Assembly: GCA_000934665.2 (NCBI GenBank)
Contig: KZ538490.1
Location: 62,001 to 126,000 of the forward strand
Source: Catajapyx aquilonaris
Taxonomy: Eukaryota
DNA length: 64,000 nt
Direction of reading: 5' to 3'
Shown piece by piece: positions 1-64,000 of this stretch. Positions within the stretch are counted from its first letter, which is position 1, and the number at the start of each line of letters is the position of its first letter. The translations under genes and the position numbers were made by a program. The notes beneath the pieces are model-generated. The model saw only the letters and a program-made list of their open reading frames with translations, searched no databases and was not told the origin of the DNA.

Positions 1-3000
1 GGAATATTAATGGCACTAACCACGCGGTTGTGCTTTCCCCCTGCCGTCACATCGCGAAATTTATGCTGAAATTGGTTAACAATTTAAATGGCTGCATCTG
101 GTAACGGTGCGGTAGCCATGTTCTGCGGCTGGCAACGCTGAAGTACAGTGAATCGCCATGTTGGATTTGATGCGAAAATCTTCGGGCAACGGTATGGGAG
201 GGGGGGTTTTGATCACAACCCTCAGCCCAGAAGTGGACCATAATTCAAAGTAAAGTAGGGTGCGACATCCCTCAGCAGTTTTGGACCTGGCAACCCTCGA
301 GTTGTCCGGATAGGCATATACAAACACAGGTAGGACGAGCATTGGGACAGCAAGGTGTGGGTGGGAAGTGCATGGTGGAAGAAGTGGAAAGGGGGGGGAA
401 AAAAGAAATTGATTTAGAGAAGTTTGAAAAATATTACAGCACAAAATTGTGCCAGTACATTTACCTTTATCTCCAATGTAATGTTACATCATGTCTCTCT
501 TTTATAGACCTCTAGTGACACTGTTAGCTCTGTGAAAATGATTCTACACAGGCAAAATTATCACGTAATAATTATATTATTCAAGTACAAACTTCAACAT
601 CTGGTAACTTTCNAGAGAGAGAGAGAGAAGAGGGGGGGAACCCTCACAGAGCGTGTGTGTGTGAGAGAGCAGGGTAGTTTTGAACACTATCATGCAACAT
701 GAGGCCGTATCAAACATGGAAGCGAAACGTTGTTGACAACAGGCTGTAGTCTGGTCTGCAATTAGCTTTTGCTTGATGGATCGCAGTCTTTTGATGCAGC
801 ACTTACAGTGTTTATTAGCAGACCGAATGACGTCACGTAATGCATAACGCGCCTTACATGACTTTGTCCTCTGCAACAATGGCCTCTGTTTCCTTTACGA
901 GTCTTGTCGGGGTGGCAAGGGGAGAGATAGTGCGGGTCCTCTCATATCCAGGCATAAAATCGTGGGGTCGCATATCACAGGGAATGGTTTTGCAAAATTT
1001 CACATGCATGGGGCATCCTTCATACAACTTTGCACGTTTGCTAATGAATAATTTTCGGGGAGGCAAGCGATTGGGGAATTTAGGGACGCCTGGTAAGTGG
1101 GTACTGATTGAAAGAGCTGGGTTCCCCTTTTCCCCCAGACCCGACCCGCATGCAGCCGGAGCCTATTTGCGGGACTAATAGGTCTATACTTATAAGTGAG
1201 CATAACCGAAACAGGCGATTGATTTCTAATTTCCTGCCCGTCGCGTCAGAGTCCACGCCTATTTCGAAATGTTTGTTGGGGAAATGGCGAGGACGAGAGT
1301 GGCAAGCGGGTGTTGCGAAAGGTGATGCCATGTTTTCTAAGAACACCCTTCAAACCTCATATCTTGTCATGTGCCGGTACAGAGTGAGAGAAAAATCGGC
1401 GTATCTCTGCTATTTTTTTTTCTTTTTTTGGAGAGGGGAAGTCGCTGCCCTGCAGGAGATGAAGGAAATGCCGTTCGTGACGTTCACTGTTTGTTAATAT
1501 GATTTGTTAGCCATTCACACAGTTTAATAGGGTGAATTATGCGTTGGGGCCCAATCATTTCCGTTCGATGGCAATAGCGTCCAGAGGAATTCCCATTATC
1601 TTATAAATGTACGAGGGGAGGGGGTCCCCCTTTCCGAAAATTTTGAGCTCCACGTGGCGGATTTAGGTTGAAACAAGTTGTTTTCTACGTGCAGAATTTT
1701 CTCGAATGATTTATTTTTACCATGGTTTATGTAGTTGAAATTGCGCCATATTAGGCTTGTGGCTGAATTTCATTATGGCGAAATTATTTTAGCAGGCGAT
1801 TTTAGTCATATTTTATTCAGATTCCGGACCGGAAATATTGTAAGGGTTGAGCCAAACCGAGTGGATTGTATTTAAGTTTTATAGAGGGAAATGTTATCAA
1901 GACAATTTAGAATAATTTTTTATTTAATTAGATTGATTTGGTGTATCTATAAAAATTAAAGGCGCAATTACAAATGCCACTCTTTTTATTTATAGGGGAG
2001 GGGGGGGGGGGGAGAAGACAATTGATTTAGAATTAAGATGAAGGAGCAGCATTATTTGCAAATTGGTGGCGGATTTTTAGAATGTAAAGTGTTAGATTTG
2101 TCGAATATGTTACAGTTTTTTTTACGTGCTCTAATTGGCTGATCCTTGCACGCGTTATAGTACCTTCCACGTTAATGTCAATATTAATTCGTTAATCTAT
2201 GTTTATATGGCGTATAACATCTCCCATTTTTTTGCGATAAGCCTTACAGTATAACGAGATCTGCAAGTGTGGAGATGCGATTATGCTCGGAATTTGATGA
2301 CTTGTTTACTCCAATGGGGGGAAGTGGGAAGCGAATATTGGATTTTTTTTTTTTTTTTTTTTTTAAAGCGGGAACTGACCCGAAGCGCTGACGTTTTTCT
2401 CTCGTTTCCGTTATCTTGTGATGTGGTCTGCTTGATTGTTTGATTGTGAGAAGGCGTCCCGCTCGGGGAGAGAGGAAATCGCTCAATAAAAAGGTGTTGC
2501 GTGAGGGCGTTACTGTTTAATAGGAGGTGAAGCCCATTCGCCAATAATACACACAGCAGAAACTTGAAGTTTTTTTTTTTTTTTTAACAGAGCTATCACC
2601 TCTCGATAGATTCTATTTTTCTGCCTATCCTGCGGGAGCTGAGCAAACAGCAAAGGGGGTGGAGACAACGTCTTGAAAATGCCAACAGCTGCCACCTTGA
2701 CAGAATGACATACTGTGCTTGTTAGCGATTAGAGCCCAAAAGAGGAGAAAAAGGTGGGGGTTTCAGAAAAGAAGCGACGGCCATGTGCTGACGTGGAAAG
2801 AAGATGGGGAGGTTGTAGAGAGAGAAAGAGGAGGAGAAGGAGCAGGGGAAAAAATGGGGGGGGGAAAGGGCTGATAGGCAGTGTGGCAGCGAGCATTAGT
2901 GGAGGATGGAGACCGGGCTTTTAATAATTAATCTACCATAAACGAGATAAAGGAGGTAGTTTTGTTTCGGGTTAACGTTTCGTAGGGACACAAAAAAGGG

Positions 3001-3977
3001 GGGACTTAGAACGGGCTTTTCAAATGATCTTGGGACGGGAAAAAATGGGGTTTGGTATAGGTTCGGGAAGTGTGGAGGAGTTTCAGGGCGGGCCTTGGGA
3101 TAACAATGAAGTACTGAAAAACATGTAGTAAACATACCAGCGTAGGTGCGTTTATAGGCCAGTATTTTATTGTTGTTGTCGTTATACCTTTCCGTTCTGC
3201 TGGAGATGTTTTTATTACCTGGTCGTTGGTCATTGTTCAGGTTTGTTGACAAGGTTTCCTGAATTGCGAGATTTTTCCACCCACTTCTGGCCGTCGCCTA
3301 TTGTTCGTTTGGGCGTATAATCGACCAAAGACTAATATTCTAAGACCAACCTTGCAACTTGGCAGACATAAGCATGGCCTCGTGATAATTGGCGGATTCC
3401 AAAGGCAAACGACCAGGAGACAAAGACCGTGCGGACCAGCCTTAAGTCATGATCTACCACAACAATGTTTTTCACGACTTCTCCTAATTTAAGCAGTAAA
3501 TCGGCTTATTTTTCCTTGAGAAACAACGACAAGGAGCTTCTAAAGCTTGTTTGGGGCAAAGTGTGACATAACTCGAGCAAATTCTTTTTGGACAAGCTTC
3601 CAATGCGTATGGTGTAACTTATGGTGTAACCACGACTTTTCATATATATTACACCTGATTTTTGCAAAGTTGCACTTGTTCTTCGCGCCAGATTTCAACA
3701 CCCTGGGTTAATATATTTTTTGCGGGAGTGCCTCCCACCCATCTTTTCCACGCGATCCCTCCCCTCTCCCCTTGCTTTCCAGCACTACCACCACCCCTCC
3801 TTTTCAGTTTCCCCCGCGCCTTGAGGAAGATTGTGAAGCGCTGAGTAAGCAAATTTCATCCCCCGTCATCTGACAACCACGACATCAACTGGCTCTCTGT
3901 CTCCATCAGTCTCGTCAGGGAAGGTTTCCGCCGCTTTCCTTAGCGCCGCCTTTATCTATCTCCCCCCCACCCACCCC

Positions 3978-4027
3978 NNNNNNNNNNNNNNNNNNNNNNN
4001 NNNNNNNNNNNNNNNNNNNNNNNNNNN
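3978..4027. other. Assembly gap (50 N)
   Basis: Run of N next to a C-rich tract. Confidence 0.99.
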
Positions 4028-6579
4028 TGTACTGATAAGGCACACTGGCATCCTCCGAGTGGGGGATAAAATCAGTGGGAGAGTTATTTGGAGAGTTTAT
4101 CTTCCGCGGGCTGCAGTGTTTAACAAGTAGCGGCAACCCCCCCGGTCCTCCTCCTCCTTCCCCCCTCCCCCTCCCTCCTCTCCCTCCCTCCTCTCCGTTA
4201 TCAAAATTTATACATCATTTGACTTTACCAAGGCGATCAGGGGGTTGGGCGAGCGCCCGAACTGGAGCCTAACGACGTTCTAATGTCGGCAATGGGCCTA
4301 CCACCCACCCCCACCCTCCTTGCACACCCTCTCCCTCCAGCAGCCTCAGAGTTTCCTTCGGAGGGACGCCGCCAGACTCTTTGGAACAGGCCTGTGGGTT
4401 TTGAGGGGAGAGAACGTTGATTTCCACGGGGGTGGCCCCCAATGGGATGCGAATCTGGGTTGGAGGAGCATTTCGACTCGGCAGCCGAGAAGTAGAGAAG
4501 AAAAAAAGAGGGTGGTGGGGGGAAGGAAGCGGCTAGGGAGGTGGTGGTAAGAGGGGGGGAAAAAAGTTGTGATCACTGGCTCGAATGCGTTTGGACATGG
4601 AGTAAGGTGGAGGAATGGGGGTTTTAGAATGTCGGGTGAATCTGATGTGTTTTAGACGATCCGGGTGCGTATAGGCCTAAGCTTTTGCATGTGGAATTGA
4701 CGACAGATAAGACGTTTGCTGGCTCGGTAATGACTGGGAGAAGCCCTCCACGTGATACCCCTTCTAGGACGGTTTGCTAGAGAACACTGCTCTGATTAGA
4801 TGACGTACCAAAGTTCGAGAGGAAAGGAAAAAGTTGTGGACTGTTCACTTCTGCCACTAGCTGGCTCTGGTATACACTCGCAAAACTTGTTAAGCGCTGA
4901 ATTCATCAATACTCCTTACGATCCGTAATGAGCCAGCAAGCCAGAATTCTCTGTCTTGATTAGTGTATGCCTGTATAGCTGATGTCCCCTGTTAATTATC
5001 TGTTAGATGCACACTGCAGTAGCGAACAAATTGATAATTACATTTCAGTACTCACTGTACGCATAGAATCTCCAACCAGAGGCCTGAAGAATTGCTGCCC
5101 TACCCCCACCTCATCCTCAGACTTCATTACACGCTGCTTCCTGCATGCAATTTAAGCTCCGGCCCTCCCCAACTCCCAATCCGCTGTCCGAATAAAGCAG
5201 GCTCGCCCTTCATGAAACCAAGTGCGGCGAGAATGTTATTGTGCCTTCGGTAAGCCCAAATTTCTTTCCCCTCCGGCTCCTACCCCCACTAGGATGGGAT
5301 CCCTCTAAAAAAAAAAAAGAAAAAAAATACCTGTGCTCTCCCATTCCCCTGGAATCATCCCCTTTTGGCCCATTTAAGTCGAACCTGCCTGAATTGAAAC
5401 TCGGATGTGGCATTCACCACACACAATCCGTCTTTGGCATGAGAAGTTGGGGGGTATCCTGTAATCATTACCCTTGCCATACATAGGCTTCTAGGTGGCT
5501 CTGTGCCCGCGATTATAAGGGGAGGGGGGGGGGAGGGAAGGTTTTTGCAAATAGCTGGGCGGTTAAGTCATCAGCAGCCCAAAACCGCCCCCCGCTCTTT
5601 TCCTTCCCATCAGCAGGCCTTTTCCCCTCTTCGTCTGCAGGAAAAAGTCATTAGTTTCTAAATTCGAGGCCCTCGTCCCGACTGCACAATTGTAGCAAAA
5701 TTAGGTCCTTGCTCAACAATGGATTAATTTTATTCGCAATCCGGAGCCGGTGGGGTCGTGGTGGGGTTTTCAATAGATAGAAAGTGCACGTATCCACTTT
5801 GTAGTGGATGAGATTGTTGGCAGTTTTCTAAAGAAGGGGATGTGCACTTTTTTTAAAAAAATGGCAAATACACTGATTGGATTTTTTTAAAATGCTGACT
5901 CTGCTACCAGATGGTGCTAGGTGTCAGGACATTTAAGCGCGAAATTTTAACTCTGAGTATACAAGGTGAAGTCGCAATTCTTGATAAGTAAGCTGACTCT
6001 ATCACGCTTATTACTCCCAAATTCACTTAGAGTCGGTTAGATTCTCGGAATGTCGGGCCCCCGCGCCGCGTCGGGGGCTTGTACCATTGTGCCCACGCAT
6101 TACGCCCGCAAAGCTGTTCACTTTTCCAGTATATTAGATTGAAGCTCATGTGAAAGCTGGAACAATAACCGTAATTTATCAAACTTTACAACCATAAACT
6201 GGGAGCGTGTGGTGGGGCACAAAAGCCGGGAGGGAATCACAAAAGGGGGGGGGACACACGCTGTCGGCGGAACACGTCACTTGCGTGGGTGGTTGGGTGG
6301 GTGGGCATGGCACATTTTTTTGGTGGTAAAGAGGGAATATGGTGGATTGGGAAGAAACCCGATAACTTGACCATGGCCTTTTTTGGGAGAGTATTAATAG
6401 TCACCTTCACGTGCGACTGTATGGGAAATGTGGATTGAAATGAAAGGCACGCTCGGATTAGGTTGTTGCAAAAAGCGCAAGTGTCACGCAATTAAAATTT
6501 GCAACCGTACAGCCATCTCGCAGCAGTAAAACGTTATAGGAATGGCAGCCCTCGCTGGGCGTTTGCTGGGCAGGTTTAA

Positions 6580-6678
6580 GCCCGACTGCACAACTAAACG
6601 GACGATTTTACCTTATAATTATTAATTAAGTTTCTTGCCAACCGTTAATAAGATAAGCCCAGTCGGTGCAAGCGGGCC
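6580..6678. mobile_element. Possible decayed Tourist-like MITE
   Basis: taa-gcccgactgcacaac ... gtcggtgcaagcgggcc-tta imperfect inverted termini with an AT-rich centre. Confidence 0.3.
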
Positions 6679-7789
6679 TTAGGCGCCCAAGATTCAGCAA
6701 GTTAGGTTTTGACATGTAAATTCCATGCTTTACGCAACATGCTTCCAGCCAATATGCGTTACAACGACCAAGGCCTGGTTTCACCCATTTTTATGTGTGA
6801 CACCTCATGCAAGCCGTTCCGGATCATTCTGGCAACGGCGGCAAAATGCGGCCCTACACCCAGTGCCAAGACAGTGACGACACCTCCGAGGCCCGGTTTT
6901 AATAGCCACAAATGATGGCGCGTTGGTCGCACGTGTCCATATCCAATACATTAGTTCTTCCAGCCAGCCGTCGGCTTCATTACTTCAGGAAACTTTGCGG
7001 TAATAATAATTCCATTGGGCTATTCTGCGTGCGGTTGGTTGCGGGGGACCGACGGTGAGGGGGGTGGGGGGCCCGGAAAAGCTAGAGACTGGGGAAAGGC
7101 GAGAAAATTTGGAAGGAAGTGGCAGCCAGAGGCTACCCGCACTGAAGAGGGACGAGCCCCAGAGAGAAAGCAAAGGGAAAGAGGGGGAAGGCGGGGGAGG
7201 GGGAAGGCTTTATTCCACTCCCCAAACTGTTTGCACACTGCCCCGAGGACTGGCGAAAATGATTGTAAAAGGCTGCAGCTCTGATTCAAAAGAGAGTGTT
7301 ATCTGCGGGGAGTCTTAGCTTGCAACCTGAGATCCCTCCAGATGCAAAATAGCACGAAGGGGGGGAGGGGGGGGGGAAGAAAATAACATACAAAAGTCGC
7401 TTTCATCTCCCTATTATCTCTAGGATGAAAAGTACGAGAGGAAATTATTTTCAGAGTGTAACCTCTGCCGTCCTTGAAACCGACATAGGTGTTTGTAACG
7501 CGGCAGAAACGGGATATCCTAGCCGGCAGCTGAAGCACCTGTTTGTGTACTCTTCACCCTCAGCAGGTGTGTTGTGAGAGAGAGAGCGGGGTTTGGACTA
7601 GAGGGGAAAAAAGAAATCAATGGCATTACATGACAGGAGAGGGATGTTGAAAAGGCCGCAGAATGAAGGCCTGATGGTGGGATGCCCCTGACTGGTAGGC
7701 TTTTTTGTGGGCAGGTGAGGCCGTTGGGTTGCGGCTGTGCCAGGATAAGATGACCCATTTCCACATTGTGGACAATGAGCACTGGACTA

Positions 7790-8288
7790 TAGTTGAATCC
7801 GGATATAACAGACTTTAAGAGACCGCGGAAAAAAGCATGTAATAGCCAAATCGCCACTTTTGCAATAAATACACACAGTTTTCTGCTTCTCATATGCCTA
7901 TAATGCACACTACTGCAGAGTGATTAATGAAACTATATACACAAATATGCGAAATTAGTTCACTCGTAACGTATGTATAGGACCAAAAAAAAAATCATGC
8001 ATTTTCTTATGCCAACTTCTTGCTAGTTATACCTGAAAAATAATGATTTTGATATTTTCGTCCAGTGTTAGATCAGTGAGAGATGGTCCTCGCATGGGAA
8101 AAGAAGCTGAGTAATCAAAAGCAGCATATTTTCCCACATCGGGGCCAAGAAATTGTCTGTTATAGCCGACGTGAGGTGAAAAGGAGTTTGCTTTATCAGG
8201 AGTAAAAATACACAGGGCCTTATGGAAGTTTGCCGGACCGGCCTTTCCAGTTTGTTATAGCCGAGGTTGTTATATCCGGATTCAACTG
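7790..8288. mobile_element. Non-autonomous pogo/Tigger-like (Tc1/mariner superfamily) MITE, about 500 bp
   Basis: Perfect 20-bp terminal inverted repeat AGTTGAATCCGGATATAACA (7791-7810) / TGTTATATCCGGATTCAACT (8268-8287). The right end reads CAGT inward; TA lies left of the element; subterminal gttatagccg repeats; AT-rich non-coding interior. Confidence 0.8.
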
Positions 8289-11200
8289 TTATCAGGAACC
8301 TCCCATCTGAGCTAGTTGGGTCTTATCCATTGTTGTGGGTATGACACTGTACATCATTAAGGCGCAATTATTTTTCAAACGTCCCTCCTTGATATGTATC
8401 GATATGCCATTCCGGGGTGTATCGATATTAAATTTTTTATGGGTGACATCTTGAGCACGTGATTGTCCCTGCCTGGGGAATTTTTCTTTTATACTTAGAT
8501 ATTAATAATTATAACGAGGTCTTCATCTATGTTACGGAACACCCTGTGCCATACAGGCCATTTGCACATGATAAGAGTGGGGCAAATCACGGCTCATTAA
8601 CCATCTCTGGATATTAATGCGGCAGAAGGGGCGGCCTGGAGGCAGCTGTCCTACGTCCGTCAATCCGGTTCCAGACCTTCCCCGTGCGTTTCATTGCGTG
8701 ATGCAGAATGTGCTCTTCTAAATTGAAATCACGATGAGCTTTCCCCAGCCCCCTCTCTTGGTAGAAAAGAGGCTCATTGTGCAGCACGCGCTCTTCGGCT
8801 CGGAAAGTAATGCGACCAATGCGTCTCATCGAGTGACATTTCACTTTTTTTTCGATTTTGTGTATAGATGTAGGGGGGGTATGGGGGGGGGGATTGTATG
8901 AGTGGAGGGAGCTTATATTGCGGAGGACCAATCATCCTCATGTTCCCTTGTGGAGCTTTCGTTTATTGCAGGCGGGGTTGCAATGCCTGGGACGCCAATT
9001 GCGAGGTCTCATTGTCATGTTCGGATTGAGTTGGACTGGAAAATTAGGGGACCTGTAGTATTGTGATGGGCCAGCATTGTTGATGTCGGAGGGTCCAAAT
9101 CAGCTTCAAAATGAGGGCATGTTACACACATGCTGCAGTTTTTTGTGTAGAGGATACCTGGTGTAATTACACGCGGAATAGTTTTGATATAATTATGTTG
9201 CCATTCACATTATGTGTCGAATACAGGTGGCCAAGTACGCTCCTACTGGGCAATGTACATTGCCTAGGAGCGTACATCTTGTGTTAACACATCGACCTAA
9301 ATTTGCAAAAAAATTTACAGAGAGTTTTCCTTGCATGCATGACAAAACCTGACAACATGGGACGACGTGGCTCATGCAGCTCTTGAAGCGGCGTGCATTA
9401 GAGAAATTAAAAGAGCAGCGATGGGGGTATTCCTTGACAATGGTAGGCGAGGTGGAAGGGGAGGGAGACCCTTCGCAGGAATACGCTGTTAATATATAAA
9501 GAGGGCTGGGAAACAAAAGGAGAAGAGGTTCGTGAGGTGGAGGCTAGGGTGGTTGGGGAAAAAGGGCGCTTGACAATGGTAGCATAGAAAATGGGGGGAA
9601 GTTAAAATGCTCGGTACGCATCTGTTGGTTTATGCCTAGGTTCTCCGTACATGATGACAGATCCTGAAAAAAAAAAAGTGAAGGTCAAGCAACGGATATC
9701 GATTTACAAGGGGTGTCGCTGGCCCCTGCAGCATATTTTTTATATTGGGAAGAGGGGGGTTGACAAGCTGAGAATTCGGGGAAACGTCTCCCCCTTCAGC
9801 CCAATTTTTTTCGGGGGGGGGGGTGCAACCTGGTCAGAAAAAAAACGAGGTGTGCTGTAAGGGTTCCCCTGACTGCACGCAGGGCGTAATTTGCCGCAAG
9901 TCGAGGGCGACGTGCATTTCACACTTTCCCAGCAGCCATGTTTCTTTTTTTTTTGTATGTGTAGCGAGGTTAGGTGGGGGGAGGTGGGGAGGTGGGGGAG
10001 GGAGAGAGCTAGGCATGGCCGTGCCTGGCTCATTCCGGGGTAATTGAGTCCAATCAGCAGTCCGGGGCGGCGGCTGATGGATGTGGACGGCCACTCCGAG
10101 GGAGAGCCCGAGGAGGGACCCCGGAGTTTGAGTTCCCCTCCACCCCCCCTCACCCTCCCTAGAAAAGCCCGGGGAAAATGCGAGGAAAGGGAGGCTATAG
10201 TTTGCTTCGAAAAACTTGGAACCGATTTTTTTCAGCTTTGCTCAGAAAACTAACGGAAGGAATGGATGGGAGCAACTGGAAGATCAGTGTCTATATAAAT
10301 GTTGCACAAATTACGAGCTGTTCCCAAATGAGCTCACAAAGCGGTCTGTTACCCCGAGAAAACCTACACAAGCATCGAAACTGTACCCACATGTCCGCAG
10401 TTACGACTTGTAAGTAGCTCAGTGCCAAATTCTTCGAACAATTATTATTTGATATTTTAATTGTGCTCCCCATATTGCCTAAAGCATGCTTGGCACTTCA
10501 ACATGGCCGGTGTTGTTATTTAATCGGCTGAAAATGCATTTTGATAACGGCAGTTAGTGTGGCCTGCTGCCATTAATTAGCACACTTACTGTTAGTGCCG
10601 GTGTTACGAAGCCCAGTTAGGCAGTAAGTGAATAAGCCGCGCCCTGTTTTATACGTGAGCCTAGAATTTTTATAAAAAATGGCACGTCGAATTTTTGAAT
10701 TTTGTAAGTGACTGCAGACCTAATGCTACGTAAGTCTTTTCTTGCGGAATCCCGCCTTTTATATCGTATGCCACATGGAAATAGGGGAGTCCACGCTTTC
10801 CGGAATGAGAGCAGGGTGCGTTGTAAAACCGCACGACCGGGGTGGGAAAGGATTAAGAGCTAAGTGTTCCTAGGTAATTCCAAGCCATCTCAACGTAGCA
10901 GGGCTTTTAGGAGAGCAAGGGGTGGGTGGCACCTCCTCTCCACCCCTCCCAAAACAGTCGATGGGGCGAAGGGGAAAAGTCGGCCTGCCGGAACGAGGGG
11001 GGGTACTCCGGACGGACAGACATCCCTGGCTAGAGACAGGGAGATAGACCATCTCTCTTGCCGGCTGGCTGGCAATAGCCGGTCGGGCGAGGGCAAGAGC
11101 TTGATGGCAGCTTCGTGTCCAGCCAAGGACCAGTGACGAAACAACCTGCTCAGAGCCAGAGGGTGGCGGCTGGGTGGGCCGATTGTGGGTTTCGAGGGGG

Positions 11201-14200
11201 GCCACACGAAGGAGGGTGAAAAATGAGACTGGAGGCGTTGCTCAGGGGGACGGAACGTCGGATTCAAACCAGGATTTGCAATAGGAAGGGCTTGAGGGCG
11301 ACGGGGATTAGAGAGGGGAGGGTTCTTAACCGGACCCTGGGAAGGAAGGTGATTTTTTTGAGGGGGGAGGGGGATGCAAAGAGCGCAATTATTGAGAAAT
11401 TGATGGAGCGAGATGAGCTGGGTATTTGGCGGTTTCTGATCCGAATCACAACGACGCCCATGTGAACCCAAGCTAACTCAGGCCTTTTGGTTCATTCGGG
11501 GAAAACTTAAGGGCATGTTAATATACGTGTCCCAGGGCTTTGATTTTGGGCGAAGGCGGCAAAGAATCCTTTGTCGACCACCGTCCAGCCCCTCTAGTTT
11601 TTCTTTTTCAGCTCCTTTTACTCCCCGGTTCTTTCGGCGCCATGAAAAGACAAATGAATCAAAGGGACCCGCAATTGGCAAGTTTTTTCTAGGGAGCCCC
11701 TGCTCGATTCTCCTTATCGTGCTAATAGGATTAAAATGAGCTAAGCGCCAAGAGAAAGCTACATTTTTTTTCTTTTTTTTTTACGGATTGGCAGTTATGG
11801 CGCTGGAGTTAGTTGGTACCGTCGGATCAGGACTCCAAAGTCCACTCAGCGGAATTAGAGATAAATGGTGCCGTGTTGCAGTATAAAGCAGGCATAAGCT
11901 CCTTTTTATGGCGGGTTACAGGGACAGGTTAGGAGTATGACATTTCTTCTTTGCTCCTCGAAAGCAATCTTGAGGTAGGGTATAACGATGACACCCATTA
12001 GGATGAAACTGAGCTCATACGAACCCGGGAGGTGCATTGAAAGTCCATACGCATTTGCCTGCGATTATTATTATGCAACAGTTTATATGAATTCTGAAAG
12101 AAAAGAAGGGCTTGTATTTCATACTATAATAATTCTTCGGCATACACATCAACTTCTCATTATTATGACTTACATTGTAGGCCTAATAATAACAAATTTT
12201 TGGACGCCCCAACCCTCTTCGTTATTGACAGCTTATTTTCCAACCACACTGCGGGATCACCATAATCAAGAACCACAATCCAACTTGATGCAAGCGCACT
12301 TTATACGAACCCTTCACTTATCTTGCACTTCAGCCCTTAATATGATTACTCCGCCCAAGATGGAGATCTGTTTTGATCCTCTCAGCACAAACTCTCCTCA
12401 TCACCAACCAGCTGGGGATGTGCAAACCTCTTCCCAAAACCTAACCGCACTAGTGTTTGAAGTAAGTTTCCGGAGGTAGAGGCCTTTCGTTTACACGTGA
12501 CCTTTGGCGCATAGGTGACGCGGAGAGTAAGCCGATGCGACACTTTTTTTTTGGAATAGGGGTGGTTGAGCACTGGCCTTTTTCTGCCCTCCCATTTTCT
12601 CTAATAAGGGTTTTCTTGGCATGGCCACGTCAGGGCCTGACCACTCATTATGGAAATCTTGGCATCGCCTTGGTTTGGAGGGCCCCTGGTCTCTCCCCCT
12701 TCTCACAACCTCCTCTCCACTAGACGGCCGATAAATGAGGCCAATCGCTCTAGGCTTTTCCCTCTAGGGTGGAAGGGGCTCATTAGTTGGTCCTATACCT
12801 CCGGATTCTGGATTCTTTTGCCTTCAAACCTTCACTTTTCAAACCTAGTCCTCAGGATCAGCGGCCTCCCCTCCCCACCCCCTTCTCCGTTCTTTTTTTT
12901 TCCGCCTTGGCAGCCTTGCAGCTAAAGGTGCGGTAACGAGGTTACCCTTACTCGAATAGCCAGACCCTCACGGGATTGGGCGCCCCGGAAATTTTATTCG
13001 AGGTTGCTATTTTATTAATGGTTTGAATTTTAACCCGAAAAAATGAGGCTCGTGAGGATGTATCTCACACGGTCTTAAGGTATCCGCACAAATACCGACA
13101 TTCATGAGTCTCGCAATATAATTAATATAAATTGAGAATTTAAAACTCTGCGCTGATGGCTCGACGTCTGGATGTTTTTACTCCGTCTGTACCCAGCTCC
13201 CTCTCGTAACTCCCCTCGGGCTTCCCCATACAATGGCTTAAATCGTACCTCAATCCTGGGCCCTCTTTCCCGGAGCACTTCTACTCACTTGTAATCGCAG
13301 CCATGAAAATGCTTCGGCCTATGCTCCCAGGGTAGAAAATTGGCCCGACTTCACAATAGGGCGACTTCTGTACGGCCTAACCTCACCCATGCTAAGTGGG
13401 TTGCTGAAAGATCCTGAATTAAAGTGTAATTTTCCTTCCAGCCTGGATAATTTTGGTAATTTCGGACCCCCTGGAGAGGGAGGGAGGGTGGGTAACGGTG
13501 GGGAGACTCCATGACTCAAGCACCGGTTACTCTTTTTTTTTCTTCTTCTTCCTTTTTTTTCCTACTAGCATGTCTCGCATTCATTCGTCCGGTTCTGATG
13601 GCTGCATGGCTCCTAGAATGCCCTTGCACTAATGGGCCTAGGGAAAAGAGTGGGGGAGATGGAAAATGTTCCACTTATGTCGACTAGAAGTGAGATACTG
13701 TGCGAGCTATTTTCTGCGTAGTTTCCTGACACTTCACGACAATTTTTGCGTCCTTCTACAATGAGCCACAGGACTGCAGGTGTCGATAGGGCTCCGATCT
13801 ATGTTACAATTGGTATTTGATTATGGCAGGGATTAAGCTGCCCATCGCCGTTTCGCCGAAAGGCGACGATAACACAGATTCGGCTAGAAAAACTCGTGGG
13901 AAATTTACCGAAAAACCCCGAAAAACCGGGTTCCGATATTTTGCATGTTATTGGGCTCCCGAGGTCAAGAAAGACTGTAGATTCCAAATATGTGGTCAGT
14001 TGTGGCAGAAAATGCACCACAAGTCTATTTTCTATGACGTCATCGCCAAATCCCGTAACCCTCTATCGGCGAGTAGGGAAACTCGATGGAATATCCAAAG
14101 ATGGTTGCGCCCTGAGACGACAGTGGTGCACCATCATTGCCATATCATCGGGTCCATTTAGGTTTTGGCTACAAGTTTTATGATTCGACTAGAACGTTTA

Positions 14201-16685
14201 GGTGCAAATTAGCCGAAAAACTACAAAAAAATATTTTGGAAGCTTAAGCCCATAGACTCGACATTTAAAATAGTGCCCAAAGATTTTTAGAGAAATGTAT
14301 TCAGCTGACTGAATTACTGGAGTAAATTTTGTCTCAATTCAATTCCCATATCCACTGAAAAATTTGTAAGCGTAGAAAGAGCAAGTTGAGCAGAATAACA
14401 GCGCAAAATAATTTAGAGAGTAGTCCGAATATCCACCAAATTATTTAAAAATCGCACATTTCCCCGGCTAATTTGCAAATATGACACGACAAGCCCGTTT
14501 GAAGTTCCGATGATTCAAAATTTCCAGCGTGGTATTTACCTGGCAGGTAATACATATTTATTTGCATATTGCGGCCAGATATTTGTTATTTGCAGTTGTT
14601 TTTGTGTCAAATCCTCGCGGGAATGGTACAGGGGAATCGCTGAAAAATGTCCCGGCACGAACAATTTGTCTCCCCCCCTCTCGAAATCCCAGGGTCCCCT
14701 CACCCCTCCAGTTTGCAACCGTTTATGTAGCCGTGGACATAACAGGTTTTTGTCCCCGCCACAGGGACGTACGACACCACTTAATTTCCCCGCCATTTTA
14801 ATCCTCTTCATCGTTAATTAGCGCTTGCAGATCGCGCGGACTAATTTGGTGGGGCCCCGGTTTGGAAAAAGAGACAAGCTATGACGGAGAGACCTGGGCA
14901 TTAAAAAAACGAGAGTTTTTCAGTCAATGACAAAGCTGAAAAGGCAATGACAAACTAAAGGGGGAGGGATGGGGCGGGTTAATTTGATTCGTGTGTACAT
15001 CGGGAAGCCTGCGGTGGCGCACGCTGGCTCTTGAAATAGACAACTGAATCAGCAGATCAAACAGCACTTGGGCCTCCCATGTGCGCAGGGGACCCATGAA
15101 TTGAGGAAGAAATCTGGGTCCGGTATCATCCCATAGAAAATGCCGGAAAACGCGGGGGTTTCTGATACATGCTGCATGGAGTTATTGTCGCGGCCTTTTT
15201 TTTTTTTTTCGGGAGCCAGGAAAATCCCAGATATACCTAGTGCATTATGAAAAACCCCTTGGACGATTTGTCCTTTCCCTCCAGGCTATATGGAGTGCCG
15301 GGCTCTTTATAGGTGATAGGCTTCCACTTGTTTCCCGGCGATATCCACTGCGGGAGTGGGTGGTGGTGGGTGTATAGTGAGTGGATGGGGGGGGATTTAT
15401 ATTACTAAAAGGGACCGCATGATCTGACTGAGATATCGATTCCCTCTTTTCCAACCATATCGCCTTCTGTTGTATCCCATTTTGTCGATTACCTGATAAA
15501 TGCGTGTAATAGAGAACTTCCAGAATGGTCAGATTGCAACGCGTGCTGGTGAACCGCAAAGTGGTAGCTGGCAATATTTTATACTCGGAGAGAGGGATTT
15601 GTGCAGTTTGGCTGCGTATTATGTGCTCCTCTCTTTTTTTTTGCGAATTTTTTTAAAGGGGAATTGTGTGGGGGTAATATTTTCTGTGCGTATTTGGTGT
15701 TGAATGGGCAACAATATTGACGTATTGACTTCCACCCCTTCAGCTTCTTTGCCAGGGAGTAATTACTTTCGCACGAAGTCACGAATGCTGCTGAAAGGTC
15801 TATCTTGTGTGGGATTATTTGGCTTGATATTTTTATATTGTTTGCAGAATTAATGTGGTTGTGCGTAAATATGCGCTGAATTAAAATGTGGCGGGTATAT
15901 TGTCACAGATGAGTGCAGGCGATTTTAATAGAGTAAATAGCGGAGTTATGTTGATTTTGAGGGAGGGACAGATTTTTTTTCGGGTCGTATTTTTAATGAG
16001 GAAACATTGTTGACGCACGCTGTGTTAAGTAGTGCAGACCAGACTATTGTTATCGGGAGTTATTTTTGCAGTTTTATATGATTTGATTCCAATATGATTT
16101 GGAGTCAATACAGTATACGCGTATGTCGTGTTTTATACAGGGTGTTCAATTTGCAACGGATAGACTGAAATTTCAGTTATGCCCCGTAAATAACTGCCGA
16201 CACGCAAAAAATCGCAATGTTGGAACACACTATAGGGAGAATGCATGTAGCTATTTCCACGCTGCACAAATTATATGTCAAATTGAATTAATAATCCCGA
16301 CAGTCCCCTGTTGAAAAGTGGCAGTATTTTGCATGAACGGCTTTATTATTTAATCCAACTTGGCATGCAAAATAATATTGGGGTGAACCATTCGCTTATT
16401 TTCTTATTTTCATTACAATTTATCCTAACTGGTAGGTCTAACACACAACTCCCAATAGAGCGTGACGAGCAACAAATTCTGTAGAGAGCAATAACATGCA
16501 CGGTGCACTATTCCTATATCCAATAAACAGGGGCGAATTTACACAATTGGTGTAAATTTTATGCTGACGAAACTGGTTAGTTATTTTTCTATTATGCGCA
16601 TTTGTTCTGCTCTGGGAATTCAGTTATTATATTTTAAAATAGTGTGTTCGTAAAGGCTGGAAACAAAGTATGTACAATGAGGCTG

Positions 16686-16796
16686 AAATTGTTTTGGCCA
16701 CTTTATCCTGGTCTTGAAGCGACCCTTCACACACACACATTTCCTCACCGTGGGGCCTGTGAGAAGGGTTGCTTCAAGACCAGGCCAAAACAATTT
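16686..16796. repeat. Inverted repeat or long hairpin, 111 bp
   Basis: cctggtcttgaagcgacccttc (16707-16728) pairs with gaagggttgcttcaagaccagg (16763-16784) with one G-U. Outer aaattgttttgg pairs with ccaaaacaattt across a 9-nt bulge. Confidence 0.8.
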
Positions 16797-19049
16797 GAGC
16801 CCCATAGTACCTGACGACAGTTATTGTACTATATAGAGGAGCGACACACACTTCCTAAACAAAATTGCCATCGTGTCATGACCTCGACATTGAAACTCTC
16901 GGAGAAATCCGGTGTCAGTCTCCAGCTAGAAAAATGCTCTCAAGTTATGATAAGTGTTCCAATGAGCATAACGTAGGTAACTAAATGGGCTGTTGGGGGA
17001 TGTGGAGAGAGGGAAGAGTTGGGGTGGGAGGGGAAAAGGGGAGTGTTTAGGGGTGGTAATCTGGGCTTATCTCCCTCCTTGTAACCATCTCCCCCGCAAC
17101 CGTCACACTAAGACCCCCCTTGTGCCGACACCGCCGAGAGTGGGTCCAGGGGTTAATGAAGGTGGAATGAGATAATTAGTTCATTTCCGACTTTGGGGCT
17201 AACCGAGAAGATAGTCGGTAAGCGAGCCTTGGATTCTGGCCGTCGAAACATAATACAGAATGCCCAGGGCATGGCAGGGTGCTGCTAGGGAGAGAAGGGG
17301 TTGAAAAGACGCATTTTTTTTTTTCTGAAATAGATAAAAAGAGCTGGGTTTTTTTTGATTATAATCCGGGTTTCCCCTGCACTGTGCTTCCGTTATGGGA
17401 GGGGAAAGGAGGAAAGATAGGCCATTTTTACCTCCTTTTCACAAAATAGCCGTCTCTTTTGGGGATGATGCTGGTTGTTCAGTTTTTGAATCGAGCGCGC
17501 GATTAGTCCGATACGATTGGCCCAATCCGATTCATACAAGGCGAGAATCTTTTGTGAAATTCAGGTTAGATTAGGTCGCACACTTCCGAAACAATGCTCA
17601 TTTTGTGTGCTCCTTTCTCAATATTGCGGGCTGCGATAAAAAGGCGTCGGTGGCCGGGGGTTCGATAAGCGACAATGCTGCTTGCGTAAAGTGTTCATTT
17701 GCGATTCCGACCGTCCATTTAATCCGGCTTTGGCCCCCTTGTCGTATAAGACACGCCTTTTTCGGTGGGAGGTTGTAATTATTTGAGCATTTTAGCCAGG
17801 GCATGCGGAGTGACATTTTCAGTGCGGGTCAGGCCCCTCTCACTGTTACAACCCGCTCAATCATTTAGCGTGTAGTGCCCCGGCTAGTGGGATCCACTAA
17901 CGCTGCGGTCACACGGCGATACTTGACGTTAGTTGGTAGCAAGCCTGGCTCATTATGAAGTAAAAGAGCTGCTGTTGCTTGGAGCGCAGGTGTTGGAACA
18001 AGGACAGAGGAGAGCATGCCTGAGACCACCGGGAAACCTCTTTTTACAGCTACGGAGCTGGGAAAGCTAGAGTATAGTTCATTTTCGCCCATAAATTGAG
18101 ACGGAAACATTTGAGGAGTTGATTTGGGTATGCAACAGCGGGCGCCATCTTGGTTCGGATGTGTTTGGTGCTAGCCGCAATGTTTTCCCATAAGAAAACG
18201 GGCAAATTGCCTCAAAAGGAGCCACAAACTGTTGAGAGTCAATGCATGAAGCGGGCGCCATTTTCCGGGTGTACAAGAAGGCGGAATTTTTGCGAGAAGA
18301 CTCTGGGGGAAGGGTAAAAATAATCGGGCAGGATTCGGTCGGAGTCCGCGGTGTGGCCACCACCGTCGGCGTGGTGGCGTCGAAATGAATAAGAAAACCA
18401 CCCCCGGTAGCCTTCCCCTCCTCCCAGTCGGGCAGCAGGTGACCCTGGGTAACGTGCGACACCTTTACATGATGTTATATTTAAGTGGCCTGTCCGCAGG
18501 AGAGGTTTTTGGGGTTAAGTGTGGGTGGGCCGCTGCCACTTCTCGCCAGCCCAGAACTGCCAGGGTTTGGGGCCTGGCTCCGTGTTGCGCAAATGGACTT
18601 TGGGTGTCGGAAGGTAGTCCTGTCAGACCTCAAACGTTGTACTCTTGCCCAATCGGGGGTGGAGGGAAGGGGGAGAAGGGGGAGGCAACGGGTGTTACTG
18701 TTCCGTTTTAATGCCCACCTCTATACAGTCGCCGGATTCTTAAGGATTCGGCTCAATGCGATGTACTGCGGGTTTAAATCACGCGGCGTGGCATGGGAAG
18801 GGGGGACTTTTTGCTTAGTTTCGTAAAGCTCGCCTCTGAATATACCGGTGATAGGTTACTCCATGTTAATAAATTTGAAATTAAATTCGTGAAACATCCA
18901 CCATACTTTTGTACAAAAAGTAGCGTCATTGTATTAGTCAAAGCATCACGAATTTTCGGAATTTTTGTTGGGCAATAAAATTTTTAAATACATTTTCAAT
19001 CACTGATATCGTCCGAAGTAGTTATTTTTTGTGTAGCTTGTTGTGCCGC

Positions 19050-19176
19050 GATCCAGATCTAGCAGTGGCTATATAGAATCGGGGAACAACAATCTACAAA
19101 AATATAACAGCTTTGAGCGAAATTTCCTCTAGCTATAACTATTATAAAATGCCCCACGACCTTGGAACACCCTGTA
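19050..19176 (-). mobile_element. Possible Tc1/mariner-type transposon end
   Basis: gaacaccctg|ta at 19165-19176 is TA-CAGGGTGTTC on the minus strand, a common Tc1/mariner terminus. A matching TA-CAGGGTGTTC lies at 16136-16147 on the + strand. Inner boundary is approximate. Confidence 0.4.
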
Positions 19177-22100
19177 TTTGCACCTAACATGACAATTTGA
19201 TTAATTATTCAATTATGTATAGGAATTGACACATAATCATTCATTTTCGAGTTGAAACGACCGGTCCTCTCAAGTAGGCTAGTTATTTCCTACACTTTAA
19301 AAAAGTTTTAAATGGGTTGTTTGATAAAATGTACAAAACTAATTCCTACATGGATACGGTAATGAAATAATTTGTGTCGAGATGATCTTAACTTTCAACA
19401 TGTGGCCCTGAAAAGATTTCTGTACCGTCGAGTGGCCCGCGAGAAATTCCTCTGCAAAAAGAGTAAGCCTTCCATGTTCTGATCCAGGTATACACTTATT
19501 TGAATATAATTTACCTGACCAAATGTTAAAGCCGCTTGACAAATCTTAAGCCTCGGGAAGGGGACTAAGCGGGATGCTATAATAGGGTCTGTAGTGCACA
19601 CTTGAACTCGTGCCATTGCAGCCCATCCTGGGAATTAAGGGCTATCGGCCATTTCGAGCAGTAAGGATTGAGGCCTGGAGTAGGCTCATGTGGATGCCTG
19701 GCATATATATATATAGGGAAGGGGAATGTGTGGCAGCAGCTGGGGGGATGGGGGGTATGAGCTGTTGATTTTCATGTGCAGCTGTGGGCCACTGTTTAAA
19801 CTCTATGATATAACAGTGTGCCGGGCTATAATATGGCCGGCCGGGCGTGGTAGCCCCGGCATAATTTGATATGACATATTGTAACCCCGTGTGGGCACTG
19901 CGATTAAGCTCTTTCCATCAAACGGGCGGTCTGGTTTCAACTGTCAGCTGACACGTGGAACTGCCGTTGTCAAGAAGTGCCCATGAAAAATGCAAGATAG
20001 AGCGTCACTCTCTTCTTCTTTTTTTGGCAGCAGCAGGGTGCACGGGGGGTGATTTCGTTTTTAACATTATATGGTGCGATAGGCATGTAACCAACATGAC
20101 ATGCTGATTATGCCGAAAATATTAGGTTGTAGCAAGTTGCTTATTAGAAATTGAGCTAATTTCTGCACCACCTTGTACCCTGTGACATGGTGTTGGATTT
20201 GAGGTGTACCCTCCATGCCTTCCTCTCAGAAGCTGCGTCTCTCTTTTCCCTCAGCATCCCCTCATCTCTTCCCTCTCTCTCGGTCGCCTGCTCCTCTCCT
20301 GGGACCCCTGATTCAATAACCAAACGCCAGAAGTTGGCCGCTTAATGAATTACAGTTTGCTAAACATTGGGCAAGGGACTAGTTAACGCTAGTTAACACG
20401 GAGGTGATTTTCATACTAAAGAAATTACTATTTCTAACGTGGCGGGCCTCTTAATCGTAATCAAGATTATCAAGGCCCGGCTGGCGAAATAATAAATTCT
20501 GGTGGCGGCGGATGGTGGAGGGGGGGAATCCTATTGATCCGTGAACGCTAATGAAGTGTTATGGCCCTGAATTTTGTTCGGCGTATAAATTAAAAACGCT
20601 AATTGGTGTCTGCAAGACGGGTTTGGAGGTATTCTGCGCCGAGGAAGCTGCTGCTACTCGAAACGGGTGACATTTCCCCAAAACTGGGGAGGGATGAAAA
20701 TTTCATAAGCTGATGCATTATGGGCATTGAGTTTATGTGTAATAATTTACCTGCTGGGGCGATTTGCGTATGTGGCGGAATGTGTTCCATTTTTCATCTG
20801 TTATTAATGGGAATAATTGAGGCGTTTTGGGGGGAAATGGTCATAAGCCACATTGAAAATGTTACAAAGCGGTTTATTTTTAAAATGTTAAATATCGGGG
20901 GGTTCTCCTAATTTAACTATTGAAATAAAATGGGGCGCAAATGACCCAGGATTTGCATGTCTTTGCCGAGCCATGCAAATCGGATTTGAGGTAGAGGGCA
21001 AATGAAATGCGGTGTATGTGGCGCGATATATCACGGGACGAGTTTAAAAAGTCCATAAACGCTGCTGAAATTTTTGTAGCGATTAGTGCAACAATTCACT
21101 GCCGCAATATTAGAGATGCAGTAGATTTTTTTCAAATAAATTAGGGAAATATAAATATTTGATAGAACAGCGCTATCGGAATATTCCATGTTTATATTAT
21201 TAAAAGTATAGAAATAAATGGGAAAATATTGATACATAGAGCAGCAATTTATTGCTTCAATATTGGTAATACAGTATACTGTAGTTTGTATATCGGAAAT
21301 AGTATATCGGAAATAGCGAAATAACGTTATTTATTGACAGAACGGTAATTTCAGAAATAAAATTTATGGGTGGAATTTTCGTCGCACTGCTAGTTACGTA
21401 ATGCTAACTTAGCAGTACCTAGCAGTTAGACGAAAATTCGACCCCATTTTTTAACGGTATTAAAAATAAAATAATGCGAAAATTTTGTGTGTGGAGTGGT
21501 TTAAGCGCAGTCGGAATACTGCAGAATTTTGGTGTTGGAATATGAGTAAAATAAAGCTGATTTTTTTTTTTTTTTTGTCAGACCTGATTTACCAGTTCTT
21601 CCGGAATATTCCAGAAAGAATTATTTTTATGATGTAATATGGTAGCAGATCATGTTTTATTGCCACATTATTCCAGAAATCCGTCCAAAAAAGTATATGA
21701 AACTTAACTACACCGCACTCACCACAAGGCAGGGATCGACAAAAAAAAGAGGGTACTACACCCCCTGCTAACAAACAGTAATTGAGGCTGACAACAATTT
21801 CGATTTAGAGGCAAAGTGCTGATTATGGGGGCACAGACACTGGTCTATTTAATCCGTGACAGGATACAGAGGGTCGGTAATGTGCCGACCATGACAGGAG
21901 AAGCGGTCGACAATTTTTTTTTTTTCCCCCTGACTTTTTTTTTTCCAGTACGTGTGTGCCGATGGAGCTGGGGCAACAGTGAGGGAGAGAGATTTAATGT
22001 GACGATTCCGATGGCGCATAAATAGTCCGGTCGTGCGTGGGAAAATTTCAGGAATCATTTTGGTGCGGAGTAAAAAGCGGGGTTCCTCATTTGAAGGGAT

Positions 22101-25094
22101 GACAGGTGGGCAGGCATCGGATTCAAACCAGAAATTGCAGTAAGTTGTCAAACAGATTTGGGGGACACAGGCGTCGATTACTGTCAATGATTTAGCACTT
22201 AAAATAGCGGGGATTCGAAGGGGTGGCGAGATGGATGTTCCTGTCATTTAATACTGAATGGTGTAATGGCCAAAAGCAGTCGGGGGGTGTGGGTTTTTTT
22301 TGCGTCATAGGTTGGAGCTATTTTGGATGGATTGCATGTTGGAATTTTTGATCTGAAGAATTGATTGAAAGTTGATAAGTTAAAACCGGTTGGTAAATTT
22401 GCCTCGTGTCTTATGCCAATGGATATCGGTGACGAATCGACGTTTTAGATCAAAATAATTTCTGCAATAATTCCACAAATTATAACAAAATAAGTTTTTT
22501 CTTCCCCTCCTGACATATAGACAACCATAGAACACTGTTTATTAAGCATGTAGTGCACACCTAAGCTGGTATATAAGTCTAGTAAAAAACTAGAATAACT
22601 GGCCTGTTGGCGGTACTAAAACTTCGGGCAGTAATAAGTCAAAAAATTATGCGGGTAACTTTTTGGCTATTAATATCGGAAGTTTTTTTTTTTTGCTTCT
22701 TAGTAGCAAATTGAAATAATATGCGCTTCGAGCTGATTGACCGCTAGCACCAAATTTTACTTGATTACTTTGTGGTTCAAAGTTCTTAACTTATGTTGCT
22801 GTTGCTGGATTACTTATCCGCACTGCGTTACTGTGGGTAGTAGATTCATTAGAAATAGTAAAAAGTTAATGTGAAGTTGCAGCTGTTGAAAACTTAGTGC
22901 AACTGATTCTGGGCTAGTTTTGCCCGAGGTTAACAACTACTAAAGCTCGAATAGGTTGTAATTAATTCTATGTACTGTACATATCTCAGTTTGGTAATTA
23001 TTTTGCGCTTGGTAATTCCGGTACCAGATTTGTTTAGAAATAATTCTAACTCAAATGATTGCAAGTTGCAGTTTCCGGGTCAAGAATACTGACTTTGATG
23101 GTTGATGTGACAATTTCCGGCTAATTTCCCAGTCAAAAGGACAGGAGGACCCGAAAAACAAACACCCGGATTCCCTAATGTCGAGAGGAAAAGTTGCGAG
23201 TTTAGAGTTGGGTGGTGGGGTGGCCGTTAAAAAGCTTAAGCTAGGAATCAATTTTCGCTAGGGGGTGGGGGTTGAGGAATTATTGTGATTGCTAGTTGAA
23301 CAGTCACGACGGAACCTACAAGTAGGTGGAATTTCTGAGAATCTGCATGACAAAGTGAGGCCACTTTTCGTCGGGTCAGAGAGTACACGCAGGGAAGAGA
23401 CTGCATGCATATTGGGCTAATGAGGCCGTTGGTTTTGCTGATTGCTGGCGGGGACCAGATTCAAATTCCGCAGGAGCACTTCGTGTTTGCCTTGCCGTTA
23501 ATTTTACCATTTTGTAGCCTTACGTTCGAAAGTAAACAAACCTACCACCCCCTTTGCCTCACCCCCCAACCAGACCCAAGTTCAGGACACAAAAGTTTCA
23601 AGGGGAGTGGATAATTTCGCATCGCAATTTGCAAAATTATACGGGTCCCGAGCTGTGTGTACCGGAGGTGCCGTCTTATAGGGCGCTGCTTCGTTGGGCA
23701 TAAGCAAGACTCCGGAGGCCCCGGGAATTGGACTCCGGAGGGGTGTGCTGGAGAGGGTGGGGGGTTTGGCAAACAGGCGGGGACTCTTGCCGCCCCCCGA
23801 ACCTTTTTGGGTAGGGGGGAAGTGTCGGGGCGTGATTATAATGTTGCGGCACAAAATTAGGTGCCAGGTAGACCGGTTCGAGCAGTTTGTGTCGTTTGAT
23901 GTCGCGGCGGGGTTGAAATTGGGTGGCATATCATATAGGTGGCGCTGATGTGCCTGGCGTACATCGCTTACGCCACGTAGCGGGCTAGAATATGCGGTTT
24001 AATTGTTCTCTCTAGGTCTATAGGCCCTGTTAGCATCTGATATCTCTGAAATATCTCTGCAACTCGCAAACCTTAGCGACTTTTTTGTCATTAAGCTCCT
24101 CATTACATTTCGAGGGAGACGGCAATATGGAATGTAATGGACACTTCCTTTTGATCAGGGAAGTATCTAGCCGCCGCGCCGCAATGTTCTCCTTGGATTC
24201 AATCAAACTGGGGCATTTCCAATGCTTTAAGTTCGAAAATACATTGGCAATTGGGAGCCTAGCGGGATACGATTATAGTTACAGGGAAAATTATTGACAA
24301 TCACTACAAATGAAAACAAAGCCTACTACAATAATCGCCAGCTTCAACGCAGATAATAAATGTGTATCATGCGAATCTGCTCGTATGCGACATAGAATGT
24401 ATTTTAAGACTATCAGACTACACAGCGAAATATACTGCTATACAGTATACGATGACTGCAAATTATTCGATTGAGCTAGTCTAGATGCTTTTGGACAGTA
24501 CCGTAGAAGTTGTAAACGGAACTGCGGCCTTCTGAAATAACCGGTACACTTTTATAAGCTATTTTGCGAGTAAATTTTATAATCGCGGCAGTGTATACGT
24601 TTCAGTTATTAAATATTTAAAGCTACTAACTCGACTGCGATACCCCGGCTATAGGGCAGCTGTGATTATTTTAGCCGGCAACCCGTGCCCTATAGAGTTG
24701 CATCCCAATATCTTCTCCATAAGGAGAAATTGAATTACATTGCGATGAGAATTAATGTCGGGCCCAAATGGCCCTCCCCCTTCTCTCCTCCTCTCCCCTC
24801 TACTCCCGCTCCCCTTTTATTGAGCCGCATCTTTTCCCTCTTGTTCGGTTTAAGAAACCGTGTCTAAGCAAGTAAGCCAAACTCATGCTGCTTTGCATTG
24901 TAATAACACAGCAGATTGCTCTGTCTGAAGTTTCCCTAGAGGAGAAACGTATATACGGTCCAATTTTGGTGCATCAAAATTAATTTCAGTCATTGAACGG
25001 TGGGACACAGAATAGCCTGAAGGCTCTTGGAGGAAACCCTTGTCGGCAGCAGCTAGTACATCGCATTTATTTTTGAGGGGGGTGGGGGGGGGGC

Positions 25095-25105
25095 NNNNNN
25101 NNNNN
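25095..25105. other. Assembly gap (11 N)
   Basis: Run of N within a G-rich tract. Confidence 0.99.
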
Positions 25106-26901
25106 GGGGGGAATTATCGATGCTGTGCTGGTAAGCTAATTAAATCGTGAGGTATATGGGAAATGACTGTCATGTTTAGGCCCCTGCACCACAATAGTTC
25201 TCTTTGGGCCCGTTTGTATCTCTGGAATGCTGCGGCCACTGCAGGTCTCCGGGTATGCACCAACTATGTGGACAAAGTTTGGACTTCCGCCCACTCTCGA
25301 CCCCTTCCGGCCCTCGCCTAAAAAAAAGGAAGGGAGGGGGGGTTTAGGCACCGGGTACCACCAACGAATATGTCAAGCCAGGGGAAGAGTTCAAGACGCG
25401 GGTCGGAATACTATTCGGCCTGTTTCAACATAGGCCCGGTACACTTAATATGCCGAGTCTCGTGGAATGGGCTTATTAAGAAGCTAATAGTCGAGGTACC
25501 CATGATGGCTTCGTGGCTTATCAATTCTAGTGCCTTCCGTCTTGGGTAGGAGGGACCTATATGACGTCCATATTTTCGGTATCCACTTGCACATTTAATT
25601 AATAGACCATTTTGTCCTCTAGTGTTCTAAAAAAAATCTTTATAGTCGGCAGTCACCTGCATTAATTTTTTTTAAAGGAAGGGCGAGCTGCCTTTCAGGA
25701 CAATTAGGAAAAATGTACCTGGAGTGATTTAATTTCCTGCAGGACATCAAAAGTTTTTTTGATCCAATTAGGATTTTAATGACTGCTGGCTGAAAGCGCT
25801 TCCCCCTACGAATAATTTTCGGGAGGACGTACTACAGGGGAAGAGGCTAAGGATTTTGAAACTTTGAGCCGTTCGGAGAGCAGAATCGCACGTCTGGGAT
25901 TGGCCTGGGTCCCCCTGTACCTGCTGCTGCCTACCTTCCTACCTAAACTGTAATGACTCAAGTGCAGTGATTTCCGGCCAGGTTTTTCTCTCAGGGGAGG
26001 TTCTTGCCAATAGATCAATTCTTCCCCATTTGACATCTGAATAAAAATCACACCATGGAAATATCATTAGGGTGCAAACCAAACCTCCTCTCGATCTTGT
26101 AAATAATGCATGCCATCCCTGGTCAATAAAACAATAAAAGTAACACCCAACTTTGTAATTCAGCATTTAGATGAGCAAATAAGGGTAGGCCTCTTCCTCC
26201 TCCACCACCACCTCCCCCTCCCCCCATTGATTATTGGATGTGATATTAGACTTTGTAATGCACGCGAAATATGATGTCGGGTCCATGGGAAACTCCTTAA
26301 TGGAACGCGATTTCAACATCTTGTTTCCTATGCATGACAGAGCAAGACAATGTGGGTCCCGGTTGGAATTTCAAAGCCCCTGTGAGAGTACAAAGGGATC
26401 CCCGACACCCCCTTGGCCCAGGACGAGTTCTTGGGGAATAGGGGAAACTGCAAAGAAAACAGAAAGAATGGGGGAAGGAGCAACGGGGGCGCAGTGGGGG
26501 GACACGCTCAAGACGTCTTCTTTTCAAGGAGGGGGGGTTGGGTGGAGGGGGAGTCCCTACCAAGGAGGCTCCTCCCTTATAATTAGAGGGAAAGATTCAG
26601 GATAGCGAGAGATAAGAGATAGACGAGGGTGCCGCTAGATCAGGGCGGGCAAATAAGGACTAAGTTTTCAGAAGGAGGGAGGAGGGGTGGAAGAAAGGGC
26701 AAAGTGCGGGAAGATTTCCCTTCCGATGCTCTTACGTGCTGATAAGGGTGTTAGTGGGTCAGGAACCGGAAGAATCGGGGGATAATATGCTTCTTTGAAA
26801 GCGGGAGGAGGGAATTTTTTGGTCTTTTTGGGTGTAACTAAGAGGATGGTGGCTGCCACAACTTTTGCAAGTGTGTAAACTGGTGATGAAGCGTGATTGT
26901 G

Positions 26902-26936
26902 TATTAATGTGTGTCCTCTCTTCTTTACAGGTAAGT
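26902..26936 (+). promoter_or_regulatory. Candidate recursive splice site (ratchet point)
   Basis: tattaat (branch-point-like), then gtgtgt, cctctcttcttt (pyrimidine tract) and acag|GTAAGT: a 3' splice site directly abutting a perfect 5' splice site at 26930/26931, on the host gene's strand. Confidence 0.72.
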
Positions 26937-27789
26937 CCTGACTGATGCATTGTCAAGGGCTTAATTCTGCCATGGGAACTTTCGCTAACGCTTTAGTCAA
27001 GTCAGGTAGGGTCAGGTAATGCCCCCCTCTTTTACCAAAAAAGACGGAGCCGATGTAACAACCCTTCCTCTCTGCAAAATTTGGCAAACTAAGTGCACAA
27101 TGTCATTAATACGGTGCCATGCATCAGTGTCGTATAGGTAAGCTCCTACATGTATCAAGTTGAAATTAATTATTCACGCATGCCCGTGGTTAATATCGAG
27201 GGCCCACCCAAACTTGAGCATTTTGACCCAGATTTTGGAGGTTTGTTTGGGGAATCGCAGAAGGCAAAAAGCTTGGCTGGCATCGTTTAGCCCAGTGGTG
27301 GCGGTACCTTGAGTAATTGCGTCCGGTCATGCAGAACGTCCAGGGGGGCCATTGTAATCAGTCTGGTCCTGCCCGTGGCGACACCGAACTCGTCGAGAAT
27401 CGGGTATCGGTCCCTGCACACTCCGTCCCATCCATTGTTAGCTTTTTCCCTCACTGGCGGCCATCTTGGCTCAGATGGACCACGAAAAGGCGGAGGATCA
27501 ACCTGCGATTCGTTCCGCCCTATTGTACCGCCATGTCGTGATGGCATTGCACAATCACGGGTGCATGCAGGTACCATGCACCACGGAGTGATATTGCCCA
27601 TCGAAGCCGCCGTCGCGTCGCCACCTTTAGTGAAATATGTCATCGACCTGGTATAGGCGGGCCTAACCGATATAGCTGCTAGCTACGGCTGCTATAAATT
27701 AGCTGCTAGAGAAATTGTAACCACTAGTCGGCATTTGGCTTCATGGGAATCAGACATTATAATCCGATGAGCCTCCAATGAAATCATGA

Positions 27790-27990
27790 CCAAGCGACGA
27801 ATGAATTTAGAACATTATGTGTGGCACCGTTACGAACGGTCACTATAAGAAGGACCGTGAGGGAAGGAAGCGGCCTTGGCCATTTTGGACAGGAAACCAT
27901 CCCTGGAATTGATGTGGAGAAACACACACGGATGGTCGGCTCCCCGTATTCGAACCCAGGATCTCCCGAATGGCAGCCAGAACAATCGGA
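27790..27990 (-). mobile_element. tRNA-derived SINE fragment (boundaries approximate)
   Basis: The minus strand reads ctggctgccattcgggagatcctgGGTTCGAATAC, a Pol III B-box in T-arm-like context (27946-27956). The body ggaaggaagcggccttggcc...atccctggaatt resembles arthropod tRNA-SINE bodies (recalled, not searched). The A-box is not recognisable. Confidence 0.6.
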
Positions 27991-30344
27991 AATAGCTTTT
28001 GTGAGGAGAGCAGTTGTAGCAGCTAGCACTTAGAGTCATCATCTGGCAACCTACTGCTTTCTTCGAGACAGGCGCGTTCTGAGAATATGGCAAGCAAGGA
28101 AAGAAAGGACGAAAGATGCCAATAGTAAAACTGTCCCCAACCAATCAGAAGCCGCTCTTAAATTTTTTCTCGTTTCTGCCCGGACCTTTGCTCCCGTGCT
28201 GATCTATTGGCTCCCCACATGTCCACCGTCACACGTTGCCAATTTTAATTTTCCCGGCACAGGGTTGTCACGGCAGCAACATGTGTGCCCCGCACTATTT
28301 TGCCGATCCTTCTTCCGTCGCTGCGGCTTAGCTGACGTCCTCGTCGCCAGTCGGTTAAGCAGTCTATGTTTCTCCGTGTCATTGGTTCGAATTAACTCCG
28401 GAAGGAAAGTATGCGCGAAATACCATGACGACGCGGTTTAATTATAGTGTGCTCCCCCCCACCCCTACCAGGCCCCCCCGGGTCCATCTTTATGGTCACG
28501 GGGTTGACGGTAGACTAATTCAGGGCCGGCGAACTAACTCTGTACTCGTCAAGGGTGATACATTTCGAGTGGAAAAGGCGGGTATCTAGTGGTGAGGTGC
28601 TGGAAAGGGGGTGGAAGAAGTAGAGAGAAAAGAGAGAGAGAAAAAAGGTACGGGAAAATGAAGTGAGAATCCGGACGTAAAAAAGTCTTCTGTGCTGGCG
28701 CGTTCTTCCCTTCCTTCTCCTCCACTCCCTCCCTTCAACCAGGGCTAAAGGCGTGAGGCGCAAGTTGGGCGCTTTCCCACGATGCTTTCAACACTAGACT
28801 GTCATTCCTTGAGCTGGGTATTCGAAGGGCCGTTAGTCCCAAGTTCCAGCCAGCCTCGGTTCCAATGGAGTGATTTTTTTTCTTCTTCATTCCTCTTCTC
28901 TCTCTGCTGCCTTCTGCTTCTTCGTCTTCGGGGTGATTCGCATCCTGTACTTTTTCGGTGGGTTCGTATACCGCATTTTTCCTCCCCCTGGGATGTTTTT
29001 GTTGACAGTGTACTGCCCTGAATAGGATTTGCAGAATTTTTAGACGTGGTAGTCATGCGGTCATATTGTACGGTTCAGCAAATTGCTCGGTTAGTCACGT
29101 TTCCTTCAGAAAAAAATGGCTATGTGCAAGACCTGTAGAGCAATGTTCACATGTAGGCCTACTTCCCCTAGAAACTGTTGAGTACGGTTGGGTTGCACCA
29201 TTGTAGGTAAATATGACAATCAACCATCAGCGACCTCAATCGCACAACAGGTGTGTGTTTAAGAAACTTGATATATTACTGCACAAATAGGTATGAATGA
29301 GCCTTTCGGATTACGAAGTTCCTGGTTTGAGGCCACCATTCGGCCACATGTGCCTCACCGGTTTGCAGAGATGTAAGGATATGTAGAGAGAATGAGGTTT
29401 ATTGCATCAGGCTGAATAAGTCATTCTGAACCTTGTTTACGTAAAATGCTGCAGAACTTTTTACATACTGGCTTAGTACAAAGCAGTTATATGCGTACAC
29501 AATGGAATGAGGGCACTCTATACAGTAAAGGCCAGCTTTCACCGAGTGCAACGAAATAAATCCTGCACGAAGTACTGAATTTAAAATTGTGTACTGGCAA
29601 GTAGTTCATTTTGTGAATATGCGATCAAGATAGAGTAGTTAAATTTTGATTATTCCATCAGTTGTGGTGCCAAATATTAGCAATAATGTTATATAATTTA
29701 AATAATAATACGTTGTTGATATGAGCCCTCGGGAGAGATACATCAGCTAATAGTTATGTTACGTATGCAGTATTATTTCACTCAGGTCGCATGGAACCGC
29801 TGCGTTATAGCCAAATACTTTTGATGTAATTCATGGCACCGTTTGCGGATCCATTAATTTTTTGCACTAAATACTCTGATTCTATTTGTAATCCAATGTT
29901 GCTGATATAGCTGGACGATAACATTTGACCGTGTGAACCCGCCGTGCAAGCGTTCTTTTTCCCCCTCCGTTTCCCTTCTTTCTCCAAATCTGGAATCAGG
30001 TGTAAGTGAGTCCACTTGAACGAATGGGGTCTTTGAGAGTTGGTTTGCAGGCTAGGAAGAGAAGGTGGGGGGGAGGGAGAAGGTAGGTGTATCCGAAAGC
30101 CCGGAGTGTAGTTAGCCGGCGCCTGGCGAATTTTACTTTTTAAGTGGGAGGCCTCAGCTGGAGAAGCGCGGTCGGCTAATACAGGGGGCATTAATTAACT
30201 GTCCAACCTGATAAGATTGATCGTGCTGCTTAGGGTTTCCATTAACAACCCTCTGGCAGCAAGGGCCTGCCCTGGCCTATATTGTATGCAGTGTTGTTGA
30301 GTCAAGTTTCCAATCTGGGTTGGGCCCCTGGTTTTTGAAAAACT

Positions 30345-30367
30345 GAGAGAGAGAGAGAGAGAGAGAG
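30345..30367. repeat. (GA)n microsatellite
   Basis: Direct reading. Confidence 0.9.
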
Positions 30368-33300
30368 TAGGCGGGTAGGACCCCAGTGTGGGTGGGAGGG
30401 TTACACATGTAATTGAGCCGGTTGCTGTAATGGGATATCAACATGGTCAAGGCGGGTAGTTGCGGTGTTGGGATGGACGGAAATAATTTTGTAATAGATT
30501 GGGAGTGGGGTGCGGATAATCGTTGTGAAGTCATCAGTCATTTGGCTGGAGGGGAAAAACTCTGAAGACTTTTTCGGAGAGGTCATTTAGGCGGGTGGCT
30601 GGTCCCTAGTGGATCGTATAAAAGACTGCCTGTCATTTTTTTGGGGAGCTAGGTGGTCAGCTGGTCAGCTGGAAATGAATGTGCAGAGGGAGGGTGGGTC
30701 TGATATATGAGGCATTTTTGTGTGGACGCCTACTTCCAATTTCCTCCCCGAAAATTTCCAAGTCTCCACCCTCCGAAACTGATTTTGCATGTGGGCCCAC
30801 CCACCCCTCGCTGCAAATGTGGATTTGCACATCTCTTGGAAAACCTGCCGCATATCAAAATCAGAGAGTTCTTCATAACATTGAAACGCAGGTCCAGTCA
30901 TGAATACTCTTCAGGGACGCCTCGTTCCGTTCCAAATTAATGCGCACATCATCTTTCACTCTTTCATTTATTCACCGGCTGCCTGCACATGCATGAAAGC
31001 GTAATGAACACAAGATGGACGTTACAAGGCTGCGGTGCAGTAGAGGAGCTAAAATATATATATATGCCCACACACGCACCCACGTTCCTTTTTGGGTTTT
31101 CCTAAAGTAATAACACCGCGTTAACATGTGGGACGACGAGCGGTAGCCGGCAGTGCAAACATTTCTGATGGAGAGACGTATCGGAATAAATTGGAAAAGG
31201 GAAGAACATAGATGCCCCCGTTTTGAACGCGGGCTTTTGAAAGAAAACAGGCCACGAAAAATATTGAGGAAAGGATATGCGTTGATATGGCCCCCGCTCT
31301 CTTTCCAAGCCCCTTTTGTCTCGGTAAACACGGTTTATTTTAATTATTCTCGCGACTTATCAATTCTGGATCACTCGCTATCCCCGGGAAGCGGCGCGAA
31401 GCCCTCCAAATCAAGAAAAATTTTCTGCTCGGTCGAACATGATGTATTGAGTCGCTAAGGCGGGGCGCTTCCTCTACTGCTTTTCAGGCTTGGAATTAAT
31501 GAATAAAGGTTCCGGAGCACTTTTTTAAAAAACCGAAACGGGGCGCGACCTTACTGGAAGAAAAAAAGAAAAAAAAAAACCCGGGGAGCTAAAATCATTT
31601 GAGATTGAAATTCGACATAAATGGTGTGACCGCCCTGGGAGAGAAACGTTGACTTAGCGCGACGTTTGATGGACGCCGGTTCCGGGACGCCGCACATAGT
31701 ATGTGTGTGTAAGACAATTATTTGCCAGCCCCCTCCCGAATTTGTTTCCCCACCATCTTGATCGACGAACTGTCCCATCACCCGTTTACAAACAGGTGGG
31801 GGGTCCCGCCCGCCTAAATTCACCTCTCTGGCTGACGAGGTCAATTCATCTTCATCAAGTGCGTGAGTGTAGATCCATTTAATTGTGTAGCCATTTGCGC
31901 GGCCATGTGTGCAACTTATGTACGACCACCATTTTTCCTCTTCTTTTTTTATTTCTTTCGGGGGGTTTTCCCTCCCTCCTCTTTCTCCCTGCCGGTTTGA
32001 TAGATTGGGAAGGTGTTAGGGCAGTACAGAGCAATCAATTGCATCGACACGCATGGATAAACGGGGGATCATGGGGAAATCTCTGGGTATATGAGGATGG
32101 GAAGGGGGACTGGAGAGTTTCAGACTCAAAAACGGAAGCCGGCGGGGAGGAAAAGGTCCTGCTCTCTCTTTCGTCGTGTCCATCGATTATTAAAATTATT
32201 TTTCGGGCTGGAGGGTTTACTGCTCGGGGTTGAAACGAGCTATTTAGCAGCACTTAGGACGCCAGCAAGTCGTTTCATAAATTCACTGAGGGCAATAAAT
32301 ATCATGCATTTTTCTCACCGTTATGTGTAATTCAATGCACTGTAGTCGTATGAGAAAAATGAATTGTCTATCAAAAAGTGACCTTATCTATGTATACAGA
32401 GCAAAGAAGCCCGCAGTACACTACATTTTTGTTTGTCCCGATGTCACCTGCAGATGCCATTACTGATAGCCTGCATCAACCATATTTAGCGGTCGGGGTT
32501 TCACAGACAATCATCTGACGTACGATAGGCACCTTGATTTACGTTTAGCTTGTCCAGATCGGGGGGATGCCAGCTATATCATTGTAATTGCAGGCAGTAA
32601 ATCATGCGGAACGGATTGGATTCATAAAAATACGGTGGGGTTCGAGTGGGCGGGGTGTTTTGCCAGGTTTTTTTTTTTCCTCTCGGAAAAATTTGAGAAT
32701 TTCGTGACAACGCGTGTGCGCTCATTCCCGGTCTCTTTGTACGCGTCTGCTGCACAGGACGACGTTTCAAAAGCGGGGCCATCCTTCTTACGTCCCAGGC
32801 CATTCACATCCCTTGACCCAAATCCTAGAAAAAAATAGAGAGAGAGAGAGACCCTCTTACAATCCACCTCTCTGTCACAAGCTTTAGGGACATCCAAAGA
32901 GATAAGACGGTGCAAATAAAAATTTCAGGCCCGTCAAGGAGAAACAGGGGGCTGTGCTTATTAATAATTGAACGGGGCGCTTGCGTGACGTGGCTCCAAT
33001 GCAGGATTAATCGCTTCGGCGTTAAGTGCGTACGTAGAAAATGGTTTACGACGAGGGCTGGTTAATTAATCGCGCGTTGCCAGATGCCTGCAAGTACTGT
33101 ACAAGCCCGAGCAAAGCGGTTGCGGGTTTTTTTCCCCCCCTCCCTGTGTACCCGGGCTAATGCACCCTGGAAACAAAACAAGAGGCGCCTTTTGTGCCCG
33201 CAAACAAAACAACCCAGTTTCGGTGTGAGGAGTCGTCCGAAACTCCGCCATAGATCTGCATAGGAGGTAGTACCTGCGGAGCGTAACGAATTTCATCCTT

Positions 33301-36300
33301 TTCAGGGAGAGGCTGTAACCGAGTTGGGCTGGGAGGGAAAAATATATACCCAGGGTTTGTCATCAGAAAGCCTTGCCTTTTCTTTTCGCAGGGGGGGGGG
33401 GGGGGNTCCCGGTGTGCGTTTCTATTAAAATCTTTGCTTTTGTTTGAAACATGGCCGGGTAGTTTACATGCACTCTGTGGAAAAGGGAAGGTGGAGGCAG
33501 CAATAGGGAGAGAGGGAAGAGAGGGGGGCTATAGTATCTTTCATCCTAAGTTTGTACGTGCCTCTGGTAAAGTAGGTCTATTATATTAGCTGAATTATAA
33601 ACTTGTGCCAAGTTTCGGGGGAGTGAGAAGGAGTGAAGGAGGAAGAGATTTTCAAGAAGCCCCCCCTCTCTCTCCGTTTCCAATTGCGAGGAAAGAGAAG
33701 ATGGGGGAGAAGGGTTTTGTGCAACCTAGCCTGCATTCCCGTGCCTTTTGTAAAAACAAGTGAACAGGGGCCCGGTCCTCCCCAAAATGCGACCCAAGTG
33801 AGAATTAGACTGGCGAAAGTTGTGTTGGTGGAAAGGCCTCCTCTTTTCCTTTGGAGGAACTTTGCAGGGAGGGGGGTATATCTGATAAAAGAGATATCGG
33901 GGGCTGATGAGGGCTAGTTATTTGGGATTCTGCAATTATGGGTGCAATTCACACTCGGTACGCTACTGGTACGGACTTTGAAAATTTTGAGCTTGTGTGC
34001 ACAGATGATTCAGCCCTATAGTTCAGTCACACGTTAAATCGCACCCTTTAGTACCTGAACCTGGCTCCAAAGCCGGCCCCCTTTTTTCGCTTCCCCTGTA
34101 GGCATGAGCGAGAGCAAGGCCCCTTTCTCCTTTCCTCTTTTCCTCGCCATTCCACATTTTATATTCTTGCGGGAATAAGCCGCGGGTAAATCTTTTCAAG
34201 GCTCCCCATCTCCTTTGGTCTACCCCCCCACCCTCCCCAATTCCTCCCATCCACCCACCCACCCTATCCACATCTCGCTTTTCCCTCGCCTTTCAACCTG
34301 ACGGCCCCTTCCCTCCTTGCCTTGGCTAAAAGGTGGTAATTTGCCTGATGATCTGCCAAAGTGTGATGGATGGGCGATTGAGCCCCGTTACATTTGTCAA
34401 GGAAGACGGACTGAGTGTAGGGAGGCTGGGAAGTGGGAGGGGCCAGGCTTGAGCAGCTTCAGGCTTACCAAAACTCCCAAGGCATCAGAGATTGCGAAAT
34501 CGGGGGCGGGAGGGGTGTATTTGCAGAATCAGGTCGCAAAAAGATTAGTGTTAATGCGTGATCCTGTAAGGGTGTTTTTGAAAAGGCGAAAACTTGCCTC
34601 ATTATCTAAATGGAGGTGCCAAAAAGTGCACATTAGTTAATTGCCAAGTTGGTGATTATATAACACATGCTTTCCTCTTCCTCGTTTTTCTTATAATATT
34701 TTTGGACGGCCCACTCCACCAATCCTCCACAGCATGCCATTGCCATAACCAGACCAATTTGCACCAGGCTCCCTGCCGGTTCGCAATTGTTTCGTGGCTG
34801 CCTCTTCTGAATTGGGTGCTCAAGAAAAAGTATGGGACTAGCCCTCCATCTTTTTTTTCTCCTTCGAAGATGGTTCGGGCTTAATTCAAACTTACGTATT
34901 CATCGCCGTGTGTGGTTATCGGGGGGAAAAGTAAAAGCTAAAAAAGCAGGAGATTCCTCACTTTTTTTTCTGGTTTTTCTAATTATGGCTCGGGATTCGT
35001 TTCCACACCTTGGAAACTAGAGTACAATGCAGTTAACTCGGGAGCTCCGCAGTCCTCGTTTTTCGGGGGTGGCGATGGTAGGGGGGCCCTCTCTCCCCAA
35101 GACAAATAGAGCTCATACATCACAGGGTCTGGAGATGGGTGGGAAAACGCCGGCTGACCTCAGGTGTTGGCCACCGAGGCCTCCCGCTGACCGAACTTTT
35201 TTTTTTCTCTCTCTCGAGCCTACTTTGGCATCCACCTTTTAAAAAAAAGGGCGTGCATTTTCTCCTAGAGCTTCAATCCTAGAGTTGCTATATTGGTGAA
35301 GTGTGTATCGTTTTTAAAAATTTTTTTTTGGTAGAGTGCAGTAGTATTTTTGGATTGCAACTCCCCTTTGAAGTATGCAGCAATATTTCGTTTTTGGCTG
35401 TGCGAATTTTGAAACCATTTAATACGCCATTTTGGCACAGAGCGAAGGGCATGAGATATGCGCCCAATTTCACCGGCGCCGCCGTAACGAAATGCTGCTG
35501 CATCTTTACTGTTGTGTTTGAGTTTGGCTCTTTTGCAGTGGAATGGACATCACTTTCTCTCCGAAGGCCGAGTGGCAGGAAAGAGTTGTGGTAAGCAATT
35601 TCAGGATCCATTGTATACGTCTCCGGAACGAAGGCGATTAATTAGATCCAAGGGGGGGAAAAAAAAGAAAGGATCCTGCTACACAAGCTGCGGTAATAGG
35701 ATCTGGACATAAATGACCTTCTCATTTCTTCATCTTCCCCCACAATTTTTTTTTCCCATCGTCAAAATGGCGATTTTCAATCTTGCTTCGTCCAATAAAT
35801 TAGCAGGAGGTTTGCGGACCTATTTTGCGCTTAAAACGAAACACGCGTTAGGGAATGAATCTTTTATGGCCTCGATACCTGGATTGTTTTCCTCCTTTGT
35901 GCAACACCATTTCAAGCCTCCGCTTTAGAAAAGGAGCTTCTCGCAGAAGAGCTTAACCTCGCCTTCCCCCCCCCCNCCCCCCCCCCCCTGCAGTTATCTT
36001 GCATTATTTCACATATGCCCCACCGCAACTGAATTACTCTGTCGCAACTCGTACACCGTAAATAATTAAATAAATAATGGGGCCCCTCCCGCACGTTTAA
36101 AGCCGCGTACGCACAGCCAACGCCAGCGACGGTTGGCGAGGAAAGTGCATATTTTGTTGCGAAACGGAAGAAATTTACACGATTGCCCCTCGTCAGGATT
36201 TAATGCATAAATTAGCATCTTCATTTGTGCGATGGGAAGGCGGGAAAGGAGAAAGTGGTTCGAGTGGGGGTTGCGGTTTGAGTGGAGGGTGATTAAAGCA

Positions 36301-38532
36301 AAACAAGGATCACCCTGCTTCTAGCATTTACCTGGAAGAGGGAGTTTGAAAGAGTGTCCTAGGAAAAAAAAATACTTGGATTGGAAGAACATAGCGTGAA
36401 GACAATTTCAAGAATATATTTGCAGCGTCTGGTTCAGGAACTGAGACGGAGGAGTCCTATTAGCAAGGCTTTTGGCTGGGAAAGGTTTCGGGACCTCAAA
36501 CTAATTGAGCAGTTGGTCCGATTGGAAAGGTCTCGATCGAGAGAAATATATAGAGCAGGTAGGAATAAGGATTTGGGATCCTAACCGAAAAGGACGGTCA
36601 ACTTGGTACAATTTTTTGTGCGAGAGGACCAAAAAAAAAAAAAAATCGAGCGATTTACCAATTGTGTCTAATAAAAACGAGCAGGTTCGAATCAAGCATT
36701 AGCGGGTTCCGTGTATCAGTTAGCTTGTGAATGACGGATCCTAAGTGGGGTTAACCATGCCCTGTTGTAATCCGGAGCGTCACACAGGGAGGGCCAAAAA
36801 AAACAAACTGGCTCTAAAAGGCGCAAGTTTTGTGATTAGTTGGAAAAAAAAGGAGACGGCGCTGTGTGCAATATTGAGGGAACTAGGAACAAAAATGGCC
36901 CGTGTCGGTCCAAGCGACGTTTTCTTGACGTGGTTGTGTACACGACCTTTTTTTCCTAATGCAAACATGACAAGTCCCATTGGTAAGGCGGACAGATAGA
37001 TGTCCGAAGCAGCCTAATGGAAAGCGAGGATGTTAATGGCCACTTATTTTTTTGTGTGTGTGCGATTCCTCTGTACCTGAAGGTTTAGGAGTGTGTTGGT
37101 CGGACACCCAGAAAAGTGCAATCACTTTCACACCCTCACACTAAAGGATTCTTAACGTGGACATTCTGCTGGGTGTCAGTAGCAGGGGCTTATCGGGAGT
37201 CTTTGTGCCCGACCCAGGGCTTGCTATATGTACGGTCACGTGGCATTAGAAATTGATTAGGTTGACTCTAGTAAGTAGGACCACTTGTTAGAAATGTCTG
37301 GACACATTGCGACTTTTTTTTGTTGAAAATCCGAATTGCGGCTTGGCCAGATTGGCAGACTGACACGTGCAAAAACACTTGTCGTGAGGGCAATTAGGCC
37401 TTGCAGATCGCACTTGAGGTGATGTGGCATGCCTTCTCTCCTGAGGGGGGGAGGAGATGTTTTTAATGGCTGCCAGCGGGTTTCATTTCCATGCTGGGCT
37501 AAAACTGACACACCACTTTGTCCCCTTGGAGAGAAGAGAGCCATGGTCCCAAGAATGCGTAGATGCCCCTCTCCCAGCAGTCTCTCTACTCCATTTCCAG
37601 GGGAAAACAAACGGGCATGACATCCCTTCCCAAGTCGAAATTAGTCGGACGTTTTCGCAGGATAAAGTGGAACTTGTGGACTGCGAACTGCGGCCTTTTC
37701 CCTACTCTCCGTATTTTTCCGGGACTGACATCATTACCTCGTCTTTTCCGGCGGACGGGTGGGAAAGGTTTACGGGGGTACTCCCCTCCTCCCACTCCTC
37801 CTCTCCCTGCTGATTCTCAGGCCTCATAAACTGGATCATTTTCCCAGAGAAAATTGAACGCTGGACACAGCGGGTCCCCCCAAAGTGTCAGTGTTGCGGC
37901 GAAATTCCGGGGATGTTTACCGCTCCTCCCAAGCACTGAGATAGTTTTTTTTTAAAGAAAAAAAAAAGCGGTCTTTAAATTTACCAGCAGTATTTCGGGC
38001 GGCAAAAGTTTTGGCTCGGTGTAAAAGAAAATGTGGTTATGTAGAGTGCCATCCTATATAGCTGGCATTTGTTTCTTCCCGGGGTGTCGTGGGAACTTCC
38101 TGGCGCCCTTGTGGCCCGTCTAAGTCTGCGAGATAAATATTCAAGCCTCCAAATTACTCTAAGCTCGGCTTTGTATGCAGGCCCTTGTTCCGTCTTTGCT
38201 CGCTTGCACCTTCCCTTCGTCTGAGTCGCGATTGGCGAAAAGGAGGTGGTTGAAGAGGGGGGGGGGGGGGGNTCGACCTCTTCCCACCCCCTCCCTGAAA
38301 GAGGATTTATTCTCACTTTGATGCGCTGCGCTGGCCCGAACCGAGCCAGTACTGGGATTCGGTTTTCAAGAGATGGAATTTATGTGGGCGGCGAGTTGGT
38401 ATTAAAATGCAACTTTACAAAGTAGTCTCTTTGTAATCTATTCGTAATTGATAGGTTTTATTTCCATAAGACTCAAGTTTTTTTTTTTGACGGGGTCGGA
38501 AAAAGTTGCGGGAGAACGTGTTTGGGGAAGAC

Positions 38533-38605
38533 GTAGTTCGGTGACGCTGTCGAAAGAGGGCGCTGCTTGGAGTAGTTCGGTGACGCTACCGAAGGAGGGC
38601 GCTGC
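38533..38605. repeat. Tandem duplication, 39-bp period, two copies
   Basis: gtagttcggtgacgctgtcgaaagagggcgctgc at 38533 and gtagttcggtgacgctaccgaaggagggcgctgc at 38572. Confidence 0.9.
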
Positions 38606-41600
38606 GACATAGCGGGCGTAGTAAACAACTGATATTTCACAGCGTGCTTGCAGCTGGAATAATAAATTATTGACAATATTGATTCCGTTTGGTTGTTTTT
38701 TCCGTACTTTGCGTAAACAAAAACACGGCCGTTTCTGGACCGATGCAGCAGGCGAATTTGTACCAGATATTTCATAAGTAGCAAGAGCCCCCCCACTTGA
38801 CCAATAGCATAATATTTTTAAACCCCGGTTTTATTTTTCCGACACTGCACACTCGCTTTTGACCCGGTTTCTCGAAAGTGTACATAAGTCCGTGGTAATT
38901 GTACCCCGTCGGCAGTGCCTTCTTAGTCCCCCTCCTCTTCCCTCAACACCAAAACCCCTCCACCCTTCTCAAGTCGCGACGCAGGGTCCGCTAATTGCGA
39001 CGTTGGCTCCTCCTCTTCGTTTTCCCCGGTCCTCTAAGCCTCTCTTGTCCTTTTCCTGTCTCAGGACTTTACTCTCTATAGGCTCATTTTCTGCACCAAC
39101 TGCATGGTACGTTTTTTTTTTTTTTTTTGCCCACCTCACGGTTTTAGGCTATTTCACTCGTTGTTGCCAACATGCATGAAGTCACAGAGCTGTAGTTAGT
39201 TTTATTGGGATAGTGCAAAAGGTTGAACCTTGTCCACGCTTCAGGGATATTGCATTTTTACATAACTTTTTTTTTTGTTTCGTTTTATATTCAGAACATT
39301 TGGCCTGAGGGATAGTTGTTGAGAGATGGAGGCAGTGACGCGGGATCATAAAGTGCTGTGGCAAGTGGTATCGTCAGTCAAGTATATGAATTTGTATACG
39401 TTTCATGACGTTGCCTTTGATCAGGGCGATGGTAAGCCATTTTCACGATAATTGAGATTTTTTTTTTGTGCGTGCGTGTGTGTGTGTGAGTGAGTGTGTT
39501 GGGGGAGGAGTTCTCTTTATACTCCTGTTTTGATATTGGTTTTCATTCGTGCGCTTTTCCTTTTTCTAGTTTCGGAATCGGTCTTTCCTTTCGCTCAAAC
39601 GGAGGGATCTGTCTGGATCATCTGTTTGTATAAAAATTGAATTTAAAAAAAAAATCTCTCCCTGCTTAATGAGCATTTATAATTTCTTTTTTTTGCGGAT
39701 GGAAATGGGGGAGGGGTTCCATGATGGTTACAAAGTTAAAAAGGCGGCCACTTGTGAATTTGATGACGACACCGAGAAGGCGGGGTTATTGCCGATCAAT
39801 TACATTGACTGACAAGTTTGACGTGGGAAAAGATCGAGAGGTCACGGATATATAAGAATACAGGAGGTATAAAGGGGAGGGGGAAAAAAGGTGAAAGGGG
39901 AATATTTTGACCCTCTTCAAGCGTGATTTTGTGATGGCAAAAATTTTGTGGAGGTTTGGGAAATGCTTTCCGACTCATCGTGATGTGACTCGAAGCGTCT
40001 TAAGGTTTATTTCCGTGCAATAATTCGGCAGCCAGGGATTTTGATAGAGGAAGCTCCTAGTTGCGTACTAATAAAGACGATTTACTCCATTTAGTACTAA
40101 GACTCTTCGTCTCAATTCAACGCCCATTTTAGGCCTAAACTTTGAGGTGACGGGCTTTTCTATGAAGCTGTTATTCACGGCTTGTAAATATACTGGAAGC
40201 CCACTATTATATAAGTATTGTGCAGTAGAGTGCTGCAAATAGTGTTAACTGATATTTCCAACTAGGTTAGCGCAATCATGCACCATTATGACGACACAAT
40301 GCCGGAATTTCTCGTCGGCAGAGTCAGTAATGAATATGGCACAATACATGTAATAGCTATAAAATTATGGCGTGTACAGAGTTCAGATGGGATTATCATT
40401 TTGTAATGGCGGACACAATGTTTGCTCTATTTACGGTAAATGCCCTTGGCTTCAGTAAATATTAATAGATATTAAAATTAATAGAATTATTTAGTGGGTA
40501 ATTAAATATTAAAAGCATTGTGTGATTACTGCAATTTATAATCCAGTAGAACTGGACCGCTGTTACTGTACAGTGTGTAATTTTAAATCTACGACGTAAT
40601 ATTACCGTATACTACCCTGGATGGTGGTTGTTACTGGGAAAACTCTTGCACCTGGTGAATTGTAGAATTTAATTGTACCATGTAATGCTCCACTTTGAGG
40701 ATGTGAAATATAGAAGTAAGTTGTACAGTAAAACAAATACAGTTTGATAATGTTATTGCGTATTGATAGTATATTATGCCCTCTACTCTGCTCTGTAATG
40801 CAAGTGCTTTTGTCAGTAGTTTATGAATAGTGAATTAGCATGTGTAAATTGTAATTGACTGTACAAGCTATGAGGCTGTCGGCGGTAATTTTATTGTGTA
40901 CGAAGCTGTAAGCTTTACATTAGTGTATGTATTAAGCTTGAAAATCCACTAACAATTAAACCGCTTTATTAAGAATCAATTAGTTGCCTGGTCGGCGATG
41001 TAAATAACAGAAGTCACTATAATCGTGTAAGACTACTATATAGTATAATCAACCACAATCAGTGTTAACTATATCGATCATGCAACCGGCTGTTAAAATA
41101 TAAATACTAAAATATTAAAGCAGCTAGCTGATTTTAACTAAACATAGCATTAAAATAATGCCATAGTTAATTAGTTTGAGAGTTCGTAATCGATGTAATT
41201 GCATATAGCTTAAATCCATCTTAACATAAGTTGTCTCAATTCTTATAATGACATGCATATTTTAGTCTCACTAGGAAACTGTTAAAAATTTAATGTAATG
41301 TTAGAACGAGCCTTGCAGTAAGGGACAGCAGTATTGTCATAGCGTATTAAAATTGTTCGATATTCTCCTAGTGATTTAAGTTAATGTCAAAAGCACACAT
41401 CTCTTCCACCCAATAACGTGCTGTATCCTCAATAAAAACGCACGCCCTTAGTTTTAATTAAGCCTAGCTTAGTCTGAAGGACGAGGATTTGGTAGAGGGA
41501 CTTTGTCCATAAATCTTGTCCTGTCGAATGTTCCCCCTCCGCCCAAATCCGTCGGGGGCAAGCATTGTCCCACGGACTCATCATCCCCTCTTTTCCTCTC

Positions 41601-43191
41601 CCTTCCCCTGGAAGAAAGAAAAGAGAAAAGGAAGGAGAAAAAAAAGGGCAGTGTCTCTGGCAGCACCATCTTCGCCTTGGAGAGAAAGAGAGAGTGGGGA
41701 AAAATCGCACCGACTATAAAGAAGGTTCATCCTCCTCTTCTTCCCTCTGATGTCCCCGACATGCCTGTCCCCATTTTTATTTTCCCCCCACAATTAAAGT
41801 ATTTCGGGTTCTCCATAGTCCCAAACCAACGCCCTCCCCACTCGTGTGACAACAGTTGATGTATGCCGCTCGCATTTTTGCATAAAGCACTACATTAGCA
41901 AACGTTTTAGGCCCGGGCACTGGAGTGCAGTAATCCGATTGTAATCAGGGGTGGGGTGGGGGGTGGAGGGGGTGCTTCCGAGTGGGTAATATATGGGACT
42001 ATTTTGATAGATTTCGTATCAGATCTGGGCTGCTAGACACATTAGGGCCTGTCTGCGTCTGGCATTTCGTAATTTATTTGCTTCTGATCAAGCTCCCCAG
42101 CCTCCCTCCATGGTTCCTCTCCCTGCACCCCCACAAACCCACCCCCATCGAATCCAGCCCCTTGCCAGAAAACTCTACATTAAGATGTTTGTACATTCAG
42201 GGGGTTGGCCTGCAGATGGGCTTGGGAGATATAAAGGAGGGAGTTAGAAGAAGTACCAGATGGTTAGGATGTCCATTTTTTTTATAAAGGAGGGAGGGAA
42301 TGGAGGTCGATATAGTGAGATTCACGATTCAAGGAGCGATGTCTTCTTTACGAAGACATTGGCTGTAGAGAGTAACATATGCTTAGATTCTAGCGTAACT
42401 TGGGCACTTATTAGCTGTAAGTCCTACTAAAAACTAAGGAGTGCCAGCGTAAGAATTATGTACAACGAATTTTGTAAGGCTACTTATTTTCAGGCCATGT
42501 CATTTACATTTAATGTAATCTCCTTACCCGCAAAATACGTTTTTTTCGAGCAGTTGAGCAATGCAAATATGCGCTTAGAAATAATACTGGCAGGTAATAG
42601 GCTTAAGTTTATTGGCAGTTGTCGAGTTCAGTTTTAATTACTAGGGTTAGATGTATGTGAATGTGATTGTAGTCATAATAATTGTGTTTTCTTGCTGTGA
42701 AATATTGTTATCGCCCCCCCTAATCGAAAAGAGGACAGTGGCACATTTATTAGGCGCCCCCACCCCCACCCCCATTTATATAAAAAAAATTTATTTATGA
42801 TCTCACAAATGGGAAAAGGCCTTATCTGTGGTCCACCTTCACGCAGGTGAAAAGAGAGGGGAAAAATGATACACTTAGAAATCAAGTTGTAAGCACTGAG
42901 GCTGGGAGGACAGGTCTTTTATTCAGGGTGTCAAAATTGGCCCAGAGGATTCAAGCCCCCCCCCCCCCCCCCATTCCTCCCATCTCCGCCCACACCCCTC
43001 CCCTCCCCCTTTTACATGAATGGAGGGCAGTGATTCGATCGAAGATTCTGAGCTTCTTCCTCTCCCACCTAGAAGCTTCTGTCGTGGAAATTGATTTCTG
43101 CTGGACCTCTGTGCTTAAAGGGCCTGCCAAGGAATGGTGGTGGGTGTGGTGTATGAGGGCATCGGTCAAACAAGGAGAGAAAACCCCACAA

Positions 43192-43224
43192 GACGACGAC
43201 AACGACAACGACAACGACAACGAC
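43192..43224. repeat. (GAC)n/(GACAAC)n microsatellite
   Basis: Direct reading. Confidence 0.9.
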
Positions 43225-46200
43225 CAAAAAAAAGAAAGAAAAGAGAAAAAAAAATTAATAAAGTGGGGGTCTTTTCCTCTTCTGCAAAAAAATTATTCCC
43301 CTTCTAAATGTGCCTGCTCTCTGTTTTCATTGCAGACTACCACAACCGCAATGTTAATCTGAGAGCAGTCAGCACTAAGCGAAGGAAAACTCCACCCTCC
43401 TCCTCCTCCTCCACTTCATGCTAGTGAGTCTCTCACTCTGTCTTTAGTGGGTAGAAAAAAAATATATATAATATATAATACCTGTGCTGCCTGTGTGCCT
43501 GATGTAGCCCTTTTTTCTCTCTTAGGCCTGCTATGGATGTTTTTTCGTACTATTTCCCCCCCGTCCCTCTGAATATGTCACGCACGCCCCCCTCTTATTT
43601 TTTTTTTGTTTTTCCCGCCCTCTTGATTTTTTTTCCAAAAAAATTGTCCCCGCGTGTCAATGTTGCCATCCCTATCCGTTCAGTCGGTGTTTTGTCGCCC
43701 TCACGATACCGGGTCGCGGATAAAAAATGATATCGATCGATTATATCGATCATATCGGTCGATACTATCGCCCCGGCGTGCCCGGGAGGCTGCGGGTCGA
43801 TAGCATCCACGGACTGGTAAGGGCTCTACAGTGGTGCTATTGGTATCGTGTGGCCTGGACACACACACCCACACACACATACACGATCATTATATCGACG
43901 GACTCTGGTGGTTTTACCTGCGCCCGAGTGTCTTAAAACTCGGAGAGAGGCCCCATGTGCTGCTGGAACAATCGATGGAGAGCGATGATGGGCTGCAACA
44001 GGCATTGGGAGGTGGGGGTAGGCGGGGATTGGTGGGATTGTGGGAGGGGTGTTTTAATATTCGGTGGTCCACAATGACTGCGAATCCATGGACACGGCGG
44101 GGCTCAATTGTGGATTTAGTAGGCTTATATCGAGCGATTGTCGGGGGTGGCGGTGGCACTCACGTGGATATTTGTCAACCTACGTGCGGATGTAATTCAG
44201 GTCACAGTCCCCGGGCTTGGTTCATTTACACGGGCGAGAGGAATAATTGACAAGATTGGCGCCATTGGAGGAGTGGGAGAAGGGGGGGGTGTTGGAATTT
44301 GCCCAACTTGCATTTCGAAGCGGGACAGAGTACGATGTATACACCTGTGGAATTATTTGGGGCGGTCCTCGGGAACGTAAAACGTAAAAGCTCAGGTGTC
44401 AATGGGTTGACTAACTTGGGACGCCATTGATGGAAGCTACGCCAAACTGTTCATCTCTAGAGTTATTATTTTGCATCTAGTGGCAACACTTTATCTTCTA
44501 ATACGCTATTTCTCTTCATCGGCTGTTTGTCCGATAGTATCGTGCTGGACTTCATACATATAGATGGCGCACCATTCCCCTGCACACTCCTGCCACTTTC
44601 AAGTCGTGCCTAGTGATACTATCAGTTCGGACAAACATCCATAAGCGGATTGATATGGAAATTATGCATTTACTGCACACTGGTAACACCGATTTTTTAC
44701 TCGCTCAAGTCACTGATACCCAACAATTCTTTCCAATAATAACCCCCATTCCTGTAACCCATCAATGGTTAAAAATTCGCAATTGTCTGCAGCAGAAATC
44801 GAGCACAAAAACCCTACACGTCTATAGAAAAGTTGCTACTGGCTTTTTTTAAAAAGGGGGGGGGNGGGGCGGGCAAAACCTCTACCCACAAAAGAGTTGT
44901 TAAAAATTGTATTGACGGGCTTTTTTGGGGGGTTGTAAATGGAGAGAGAGAGCAGCGCACACACATATACAGGTCGAAGGATCAAGCCCTGGCAAAAACT
45001 CGATTTTGCAAGCGTTTCCTTTTTTAACCAAGCCGGCATTATTTATTTTCCCTGGCGTGGTCACAAAGACAAGGCACAAAGTGGGGATGATATGAAGCTG
45101 TCAGATTTGATAGGATGGGTTGGATTTTCCTCTTATGTGCCGGAGGCTGTCGTTGTATGTTGCTTTCGTCACAAGCCTGGGTGGAGAGAGGGGGGGGGGG
45201 GAGGGTATAGGAGAGCAACTTTTGAAATCACAATAATTATAGCTAACGTTTATATAGTCGTACAGGGGGGGAGGTTGTGGTTAAATTACACATCAGTTGC
45301 AGCTGATTTCCGAAAAGGGTTGCTGAGGCCCTGAGGTGGGGCGGTCACTTTGAGCTGGTTTTTACTCCTCCGAAGAGCATCCCCGAGGGGCAGGGGAAGG
45401 TATCGAACGTAGGGTGGGGGGTGGTTGCTTCCTGCAATTAGGCTGTAAACCCCGTGGCAGCTTGGGCGCCAGATTCAAAGTGCCCCTTGGAGCCATACCT
45501 GTACTGGAAACTGCAACTGTGGAATGTGACTGACTTGACTGACTCACGCACTAGGGAGGGATTGTTTACAATGCGATCTAGGATGGTATTTGCATTGTGC
45601 GAAACTTTGTGCCATAGTTTGGAGGAAGTATGTCTAACTTGTGGAGTGCATTGGATATGATACATCCTGTAATGTGCTCTATTTTTTTTGTAGGACATCT
45701 CGAAAGGATGTTGGACAAATATTTATCTCTGCCTCAACCCCGGTTTCCCAGAGAGCCGCGAAACGAGCTGGCAAAGGTGGATTAAATTCCGCGTCAGAGC
45801 CCGGTTACATTTGCACTCGGAATCAATCATGTTTTGCACGTACAAACGGGGGAGCCGGTTGACTTTTGACACCTGTTGGTTCTAACCTTGCCAATTCCCA
45901 GCCATTGTCAGGCACTCCCCATGGTGTGGTGTGGGACACACACTCACTCAAGCAAGGTTACAGATCAATGCTTTCGATTTCTGACATCAGGAGCACGTCG
46001 AAGTGTGGTGATCCTACCTCTAGTCTTATCTCTCTGGTGTCACAGGGACAAGACAAAATGTCGTTATGTAGTCCTTGCTTCCCCCCTACTGAACGTTGCG
46101 GGGGCGGCAGTAACGTGAAATTTATTCGGGCGTAAGTAAGTAACAGATTTGTGGGGCATTGTATTGGGGAATAACTCAGGCGGGGGATGAATAGGAAGAG

Positions 46201-47932
46201 GCACACAACCCTCCGGAGGTCGATCAAGGCGTCTGACAAGACTCTGCATGGCACAGCATCCCCATTTACTATCCTGTCTGAACACACACAAAAAAAATTG
46301 CTTTGATACCCTGCTCTCCTCTCCAGGAAAAAAAACAATGTCGCAAGTCACATATGGCAGTACACCTTTTGCCGAAATGATGCCGTTTGGTGTCGGTAAA
46401 AAATGGCGGGCCATATGACATCCACAAGTTCACTTTGGTTCTGGTGGCGTTCCTTTTTGGGGTTGTGTATCGGCAAAGTGATTAAGGTGGGAGGGAAGGA
46501 AGGTTGGTTTTTGGGGGTACGGGCCGGGTCAAATGTCATCATGCACATTGATCTAGCACCTCCCAGGGGCGTGCGATTTGGATCGCTGAGTAGGAAGAGG
46601 GGAGGGGGGGGGGGCTGCCATATTGCACCGCAATTTTTTTTTTCTGGGACGTTCATTTTTTACTGCCATTTGTAACTTATTTTCTCGACGACACATGTTT
46701 TGATTTTATTAGAGGGCTCAAGTTATTCAGTTTGGATCGTCGATATTATCCAAACAGAACACGCGAGGTTACTTCATTTTTATGACTTTTTTAAACTGGG
46801 AAATGAGTATACAATGACGAGATCTCATCTGATTTAAGACGTCATGTTCTGTTTCATAACAACGGAATAAATATTATGAAGAGGTGCTTTGGAATGCTGC
46901 AGGAACTTATTTCATGAGCAAGTACTATGGGCATTTGCTCACCCAAATTATGCACAGGATACGAAAAACATGCATTAGCTATTCGTAATGGCATAGACTT
47001 GAGTCACTTAGTCATTACATGGTATGCCCTTTTCACGATTGCAGTGGAAGTTTGAGCATTGCCATGGTAACTTACTGTTTCTGCCAATCTCGAGTCGGAT
47101 CGCAGTAATTTGCGTGCACACAATACAGTAGGGGGGTTTTTTTTGAGGGGGGGGGGGGGTTAATGCAAGAGAAAAGTAGCGTTAAAAGATTTAAATCTGG
47201 TTCAGGACCTCTTGAAATATTTATCACGCTGAAAGATGCCAATGATATAGAAATGTCCATCATTATTTTACTTTCCATTGTCGTTCAATGCACATGCAGT
47301 GTCATATTCGGTCATATTTTGACCACCTGGGATCTGATTAGACTTTTTTTTTTACAATCACAGTCCGTAACATTGCCTCAGAAGCCGGCTCCGATTACCC
47401 ATCACCCTCTGCTTCATTCCCATTCAATTATGGCATCATCCAACCGCATTGTGCGGGTCGGGGACATGTAGGTGAGATCAAGTGTTAACCGGCTCCTATC
47501 TCAGCTCAGCAATGAAAAGGAAGGGTGGGGGACGATAATACTGATAGGGGGGGAGGGAGGGATGGAGGGAAGGGGAATCTCCCAGAGAGGAGATCCATGC
47601 TTGCCGGGGCTGGAAATGGGCATGGCAGCTGTGACCGACCTCTCGCTTGTGCGGATTCAGGTCATGCCTGCCGATTGAAAGAACCCAATTGGGAGGACGT
47701 GAGCAGAATGGAAGGCATGTCCGGCCTGTCTCGATCCACGTGGGTTTTGCAGCCATAGGACGGAACCCAGTTTTTTTTTTTTTAACTCCCAGAGTTGCGG
47801 ACGTGAATCCAGCACAGATACTTTTGCTGGGACGGGAGCTATCGTGCAATTACAAGTACACTGTGCCACGAAGAGTCCGCAGCAAGGTTTGAAATATTCC
47901 AGATTCTCAACCATTCGTAATGAAATTCAAGG

Positions 47933-48042
47933 CCTGTTTACGCACTCGCGATTTGAGCATCGGTCGCACGACTTTGCGACCGACAAAAATCGGTTCCCTT
48001 AGATCGTGCGACCGATGCTCAAATCGTGAGTGCGTAAACAGG
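47933..48042. repeat. Near-perfect 39-bp inverted repeat with a 32-nt spacer (small MITE or hairpin)
   Basis: CCTGTTTACGCACTCGCGATTTGAGCATCGGTCGCACGA (47933-47971) versus 48004-48042; one mismatch, which would be a G-U pair in + strand RNA. Confidence 0.85.
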
Positions 48043-48585
48043 TTGCTTGTAACAAAACTAAGCGGCCACTGTCCGACCATACTGATCACTAATTGACGTG
48101 CTAGACTCTGTAGTTACACACATCGAAATTATTCAACCTCCAGTAGGCCAGAAAAGCAACGGTGCTAAATTTTACAAGGGCTCGGGAAGTTCCGAGCACA
48201 GCCCATATCATTTCTGTCTTTCTTCGACGTAACCTATGATTTCAGAGCACTTGAGTATCGAAGTTATTACGCTCACACGGCGACGGTAATGACAAGGTAG
48301 TTCCGAAAACTAGGACGCCCAATTGGACTCCCCACCGAATTCTTCATTGTTGGGTTGCTGGTGACGTCATCCGGATGAGGGTGTCATGTGGGATACCGTC
48401 ATGTGTCCCTATGTTGCGGGCTAATGGAAAAGTGAACCCTGGCGCTGTTGCCTGACCGACTCTGCAATTAGATGACCCCTCGGCATTAGTCACTTGAGAT
48501 GTGGCCAGGTTTTGCCTCGGGTTCCCCTCTTGCGTTATGACGGGGGTTTAGTCAAATCCCAACTCCTTTGTCTTACTCAGCTGAC

Positions 48586-48591
48586 TATAAA
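48586..48591 (+). promoter_or_regulatory. Possible TATA box of the nested IR
   Basis: cTATAAAt about 260 nt upstream of the IR ATG; motif match only. Confidence 0.25.
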
Positions 48592-48849
48592 TTGCTCCCA
48601 GGCCGGAGGGAACGAGCCCTGTGTTGAAGAGGGAGGCCCCCCGAAAAAACAAGGAAGGGTGGCCAAAAATGACGTAAAAGGGGGCCAGCCCGATTGTTAT
48701 CAAAAAAAGAAGAAAAAATGATCGGATCGATGCGATTCTTCTTCGGCATGTAATTTGGAGGGCATTAATTATATATTGGGGGGCTGCATGCACAAAGGTG
48801 TCCGTGCGGACTGTTTCTGAAAGGTCTTCAGTGGTGAATCACTTGTACA

Positions 48850-50745
48850 ATGGCGCCCTTGTTGATGTTGCTTCTTGTCCAAAGAGCGGTGTCGCGACCA
48901 GAGAGCGAAATTGTCTCGTTGTTGCGCGACATTTTAGAGTCGTCGCCGTTGTGCACGCTCGTGTTTGCTCATGACTATGCTGCGGTACCGATGCCGTTTC
49001 AGAGTCTGATGGCCAACCTCAGTCGGAGTTACAGGTTCGCGATGCCTGTGAAGTTGCCACGTACGTTCGTCTTGCCAAAAGGACACTACCGCGACTTTTG
49101 GGACATTCACTCTCGGTATGTGGTCGGTCCTTGTGTGGTTCACATGCACACGACCGACACGGCAATGGAACTGGACCGCCTTAATCTGCTGGTGTCAACG
49201 CTGGTCAAGGTGAGCATGGAGGAGGACCGGTTCGTGATCTGGTCCAGATCGGATCCGGATCGTGGCCTGGAACCGAAGAGTCTCCTGATGGCCAAGTTCA
49301 AACTGGCGGTGGTGCCGATGGAGTGTCTGCAGCTGCGAACTTCATGCTTCTTTTGTCAAAACCACATGGTCAGCCTGGGTCCATATCCGGGCTTGAGTGT
49401 GGCCAGCATGTTTCCGGATATGACCACGGACCTGAACGGATATCTTGTCCGATCCGCATATCTGGTGGGGAAAGACTGGAAGACTGTGGGCAAGAAGGTG
49501 CAGGAGCGTGGTCGGCAGTACCTGAGCGTCGACGAAGCTTACATGTACTACTTCGCCATGAAGATGAACTTCACCTGGGTCATGTACGATATGGTAATCA
49601 CGCCGGAAATGCTGGACGGGAGTCGGCTTGAGAATGGGACTTGGGTGGGACAGGTGCAGAACATGATGTCTGACAAGCAAGACTTCGCACTGATCGCGTT
49701 TTACCAGAGTGAGGAACTTCGACATCTGAATTATGTGTTCCCGACAGTGTACGGCGGATTTTACTTCATGACCGATTTTGCCAAGCCGGTTTGGTCCTGG
49801 AAGACAATACTGTGGGCGTATGACATCACCGTGTGGGTGTTGATTGTGGCTGGAACTGCGCTGTCAGTAGTTGTGACCTACGTTCTGCTCAAGATAGAAG
49901 GTTGTGAGCGACAGTCCATAGAGCTGTCTTTTCGTACCTGCGTCGGTACACTAGTGGAACAGCTGCCCAATAAGGAGTTGCCGCAATGCAGCGCATGCCG
50001 CGCTTTCCTCCTGTTTTGGTTCTTCGTGGCCATCGTGATCTCCTGCGGGTACCAGGAGATGGTGTTTGCCTTCGTGGCAGTTCCGGTGAAGGAGCGAATC
50101 CCCACCACATTCGAGGAGCTGCTGGAAATGGACTATGTTATCAACGCTGAAACATTTCAAGCCCTGACTCTGACCGTGCTGGCCAAGAGAGTGGAGGTCG
50201 AAATCTACCGCAAGGTTCAGGAGAGGTTGGAGATCGCCATGGGCTTCAAGCATTGCTTCGAGCAATGTCTAACGGGTCGAGTCAGCTGCCTGGGATTCGG
50301 ACCGTTGATGGACTGCGAGAAACAGCAGATGGTGGACATCAGCGGAAAGATGCGATTAAGGCAAGGGGAGCCTGCTCTGCACATTTACACCGGTAGCGCA
50401 TTTCTGAAAGATAACATGTGCCGGTTGAACGTGGACAATATGGTCAAGCGCATATTCGAGAGCGGTCAAGCGAGACATTGGTGGAGCAACGTCGAGTACG
50501 TCCACTTTCTGGAGGCCATGGCACAAGTACGGAATCGTCAGGAGGTGGATGAAGGAATAGGGGACAACGGAGAAGAAGAAGGCAAGCCGCTGACCATGCA
50601 GAATATGTGCGGGCCGTTCCGATTGATATTGGCAGGATGGCATATCTGCTTGCTGAGCTTCATTGTTGAGGTTTTGGTTAGGATGTCAGGTAGATACTGG
50701 TTAGCCCATCTCTTGCGAAGGAGGCGGACGTGGTTCATGAATTGA
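48850..50745 (+). CDS. Divergent ionotropic receptor (IR, variant iGluR chemoreceptor family), single exon, 631 aa, nested in the onecut intron
   Basis: Uninterrupted 1896-nt ORF with acaATGG start context and a hydrophobic N-terminus (MAPLLMLLLVQRAVS). S1-like NGTWVGQVQNMMSDKQDFAL; M1 WAYDITVWVLIVAGTALSVVVTYVLL; pore-like TCVGTLVEQ; M2 RAFLLFWFFVAIVISCGY followed by IPTTFEEL; S2 end IFESG..RHWW; last helix PLTMQNMCGPFRLILAGWHICLLSFIVE. No long iGluR amino-terminal domain. The orthology group cannot be assigned by eye. Confidence 0.9.
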   Translation: MAPLLMLLLVQRAVSRPESEIVSLLRDILESSPLCTLVFAHDYAAVPMPFQSLMANLSRSYRFAMPVKLPRTFVLPKGHYRDFWDIHSRYVVGPCVVHMHTTDTAMELDRLNLLVSTLVKVSMEEDRFVIWSRSDPDRGLEPKSLLMAKFKLAVVPMECLQLRTSCFFCQNHMVSLGPYPGLSVASMFPDMTTDLNGYLVRSAYLVGKDWKTVGKKVQERGRQYLSVDEAYMYYFAMKMNFTWVMYDMVITPEMLDGSRLENGTWVGQVQNMMSDKQDFALIAFYQSEELRHLNYVFPTVYGGFYFMTDFAKPVWSWKTILWAYDITVWVLIVAGTALSVVVTYVLLKIEGCERQSIELSFRTCVGTLVEQLPNKELPQCSACRAFLLFWFFVAIVISCGYQEMVFAFVAVPVKERIPTTFEELLEMDYVINAETFQALTLTVLAKRVEVEIYRKVQERLEIAMGFKHCFEQCLTGRVSCLGFGPLMDCEKQQMVDISGKMRLRQGEPALHIYTGSAFLKDNMCRLNVDNMVKRIFESGQARHWWSNVEYVHFLEAMAQVRNRQEVDEGIGDNGEEEGKPLTMQNMCGPFRLILAGWHICLLSFIVEVLVRMSGRYWLAHLLRRRRTWFMN

Positions 50746-50764
50746 TCATAATTTTTACAAACAT

Positions 50765-50801
50765 TGGAAATGTGCAAATAAATTTTATGTGCACATTTCC
50801 A
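50765..50801 (+). terminator. Likely polyadenylation signal of the nested IR (AATAAA, 50777-50782) inside a stem-loop
   Basis: AATAAA begins 32 nt after the IR stop codon and is flanked by the perfect 12-bp inverted repeat TGGAAATGTGCA / TGCACATTTCCA. Confidence 0.55.
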
Positions 50802-53237
50802 TATGGGACGGGTACTCGGCAGAAGGCGCAAATGTGGTGCAAACTGAACGGCATGTTACTTATGGACGCAAACTTTGAGGCCTCATGGATAATTTCGAGC
50901 TCTACCTGCCTATTAAGACTGTAAAAATTGACGTCCCTTCGTGCCGGATAATGCATTGTGTGCATGGCAGTATGTTTCTCAGACTCTTGTGGACAAGCTG
51001 TAAAGCTAATCGAAGTTGATATCTTGCTTTCTGGTTTCCGGACTTTTGCTAGCCAAGGAGTGACTGATTGTGTGCAACAGTACAGGAAGATATAGTACGT
51101 GAAACGGCATTTTAGAGCACCGCATGGGGGCTAGCAGGATTGACGCTAATGGTGCAAATCCTTACGTGATGGTTGTCACAACGCATGCACTGCCGACATG
51201 CACGACCGTAAAATGACAGTCCTTTTTTTGAGTCCATTACACTGGCAAAGTTTGCTAGAAAACAGTTCCATGTGTCTGTCTTTGGTATTGCATCAGTAAC
51301 CATGGGGATACCTGTAAGTTTGCATTTGCCTGGGGGTACGTAGATTGATGTTTGAGCGGATCGCATCAGGAATCAATTATTCAGGCAAAACCCGCAAGAA
51401 AATGACGGGTATAGGACTTGAAGTGCTGCCGTCCAAGTTGTCACACTCGCCATCAATTTAATTCGGCCCCCGTGACCTTCGGCGACATTTGGTCTCTCCT
51501 AACCCCAGCCCTATCCATCACATAGATACATGGAGAGAGTCCCCCCTTTCCAATTCCTGCAGCACATCTTCCCCAGATCATCCTGTCACGGTTGGCAATC
51601 GCCCTTCTTCGGGACACCCTATCCCCCTAGGAAAGGCAGGGGTCTGTGTCCATCCTATTAGAGAGGAGGAAGAGGAGGAGGAAGGGAAATAGTGTGAGCT
51701 AGACCAGCTGACGGTGGGTGGCGCTTGCGTGACGCCAGGCTTTTCAAGCCGCGGATGGCGTGAATCATTGCCGGCCCTCCATACCCACCCTATCCTTTCC
51801 TTAGCCCAAGCTGACGGCTGAATTTCCTCCAGAATGTGCTCATGCAAAAAAGGGGGGTGACTATACAACATAAAATGGCAACCCTGCGCAGTGTACGACG
51901 TTGCCGCAATGGGTCTGGGATTTGGGGAATTTGTACACGAATAGCTAAGCATTACACCACTTTTCAGTACCAAAAATGTTATTTCCTCGATAAATTATCG
52001 CGGGTTTAAAATTGGCGGGGAAAAAGGGGGCGTGACGTAAAGGCTCCTGCTTGACCATAGTGACGTCAGAGGGAAATACGATACCGTATAACATTTTTGT
52101 CGCGTACCCCTTTTTAAATATGTCGAGACAGTTTGTACCCCCCACTCCGACTGTCACCAGAAAATAGTAATTGTGGGCACTTATCAACAGTAACAGCAAA
52201 ACGAAAGATGGGAATGTGTGAGTATGACGATTTTATTTTTTTTCTCAGAAGTTGGTGATTCTTGTTGAATAAGAATATGGTTCCCAACAAATGTATAGAG
52301 ACTGGTCGCCATTGCACGATATCTTTAGCGTACCCCCTAAATAGTGTTTGCGTACTCCTGTTTGAAAACCACTGCCGTATAATATGTTTTGGGATCGACC
52401 AAAGCTCGAGAATTTATATTGATACTTATTTCTTCAAACATAAAGACACCAAAATTCATTTAAAAATAAGGACGTTTTTTACATGGGTTTGCAAAATGTA
52501 GGCTATAGGGCCCCCTTTTATTAAGCATGAGCAAATAGGACGACAGGTGTGTTTCCACAGTCCTGTGCACCATTGATCGAGTCACTAAGTTTGCGGAGTC
52601 GGCCAGGTGTGCATCCGGAGACAAATTTGCGAAGTCGCACCCACCCACACTTCAAAACACGGCCGTTGTCCACACATGTAATTCGGGAAAAAATAAGTGC
52701 CGTCATTAGTAAGGACGAGGGGGAGGTCGAAACCTCGAAGTCAGCGGCTTCGATGCATTACACACACAGGACACTCCATCACCTTCTTTGGGGGAGGTGT
52801 TGGGAACCAGAATGAGACAGAGTTGTATCAAGCTCCCAAATCGTAATTGAAATTCCTCCTTTTCCGTCGCCTTCTCCCTCACCCGACCGTCTTGCCTGTT
52901 TCCGGAAAAAGTTTTCCCCACATCATCCGCAACGGCCCCGGCAACACAAAACGTGGTATCGGTCCGGGGTTATTTCCCCCCCATGTCTGCATGGTTGCCA
53001 ATGACAGCCCTTTTCTTATTGGCAGGCGACATATGCTTGAGCGAAAGTTCCCATACATGTGACTCATGAAAATCATACCAATTCGCCCACAATGCATATT
53101 TTTTTTTTGCAGTGTTTTCATGTATAGCACATTGGGCGAATTGCAATATGTGTTGCATGCTAGTTTGTATGTGTATTGTTAAGTGTCGACAATTGAATGA
53201 GCACGTGAGATACATGACGTAGTGTTATGTTTTCCAG

Positions 53238-53350
53238 CCTGCAAGCGGAAGGAGGAGCAGCAGACCCAACCCGAGCATCCGCCGGCCCCCAAGAAGCCCC
53301 GTTTGGTCTTCACAGACCTCCAGCGGCGTACTCTGCAGGCTATTTTTAAG
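53238..53350 (+). CDS. onecut: ONECUT homeobox gene, internal exon encoding the CUT-homeodomain linker and homeodomain helix 1
   Basis: Acceptor tttccag at 53231-53237 and donor AAG|gtaaaa at 53350/53351. The 113 nt equal 2 nt plus 37 codons: (A)CKRKEEQQTQPEHPPAPKKPRLVFTDLQRRTLQAIFK. ACKRKE and PKKPRLVFTDxQRRTL are characteristic ONECUT/HNF6 motifs. Upstream intron is phase 1, downstream intron phase 0. Confidence 0.96.
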
Positions 53351-53733
53351 GTAAAAAGAAAAAAAGACACAGGAAGCAAGTCCCAGCAACAACAACAACC
53401 GCGACCCCAACCAAGTAATGGGATTCCTTCCATTAGTGCGGGAGGAAAAAAGAAAGAAAAAAGAACCGAGCTCTTTCTTTTTTTTATTATTATGATTCTG
53501 TGATGCACGAACACGGTTTGCGTGTAGGGAGCGGGCATTTCCAGAAGATTGACTTCGGAGGTCTCTCTCCCTCGAACAAAAAAAAAAGCGTGGAATGAAT
53601 TCCATACGTATAGGGCAGACAGTGGACAAATTTTTATTACTTTGTGTTCACTTATATTTTTTTTTAGTTATCTTGCTTAATTTTTGAGGGTGGATCCAAG
53701 TTGAATTGCCGCACTCTGTTTTGTCTTATATAG

Positions 53734-53760
53734 TTCTCCCTTTTTTTGCAGCAGGTAAGC
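53734..53760 (+). other. Candidate 3-nt microexon (CAG, 53752-53754) or ratchet point in the homeodomain intron
   Basis: ttctccctttttttgcag|CAG|gtaagc: strong pyrimidine tract, acceptor AG, three nucleotides and a near-consensus donor. Confidence 0.55.
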
Positions 53761-55948
53761 CTAAACATGCAGAAGGGGATATGAGAGAGAGGCTACAAGG
53801 GGACAGCGCCTCAGTGCAAAGCGAGAAGAGATGTTCAAAAGGAGACAGCATTTTTTTAAGAGAGAGAGAAAAAAAATTAAAACTAAAAAAAAAAGTAGAG
53901 TTGAACGTTTGGGCGTTGCTTGCCGAGGCAATTTCAACTAAGTCCAATCATTGAGTGCGTTGGATCGTAAACTTGAAGTCTGCGTATTGTCATATGGACT
54001 TGAGCGTTTTAAAAATATTAATCGGGTCACGTGATTGACAACCCTCTGCAACAAGTTGTCAAATAACTCTTCCAGTTTAACATTATGATTTGAACAAGAT
54101 ATTGGCTCTGATATTACGATATGGCAGCCGATCGATGAATTTATAACGTGTCTGTCGCACATGGCAGAACATGTGCTACCACGTGACGTCATCGATATGA
54201 TTCTTTTGTACGATCAAGCTGTGATTGTGACAGGCTCGGTTTCTGTCAAGTATTTAACTGACCGTTAGCGACGAACCTTGGAATCTAACGTCAACTAGTA
54301 AACACCGCTCAAGTCCAAATGGGACGTGAATTTCAAGCGTTTCTGACTTCAGGCATTCAATATTTTTTTTGATTTTCTAATTATTTTGCCGTGCACTATA
54401 TGATTTTGACGAAGACGCTTTATCTAGGTAGGTGATTTCAGTTCATTTCTTCTCTGTGGAAACCGGGGGAAGCCAAAACCTGGATCCGCCCTGGTATTAA
54501 AAACCCCCCCCATGGTTTTTAACTCGAATCACACCCACCTTCCTGCTATTAATTCGCACATTTTAATTTCCTAAATTCTTTCCGTTCATATTCTTCGTCT
54601 GGTGTGTGGAGGCCATATTATTATTACTATTCTCCCAGCTCATCCGTTAGTCAATCCATCACTATATATATACTCCCCCCCCCCCCACAACCCAGCCCCA
54701 GAATTATGGATGGTAGCCTACCGTGTTCCTGTCGTGTTTTTGCGAGGCTCGTCACATTAACGAGGAGGCTTACAGTTATAATCCCCGGCGAAATTGTTTT
54801 GCACCTTGCCACAAGCACGGGTTACCGAGGACAAAAATCAACCATAATTTTGGGTTGGGTGCGGGGAGGGTTATTCTGCGTATGTGTGTGTGTTCTGGGG
54901 TGGGCTAATCTTTTCATTTGACTTTCTAAATCGAATTCAGAAATGCTGGGACCGGAGGTTAAAATAACCTTTTTGCTGGCCAACCGATCGGATTTTTTTA
55001 TTTTTTTAAAGCGAGAGGACCGATTTTTTTTTTGGTGCGATTTTTTAAAAAGCGATGATTCCAAAGGGACGTGAAAAGTTGTTGGTTGTCCAATTAGGCG
55101 TGGATGGGCTGGGAATTTGTCCCGCCCACGCTTTTTTTTGGGGGGGGGGGGGGNATATCTTCCCCTCACTCCCTAAATTTCAACGAGATTGATTCAGAGG
55201 GATGGTAGCAAGTGTGGGAGATTGAAATATATAATAAAAAAAACACGAGAGGGGGCGATCGGAGAGGAGCCAACTGGGGACCATGTGTGGTAATAACATG
55301 TTCAGTGTGTTAGTATGACGCCCTTGACGGACCCCAGGAATGTTTGGGGAAAAAAGAGGGGCGGCTGTTTTTTTTGTGGAGGGGGCGTCAATGAACTTAC
55401 GTGATCGACCCGGCAGCTTTCTGGGAAAAGTGCGGGTCAAGATTACGAGTATTCGATTCTCTAGTATACTGCACCCACCGGATGTCATCAATAATAGAGA
55501 CACTCGCGATCTAGGGGGAGGCTAAGCGGTTTCTTTGCTATTTTTTTAGCGATGAAGCAGGCGATGGTTGAGGTTGGCCGGTTTTTGAAGGGTTTATTCA
55601 GTTGCGAGGAAAAGGTAATCCTGCATTGTAGGCAACCCAAGGGCATCTCTTGTCTCACCGGTTGCATAAGTGGCAGGGGCAACACCTGAGGGAGGTGGAT
55701 GAAGTTGTGGATTGTTTTCTCCCAGCAACCCACTGGAAGTCATGGCCATGTTAATTGGTGGTGATCGTTGCTTCTTGTTAGGCTGGTTGCTGAGGTAAAC
55801 AATCTATAATTTCTGCTCCCTGGCCTTGGGTAGTGCACTTGTATTGTGCCACTAGTAGTGATGTGTCCTTGGTATCGAAACAGGGGGAATTGGGCATATG
55901 CAGAATGCCATAGTCATACTCATCAGGAGTGAAAACTATGACTCTGAA

Positions 55949-56239
55949 TTAACCTTGGAACAGTGGCGTGACTGAAAGTTACGGCAACCGTGACGTGGGG
56001 TCTTTAAGGACCCCATCCATATTTTAATTTTTATTGATTTTTATATAATACTTTTCAATGTACTGACTATATGCAATCATTCTTTGAACAATGCCTAAAA
56101 TGATCGCTAATTGAATATAAACATCCACTTCCTGTTATATACTTTTAAAAATTGGCTAAAGTTCATTGTAATTATCATTTTAATGCATTTTAATTCCTTT
56201 GGGGTCCTAAAAGACCCCACGGCACGATTCCAGGGTTAA
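55949..56239. mobile_element. piggyBac-like MITE (283 bp between TTAA target sites)
   Basis: TTAA at 55949-55952 and 56236-56239. Termini CCTTGGAACAGTGGCGTG versus reverse-complemented CCCTGGAATCGTGCCGTG (14/18). Subterminal inverted repeats 55989-56015 / 56200-56226 (25/27) are asymmetrically spaced, as in piggyBac ends. Confidence 0.8.
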
Positions 56240-57259
56240 ACAATGAGCATGCTTGAATGATGACAATTTTTGTACTACTGCAGAGTGTTACTCATGACTA
56301 ATAGACATCATAGAAAGATTTCGCTAATCCCTGTATGCAATTCAGCTAGGAGAGTGTAGTAAAAGTTGACGTACCGAAAGTTATTATGACAGTGGTGCCA
56401 GTGATTGCACAAAATCTCTTAGATTACAATTGAAGCAACCGTAAGATTGCAACTTCTTGCCATTTGATATCACAAATAATCATCCAATTATAAATTGTAT
56501 GCTGAATCACATCTTGAAAGGTGGTCATGCGTGATATGAAAGTATTGACCCAGAATATAAAAATCTATCACAAGATACATGCATGCATAAATTAAAAGTG
56601 CAAGTGAATATTTGAGGACTAGGAAAATTACTAAAGATAATATAAACATTGCATCTGACACCTGCCGCAATGCAAGGAATGTGTTCTCTGCAACATGGGT
56701 AAACATGCAAATTGCATGCTGTCACATTGCATAAGAGGACAGCATAAAAGATGAGGTTGTAAGAATACTGTACAGTACCTAGAAGGCAAGTGCAGAGGCA
56801 TATAATTTATGTGCAGCATTTCCTTTCATTTGTCCTCGGTCTAACACCTGCATAAAGTAGTTATAAATAGGAACGTGTGGTATTAAAATTCCACAGCAAG
56901 TTGGCGGGAAGTAATCCTTTCATACAGTCTTGAATACTTCCAACATTTCCATGCCCAATGCTTCCCAATGCTACGTATGCAAAATTTTACTGAGTAAGGA
57001 TGGTTGATTAGTACATTATTGGCTTGGAAAGAATTTAAACCTTATTTGTGTAGTGGCGGAACTCTATTCTGCCATAACTGTTACGTAATGAGACTTTAGG
57101 CCATTATATGCATAGGTCAAATGGAAATAGATAACGTCAATATGAATAATGGTTGCAGTGTAAGAAATCCCTAAGCTATGCTGGATTTTCTTGGAGTGAA
57201 ATTACATTTGCTGTCATTTTTGTCAAGTCTGTAGTCCTGCGCTATGTCTGACCAACTTA

Positions 57260-57390
57260 GGGCCAATTCACATGGCCACTTCTTTTTCCTAAGAGAAGCT
57301 TTAGTATGACCATTCTTTATTGTTATTTAATATTAAATGGAGTTTCTAAAGCCTCCATTAGGAAAAAAAAGTGGCAGTATAAAAGGGCTG
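57260..57390. mobile_element. Degenerate PIF/Harbinger (Tourist)-like MITE, 131 bp
   Basis: About 45-bp imperfect inverted repeats (gccacttctttttcctaagagaagctttag / ctaaagcctccattaggaaaaaaaagtggc), left terminus GGGCC, flanked by TTA and TAA. Confidence 0.55.
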
Positions 57391-57829
57391 TAACAGGACA
57401 GGATAGTGTATATTCATATTTAAATGCGAATATATTTAGAGAAGCTGCTTGCCGTATGGATAACTCATGCTAGTAATTGCTAGATGGTCAGTTTAAAAAA
57501 TATATCCTCGTACTAACTTCAAGATTGTAGGTTTGCTCCTGTGCAAAGTAGATACATGAGTGTGATTCCTGTTTCACAATTTATATGTTTAAAAATACCA
57601 GTATTTATTTATTTTTCTAATACCTTTCAACCACATTGTCGCTTTGCAAGTAGCAGTTGTAGTATTGGATAACATGGAATATACAAATATTAACTGAGAT
57701 TGTACAGAAGTAGCTTCTTGTCAGTAGTGAGAGGCTAAACACCATTGTTAAATAGCAGACACTGTTTCTTCCCTCACTGACTTTTTTTCCAATTCCCCCT
57801 TGTACTCATGACCACCTTCTTCCTCGCAG

Positions 57830-58201
57830 GAGACGAAGCGGCCATCGAAAGAGATGCAGGTGACCATTGCCCGCCAGCTGGGCCTGGAACCCACCACAGT
57901 GGGCAACTTCTTCATGAACGCCCGGCGGCGGTCAATGGACAAATGGAAAGACGAGGTGGAGAGTCCCGGCAAGAGCACCCCAACACCATCAAGCGGAGCC
58001 CCAGCAACCCCAACCACCCCCACCCCAGCACCCCAGACCCCATCCACGGTGGTCACCCAGGTGGTCACGCAGGTGGTCACCCAGGTGAGCCCAGTGGTGG
58101 CCCACGCCCATCCTCAGCAGCAACAGCAGCACCAGCAACACCAACAGCAACACCAGCAGGTTGTGGCTCAGCCCCAGGTGCACACCACAGACGCGTTGTG
58201 A
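57830..58201 (+). CDS. onecut: ONECUT homeobox gene, terminal coding exon (homeodomain helices 2-3 and a low-complexity P/T/Q/H tail)
   Basis: Acceptor ccttcttcctcgcag ends at 57829. The exon reads ETKRPSKEMQVTIARQLGLEPTTVGNFFMNARRRSMDKW, in frame with the previous exon. NFFMNARRR carries F48 and M50, diagnostic of ONECUT homeodomains. Stop TGA at 58199-58201. Confidence 0.96.
   Translation, partial: ETKRPSKEMQVTIARQLGLEPTTVGNFFMNARRRSMDKWKDEVESPGKSTPTPSSGAPATPTTPTPAPQTPSTVVTQVVTQVVTQVSPVVAHAHPQQQQQHQQHQQQHQQVVAQPQVHTTDAL
58049..58084 (+). repeat. Coding 12-bp tandem repeat (VVTQ x3) in the onecut C-terminus
   Basis: gtggtcacccag gtggtcacgcag gtggtcacccag. Confidence 0.9.
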
Positions 58202-58972
58202 CGCTATGCCACATTCGCCCCTCCGCACCCCCCGGCCCCCCCACCCCCTCCGCACCCATCAGCCCCTCTGGACCAGTATGCTGCAAACAGCTACTTGGTC
58301 TTGAACTGATCAAAAAAATACAAAAAAACACAAAAAAATTTCACCACCAGAGCCCCAGGTTAACGAGGAAGGACCTCCCTCTTGGTTGTCTTAAGTGTCA
58401 TTCTCGTGATCATCCCGTGCTGATTGTTGAAAGAGAGAGTGAGAGAGAGAGCGATAGAGAGGGAGAGTCTACCGATACCACAAACAATCTCTGATTGTTG
58501 ATGAAAAGCAATTTTGGTTGGTGAGGGACCACCGTCGAGTGGGTGCATTTATGCAAGCAAGGCATCGTTGAGATTAGGGTGGCAGGTACTGGATAGCTAC
58601 ATCAACACCAGAGAGTCATATGCAAAAGTGACGAGGAGCAGTGGAAGGAATAAAAGTTTAAATAAATGAGAGAGAACAAGAGCAGGGTGGGTGGGTACTG
58701 ACAAAGAACTAAACACGTGAGAACATTTCCCTTATTTATTTTCACAGAGGCACGTGAAAGAGTGGCAGTCATTCTCATCTCAGGGGGTATCCGTGTGAAG
58801 AAAGGGCGTGATACGTACTTAAAATGTATACATAAGCAATCATATTCAACAGCCACAAGGAAGCACAGAGGGTTCAGTCGCTGGATATGCAAGGTGCAAG
58901 CAAAATGCACCATGTCTGATATTGTATGTCACCTCTGAAGCGGACCATTGTAATTGCACATGAATGATATTC

Positions 58973-58992
58973 ACCAAAGTTGTCACCAAAGA
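58973..58992 (+). promoter_or_regulatory. Two tandem miR-9-5p seed matches
   Basis: ACCAAAG (58973-58979) and ACCAAAGA (58985-58992) are complementary to the miR-9 seed CUUUGGU; starts are 12 nt apart. Confidence 0.55.
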
Positions 58993-60372
58993 CCTGCTTA
59001 GAGTGGGCACTTTGATACGATCCGGAGCACTTTGCTTCCACCTTGCAATGCCTGCTGTCTGGTGAATGGATGTAGCACTAACGGGTTCTTTCTATTGGCC
59101 AAGGCATAGTTGCGACAATGACGAGGGAAGACAGAGTGAAAATAAATTCTGGGGGTAATGCGTAAACCCACCCACAATGCTCTGAATATTATCCGACCAT
59201 ATTTTCGAAGATAATCCCTTTTCTTGTACTATAATAATGACAACGTGCTATTTTCTTTCCTCTGCATCGACAATACACCCTGGAACGGTGTAGATTGTAC
59301 TATTCAAAGAGTGTGGTCTAGCACCTTTCCTTCCTCCCCCCTTTCCCCCCATCCCTCATACCCTGTATTCACCCCGACCCTTACACATCTCCCATTATAT
59401 GAAAAAAACCTCACACCTTCATAGTGTTAGCAGTGTAAATGCAACAAGAGTAGGGGGAATGCCTGAGATTAACATTTCCTTTCTGAAACTTGCAAAGAGG
59501 GGACAACTTTGTACATAGGCTGCATCCAATTCCGAGAAGCAGGTTATAGTCGCTTTCTGAGTTATATTTGCAAGAAAACGTTTATATATAAAAAAAAGAA
59601 AGAGAGAGGAACCACACGAGTCTACTCACTGCTCTTGCAATTTTGCTGTTTGTTTACACTCTCAACCAATAACGTATGATTAGGTAGGGAGACACCGTGT
59701 TTAATTTTGCACCTGAACTGGTCAGGGCGAGGGATAGGCGTCATTTATTTATTTCGATTGTCTCTTTTTTATTTTTTTGAAAATAAGGGGCACACCTTCA
59801 GACAACTGGCTGTGATTAAACTGGTCATCAGTGTACTGTATTAATTGGTTGTAATTGGTGGATGATTACATTCCAAAAAGAAAGAGGAGGCAATGGGAGG
59901 AGGTGAGGGGAATGGGGCAAGGTCAAACATAAATTATGAACCAAAAAAAAAGCAGGGGTCACCCAATCAATATAGTAATGGCTTTGCTGCGATGGGTCGA
60001 GTGAAGATATTTGACCTACGATTTAAAATACCATTTCTAGTCATTCTTTGTTGTGAAATACATCGTACCTAATTATTTATTTTCTTCCTTTTGTTTTACA
60101 TCTATTTTTACTATTATTTTATGTTTTGTTGTTTTATGTTTGTTATGTTGTTTCTTTTTTCCCGTTTTTTTTTAGATGCCTCTATGCTTAGTGTTGAGAA
60201 AAAGGAGGAAAAGGAAGACCAGAAGAAAAATAGGCTAAAATGTAATTGCCGTTTCTTCTTGAAGACCCAAGTACCTGACCTCATATATGAGCAAATACTA
60301 AAAGACAGAGAGAACCTCGTAACATGAAGGTATGTAGTGTGTCCTCACACTGCATGGGATTCATCTAACAGT

Positions 60373-60439
60373 CACATGTAATTATTACTTCACTTAACAA
60401 TTCCATACACATGTAATAATAACTTCACTTAACAATTCC
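60373..60439. repeat. Tandem duplication, 35-bp period, two copies
   Basis: cacatgtaattattacttcacttaacaattcc at 60373 and cacatgtaataataacttcacttaacaattcc at 60408. Confidence 0.9.
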
Positions 60440-62065
60440 TTTGTCTGTATATCATTTTGTTCAATACATGTGGGTCAAAGGTCATCATAAATGGAGCCAG
60501 TGTCGTTGAAGCCATTGCTTATTACTCCCCCTACATCCAGACCCGTAACCTTACCGTACGCTAAATTAACGGACTGATTGACAGGGCAATCAGGAAAGGC
60601 AAGGATATCACGAAGTAATTAGTTTGCTTTTGTTTTGCCTGATTGCACTTAAGTTTTGTCCACAATGTTTGGTGCGTTTTGTGCTAACCTCCTGTTGGAA
60701 TACATGTGCGTCAAAGAAGGGGTGCCACGATTCTGTAACTTAGTCACTTGTTGGGTGGCATGGTTTTTGCTGCTTCTACTGTAATTTATTTGTGCGGCCA
60801 AATTTATTTTGGTCCTAGTCATAAAATTAACTAAAAAAGTAGATGGAGGTGATGGCAGATAAGTTATTTGTGTGCACGTGGTTTTTTAAAAAACAAAGGT
60901 TCACCCATTGATCTCTACCATTGCATTCCAGCCTAATTTATTACACATGAATGTTAAAATTTAATGTACATAATTTCATCATCATATTTATTTGTAACTT
61001 ATTTTACTGTGCGCAACCCCCATGAACTGTACAAAAAATATGTTGTCATTAATTTATGGGTTCACGATTGATCTGATCATGAGTCCGAGTCTATTTATGC
61101 AAAAACCTTTTATGTCTTTGGTTCGCGAAATGTGGCGTGAGAGGGGACAAGAATCAAAACAATCATTTCGATGTTTATGTTTTTCTGTGCATATGTTTGG
61201 TGCAAAATTTTAGCCAAATGGTGAGTGTCCTATGCATTACGGCATCTCCTTATTTTTAAAACCCCCTTTTTAGGCAAGATTATTGTTTAATGACCGTTCC
61301 TTGTTCCTTCCATCTTTCTAAGGATGCAGGCTCTTCAACTATGCACGTTTACTTTTAGTCACAATTGTTTGTCGTAGGATCTGGATAAGGATTGTGTGAT
61401 GTTATTATTGCCTCGGAAGCATTCCAGTTGCTGATACCTTGCACAGTTTGCTTTCATTAGTCCTTTCTGTCTCTGTCTCTCTCTATTCCTTCCTCACACA
61501 TTACTCACACCATCTCTGTACCCATCATCATTATTTTTATTACGACCACAAAGAGTAACTATGGGGAGGGGTGGGAGTGCTGGGAAGTCAAGTGGAAAAA
61601 AAAGTAATATATTATTATCGGGCACTTTCTCTTCTTTTCAATAGCAAGCTGTCTAACATTTTATTTGTTGCTAGTATGTAAAAGCATACCCCCCTTCAGT
61701 AAAAAAAAATGCAGTTGCCTGTGGCCTAGTCACCTGGTAGATATGCACAGAATTTTTACATTTTTATAGAAGTCTGGTTAGTTCATTTGTAGTCCTAGCA
61801 GAGAAACAGTGTCCCTTCTTTTTCTACTTAATAATCAATGTACAATGAGCTCAATGTTAGGTTTAGAAGCGATTGAAAATGGAAGTCATGCCCCTCCCCG
61901 CTCCACCCCAATTTACATTAAACTTCCCCCCCACACCACCCCCTCAAAACCTGCCCCAACAATCACATTAACTTAAGTTGTTCATGTACTTGTGTTTTTC
62001 AAAGGCACTGTTACGTGTCGGGTGTGTCCCCACTCCACCAGTCTCGTTAGAATGGTGATTATTGG

Positions 62066-62092
62066 TGATGATGATGATGATGATGATGATGA
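62066..62092. repeat. (TGA)n microsatellite
   Basis: Direct reading. Confidence 0.9.
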
Positions 62093-63826
62093 AAACAATG
62101 GTGGTGGTTATTCTGGTCATGGAAGGAAAAAAAACAACAACAGTATATATAATAATATAATGTCGCCCTTCTCTCCCACACATACACATATTTGTATAAA
62201 AATAATGACACTTAGGATGAAGGAATGAAGAGAGAGTGCGAGAGAGAGAAAGAGCGTGCGTGTGAGAGAGAGAGTTGTTTCTTTATCATGAGAACTCTAT
62301 GGAATGAACGAGAGAAGGGCACAAGTCACTCAGTTTTTAGTCGTCTTGTACAATATCTTAAGAGGGAATCGTGTGTTGATTCAGATTTTAGTCTCACAAA
62401 AACCCTACTGAGTGCACAAAATGTACAAATGGTTCCTAGAATGGGAAACATCTGAAGAGCTGTAACTTTTTTTTTTTCTCCCCCTTCGATGATACTCAGC
62501 GAGGTGGAAAGATTGGCTTAACGTAGCCCTGTGCCCCCCAGATTAATCCCTTGACCCTTGACCTTCTGTGAAGATGGACCCCTCCCCCCTTGCTCCCTGC
62601 CCCAAACCCAAGTGAGGACATAAGTGTTGTATATAAGCCTGTAGGGAAAGTCTGGTTTCGATGACAAATAATAAATAAATGTACAAAGTAAGATACTTAA
62701 GGAACTGCCCAGTTGAAGTCACAAAGGCAACTTTTGAACCTCTTCAGATATTTCCTGTTTCTTTTTCGCGTGTGTATCGTGCAATAACACTTTTTGTGTG
62801 TGGAGTGTATCTTGATGACATATCATGTGTAAGTTATATATGTTTTCATGCAGGTACAGCCATTTTTTTTCTTTCTTTTTTTATCTTGGACCATTTTAGT
62901 TCTGAAGCTAAAAAGAATTGTAATGTGTGAAAAATTAAGAGCTTTATTATTGTCCACAAAAAAAAAAATTGTCGAAATTTGACAAGTGCTCTAAAGTGCA
63001 TATTGCATTTTAGAAGGGGAGATTCAATTGACACGTGGGGAGTGAGTAGTATGACGAAGAACCTTGTACAGATGACCAATGTCCAGTGGTACCAAACACG
63101 GTAACAAGGTCTCACAGCGACACATAATAATTATCCCTGCTAGAGACGCCCAAAAATATAACAACAACAATGTATCATTGAAAAGAAGACGTAATATTAT
63201 GCTCTTTTTTGCCCCCTGATTTTTGGGGGTGTAAAAATAATTTATTGCAGACACACTGTGGGAAAAAGTTTACACGAAAAATAAGGAGTTTAAAAAAAAG
63301 AATAATCATATGGCTCTTTGTTGCTGGGAGAGAAGGGGGGAAAAAAGAAGAGGGAAAAATATTGGACTCTACGTTTTCAAGGTTATCAAATCCGTAGTTT
63401 TGCAAGAGTAATCTTACACTTTTAGACCCTTGTAGGTATATCAGTCACATTGTGCAATAGTGAATTTGTGTGTGCTGTCTTCTCCGCCATAGTGCCCTTT
63501 TTCTGAGGTGATTGATGATGATGCACCGCGGCACTTCTTCTCGAAGGTAGTTACGTACTGTTTTAAAAAAAATATGAAAACATAAAAACAGCCCTGCCAG
63601 TCACCTCCTGAAGACATTTTATGTGTACTGGACTCCTTGTCAAAAGGGAAGATGTGCCGTATAAATATATATTGAAAAAAATAAAAGAGATAAGGAGACA
63701 AACAAAAACAAGTACACCACATTTCCAACGGCCAAGATATACGTGGCACGTGTTTTGCACCATGTTTGTGCCGTACAATACAGTATTATAGGTTTGGTCT
63801 GTCAGCATCTCCCAAATGAACATATA

Positions 63827-63847
63827 ACACACACACACACACACACA
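63827..63847. repeat. (AC)n microsatellite
   Basis: Direct reading. Confidence 0.9.
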
Positions 63848-64000
63848 ACATCAACAACATCAACAATAAGAAAGAAAAATTGATGGGGATTAAATAGTGT
63901 GGAGGTAACTTGATCCAGAGAGTATCATTATCGGACAGTTTCAAACGCTTTATATTTTTCAGTAAAGGACAGCAACCCGTTTGGTTTGCTTTCTGGTTTT

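Follow-up and report, generated by a model that had tools for sequence, protein, structure and literature searches.

A candidate recursive splice site with a cryptic downstream exon in the long intron of an arthropod onecut gene

The long intron of an arthropod onecut gene carries, at 26930/26931 of its + strand, a 3' splice site adjoining a 5' splice site, a pair that on balance is probably a ratchet point, i.e. a site of recursive splicing within an intron, in the onecut pre-mRNA. Coordinates refer to the window, i.e. the whole 64 kb stretch of DNA that was analysed, and the slash in splice-site motifs marks the junction (Table 1). In every respect that can be tested in a sequence, the anatomy of the element fits that of a Drosophila-type ratchet point followed by a cryptic RS-exon, and this anatomy, the rarity of the site and its position in the gene are matters of direct observation. 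The preliminary description had proposed recursive splicing of this intron within a Drosophila framework; the sequence anatomy agrees with the proposal, and the framework goes too far, the host being another arthropod.

Table 1. Positions in the window of the candidate recursive splice site, its associated elements and the surrounding onecut gene
Feature	Position	Strand	Remarks
Juxtaposed 3'/5' splice sites CAG/GTAAGT, candidate ratchet point	26928..26936	+	donor 9/9 against the CAG/GTAAGT consensus
Candidate branch-point motif TTAAT (YTNAY)	26904..26908	+	A at 26907, 23 nt before the 3' splice-site G
Polypyrimidine tract tgtgtcctctcttcttt	26910..26926	+	16/20 pyrimidines before -2
Candidate cryptic RS-exon, 75-nt form	26931..27005	+	donor CAG/GTAGGG, 7/9, at 27005/27006
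Candidate cryptic RS-exon, 85-nt form	26931..27015	+	donor CAG/GTAATG, 7/9, at 27015/27016
Candidate cryptic RS-exon, 207-nt form	26931..27137	+	donor TAG/GTAAGC, 7/9, at 27137/27138
onecut intron part in the window	1..53237	+	between off-window CUT-side exon and homeodomain exon
onecut exon, (A)CKRKEEQQTQPEHPPAPKKPRLVFTDLQRRTLQAIFK	53238..53350	+	phase-1 acceptor ttttccAG/CC, donor AAG/gtaaaa
Last onecut coding exon	57830..58201	+	rest of homeodomain and C-terminal tail to stop; acceptor AG 57828-57829

The host gene is represented in the window by two homeodomain exons, the last of which has a Pfam Homeodomain match (E = 2.5e-5). A tblastn search with 11 arthropod onecut proteins against the window returned these two exons and nothing else, and a CUT-domain motif was absent from every frame of the window. 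Because no upstream onecut exon lies within the window, the host intron must be longer than 53.2 kb. The candidate site is located on the sense strand of this very long intron. From it to the next onecut exon, whose acceptor is of phase 1, the distance is 26,307 nt (53238 - 26931), the exon lying downstream, which matches the distance of about 26.3 kb given in the preliminary description; the 5' end of the intron, and with it the full intron length, is off-window. The homeodomain exons are nearest to mayfly and ostracod onecut, and the host is an arthropod that is not identifiably Drosophila. A search with the onecut tail gave homeodomain-limited matches only, covering 33-71% of the query, and the species' own onecut protein was not found in a large protein collection.

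Between 79 and 41856, no recognisable coding sequence turned up. None of the 150 open reading frames of at least 75 aa scanned there matched Pfam at E <= 0.001 (150 of the 237 such frames of the window, the other 87 lying downstream of 41.9 kb), and no Rfam family reached its gathering score anywhere in the window. An intact, intronless open reading frame of 631 codons (48850-50745, +; starting MAPLLMLLLVQ) is nested in the onecut intron on the same strand and is followed, 32 nt past its stop, by AATAAA at 50777. It has a Pfam Lig_chan match (E = 5.8e-6) under the gathering score and was assigned by Atlas among arthropod ionotropic receptor clusters, and no relative at E <= 1e-10 was found for it among a collection of 5.8 billion proteins. 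Transcription of onecut must traverse the poly(A) signal of this ionotropic receptor-like gene. Also present in the window are a 50-N run (3978-4027), an 11-N run (25095-25105) and single Ns at 613, 33406, 35976, 38272, 44865 and 55154, which represent ambiguous bases or gaps in the assembly; of these, the 11-N run stops short of the candidate site, being 1.8 kb upstream of it.

Around the junction the + strand reads gtgtattaatgtgtgtcctctcttctttacAG/GTAAGTcctgactg, with the AG of the acceptor at 26929-26930 and the GT of the donor at 26931-26932, and acceptor and donor together can be written tattaatgtgtgtcctctcttctttacAG/GTAAGT. Across the full 64 kb of the window, the motif AGGTAAGT is found a single time on the + strand and is missing from the - strand, in keeping with the earlier statement that this is the best AG/GTAAG junction of the intron. 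Compared with the ratchet-point consensus, the element reads ctcttctttaCAG/GTAAGT, with a 9/9 donor and 16 pyrimidines in 20 positions. The tract before the junction reads cctctcttcttt and is richer in pyrimidines than the one real acceptor with which it was compared (16/20 vs 12/20 at 53237). Further upstream, tattaat (26902-26908, +) contains TTAAT, the sole YTNAY match within -55 to -12 of the candidate acceptor. The tattaat, the tract and the acAG/GTAAGT had all been noted in the preliminary description and were located at the same positions on the + strand when the sequence was re-read. Two further features are the AG-free zone of 39 nt upstream of the acceptor, with no AG between 26892 and 26928, and the TT at -6/-5, neither of which was among the elements listed earlier. 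In fly ratchet points, TT occupies -6/-5 in 196 of 197 cases vs 44% of all introns, according to a preprint (10.1101/006163), and the candidate acceptor shares this dinucleotide. The region from 26000 to 28000 is single-copy in comparison with the rest of the window.

The same upstream sequence bears on whether the GT at 26931 is the ordinary donor of an upstream exon, a possibility that the preliminary description had itself raised; such an exon would be either a coding linker micro-exon or a non-coding alternative first exon. Linker micro-exons are known in other arthropod onecut proteins, in which 2 to 76 aa separate SALRL, the end of the CUT domain, from CKRK (linker extractable in 80 of 120 proteins); a 10-aa form, AAAQIPQRG[ST], is found in 42 of these 80, and many inserts are isoform-specific. 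On comparison of these proteins, the orthologous onecut intron is thus a hot spot for alternative micro-exons in other arthropods, and exons not seen here could lie in between. A coding exon ending at the 26931 GT is nevertheless excluded, because the frame that the phase-1 acceptor at 53238 demands contains a TGA at 26894-26896 and no AG between 26892 and 26928 is available to act as its acceptor. The sequence preceding the GT has the form of a classic acceptor and is not exon-like, and no linker micro-exon of the insect type (AQIPQRG/QIPQRG) with splice sites was found in the window.

A variant of this alternative dispenses with the exon altogether and treats GTAAGT as a U1-only site, that is, an intronic U1-binding site that suppresses premature polyadenylation. 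GTAAGT occurs 15 times on the sense strand vs 9.9 expected (P ~0.08), and the nested gene with its AATAAA at 50777 lies on the same strand further down the intron. Other sense-strand 5'ss-like motifs nevertheless occur about as often as composition predicts, and AATAAA shows no depletion, so that there is no sign of a U1/PAS axis. Taken together, an ordinary donor or a U1-only site is a very improbable explanation of the element. Raw counts had suggested that U1-type sites in general are enriched on the sense strand; this reading was dropped for the same reason, since the sense counts equal the compositional expectation. For AGGTRAG, the count over the full window was eight on the + strand and zero on the - strand; inside the intron, composition accounts for the sense count, and the antisense strand is mildly depleted, with 0 vs 4.5 expected (P ~0.02, uncorrected). 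The GC skew is positive over nearly the whole + strand.

The rarity of the element is relevant to the explanation by chance, in which a CAG-ending pyrimidine stretch happens to stand beside GTAAGT in an unconstrained intron and is put to no meaningful use by the spliceosome. The core 9-mer YAGGTAAGT on its own is at chance level, with 1 observed vs 0.81 expected and at least one copy in 51 of 100 shuffles. Pyrimidine-rich stretches are not scarce either: at least 16 pyrimidines are present in 3.8% of the 20-nt windows on the + strand, and 18 YAG/G sites bear such a tract. Sense-strand counts of 5'ss-like motifs equal the compositional expectation, as stated above, and the candidate was selected as the best from a pool of about 230 AGGT sites.

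The full composite site is much less readily obtained by chance than its core, and, according to how it is defined, 0.002-0.05 such sites are expected in the 53-kb intron part. The combination of AGGTAAGT with at least 16/20 pyrimidines appeared in 1.2-1.3% of Markov simulations of the 53-kb intron, and with at least 14/20 pyrimidines in about 5%. A definition derived from published fly sites, and not from the candidate itself, called for AG/GTAAGT or GTRAGT with Y at -3, TT at -6/-5 and, before these, no fewer than 10/14 pyrimidines; under it the expectation fell to 0.002-0.005 per 53-kb intron part, and looser versions gave about 0.03. Since the candidate was singled out after the fact as the best site of the intron, such small P values err on the optimistic side. 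Pyrimidine-rich windows are also about twice as frequent here as in the Markov model, and a realistic chance figure, itself still somewhat optimistic owing to this selection, is therefore about 0.02-0.08, which brings the full range for the composite to 0.002-0.08.

With the strict definitions, one site is present on the sense strand and none on the antisense strand. A relaxed search recovers one antisense look-alike, ctccctcttcCAG/GTAAAT at 36332 (36324-36350, -), with 15/18 pyrimidines and TT at -6/-5, and it is close to equivalent to the candidate. Close look-alikes of ratchet points thus do arise without ratchet function. The antisense site may alternatively hint at an antisense transcript.

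Several observations speak against chance beyond the composite itself. The TT at -6/-5, the branch motif, the AG-free zone and the cluster of downstream donors come on top of it, and a site of this strength would hardly be ignored by the spliceosome. Published surveys of long invertebrate introns point in the same direction, with sense/antisense ratios from 4-fold to more than 20-fold (PMC2773006). If the host behaves like the surveyed invertebrates, most high-scoring sense-strand sites in such introns would not be due to chance. Weighing both sides, we regard a chance juxtaposition as unlikely, and as an explanation to be taken seriously all the same.

Downstream of the junction, three donor-like sites delimit candidate cryptic exons of 75, 85 and 207 nt. 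The first two, cag/gtaggg and cag/gtaatg, had been proposed previously together with the 75- and 85-nt exons, and their coordinates match; the third, taG/GTAAGC, is an addition. Each of the donors at +75, +85 and +207 nt has 7/9 consensus matches vs 9/9 for the regenerated donor, so that by this count the downstream donors are the weaker ones; donor strength is expressed here as consensus matches only. All three forms of the exon contain stops in all three frames and are thus non-coding and frame-disrupting. In phase 1, with the carried-over base, the reading is GKS*, which bears out the immediate stop that had been predicted after a G carry-over. The donors at 27005/27006 and 27015/27016 sit in a local GTCAGGTA duplication and do not count as independent occurrences. 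AGGTA occurs four times in 215 nt, the densest cluster on the + strand (P ~0.014), of which two copies belong to this duplication.

The cryptic exon could also be read as a conventional, regulated poison cassette exon, which would use the acceptor at 26930 with a donor at 27006, 27016 or 27138, the GTAAGT at its start being incidental; inclusion would lower onecut via nonsense-mediated decay (NMD) or give a protein without the homeodomain. The strong acceptor, the three usable donors, the stops in all frames and the GKS* in phase 1 are in line with such an exon, as is the location in an intron whose counterparts in the onecut genes of other arthropods are a hot spot for alternative micro-exons. 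A 9/9 donor at the first base of a cassette exon would, however, cause the exon to be removed again, and is thus both harmful and unneeded, and the candidate exon is devoid of coding potential. This explanation, which we consider improbable, moreover overlaps with recursive splicing, in which inclusion is the minority outcome of the same RS-exon element. By the same reasoning, any cryptic RS-exon would be expected to yield a poison exon or CUT-only isoform as a side effect, and this is not an independent finding. A terminal exon was also considered and is unlikely, there being no AATAAA or ATTAAA from 26931 until 29555.

Under recursive splicing, for which we infer both use of the site and the order of steps, removal of the intron would take place in two stages. 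U2AF and U2 would recognise TTTACAG as a strong acceptor and TTAAT as the branch site, assisted through exon definition by a weaker donor 75, 85 or 207 nt downstream. The off-window CUT-side exon would then be joined to 26931, by which 26.9 kb or more at the start of the intron would be removed, and the ligation would rebuild a perfect 5' splice site, NAG/GTAAGT. The rebuilt donor would outcompete the weaker downstream donors and be spliced to the homeodomain exon at 53238, and this second step would remove the cryptic exon along with the 26.3 kb still left, leaving no trace in the mature mRNA. Where the rebuilt donor lost the competition, the cryptic exon would be kept and translation would stop after three codons (GKS*), giving a transcript without the homeodomain that would probably be a target of nonsense-mediated decay.

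The closest known counterparts are the ratchet points of Drosophila, of which more than 500 are known, e.g. in Ubx, kuz and Bx (Burnette 2005; Duff 2015; Joseph 2018; Pai 2018; as cited in PMC8605326 and PMC6110457). In the fly model, as outlined in passages of PMC8605326, the RS-exon is defined and spliced to the upstream exon, and the rebuilt donor then outcompetes the weaker donor of the exon; a donor weaker than the rebuilt one has been reported there for both fly and mammalian RS-exons. The content of cryptic fly RS-exons is poorly conserved and usually out of frame, according to the same passages. Portions of a second study report a high-confidence recursive site in 63% of fly introns longer than 40 kb, and a tendency of single recursive sites toward intron midpoints (PMC6110457). 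The candidate resembles these ratchet points in its (Y)nNCAG/GTAAGT structure, its TT at -6/-5 and its very strong acceptor, in lying sense-strand within a very long intron in a developmental transcription-factor gene, and in its short downstream exon with a weaker donor and premature stops. Unlike them, it belongs to another arthropod and is a sequence-based prediction.

Shepard et al. (2009) counted RP-sites per 100 kb in introns longer than 50 kb on the sense and antisense strands, respectively, and obtained 2.20 and 0.10 in fly, 1.03 and 0 in mosquito, 0.48 and 0.12 in bee, 0.81 and 0.10 in beetle and 0.54 and 0.07 in sea urchin (PMC2773006, Table 2). Sense enrichment in these five invertebrates was thus 4- to more than 20-fold, and vertebrate ratios were 0.9-1.5 (PMC2773006, Table 2). 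In the locust NPF1 gene, a site predicted in a 230-kb intron is backed by a U2AF65 pull-down, as described in part of PMC8892266. Like the sites of Shepard et al. (2009) and of locust NPF1, the candidate was predicted from its motif, in an intron of more than 50 kb from an invertebrate other than Drosophila; unlike these studies, which drew on genome-wide statistics (PMC2773006) or on a pull-down of U2AF65 (PMC8892266), it concerns one site and within-window statistics. The non-Drosophila arthropod cases found in the literature searched consist of such computational enrichment (PMC2773006) or, for locust NPF1, of partial evidence (PMC8892266). An exact 24-mer of the candidate site gave no matches in metagenome contigs.

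Vertebrate RS-exons have been described in long neuronal genes, including CADM1, CADM2 and ANK3 (Sibley 2015, as cited in PMC8605326 and PMC6110457), and about nine fully suppressed intronic sites are noted for vertebrates in passages of PMC8605326. The candidate shares with CADM1, CADM2 and ANK3 the involvement of exon definition and an exon that starts with the reconstituted 5' splice site. Inclusion would likewise give a premature stop, and the host gene is likewise neuronally expressed. It differs from the vertebrate RS-exons in its fly-type motif, with a long tract and TT, and vertebrate long introns show little sense-strand enrichment.

The candidate is a predicted instance of a mechanism that is already well described, with hundreds of fly examples known; it opens no new mechanism and settles no open question. 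Confirmation would place onecut, a conserved neuronal transcription factor, among the recursively spliced genes and would document one case of recursive splicing from an arthropod other than Drosophila. Onecut is presumably silent in S2 cells, the source of one published set of recursive-splicing data. In that set, onecut was absent from the nine supplementary files (Pai 2018; S2 cells), and it was likewise absent from the main text of the Duff preprint. A full-text literature search returned no paper on recursive splicing together with onecut, the site lists of Duff 2015, Joseph 2018 and Burnette 2005 lying outside that search.

The dependence on a single GT also has a predicted consequence for the gene. 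In flies, disabling the rebuilt donor leads to harmful exon inclusion, as demonstrated for kuz and Ubx in passages of PMC8605326, and by analogy with these cases a mutation of the GT at 26931 is predicted to inactivate onecut via inclusion of the cryptic exon. A further idea, which we hold to be quite improbable, is that the site is a regulated switch in which the competition between the rebuilt GTAAGT and the three downstream donors is tuned by neuron or stage. If true, NMD would hold down onecut output, or the product would be an Onecut that ends in GKS and has no homeodomain, and recursive splicing would act as dosage or isoform control of a neuronal identity factor. On this reading, conservation of the site across arthropods, if it existed, would also mark recursive splicing as an old pancrustacean solution for the onecut intron.

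A second ratchet-like junction, ttctccctttttttgcagcAG/GTAAGC (53735-53762, +), was observed 404 nt inside the 4.5-kb intron that splits the homeodomain (53351-57829). Its tract has 16/20 pyrimidines and it is without TT at -6/-5; the tandem gcAG/cAG at this site could alternatively delimit a 3-nt micro-exon.

Follow-up and report, generated by a model that had tools for sequence, protein, structure and literature searches.

A divergent single-exon IR gene of Catajapyx aquilonaris, most probably nested on the sense strand of a long onecut intron

IRs are subunits of ligand-gated cation channels that belong to the iGluR family, lack a large amino-terminal domain and are typically around 600-650 amino acids long. 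The residues that contact glutamate in the iGluRs, an Arg in S1 and a Thr and an Asp/Glu in S2, are not all conserved in IRs, which are expressed in chemosensory neurons together with the co-receptors IR25a, IR8a or IR76b. In proteins of the Onecut class, a divergent homeodomain comes after a single CUT domain. The divergent IRs of Drosophila have been described as lineage-specific, fast-evolving iGluR variants without an amino-terminal domain, most of them encoded by a single exon, which was ascribed to retroposition; as a class (sensu Croset 2010), divergent IRs have a single coding exon and are lineage-specific and non-orthologous to the conserved antennal IRs (PMC2924276, in the excerpts drawn on here, as for the other papers cited). 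An earlier reading of this stretch of DNA (hereafter the sequence-only reading) had described divergent IRs as often single-exon, with retroposition as the proposed cause, and this agrees with that source as far as Drosophila is concerned. In the dipluran Campodea augens, 2,424 IRs were reported, mostly intronless and including many singletons that are located far from paralogues, within a genome that has very long introns (PMC6938034). Finally, around 63% of those human genes that are nested lie on the strand opposite to the host, around 37% are co-oriented with it and 41% are single-exon (cited in PMC3192792), which bears out the earlier remark that nested genes are more often antisense to their host.

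The window analyzed here comprises 64,000 nucleotides of C. aquilonaris contig KZ538490.1 and its features are collected in Table 1. By far the longest ORF in the window is an uninterrupted frame of 631 codons that encodes the IR. An in-frame stop (48835-48837) precedes its ATG by 12 nt, and the resulting stop-to-stop frame, which begins at 48838, counts 635 codons, compared to 237 for the second-longest frame in the window and to a mean of 178 (maximum 276) for the longest frame in 50 block shuffles. The GC content at codon positions 1, 2 and 3 is 0.536, 0.369 and 0.683, respectively, a strong periodicity that is the pattern expected of real coding sequence. Within the window a tblastn search returned only the IR itself (next best match E 0.36), in keeping with the original observation that there is no paralogue in the window.

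Table 1. Features of the window (nucleotide positions) and predicted layout of the IR protein (residue positions)
Feature	Position	Strand	Remarks
Putative large onecut intron	1-48849	+	Both strands without recognisable coding sequence; G+T excess
TATATAT, candidate core-promoter motif	48771-48777	+	From sequence reading alone
TCAGT, candidate initiator-like motif	48828-48832	+	20 nt 5' of the IR ATG; from sequence reading alone
IR ORF (P0001)	48850-50745	+	ATG at 48850, TGA at 50743-50745; single exon, 631 aa
AATAAA poly(A) signal	50777-50782	+	31 nt 3' of the IR stop codon
Onecut exon A	53238-53350 (113 nt)	+	CUT-homeodomain linker and first ~19 homeodomain residues (...KKPRLVFTDLQRRTLQAIFK)
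Onecut exon B, last coding exon	57830-58201	+	Remaining homeodomain; stop TGA at 58199-58201
IR protein, N-terminal part (predicted)			Signal-like N-terminus; N-terminal domain of ~180 aa, including four cysteines conserved in the family
IR protein, lobes (predicted)	S1 ~190-315; S2 ~415-565
IR protein, channel (predicted)	M1 328-346; pore loop ~357-372; M3 382-400; M4 588-610

The encoded protein is, by its sequence and predicted fold, an IR-type member of the iGluR family. The profile search that the sequence-only reading had proposed (Lig_chan, PF00060) yielded an end-to-end match (E 5.7e-6; residues 327-596, profile positions 3-145 of 146), but with 26.6 bits it falls short of the curated cutoff of 30.8; the Lig_chan-Glu_bd profile gave no match at E<=1. 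A HMMER search of 1.84 billion representatives recovered 641 relatives with E values of 1e-3 or less, the best being 2.1e-47. All ten relatives that were scanned contained Lig_chan (E<=0.001), and in nine the score exceeded the curated cutoff. A phmmer search of the PDB retrieved GluD2, GluD1, NR1 and kainate receptors over S1 and M1-M3, the segment that aligns to residues 399-640 of GluD2, and in the protein atlas the IR was placed among arthropod IR clusters at 0.98. The AF2 model (pLDDT 79.7, pTM 0.70) shows the helices in iGluR order, and the same order is followed by the three hydrophobic TM segments and the pore loop. Among the Foldseek matches listed for this model there were iGluR chains only (best E 5.7e-20), with GluK2, GluD1, GluD2, GluA2 and NMDA chains on top (E 1e-17 to 6e-20). 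The homology to S1 begins near residue 180-190, there is no large amino-terminal domain, and the relatives are similar in length. Furthermore, all six family-conserved cysteines (C35, C95, C166, C169, C469 and C480), the invariant G267 and W329, the W/G/P landmarks and two motifs, NGTW.G and, where S2 begins, PxTFxEL, have been kept. The intact, intronless IR ORF of 631 aa that had been claimed stands.

In the database, the IR is matched best (E 2e-47 to 2.5e-28) by IR-like proteins of springtails, such as CAL8103760.1 (P0002) and CAL8097689.1 (P0008) of Orchesella dallaii and CAG7832531.1 (P0009) of Allacma fusca; all eight organism-named entries among the best 20 of the 641 relatives are from springtails. 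These proteins measure ~570-680 aa per unit, contain Lig_chan, accompanied or not by Lig_chan-Glu_bd, and can be aligned nearly end to end (for instance residues 18-613 of the IR with 23-632 of P0008), yet the identity is just 20-25% and the IR has a Glu where they have the ligand-binding Arg. The vertebrate receptors GluD2 (6lu9/9nwo), GluK2 (8fwq) and GluA2 (7rza) share the predicted clamshell and M1-pore-M3-M4 fold, whereas the IR is only 10-16% identical to them, lacks their ~400-aa amino-terminal domain and carries CGYQEMVFAF in M3 instead of the family consensus. With the divergent IRs of Drosophila it has the single exon in common, as the ORF spans the full length of the relatives; it likewise lacks the amino-terminal domain and appears to evolve fast. 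The similarity to Campodea augens concerns the gene arrangement: an intronless, dispersed singleton in a long-intron genome, set beside what the cited excerpts give for that species. To same-strand nested genes, the IR would compare in its single exon, its long host intron and its co-orientation, if it is indeed nested.

The immediate flanks suggest a gene that has a start context and a poly(A) signal of its own and is transcribed autonomously. The start codon is found in the context acaATGg, downstream of two candidate promoter elements of which the TCAGT is presumably an arthropod initiator-like motif. AG dinucleotides also occur just 5' of the ATG. On the 3' side, the AATAAA is embedded in a palindrome (50765-50801; 18-nt arms) with a fold of -20 kcal/mol (z -5.8). 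Scans of the window for Rfam families, tRNAs and tandem repeats gave nothing relevant, and a scan for promoters and terminators, the model of which is bacterial and unsuited to a eukaryote, stayed at chance level. Translation of the IR from a chimeric onecut-IR mRNA was considered and rejected, since the in-frame stop just ahead of the ATG and a long upstream onecut ORF would make the IR a poorly translatable downstream cistron. Retrogenes are characterized by a 3' poly(A) remnant and flanking target-site duplications, although in old ones these may have decayed. No A-tract follows the AATAAA of the IR and no direct repeats flank the gene; the region 47000-52500 has only pairs of 16-21 nt elsewhere, at chance level. 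The retroposition that was proposed for the Drosophila genes has thus left no scar at this locus, and the suggestion that the IR arrived here in that way finds no backing in its flanks.

Two onecut exons were recognized in the window, both located 3' of the IR. Exon A has a good acceptor (ttttccag/CC, phase 1) and donor (AAG/gt, phase 0), starts inside the linker between CUT domain and homeodomain, and has no in-frame ATG. It shares the strand of the IR and starts 2,492 nt 3' of the IR stop, so that the co-orientation and the distance of 2.5 kb claimed in the sequence-only reading hold, the acceptor fixing the exon start at the position given there. Exon B matches the Pfam Homeodomain (E 2.5e-5, profile positions 20-54) and continues into a tail that contains a VVTQ repeat as well as a Q/H-rich stretch. 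The identity to onecut proteins is 68-92% for exon A and 73-98% for exon B, and the onecut proteins compared all carry a CUT domain upstream of the match to exon A. In the full-length proteins this domain ends 12-54 residues before the start of the exon A alignment, which implies that upstream exons must exist.

Where these exons are is less obvious: no CUT-domain exon is present on either strand of the 53 kb upstream of exon A and no onecut exon 5' of the IR within the window. The Pfam scan covered 300 plus-strand frames of >=45 aa (excluding five that span N, seven within the ORF of the IR, and 57781-58491). On the minus strand it covered 124 out of 136 frames of >=75 aa (the other 12 overlap with the IR or with onecut exons), and downstream of exon B a further 24 plus-strand frames. 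It returned the homeodomain and otherwise only four chance matches below the curated cutoffs (DUF6823, MobI, DUF6677 and Prot_inhib_II). Strand skew is known from mammalian work as a mark of transcription. The G+T excess of the plus strand is 0.060 in 1-48849 and 0.054 in the proven onecut intron (53351-57829), and it is positive in 40 of the 48 upstream 1-kb bins (p 3e-9); the skew of the upstream DNA does not differ significantly from that of the downstream DNA (p 0.16, with only five downstream bins). Given the acceptor, phase and missing ATG of exon A, and an upstream G+T excess like that of the proven intron, nesting is a reasonable reading, and we infer that the IR most probably lies on the sense strand of a onecut intron of more than 53 kb. 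Of the earlier claim of a nested gene, strand and proximity are settled, whereas the intron itself, with 53 kb lacking a CUT exon, is a matter of probability.

The alternative that holds up best, although we regard it as rather unlikely, makes the IR an intergenic neighbour of onecut, either because exons A and B derive from a transcript that starts 3' of the IR (a CUT-less isoform or a partial onecut duplicate) or because of a misjoined scaffold. It could account for the absence of the CUT domain, and two runs of N upstream of the IR (50 bases at 3978-4027 and 11 bases at 25095-25105) mean that contiguity with sequence further upstream rests on scaffolding. A CUT-less transcript with a start 3' of the IR is possible, as the interval 50746-53237 between the IR and exon A holds 13 candidate ATG...G/GT mini-exons of compatible phase, and homeodomain-only onecut models are found in the database entries of Folsomia, Tigriopus and Darwinula. 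Such models, however, may most simply represent annotations broken by the same long intron. It also speaks against this alternative that exon A begins in the middle of the linker behind a good acceptor and without an ATG, that both exons closely resemble proteins of which those matching exon A all have the CUT domain, and that the 48.8 kb upstream contain no other gene and show the strand asymmetry of the proven intron.

A second alternative, which we consider improbable, holds that the IR was captured by the regulatory landscape of onecut, through shared intronic enhancers or direct activation by Onecut, and that the sense position has consequences such as interference or mutually exclusive use. 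The site ATCGAT, which we take to be the Onecut core site, occurs once upstream of the IR, at 48726, 124 nt before the ATG. Location on the same strand at 2.5 kb from a onecut exon would fit as well, and so would literature on both partners: Onecut is needed for the expression of many ORs in adult olfactory neurons of Drosophila, as the sequence-only reading had correctly stated (PMC3302810), and retrogene-like IRs are stated by Croset et al. to gain expression from flanking sequence (PMC2924276). On the other hand, the Drosophila result concerns ORs instead of IRs and a distant taxon, and the window holds no excess of ATCGAT (15 found versus 11.6 expected; 22 of 100 shuffles reach 15), which speaks against the special link to onecut by enhancer capture or co-regulation that had been envisaged. 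Neither does the proposed conflict between 3'-end formation of the IR and elongation of onecut stand out, considering that there are already 59 canonical poly(A) hexamers on the plus strand of the putative intron (31 AATAAA and 28 ATTAAA), next to which the IR poses no unusual difficulty for termination. Enhancer capture, co-expression of IR and onecut, and processing from the host pre-mRNA are speculation; the position of the IR shows no sign of a special link, and coupling between the two appears to be absent. Very unlikely in our opinion is the most far-reaching version, in which an IR that lost the ligand-binding Arg retained by its springtail-type relatives has become a host-dependent guest on the sense strand of a onecut intron exceeding 53 kb, its expression being turned on by the neuronal enhancers of onecut or by the Onecut protein. 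If true, a chemoreceptor and a transcription factor specifying receptor choice would be regulated as a single unit, and polyadenylation at the IR site would be in competition with finishing the onecut mRNA.

As to the receptor itself, it is, on sequence comparison, a very divergent IR on an extremely long branch. Its identity to any of the relatives among the 1.84 billion representatives is at most 25%, and an orthologue was not found in that HMMER search. In a tree of 119 rows, built without named antennal IR references, the terminal branch of the IR is the longest (2.03 substitutions per site, median 0.74). It matches 53 of 101 family consensus columns, below all 43 relatives (57-94), and its amino-acid composition is atypical. 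The near-invariant S1 Arg column (R in 95% of the 43 relatives) is occupied by E289, with R291 two residues on, and the M3 consensus TAYxSK has become CGYQEM. Because Glu replaces the conserved ligand-binding arginine, the ligand is probably not an alpha-amino acid. A word-indexed homology search with the IR returned zero relatives (when queried with the 44-row family alignment it yielded plant GLRs only, which is uninformative), and a metagenome locus search gave eight pattern matches and no relatives. The same kind of search with the relative P0019 gave one locus, contig L001, which carries two tandem, uninterrupted full-length paralogues of P0019, so that intronless genes occur among the relatives too; no onecut sequence was found on that contig. 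The low consensus match and the long branch fit a fast-evolving receptor and also relaxed constraint, although an open frame would seem incompatible with that much neutral change. A third alternative sees in the ORF a relic, either decaying or neofunctionalised, an IR copy under relaxed constraint that is still open by chance and lacks a chemosensory function. This would agree with these deviations and with the 37% of pseudogenes among the Campodea IRs (PMC6938034), but is hardly probable in view of 631 codons without stop or frameshift, the GC periodicity, the retained cysteines, W/G/P landmarks and TM order, and the confident fold prediction.

We therefore regard as fairly probable, and as a whole, that the IR gene is functional or very recently functional and not a chance ORF, and that it represents an autonomous single-exon divergent IR that is nested in a onecut intron without functional coupling. 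The gene would then encode a lineage-specific subunit that, by analogy with characterised IRs, may pair in a limited number of chemosensory neurons with a co-receptor of broad expression. It would be situated on the sense strand, between the CUT-domain exon(s) and the first homeodomain exon, as a by-product of the dispersal of intronless IRs in long-intron genomes. With many dispersed intronless IRs and long introns, chance suffices and the placement requires no special cause, which weighs against regulatory capture as well; nor is the co-orientation unusual, since about a third of nested genes share the orientation of their host.

That early-branching hexapods have intronless, dispersed, singleton IRs is already known. 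The present locus adds one orphan intronless IR to this huge, dispersed and fast-evolving family, and one probable same-strand nested gene. It also has value for annotation: the IR looks unannotated, scores below the Pfam cutoff and leaves a word-indexed search empty, and the putative onecut intron of more than 53 kb would likely break automatic gene models. Only if co-regulation of the two genes were demonstrated would the locus be relevant to the question of how neuron-specific expression of chemoreceptor genes arises.

The gene for the ionotropic receptor (IR) consists of an open reading frame of 631 codons, and since a stop codon is found in the same frame 12 nt 5' of the ATG at 48850, the latter is the sole possible start. 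From stop to stop the frame measured 635 codons, with 237 codons for the runner-up (133 window frames reached at least 90 amino acids); over 50 block shuffles that kept the composition, the longest frame had a mean of 178 codons and a maximum of 276. Given these lengths and the GC content at codon positions 1, 2 and 3 (0.536, 0.369 and 0.683, respectively), this is a genuine coding frame rather than a chance one, and intact, as the sequence-only reading had it.

A PFAM scan of the encoded protein, P0001, recovered a single family, Lig_chan (residues 327-596 versus profile positions 3-145 of 146; E 5.7e-6), though the match, at 26.6 bits, fell short of the curated cutoff (30.8). The best sequence matches in the PDB were GluD2, GluD1, NR1 and kainate receptors (E 2.8e-4 and weaker), covering the S1 lobe and M1-M3. 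A word-indexed homology search found no relative of P0001. An exhaustive HMMER search of 1.84 billion representatives yielded 641 relatives with E of at most 1e-3 (153 at 1e-10 or below, 5 at 1e-30 or below; best 2.1e-47), at an identity of only 18-30%. Lig_chan was present in all ten top relatives scanned (E of at most 0.001), in nine above the cutoff, and Lig_chan-Glu_bd in four. The 20 top matches that were looked up comprised five proteins of Orchesella dallaii and three of Allacma fusca (both springtails), two 'hypothetical proteins' and ten assembly proteins; in the protein atlas P0001 fell among arthropod IR clusters (0.98). An AlphaFold2 model, built on an alignment of 44 rows (P0001 and 43 relatives), had a mean pLDDT of 79.7 and a pTM of 0.70. 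The Foldseek PDB matches listed for it were all iGluR chains (GluK2 at 5.7e-20, GluD1, GluD2, GluA2, NMDA), including LBD-TMD chains devoid of an ATD, with target-normalised TM-scores of 0.55-0.67. The segment order of iGluRs, S1-M1-P-M3-S2-M4, is also that of P0001, with hydrophobic segments at 328-346, 382-400 and 588-610 and a helix for the pore loop at 357-368. The amino-terminal domain of synaptic iGluRs takes up roughly 400 residues, for which a protein of 631 residues is too short. Because profile, HMMER search, fold, transmembrane order and length agree, P0001 is a variant iGluR of the IR type, as had been proposed.

The protein has diverged strongly. Its identity to the 43 aligned relatives was 16-21%, and it fitted the consensus in 53 of the 101 columns with a consensus of at least 60% among these relatives, versus 57-94 for the relatives themselves, a comparison that favours the latter, from which the consensus was derived. 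In a FastTree phylogeny of 119 rows its terminal branch was the longest (2.03, median 0.74) and its amino-acid composition was atypical, which makes the exact placement unreliable. All six conserved cysteines, the NGTW.G motif, W317/W329, P412/P418 and the PxTFxEL sequence at the start of S2 are retained. The S1 arginine of iGluRs binds the alpha-carboxylate of the ligand; P0001 has Glu289 in this column (Arg in 95% of the relatives) and an arginine, Arg291, two residues further on. The M3 motif reads CGYQEMVFAF versus TAYxSKLVxxL in the family. So long a branch without loss of the open frame or of the structural landmarks speaks for selection acting on the protein, and the changed pocket suggests that its ligand may differ from that of the relatives.

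The single frame aligned with full-length relatives over nearly the whole length of both, for instance residues 18-613 with 23-632 of P0008 (the O. dallaii IR-like protein CAL8097689.1); the coding region is therefore intronless, as claimed. Relatives are likewise intronless, several having been called as whole frames on metagenome or assembly contigs. On one metagenome contig, L001 (GC 36%), two paralogues lie in tandem that share 56.5% identity, each of them about 22% identical to the IR of the window; elsewhere in the window, neither a paralogue nor a fragment of the IR was found (next tblastn match E 0.36). As read from motifs only, the ATG lies in a good start context and is preceded by strings resembling a TATA box and an initiator. 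Retroposition had been invoked for single-exon divergent IRs in general, but an A-tract past the poly(A) signal and direct repeats flanking the gene are both absent, so that the locus shows no trace of it. About 800 nt 5' of the start lies a long, near-perfect hairpin (−90.5 kcal/mol when folded as RNA, z −16), no second copy of whose arm occurs in the window; it may represent a hairpin-RNA locus or else a small element of the foldback or MITE-like type.

Features of the window and of contig L001
Feature	Position	Strand	Remarks
IR gene	48850-50745	+	ATG to TGA
Palindrome, 18-nt arms	50765-50801		directly after IR stop; encloses AATAAA; −20 kcal/mol, z −5.8
AATAAA	starts 50777	+	31 nt past IR stop; candidate poly(A) signal
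Hairpin	47925-48050		39-nt arms 47933-47971 and 48004-48042, 97% complementary, with extensions
Onecut exon A	53238-53350	+	acceptor ttttccag/CC, donor AAG/gtaaaa
Onecut exon B	57830-58201	+	acceptor ctcgcag/GAG; ends at TGA
Tandem repeat	60373-60439		35-nt unit, 1.9 copies; only one in window scoring at least 80
N run, 50 bases	3978-4027		looks like scaffolding placeholder; true size not fixed by run length
N run, 11 bases	25095-25105		assembly gap or ambiguous bases
Single N	613, 33406, 35976, 38272, 44865, 55154		assembly gaps or ambiguous bases
IR paralogue 1	L001 1161-3068	same as paralogue 2	uninterrupted, tandem
IR paralogue 2	L001 4065-5927	same as paralogue 1	uninterrupted, tandem

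In a tblastn search with 12 onecut proteins exactly two places of the window were matched, 53237/53240-53350 (identity 68-92%) and 57827 to about 58000 (60-98%), the remaining matches having E of at least 0.24. The two exons join in phase 0 within the homeodomain, and exon B matches positions 20-54 of the PFAM Homeodomain profile. Exon A starts in phase 1, has no in-frame ATG past the preceding stop and aligns with the linker from 12-54 residues past the CUT domain of full-length onecut proteins; onecut must therefore have coding exons upstream of it. The C-terminal tail (57940-58198) contains three VVTQ repeats and, ahead of the stop codon, a stretch rich in Q and H (QQQQQHQQHQQQHQQ). Three onecut-named or onecut-like models of Tigriopus, Folsomia and Darwinula (P0155, P0159 and P0169) have a homeodomain and lack a CUT domain, possibly because the same long-intron problem broke annotation in these other arthropod assemblies.

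The sequence-only reading placed the IR on the same strand inside a onecut intron. The shared orientation and the need for 5' exons stood, but a host exon 5' of the IR was not seen in the window: CUT-domain sequence was absent both in six-frame tblastn with onecut proteins and in a PFAM scan of 300 plus-strand frames of at least 45 amino acids. Another recognizable gene was not found among 124 minus-strand and 24 downstream plus-strand frames (four chance matches, all below curated cutoffs), nor were Rfam families or tRNAs in scans of the window. Thus, apart from the IR itself, the DNA that precedes exon A is free of recognizable genes for at least 53 kb, and no N occurs from the IR to that exon. 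On the plus strand an excess of G over C and T over A is sustained across 1-58000; GC skew was positive in 27 of 32 2-kb bins. Over 1-48849 the G+T excess was 0.060, with 40 of the 48 1-kb bins positive (p 3e-9 versus zero); the proven onecut intron (53351-57829) had 0.054, and the DNA past the onecut stop codon 0.011. The contrast between upstream and downstream was not significant (p 0.16, only 5 downstream bins). In mammals, and perhaps in arthropods too, an asymmetry of this kind is a mark of the transcribed strand; the one seen here is compatible with a single long plus-strand transcription unit that spans the IR. Against nesting counts that the sequence from the IR to exon A offers 13 possible ATG...G/GT mini-exons of compatible phase. 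On balance, we consider it likely that the IR is nested in a onecut intron.

The background invoked for such nesting holds as far as the sources go. According to the introduction of PMC3192792, nested human genes lie antisense to their host in about 63% of cases and have a single exon in 41%, so that roughly a third are co-oriented with it. Divergent Drosophila IRs are described as mostly single-exon (PMC2924276); for the dipluran Campodea 2,424 IRs are reported, mostly intronless and many of them singletons, with long introns making up 27% of the assembly (PMC6938034). Onecut is among seven transcription factors given as needed for OR expression in Drosophila, which concerns ORs in a fly (PMC3302810).

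The putative host intron already holds 31 AATAAA and 28 ATTAAA hexamers on its sense strand, so the IR poly(A) signal is no unusual obstacle to onecut elongation, and the supposed conflict with IR 3'-end formation is not supported. Nor is a special onecut-IR coupling: ATCGAT, which we take to be the Onecut core, occurs once 124 nt 5' of the IR ATG and is not enriched in the window (15 copies, 11.6 expected), and no pointer to coupling was found. Chance insertion of a dispersing intronless gene into a very large intron is sufficient to explain the position. The gene is a new and very divergent IR, of a family and in a type of arrangement that are both already known.
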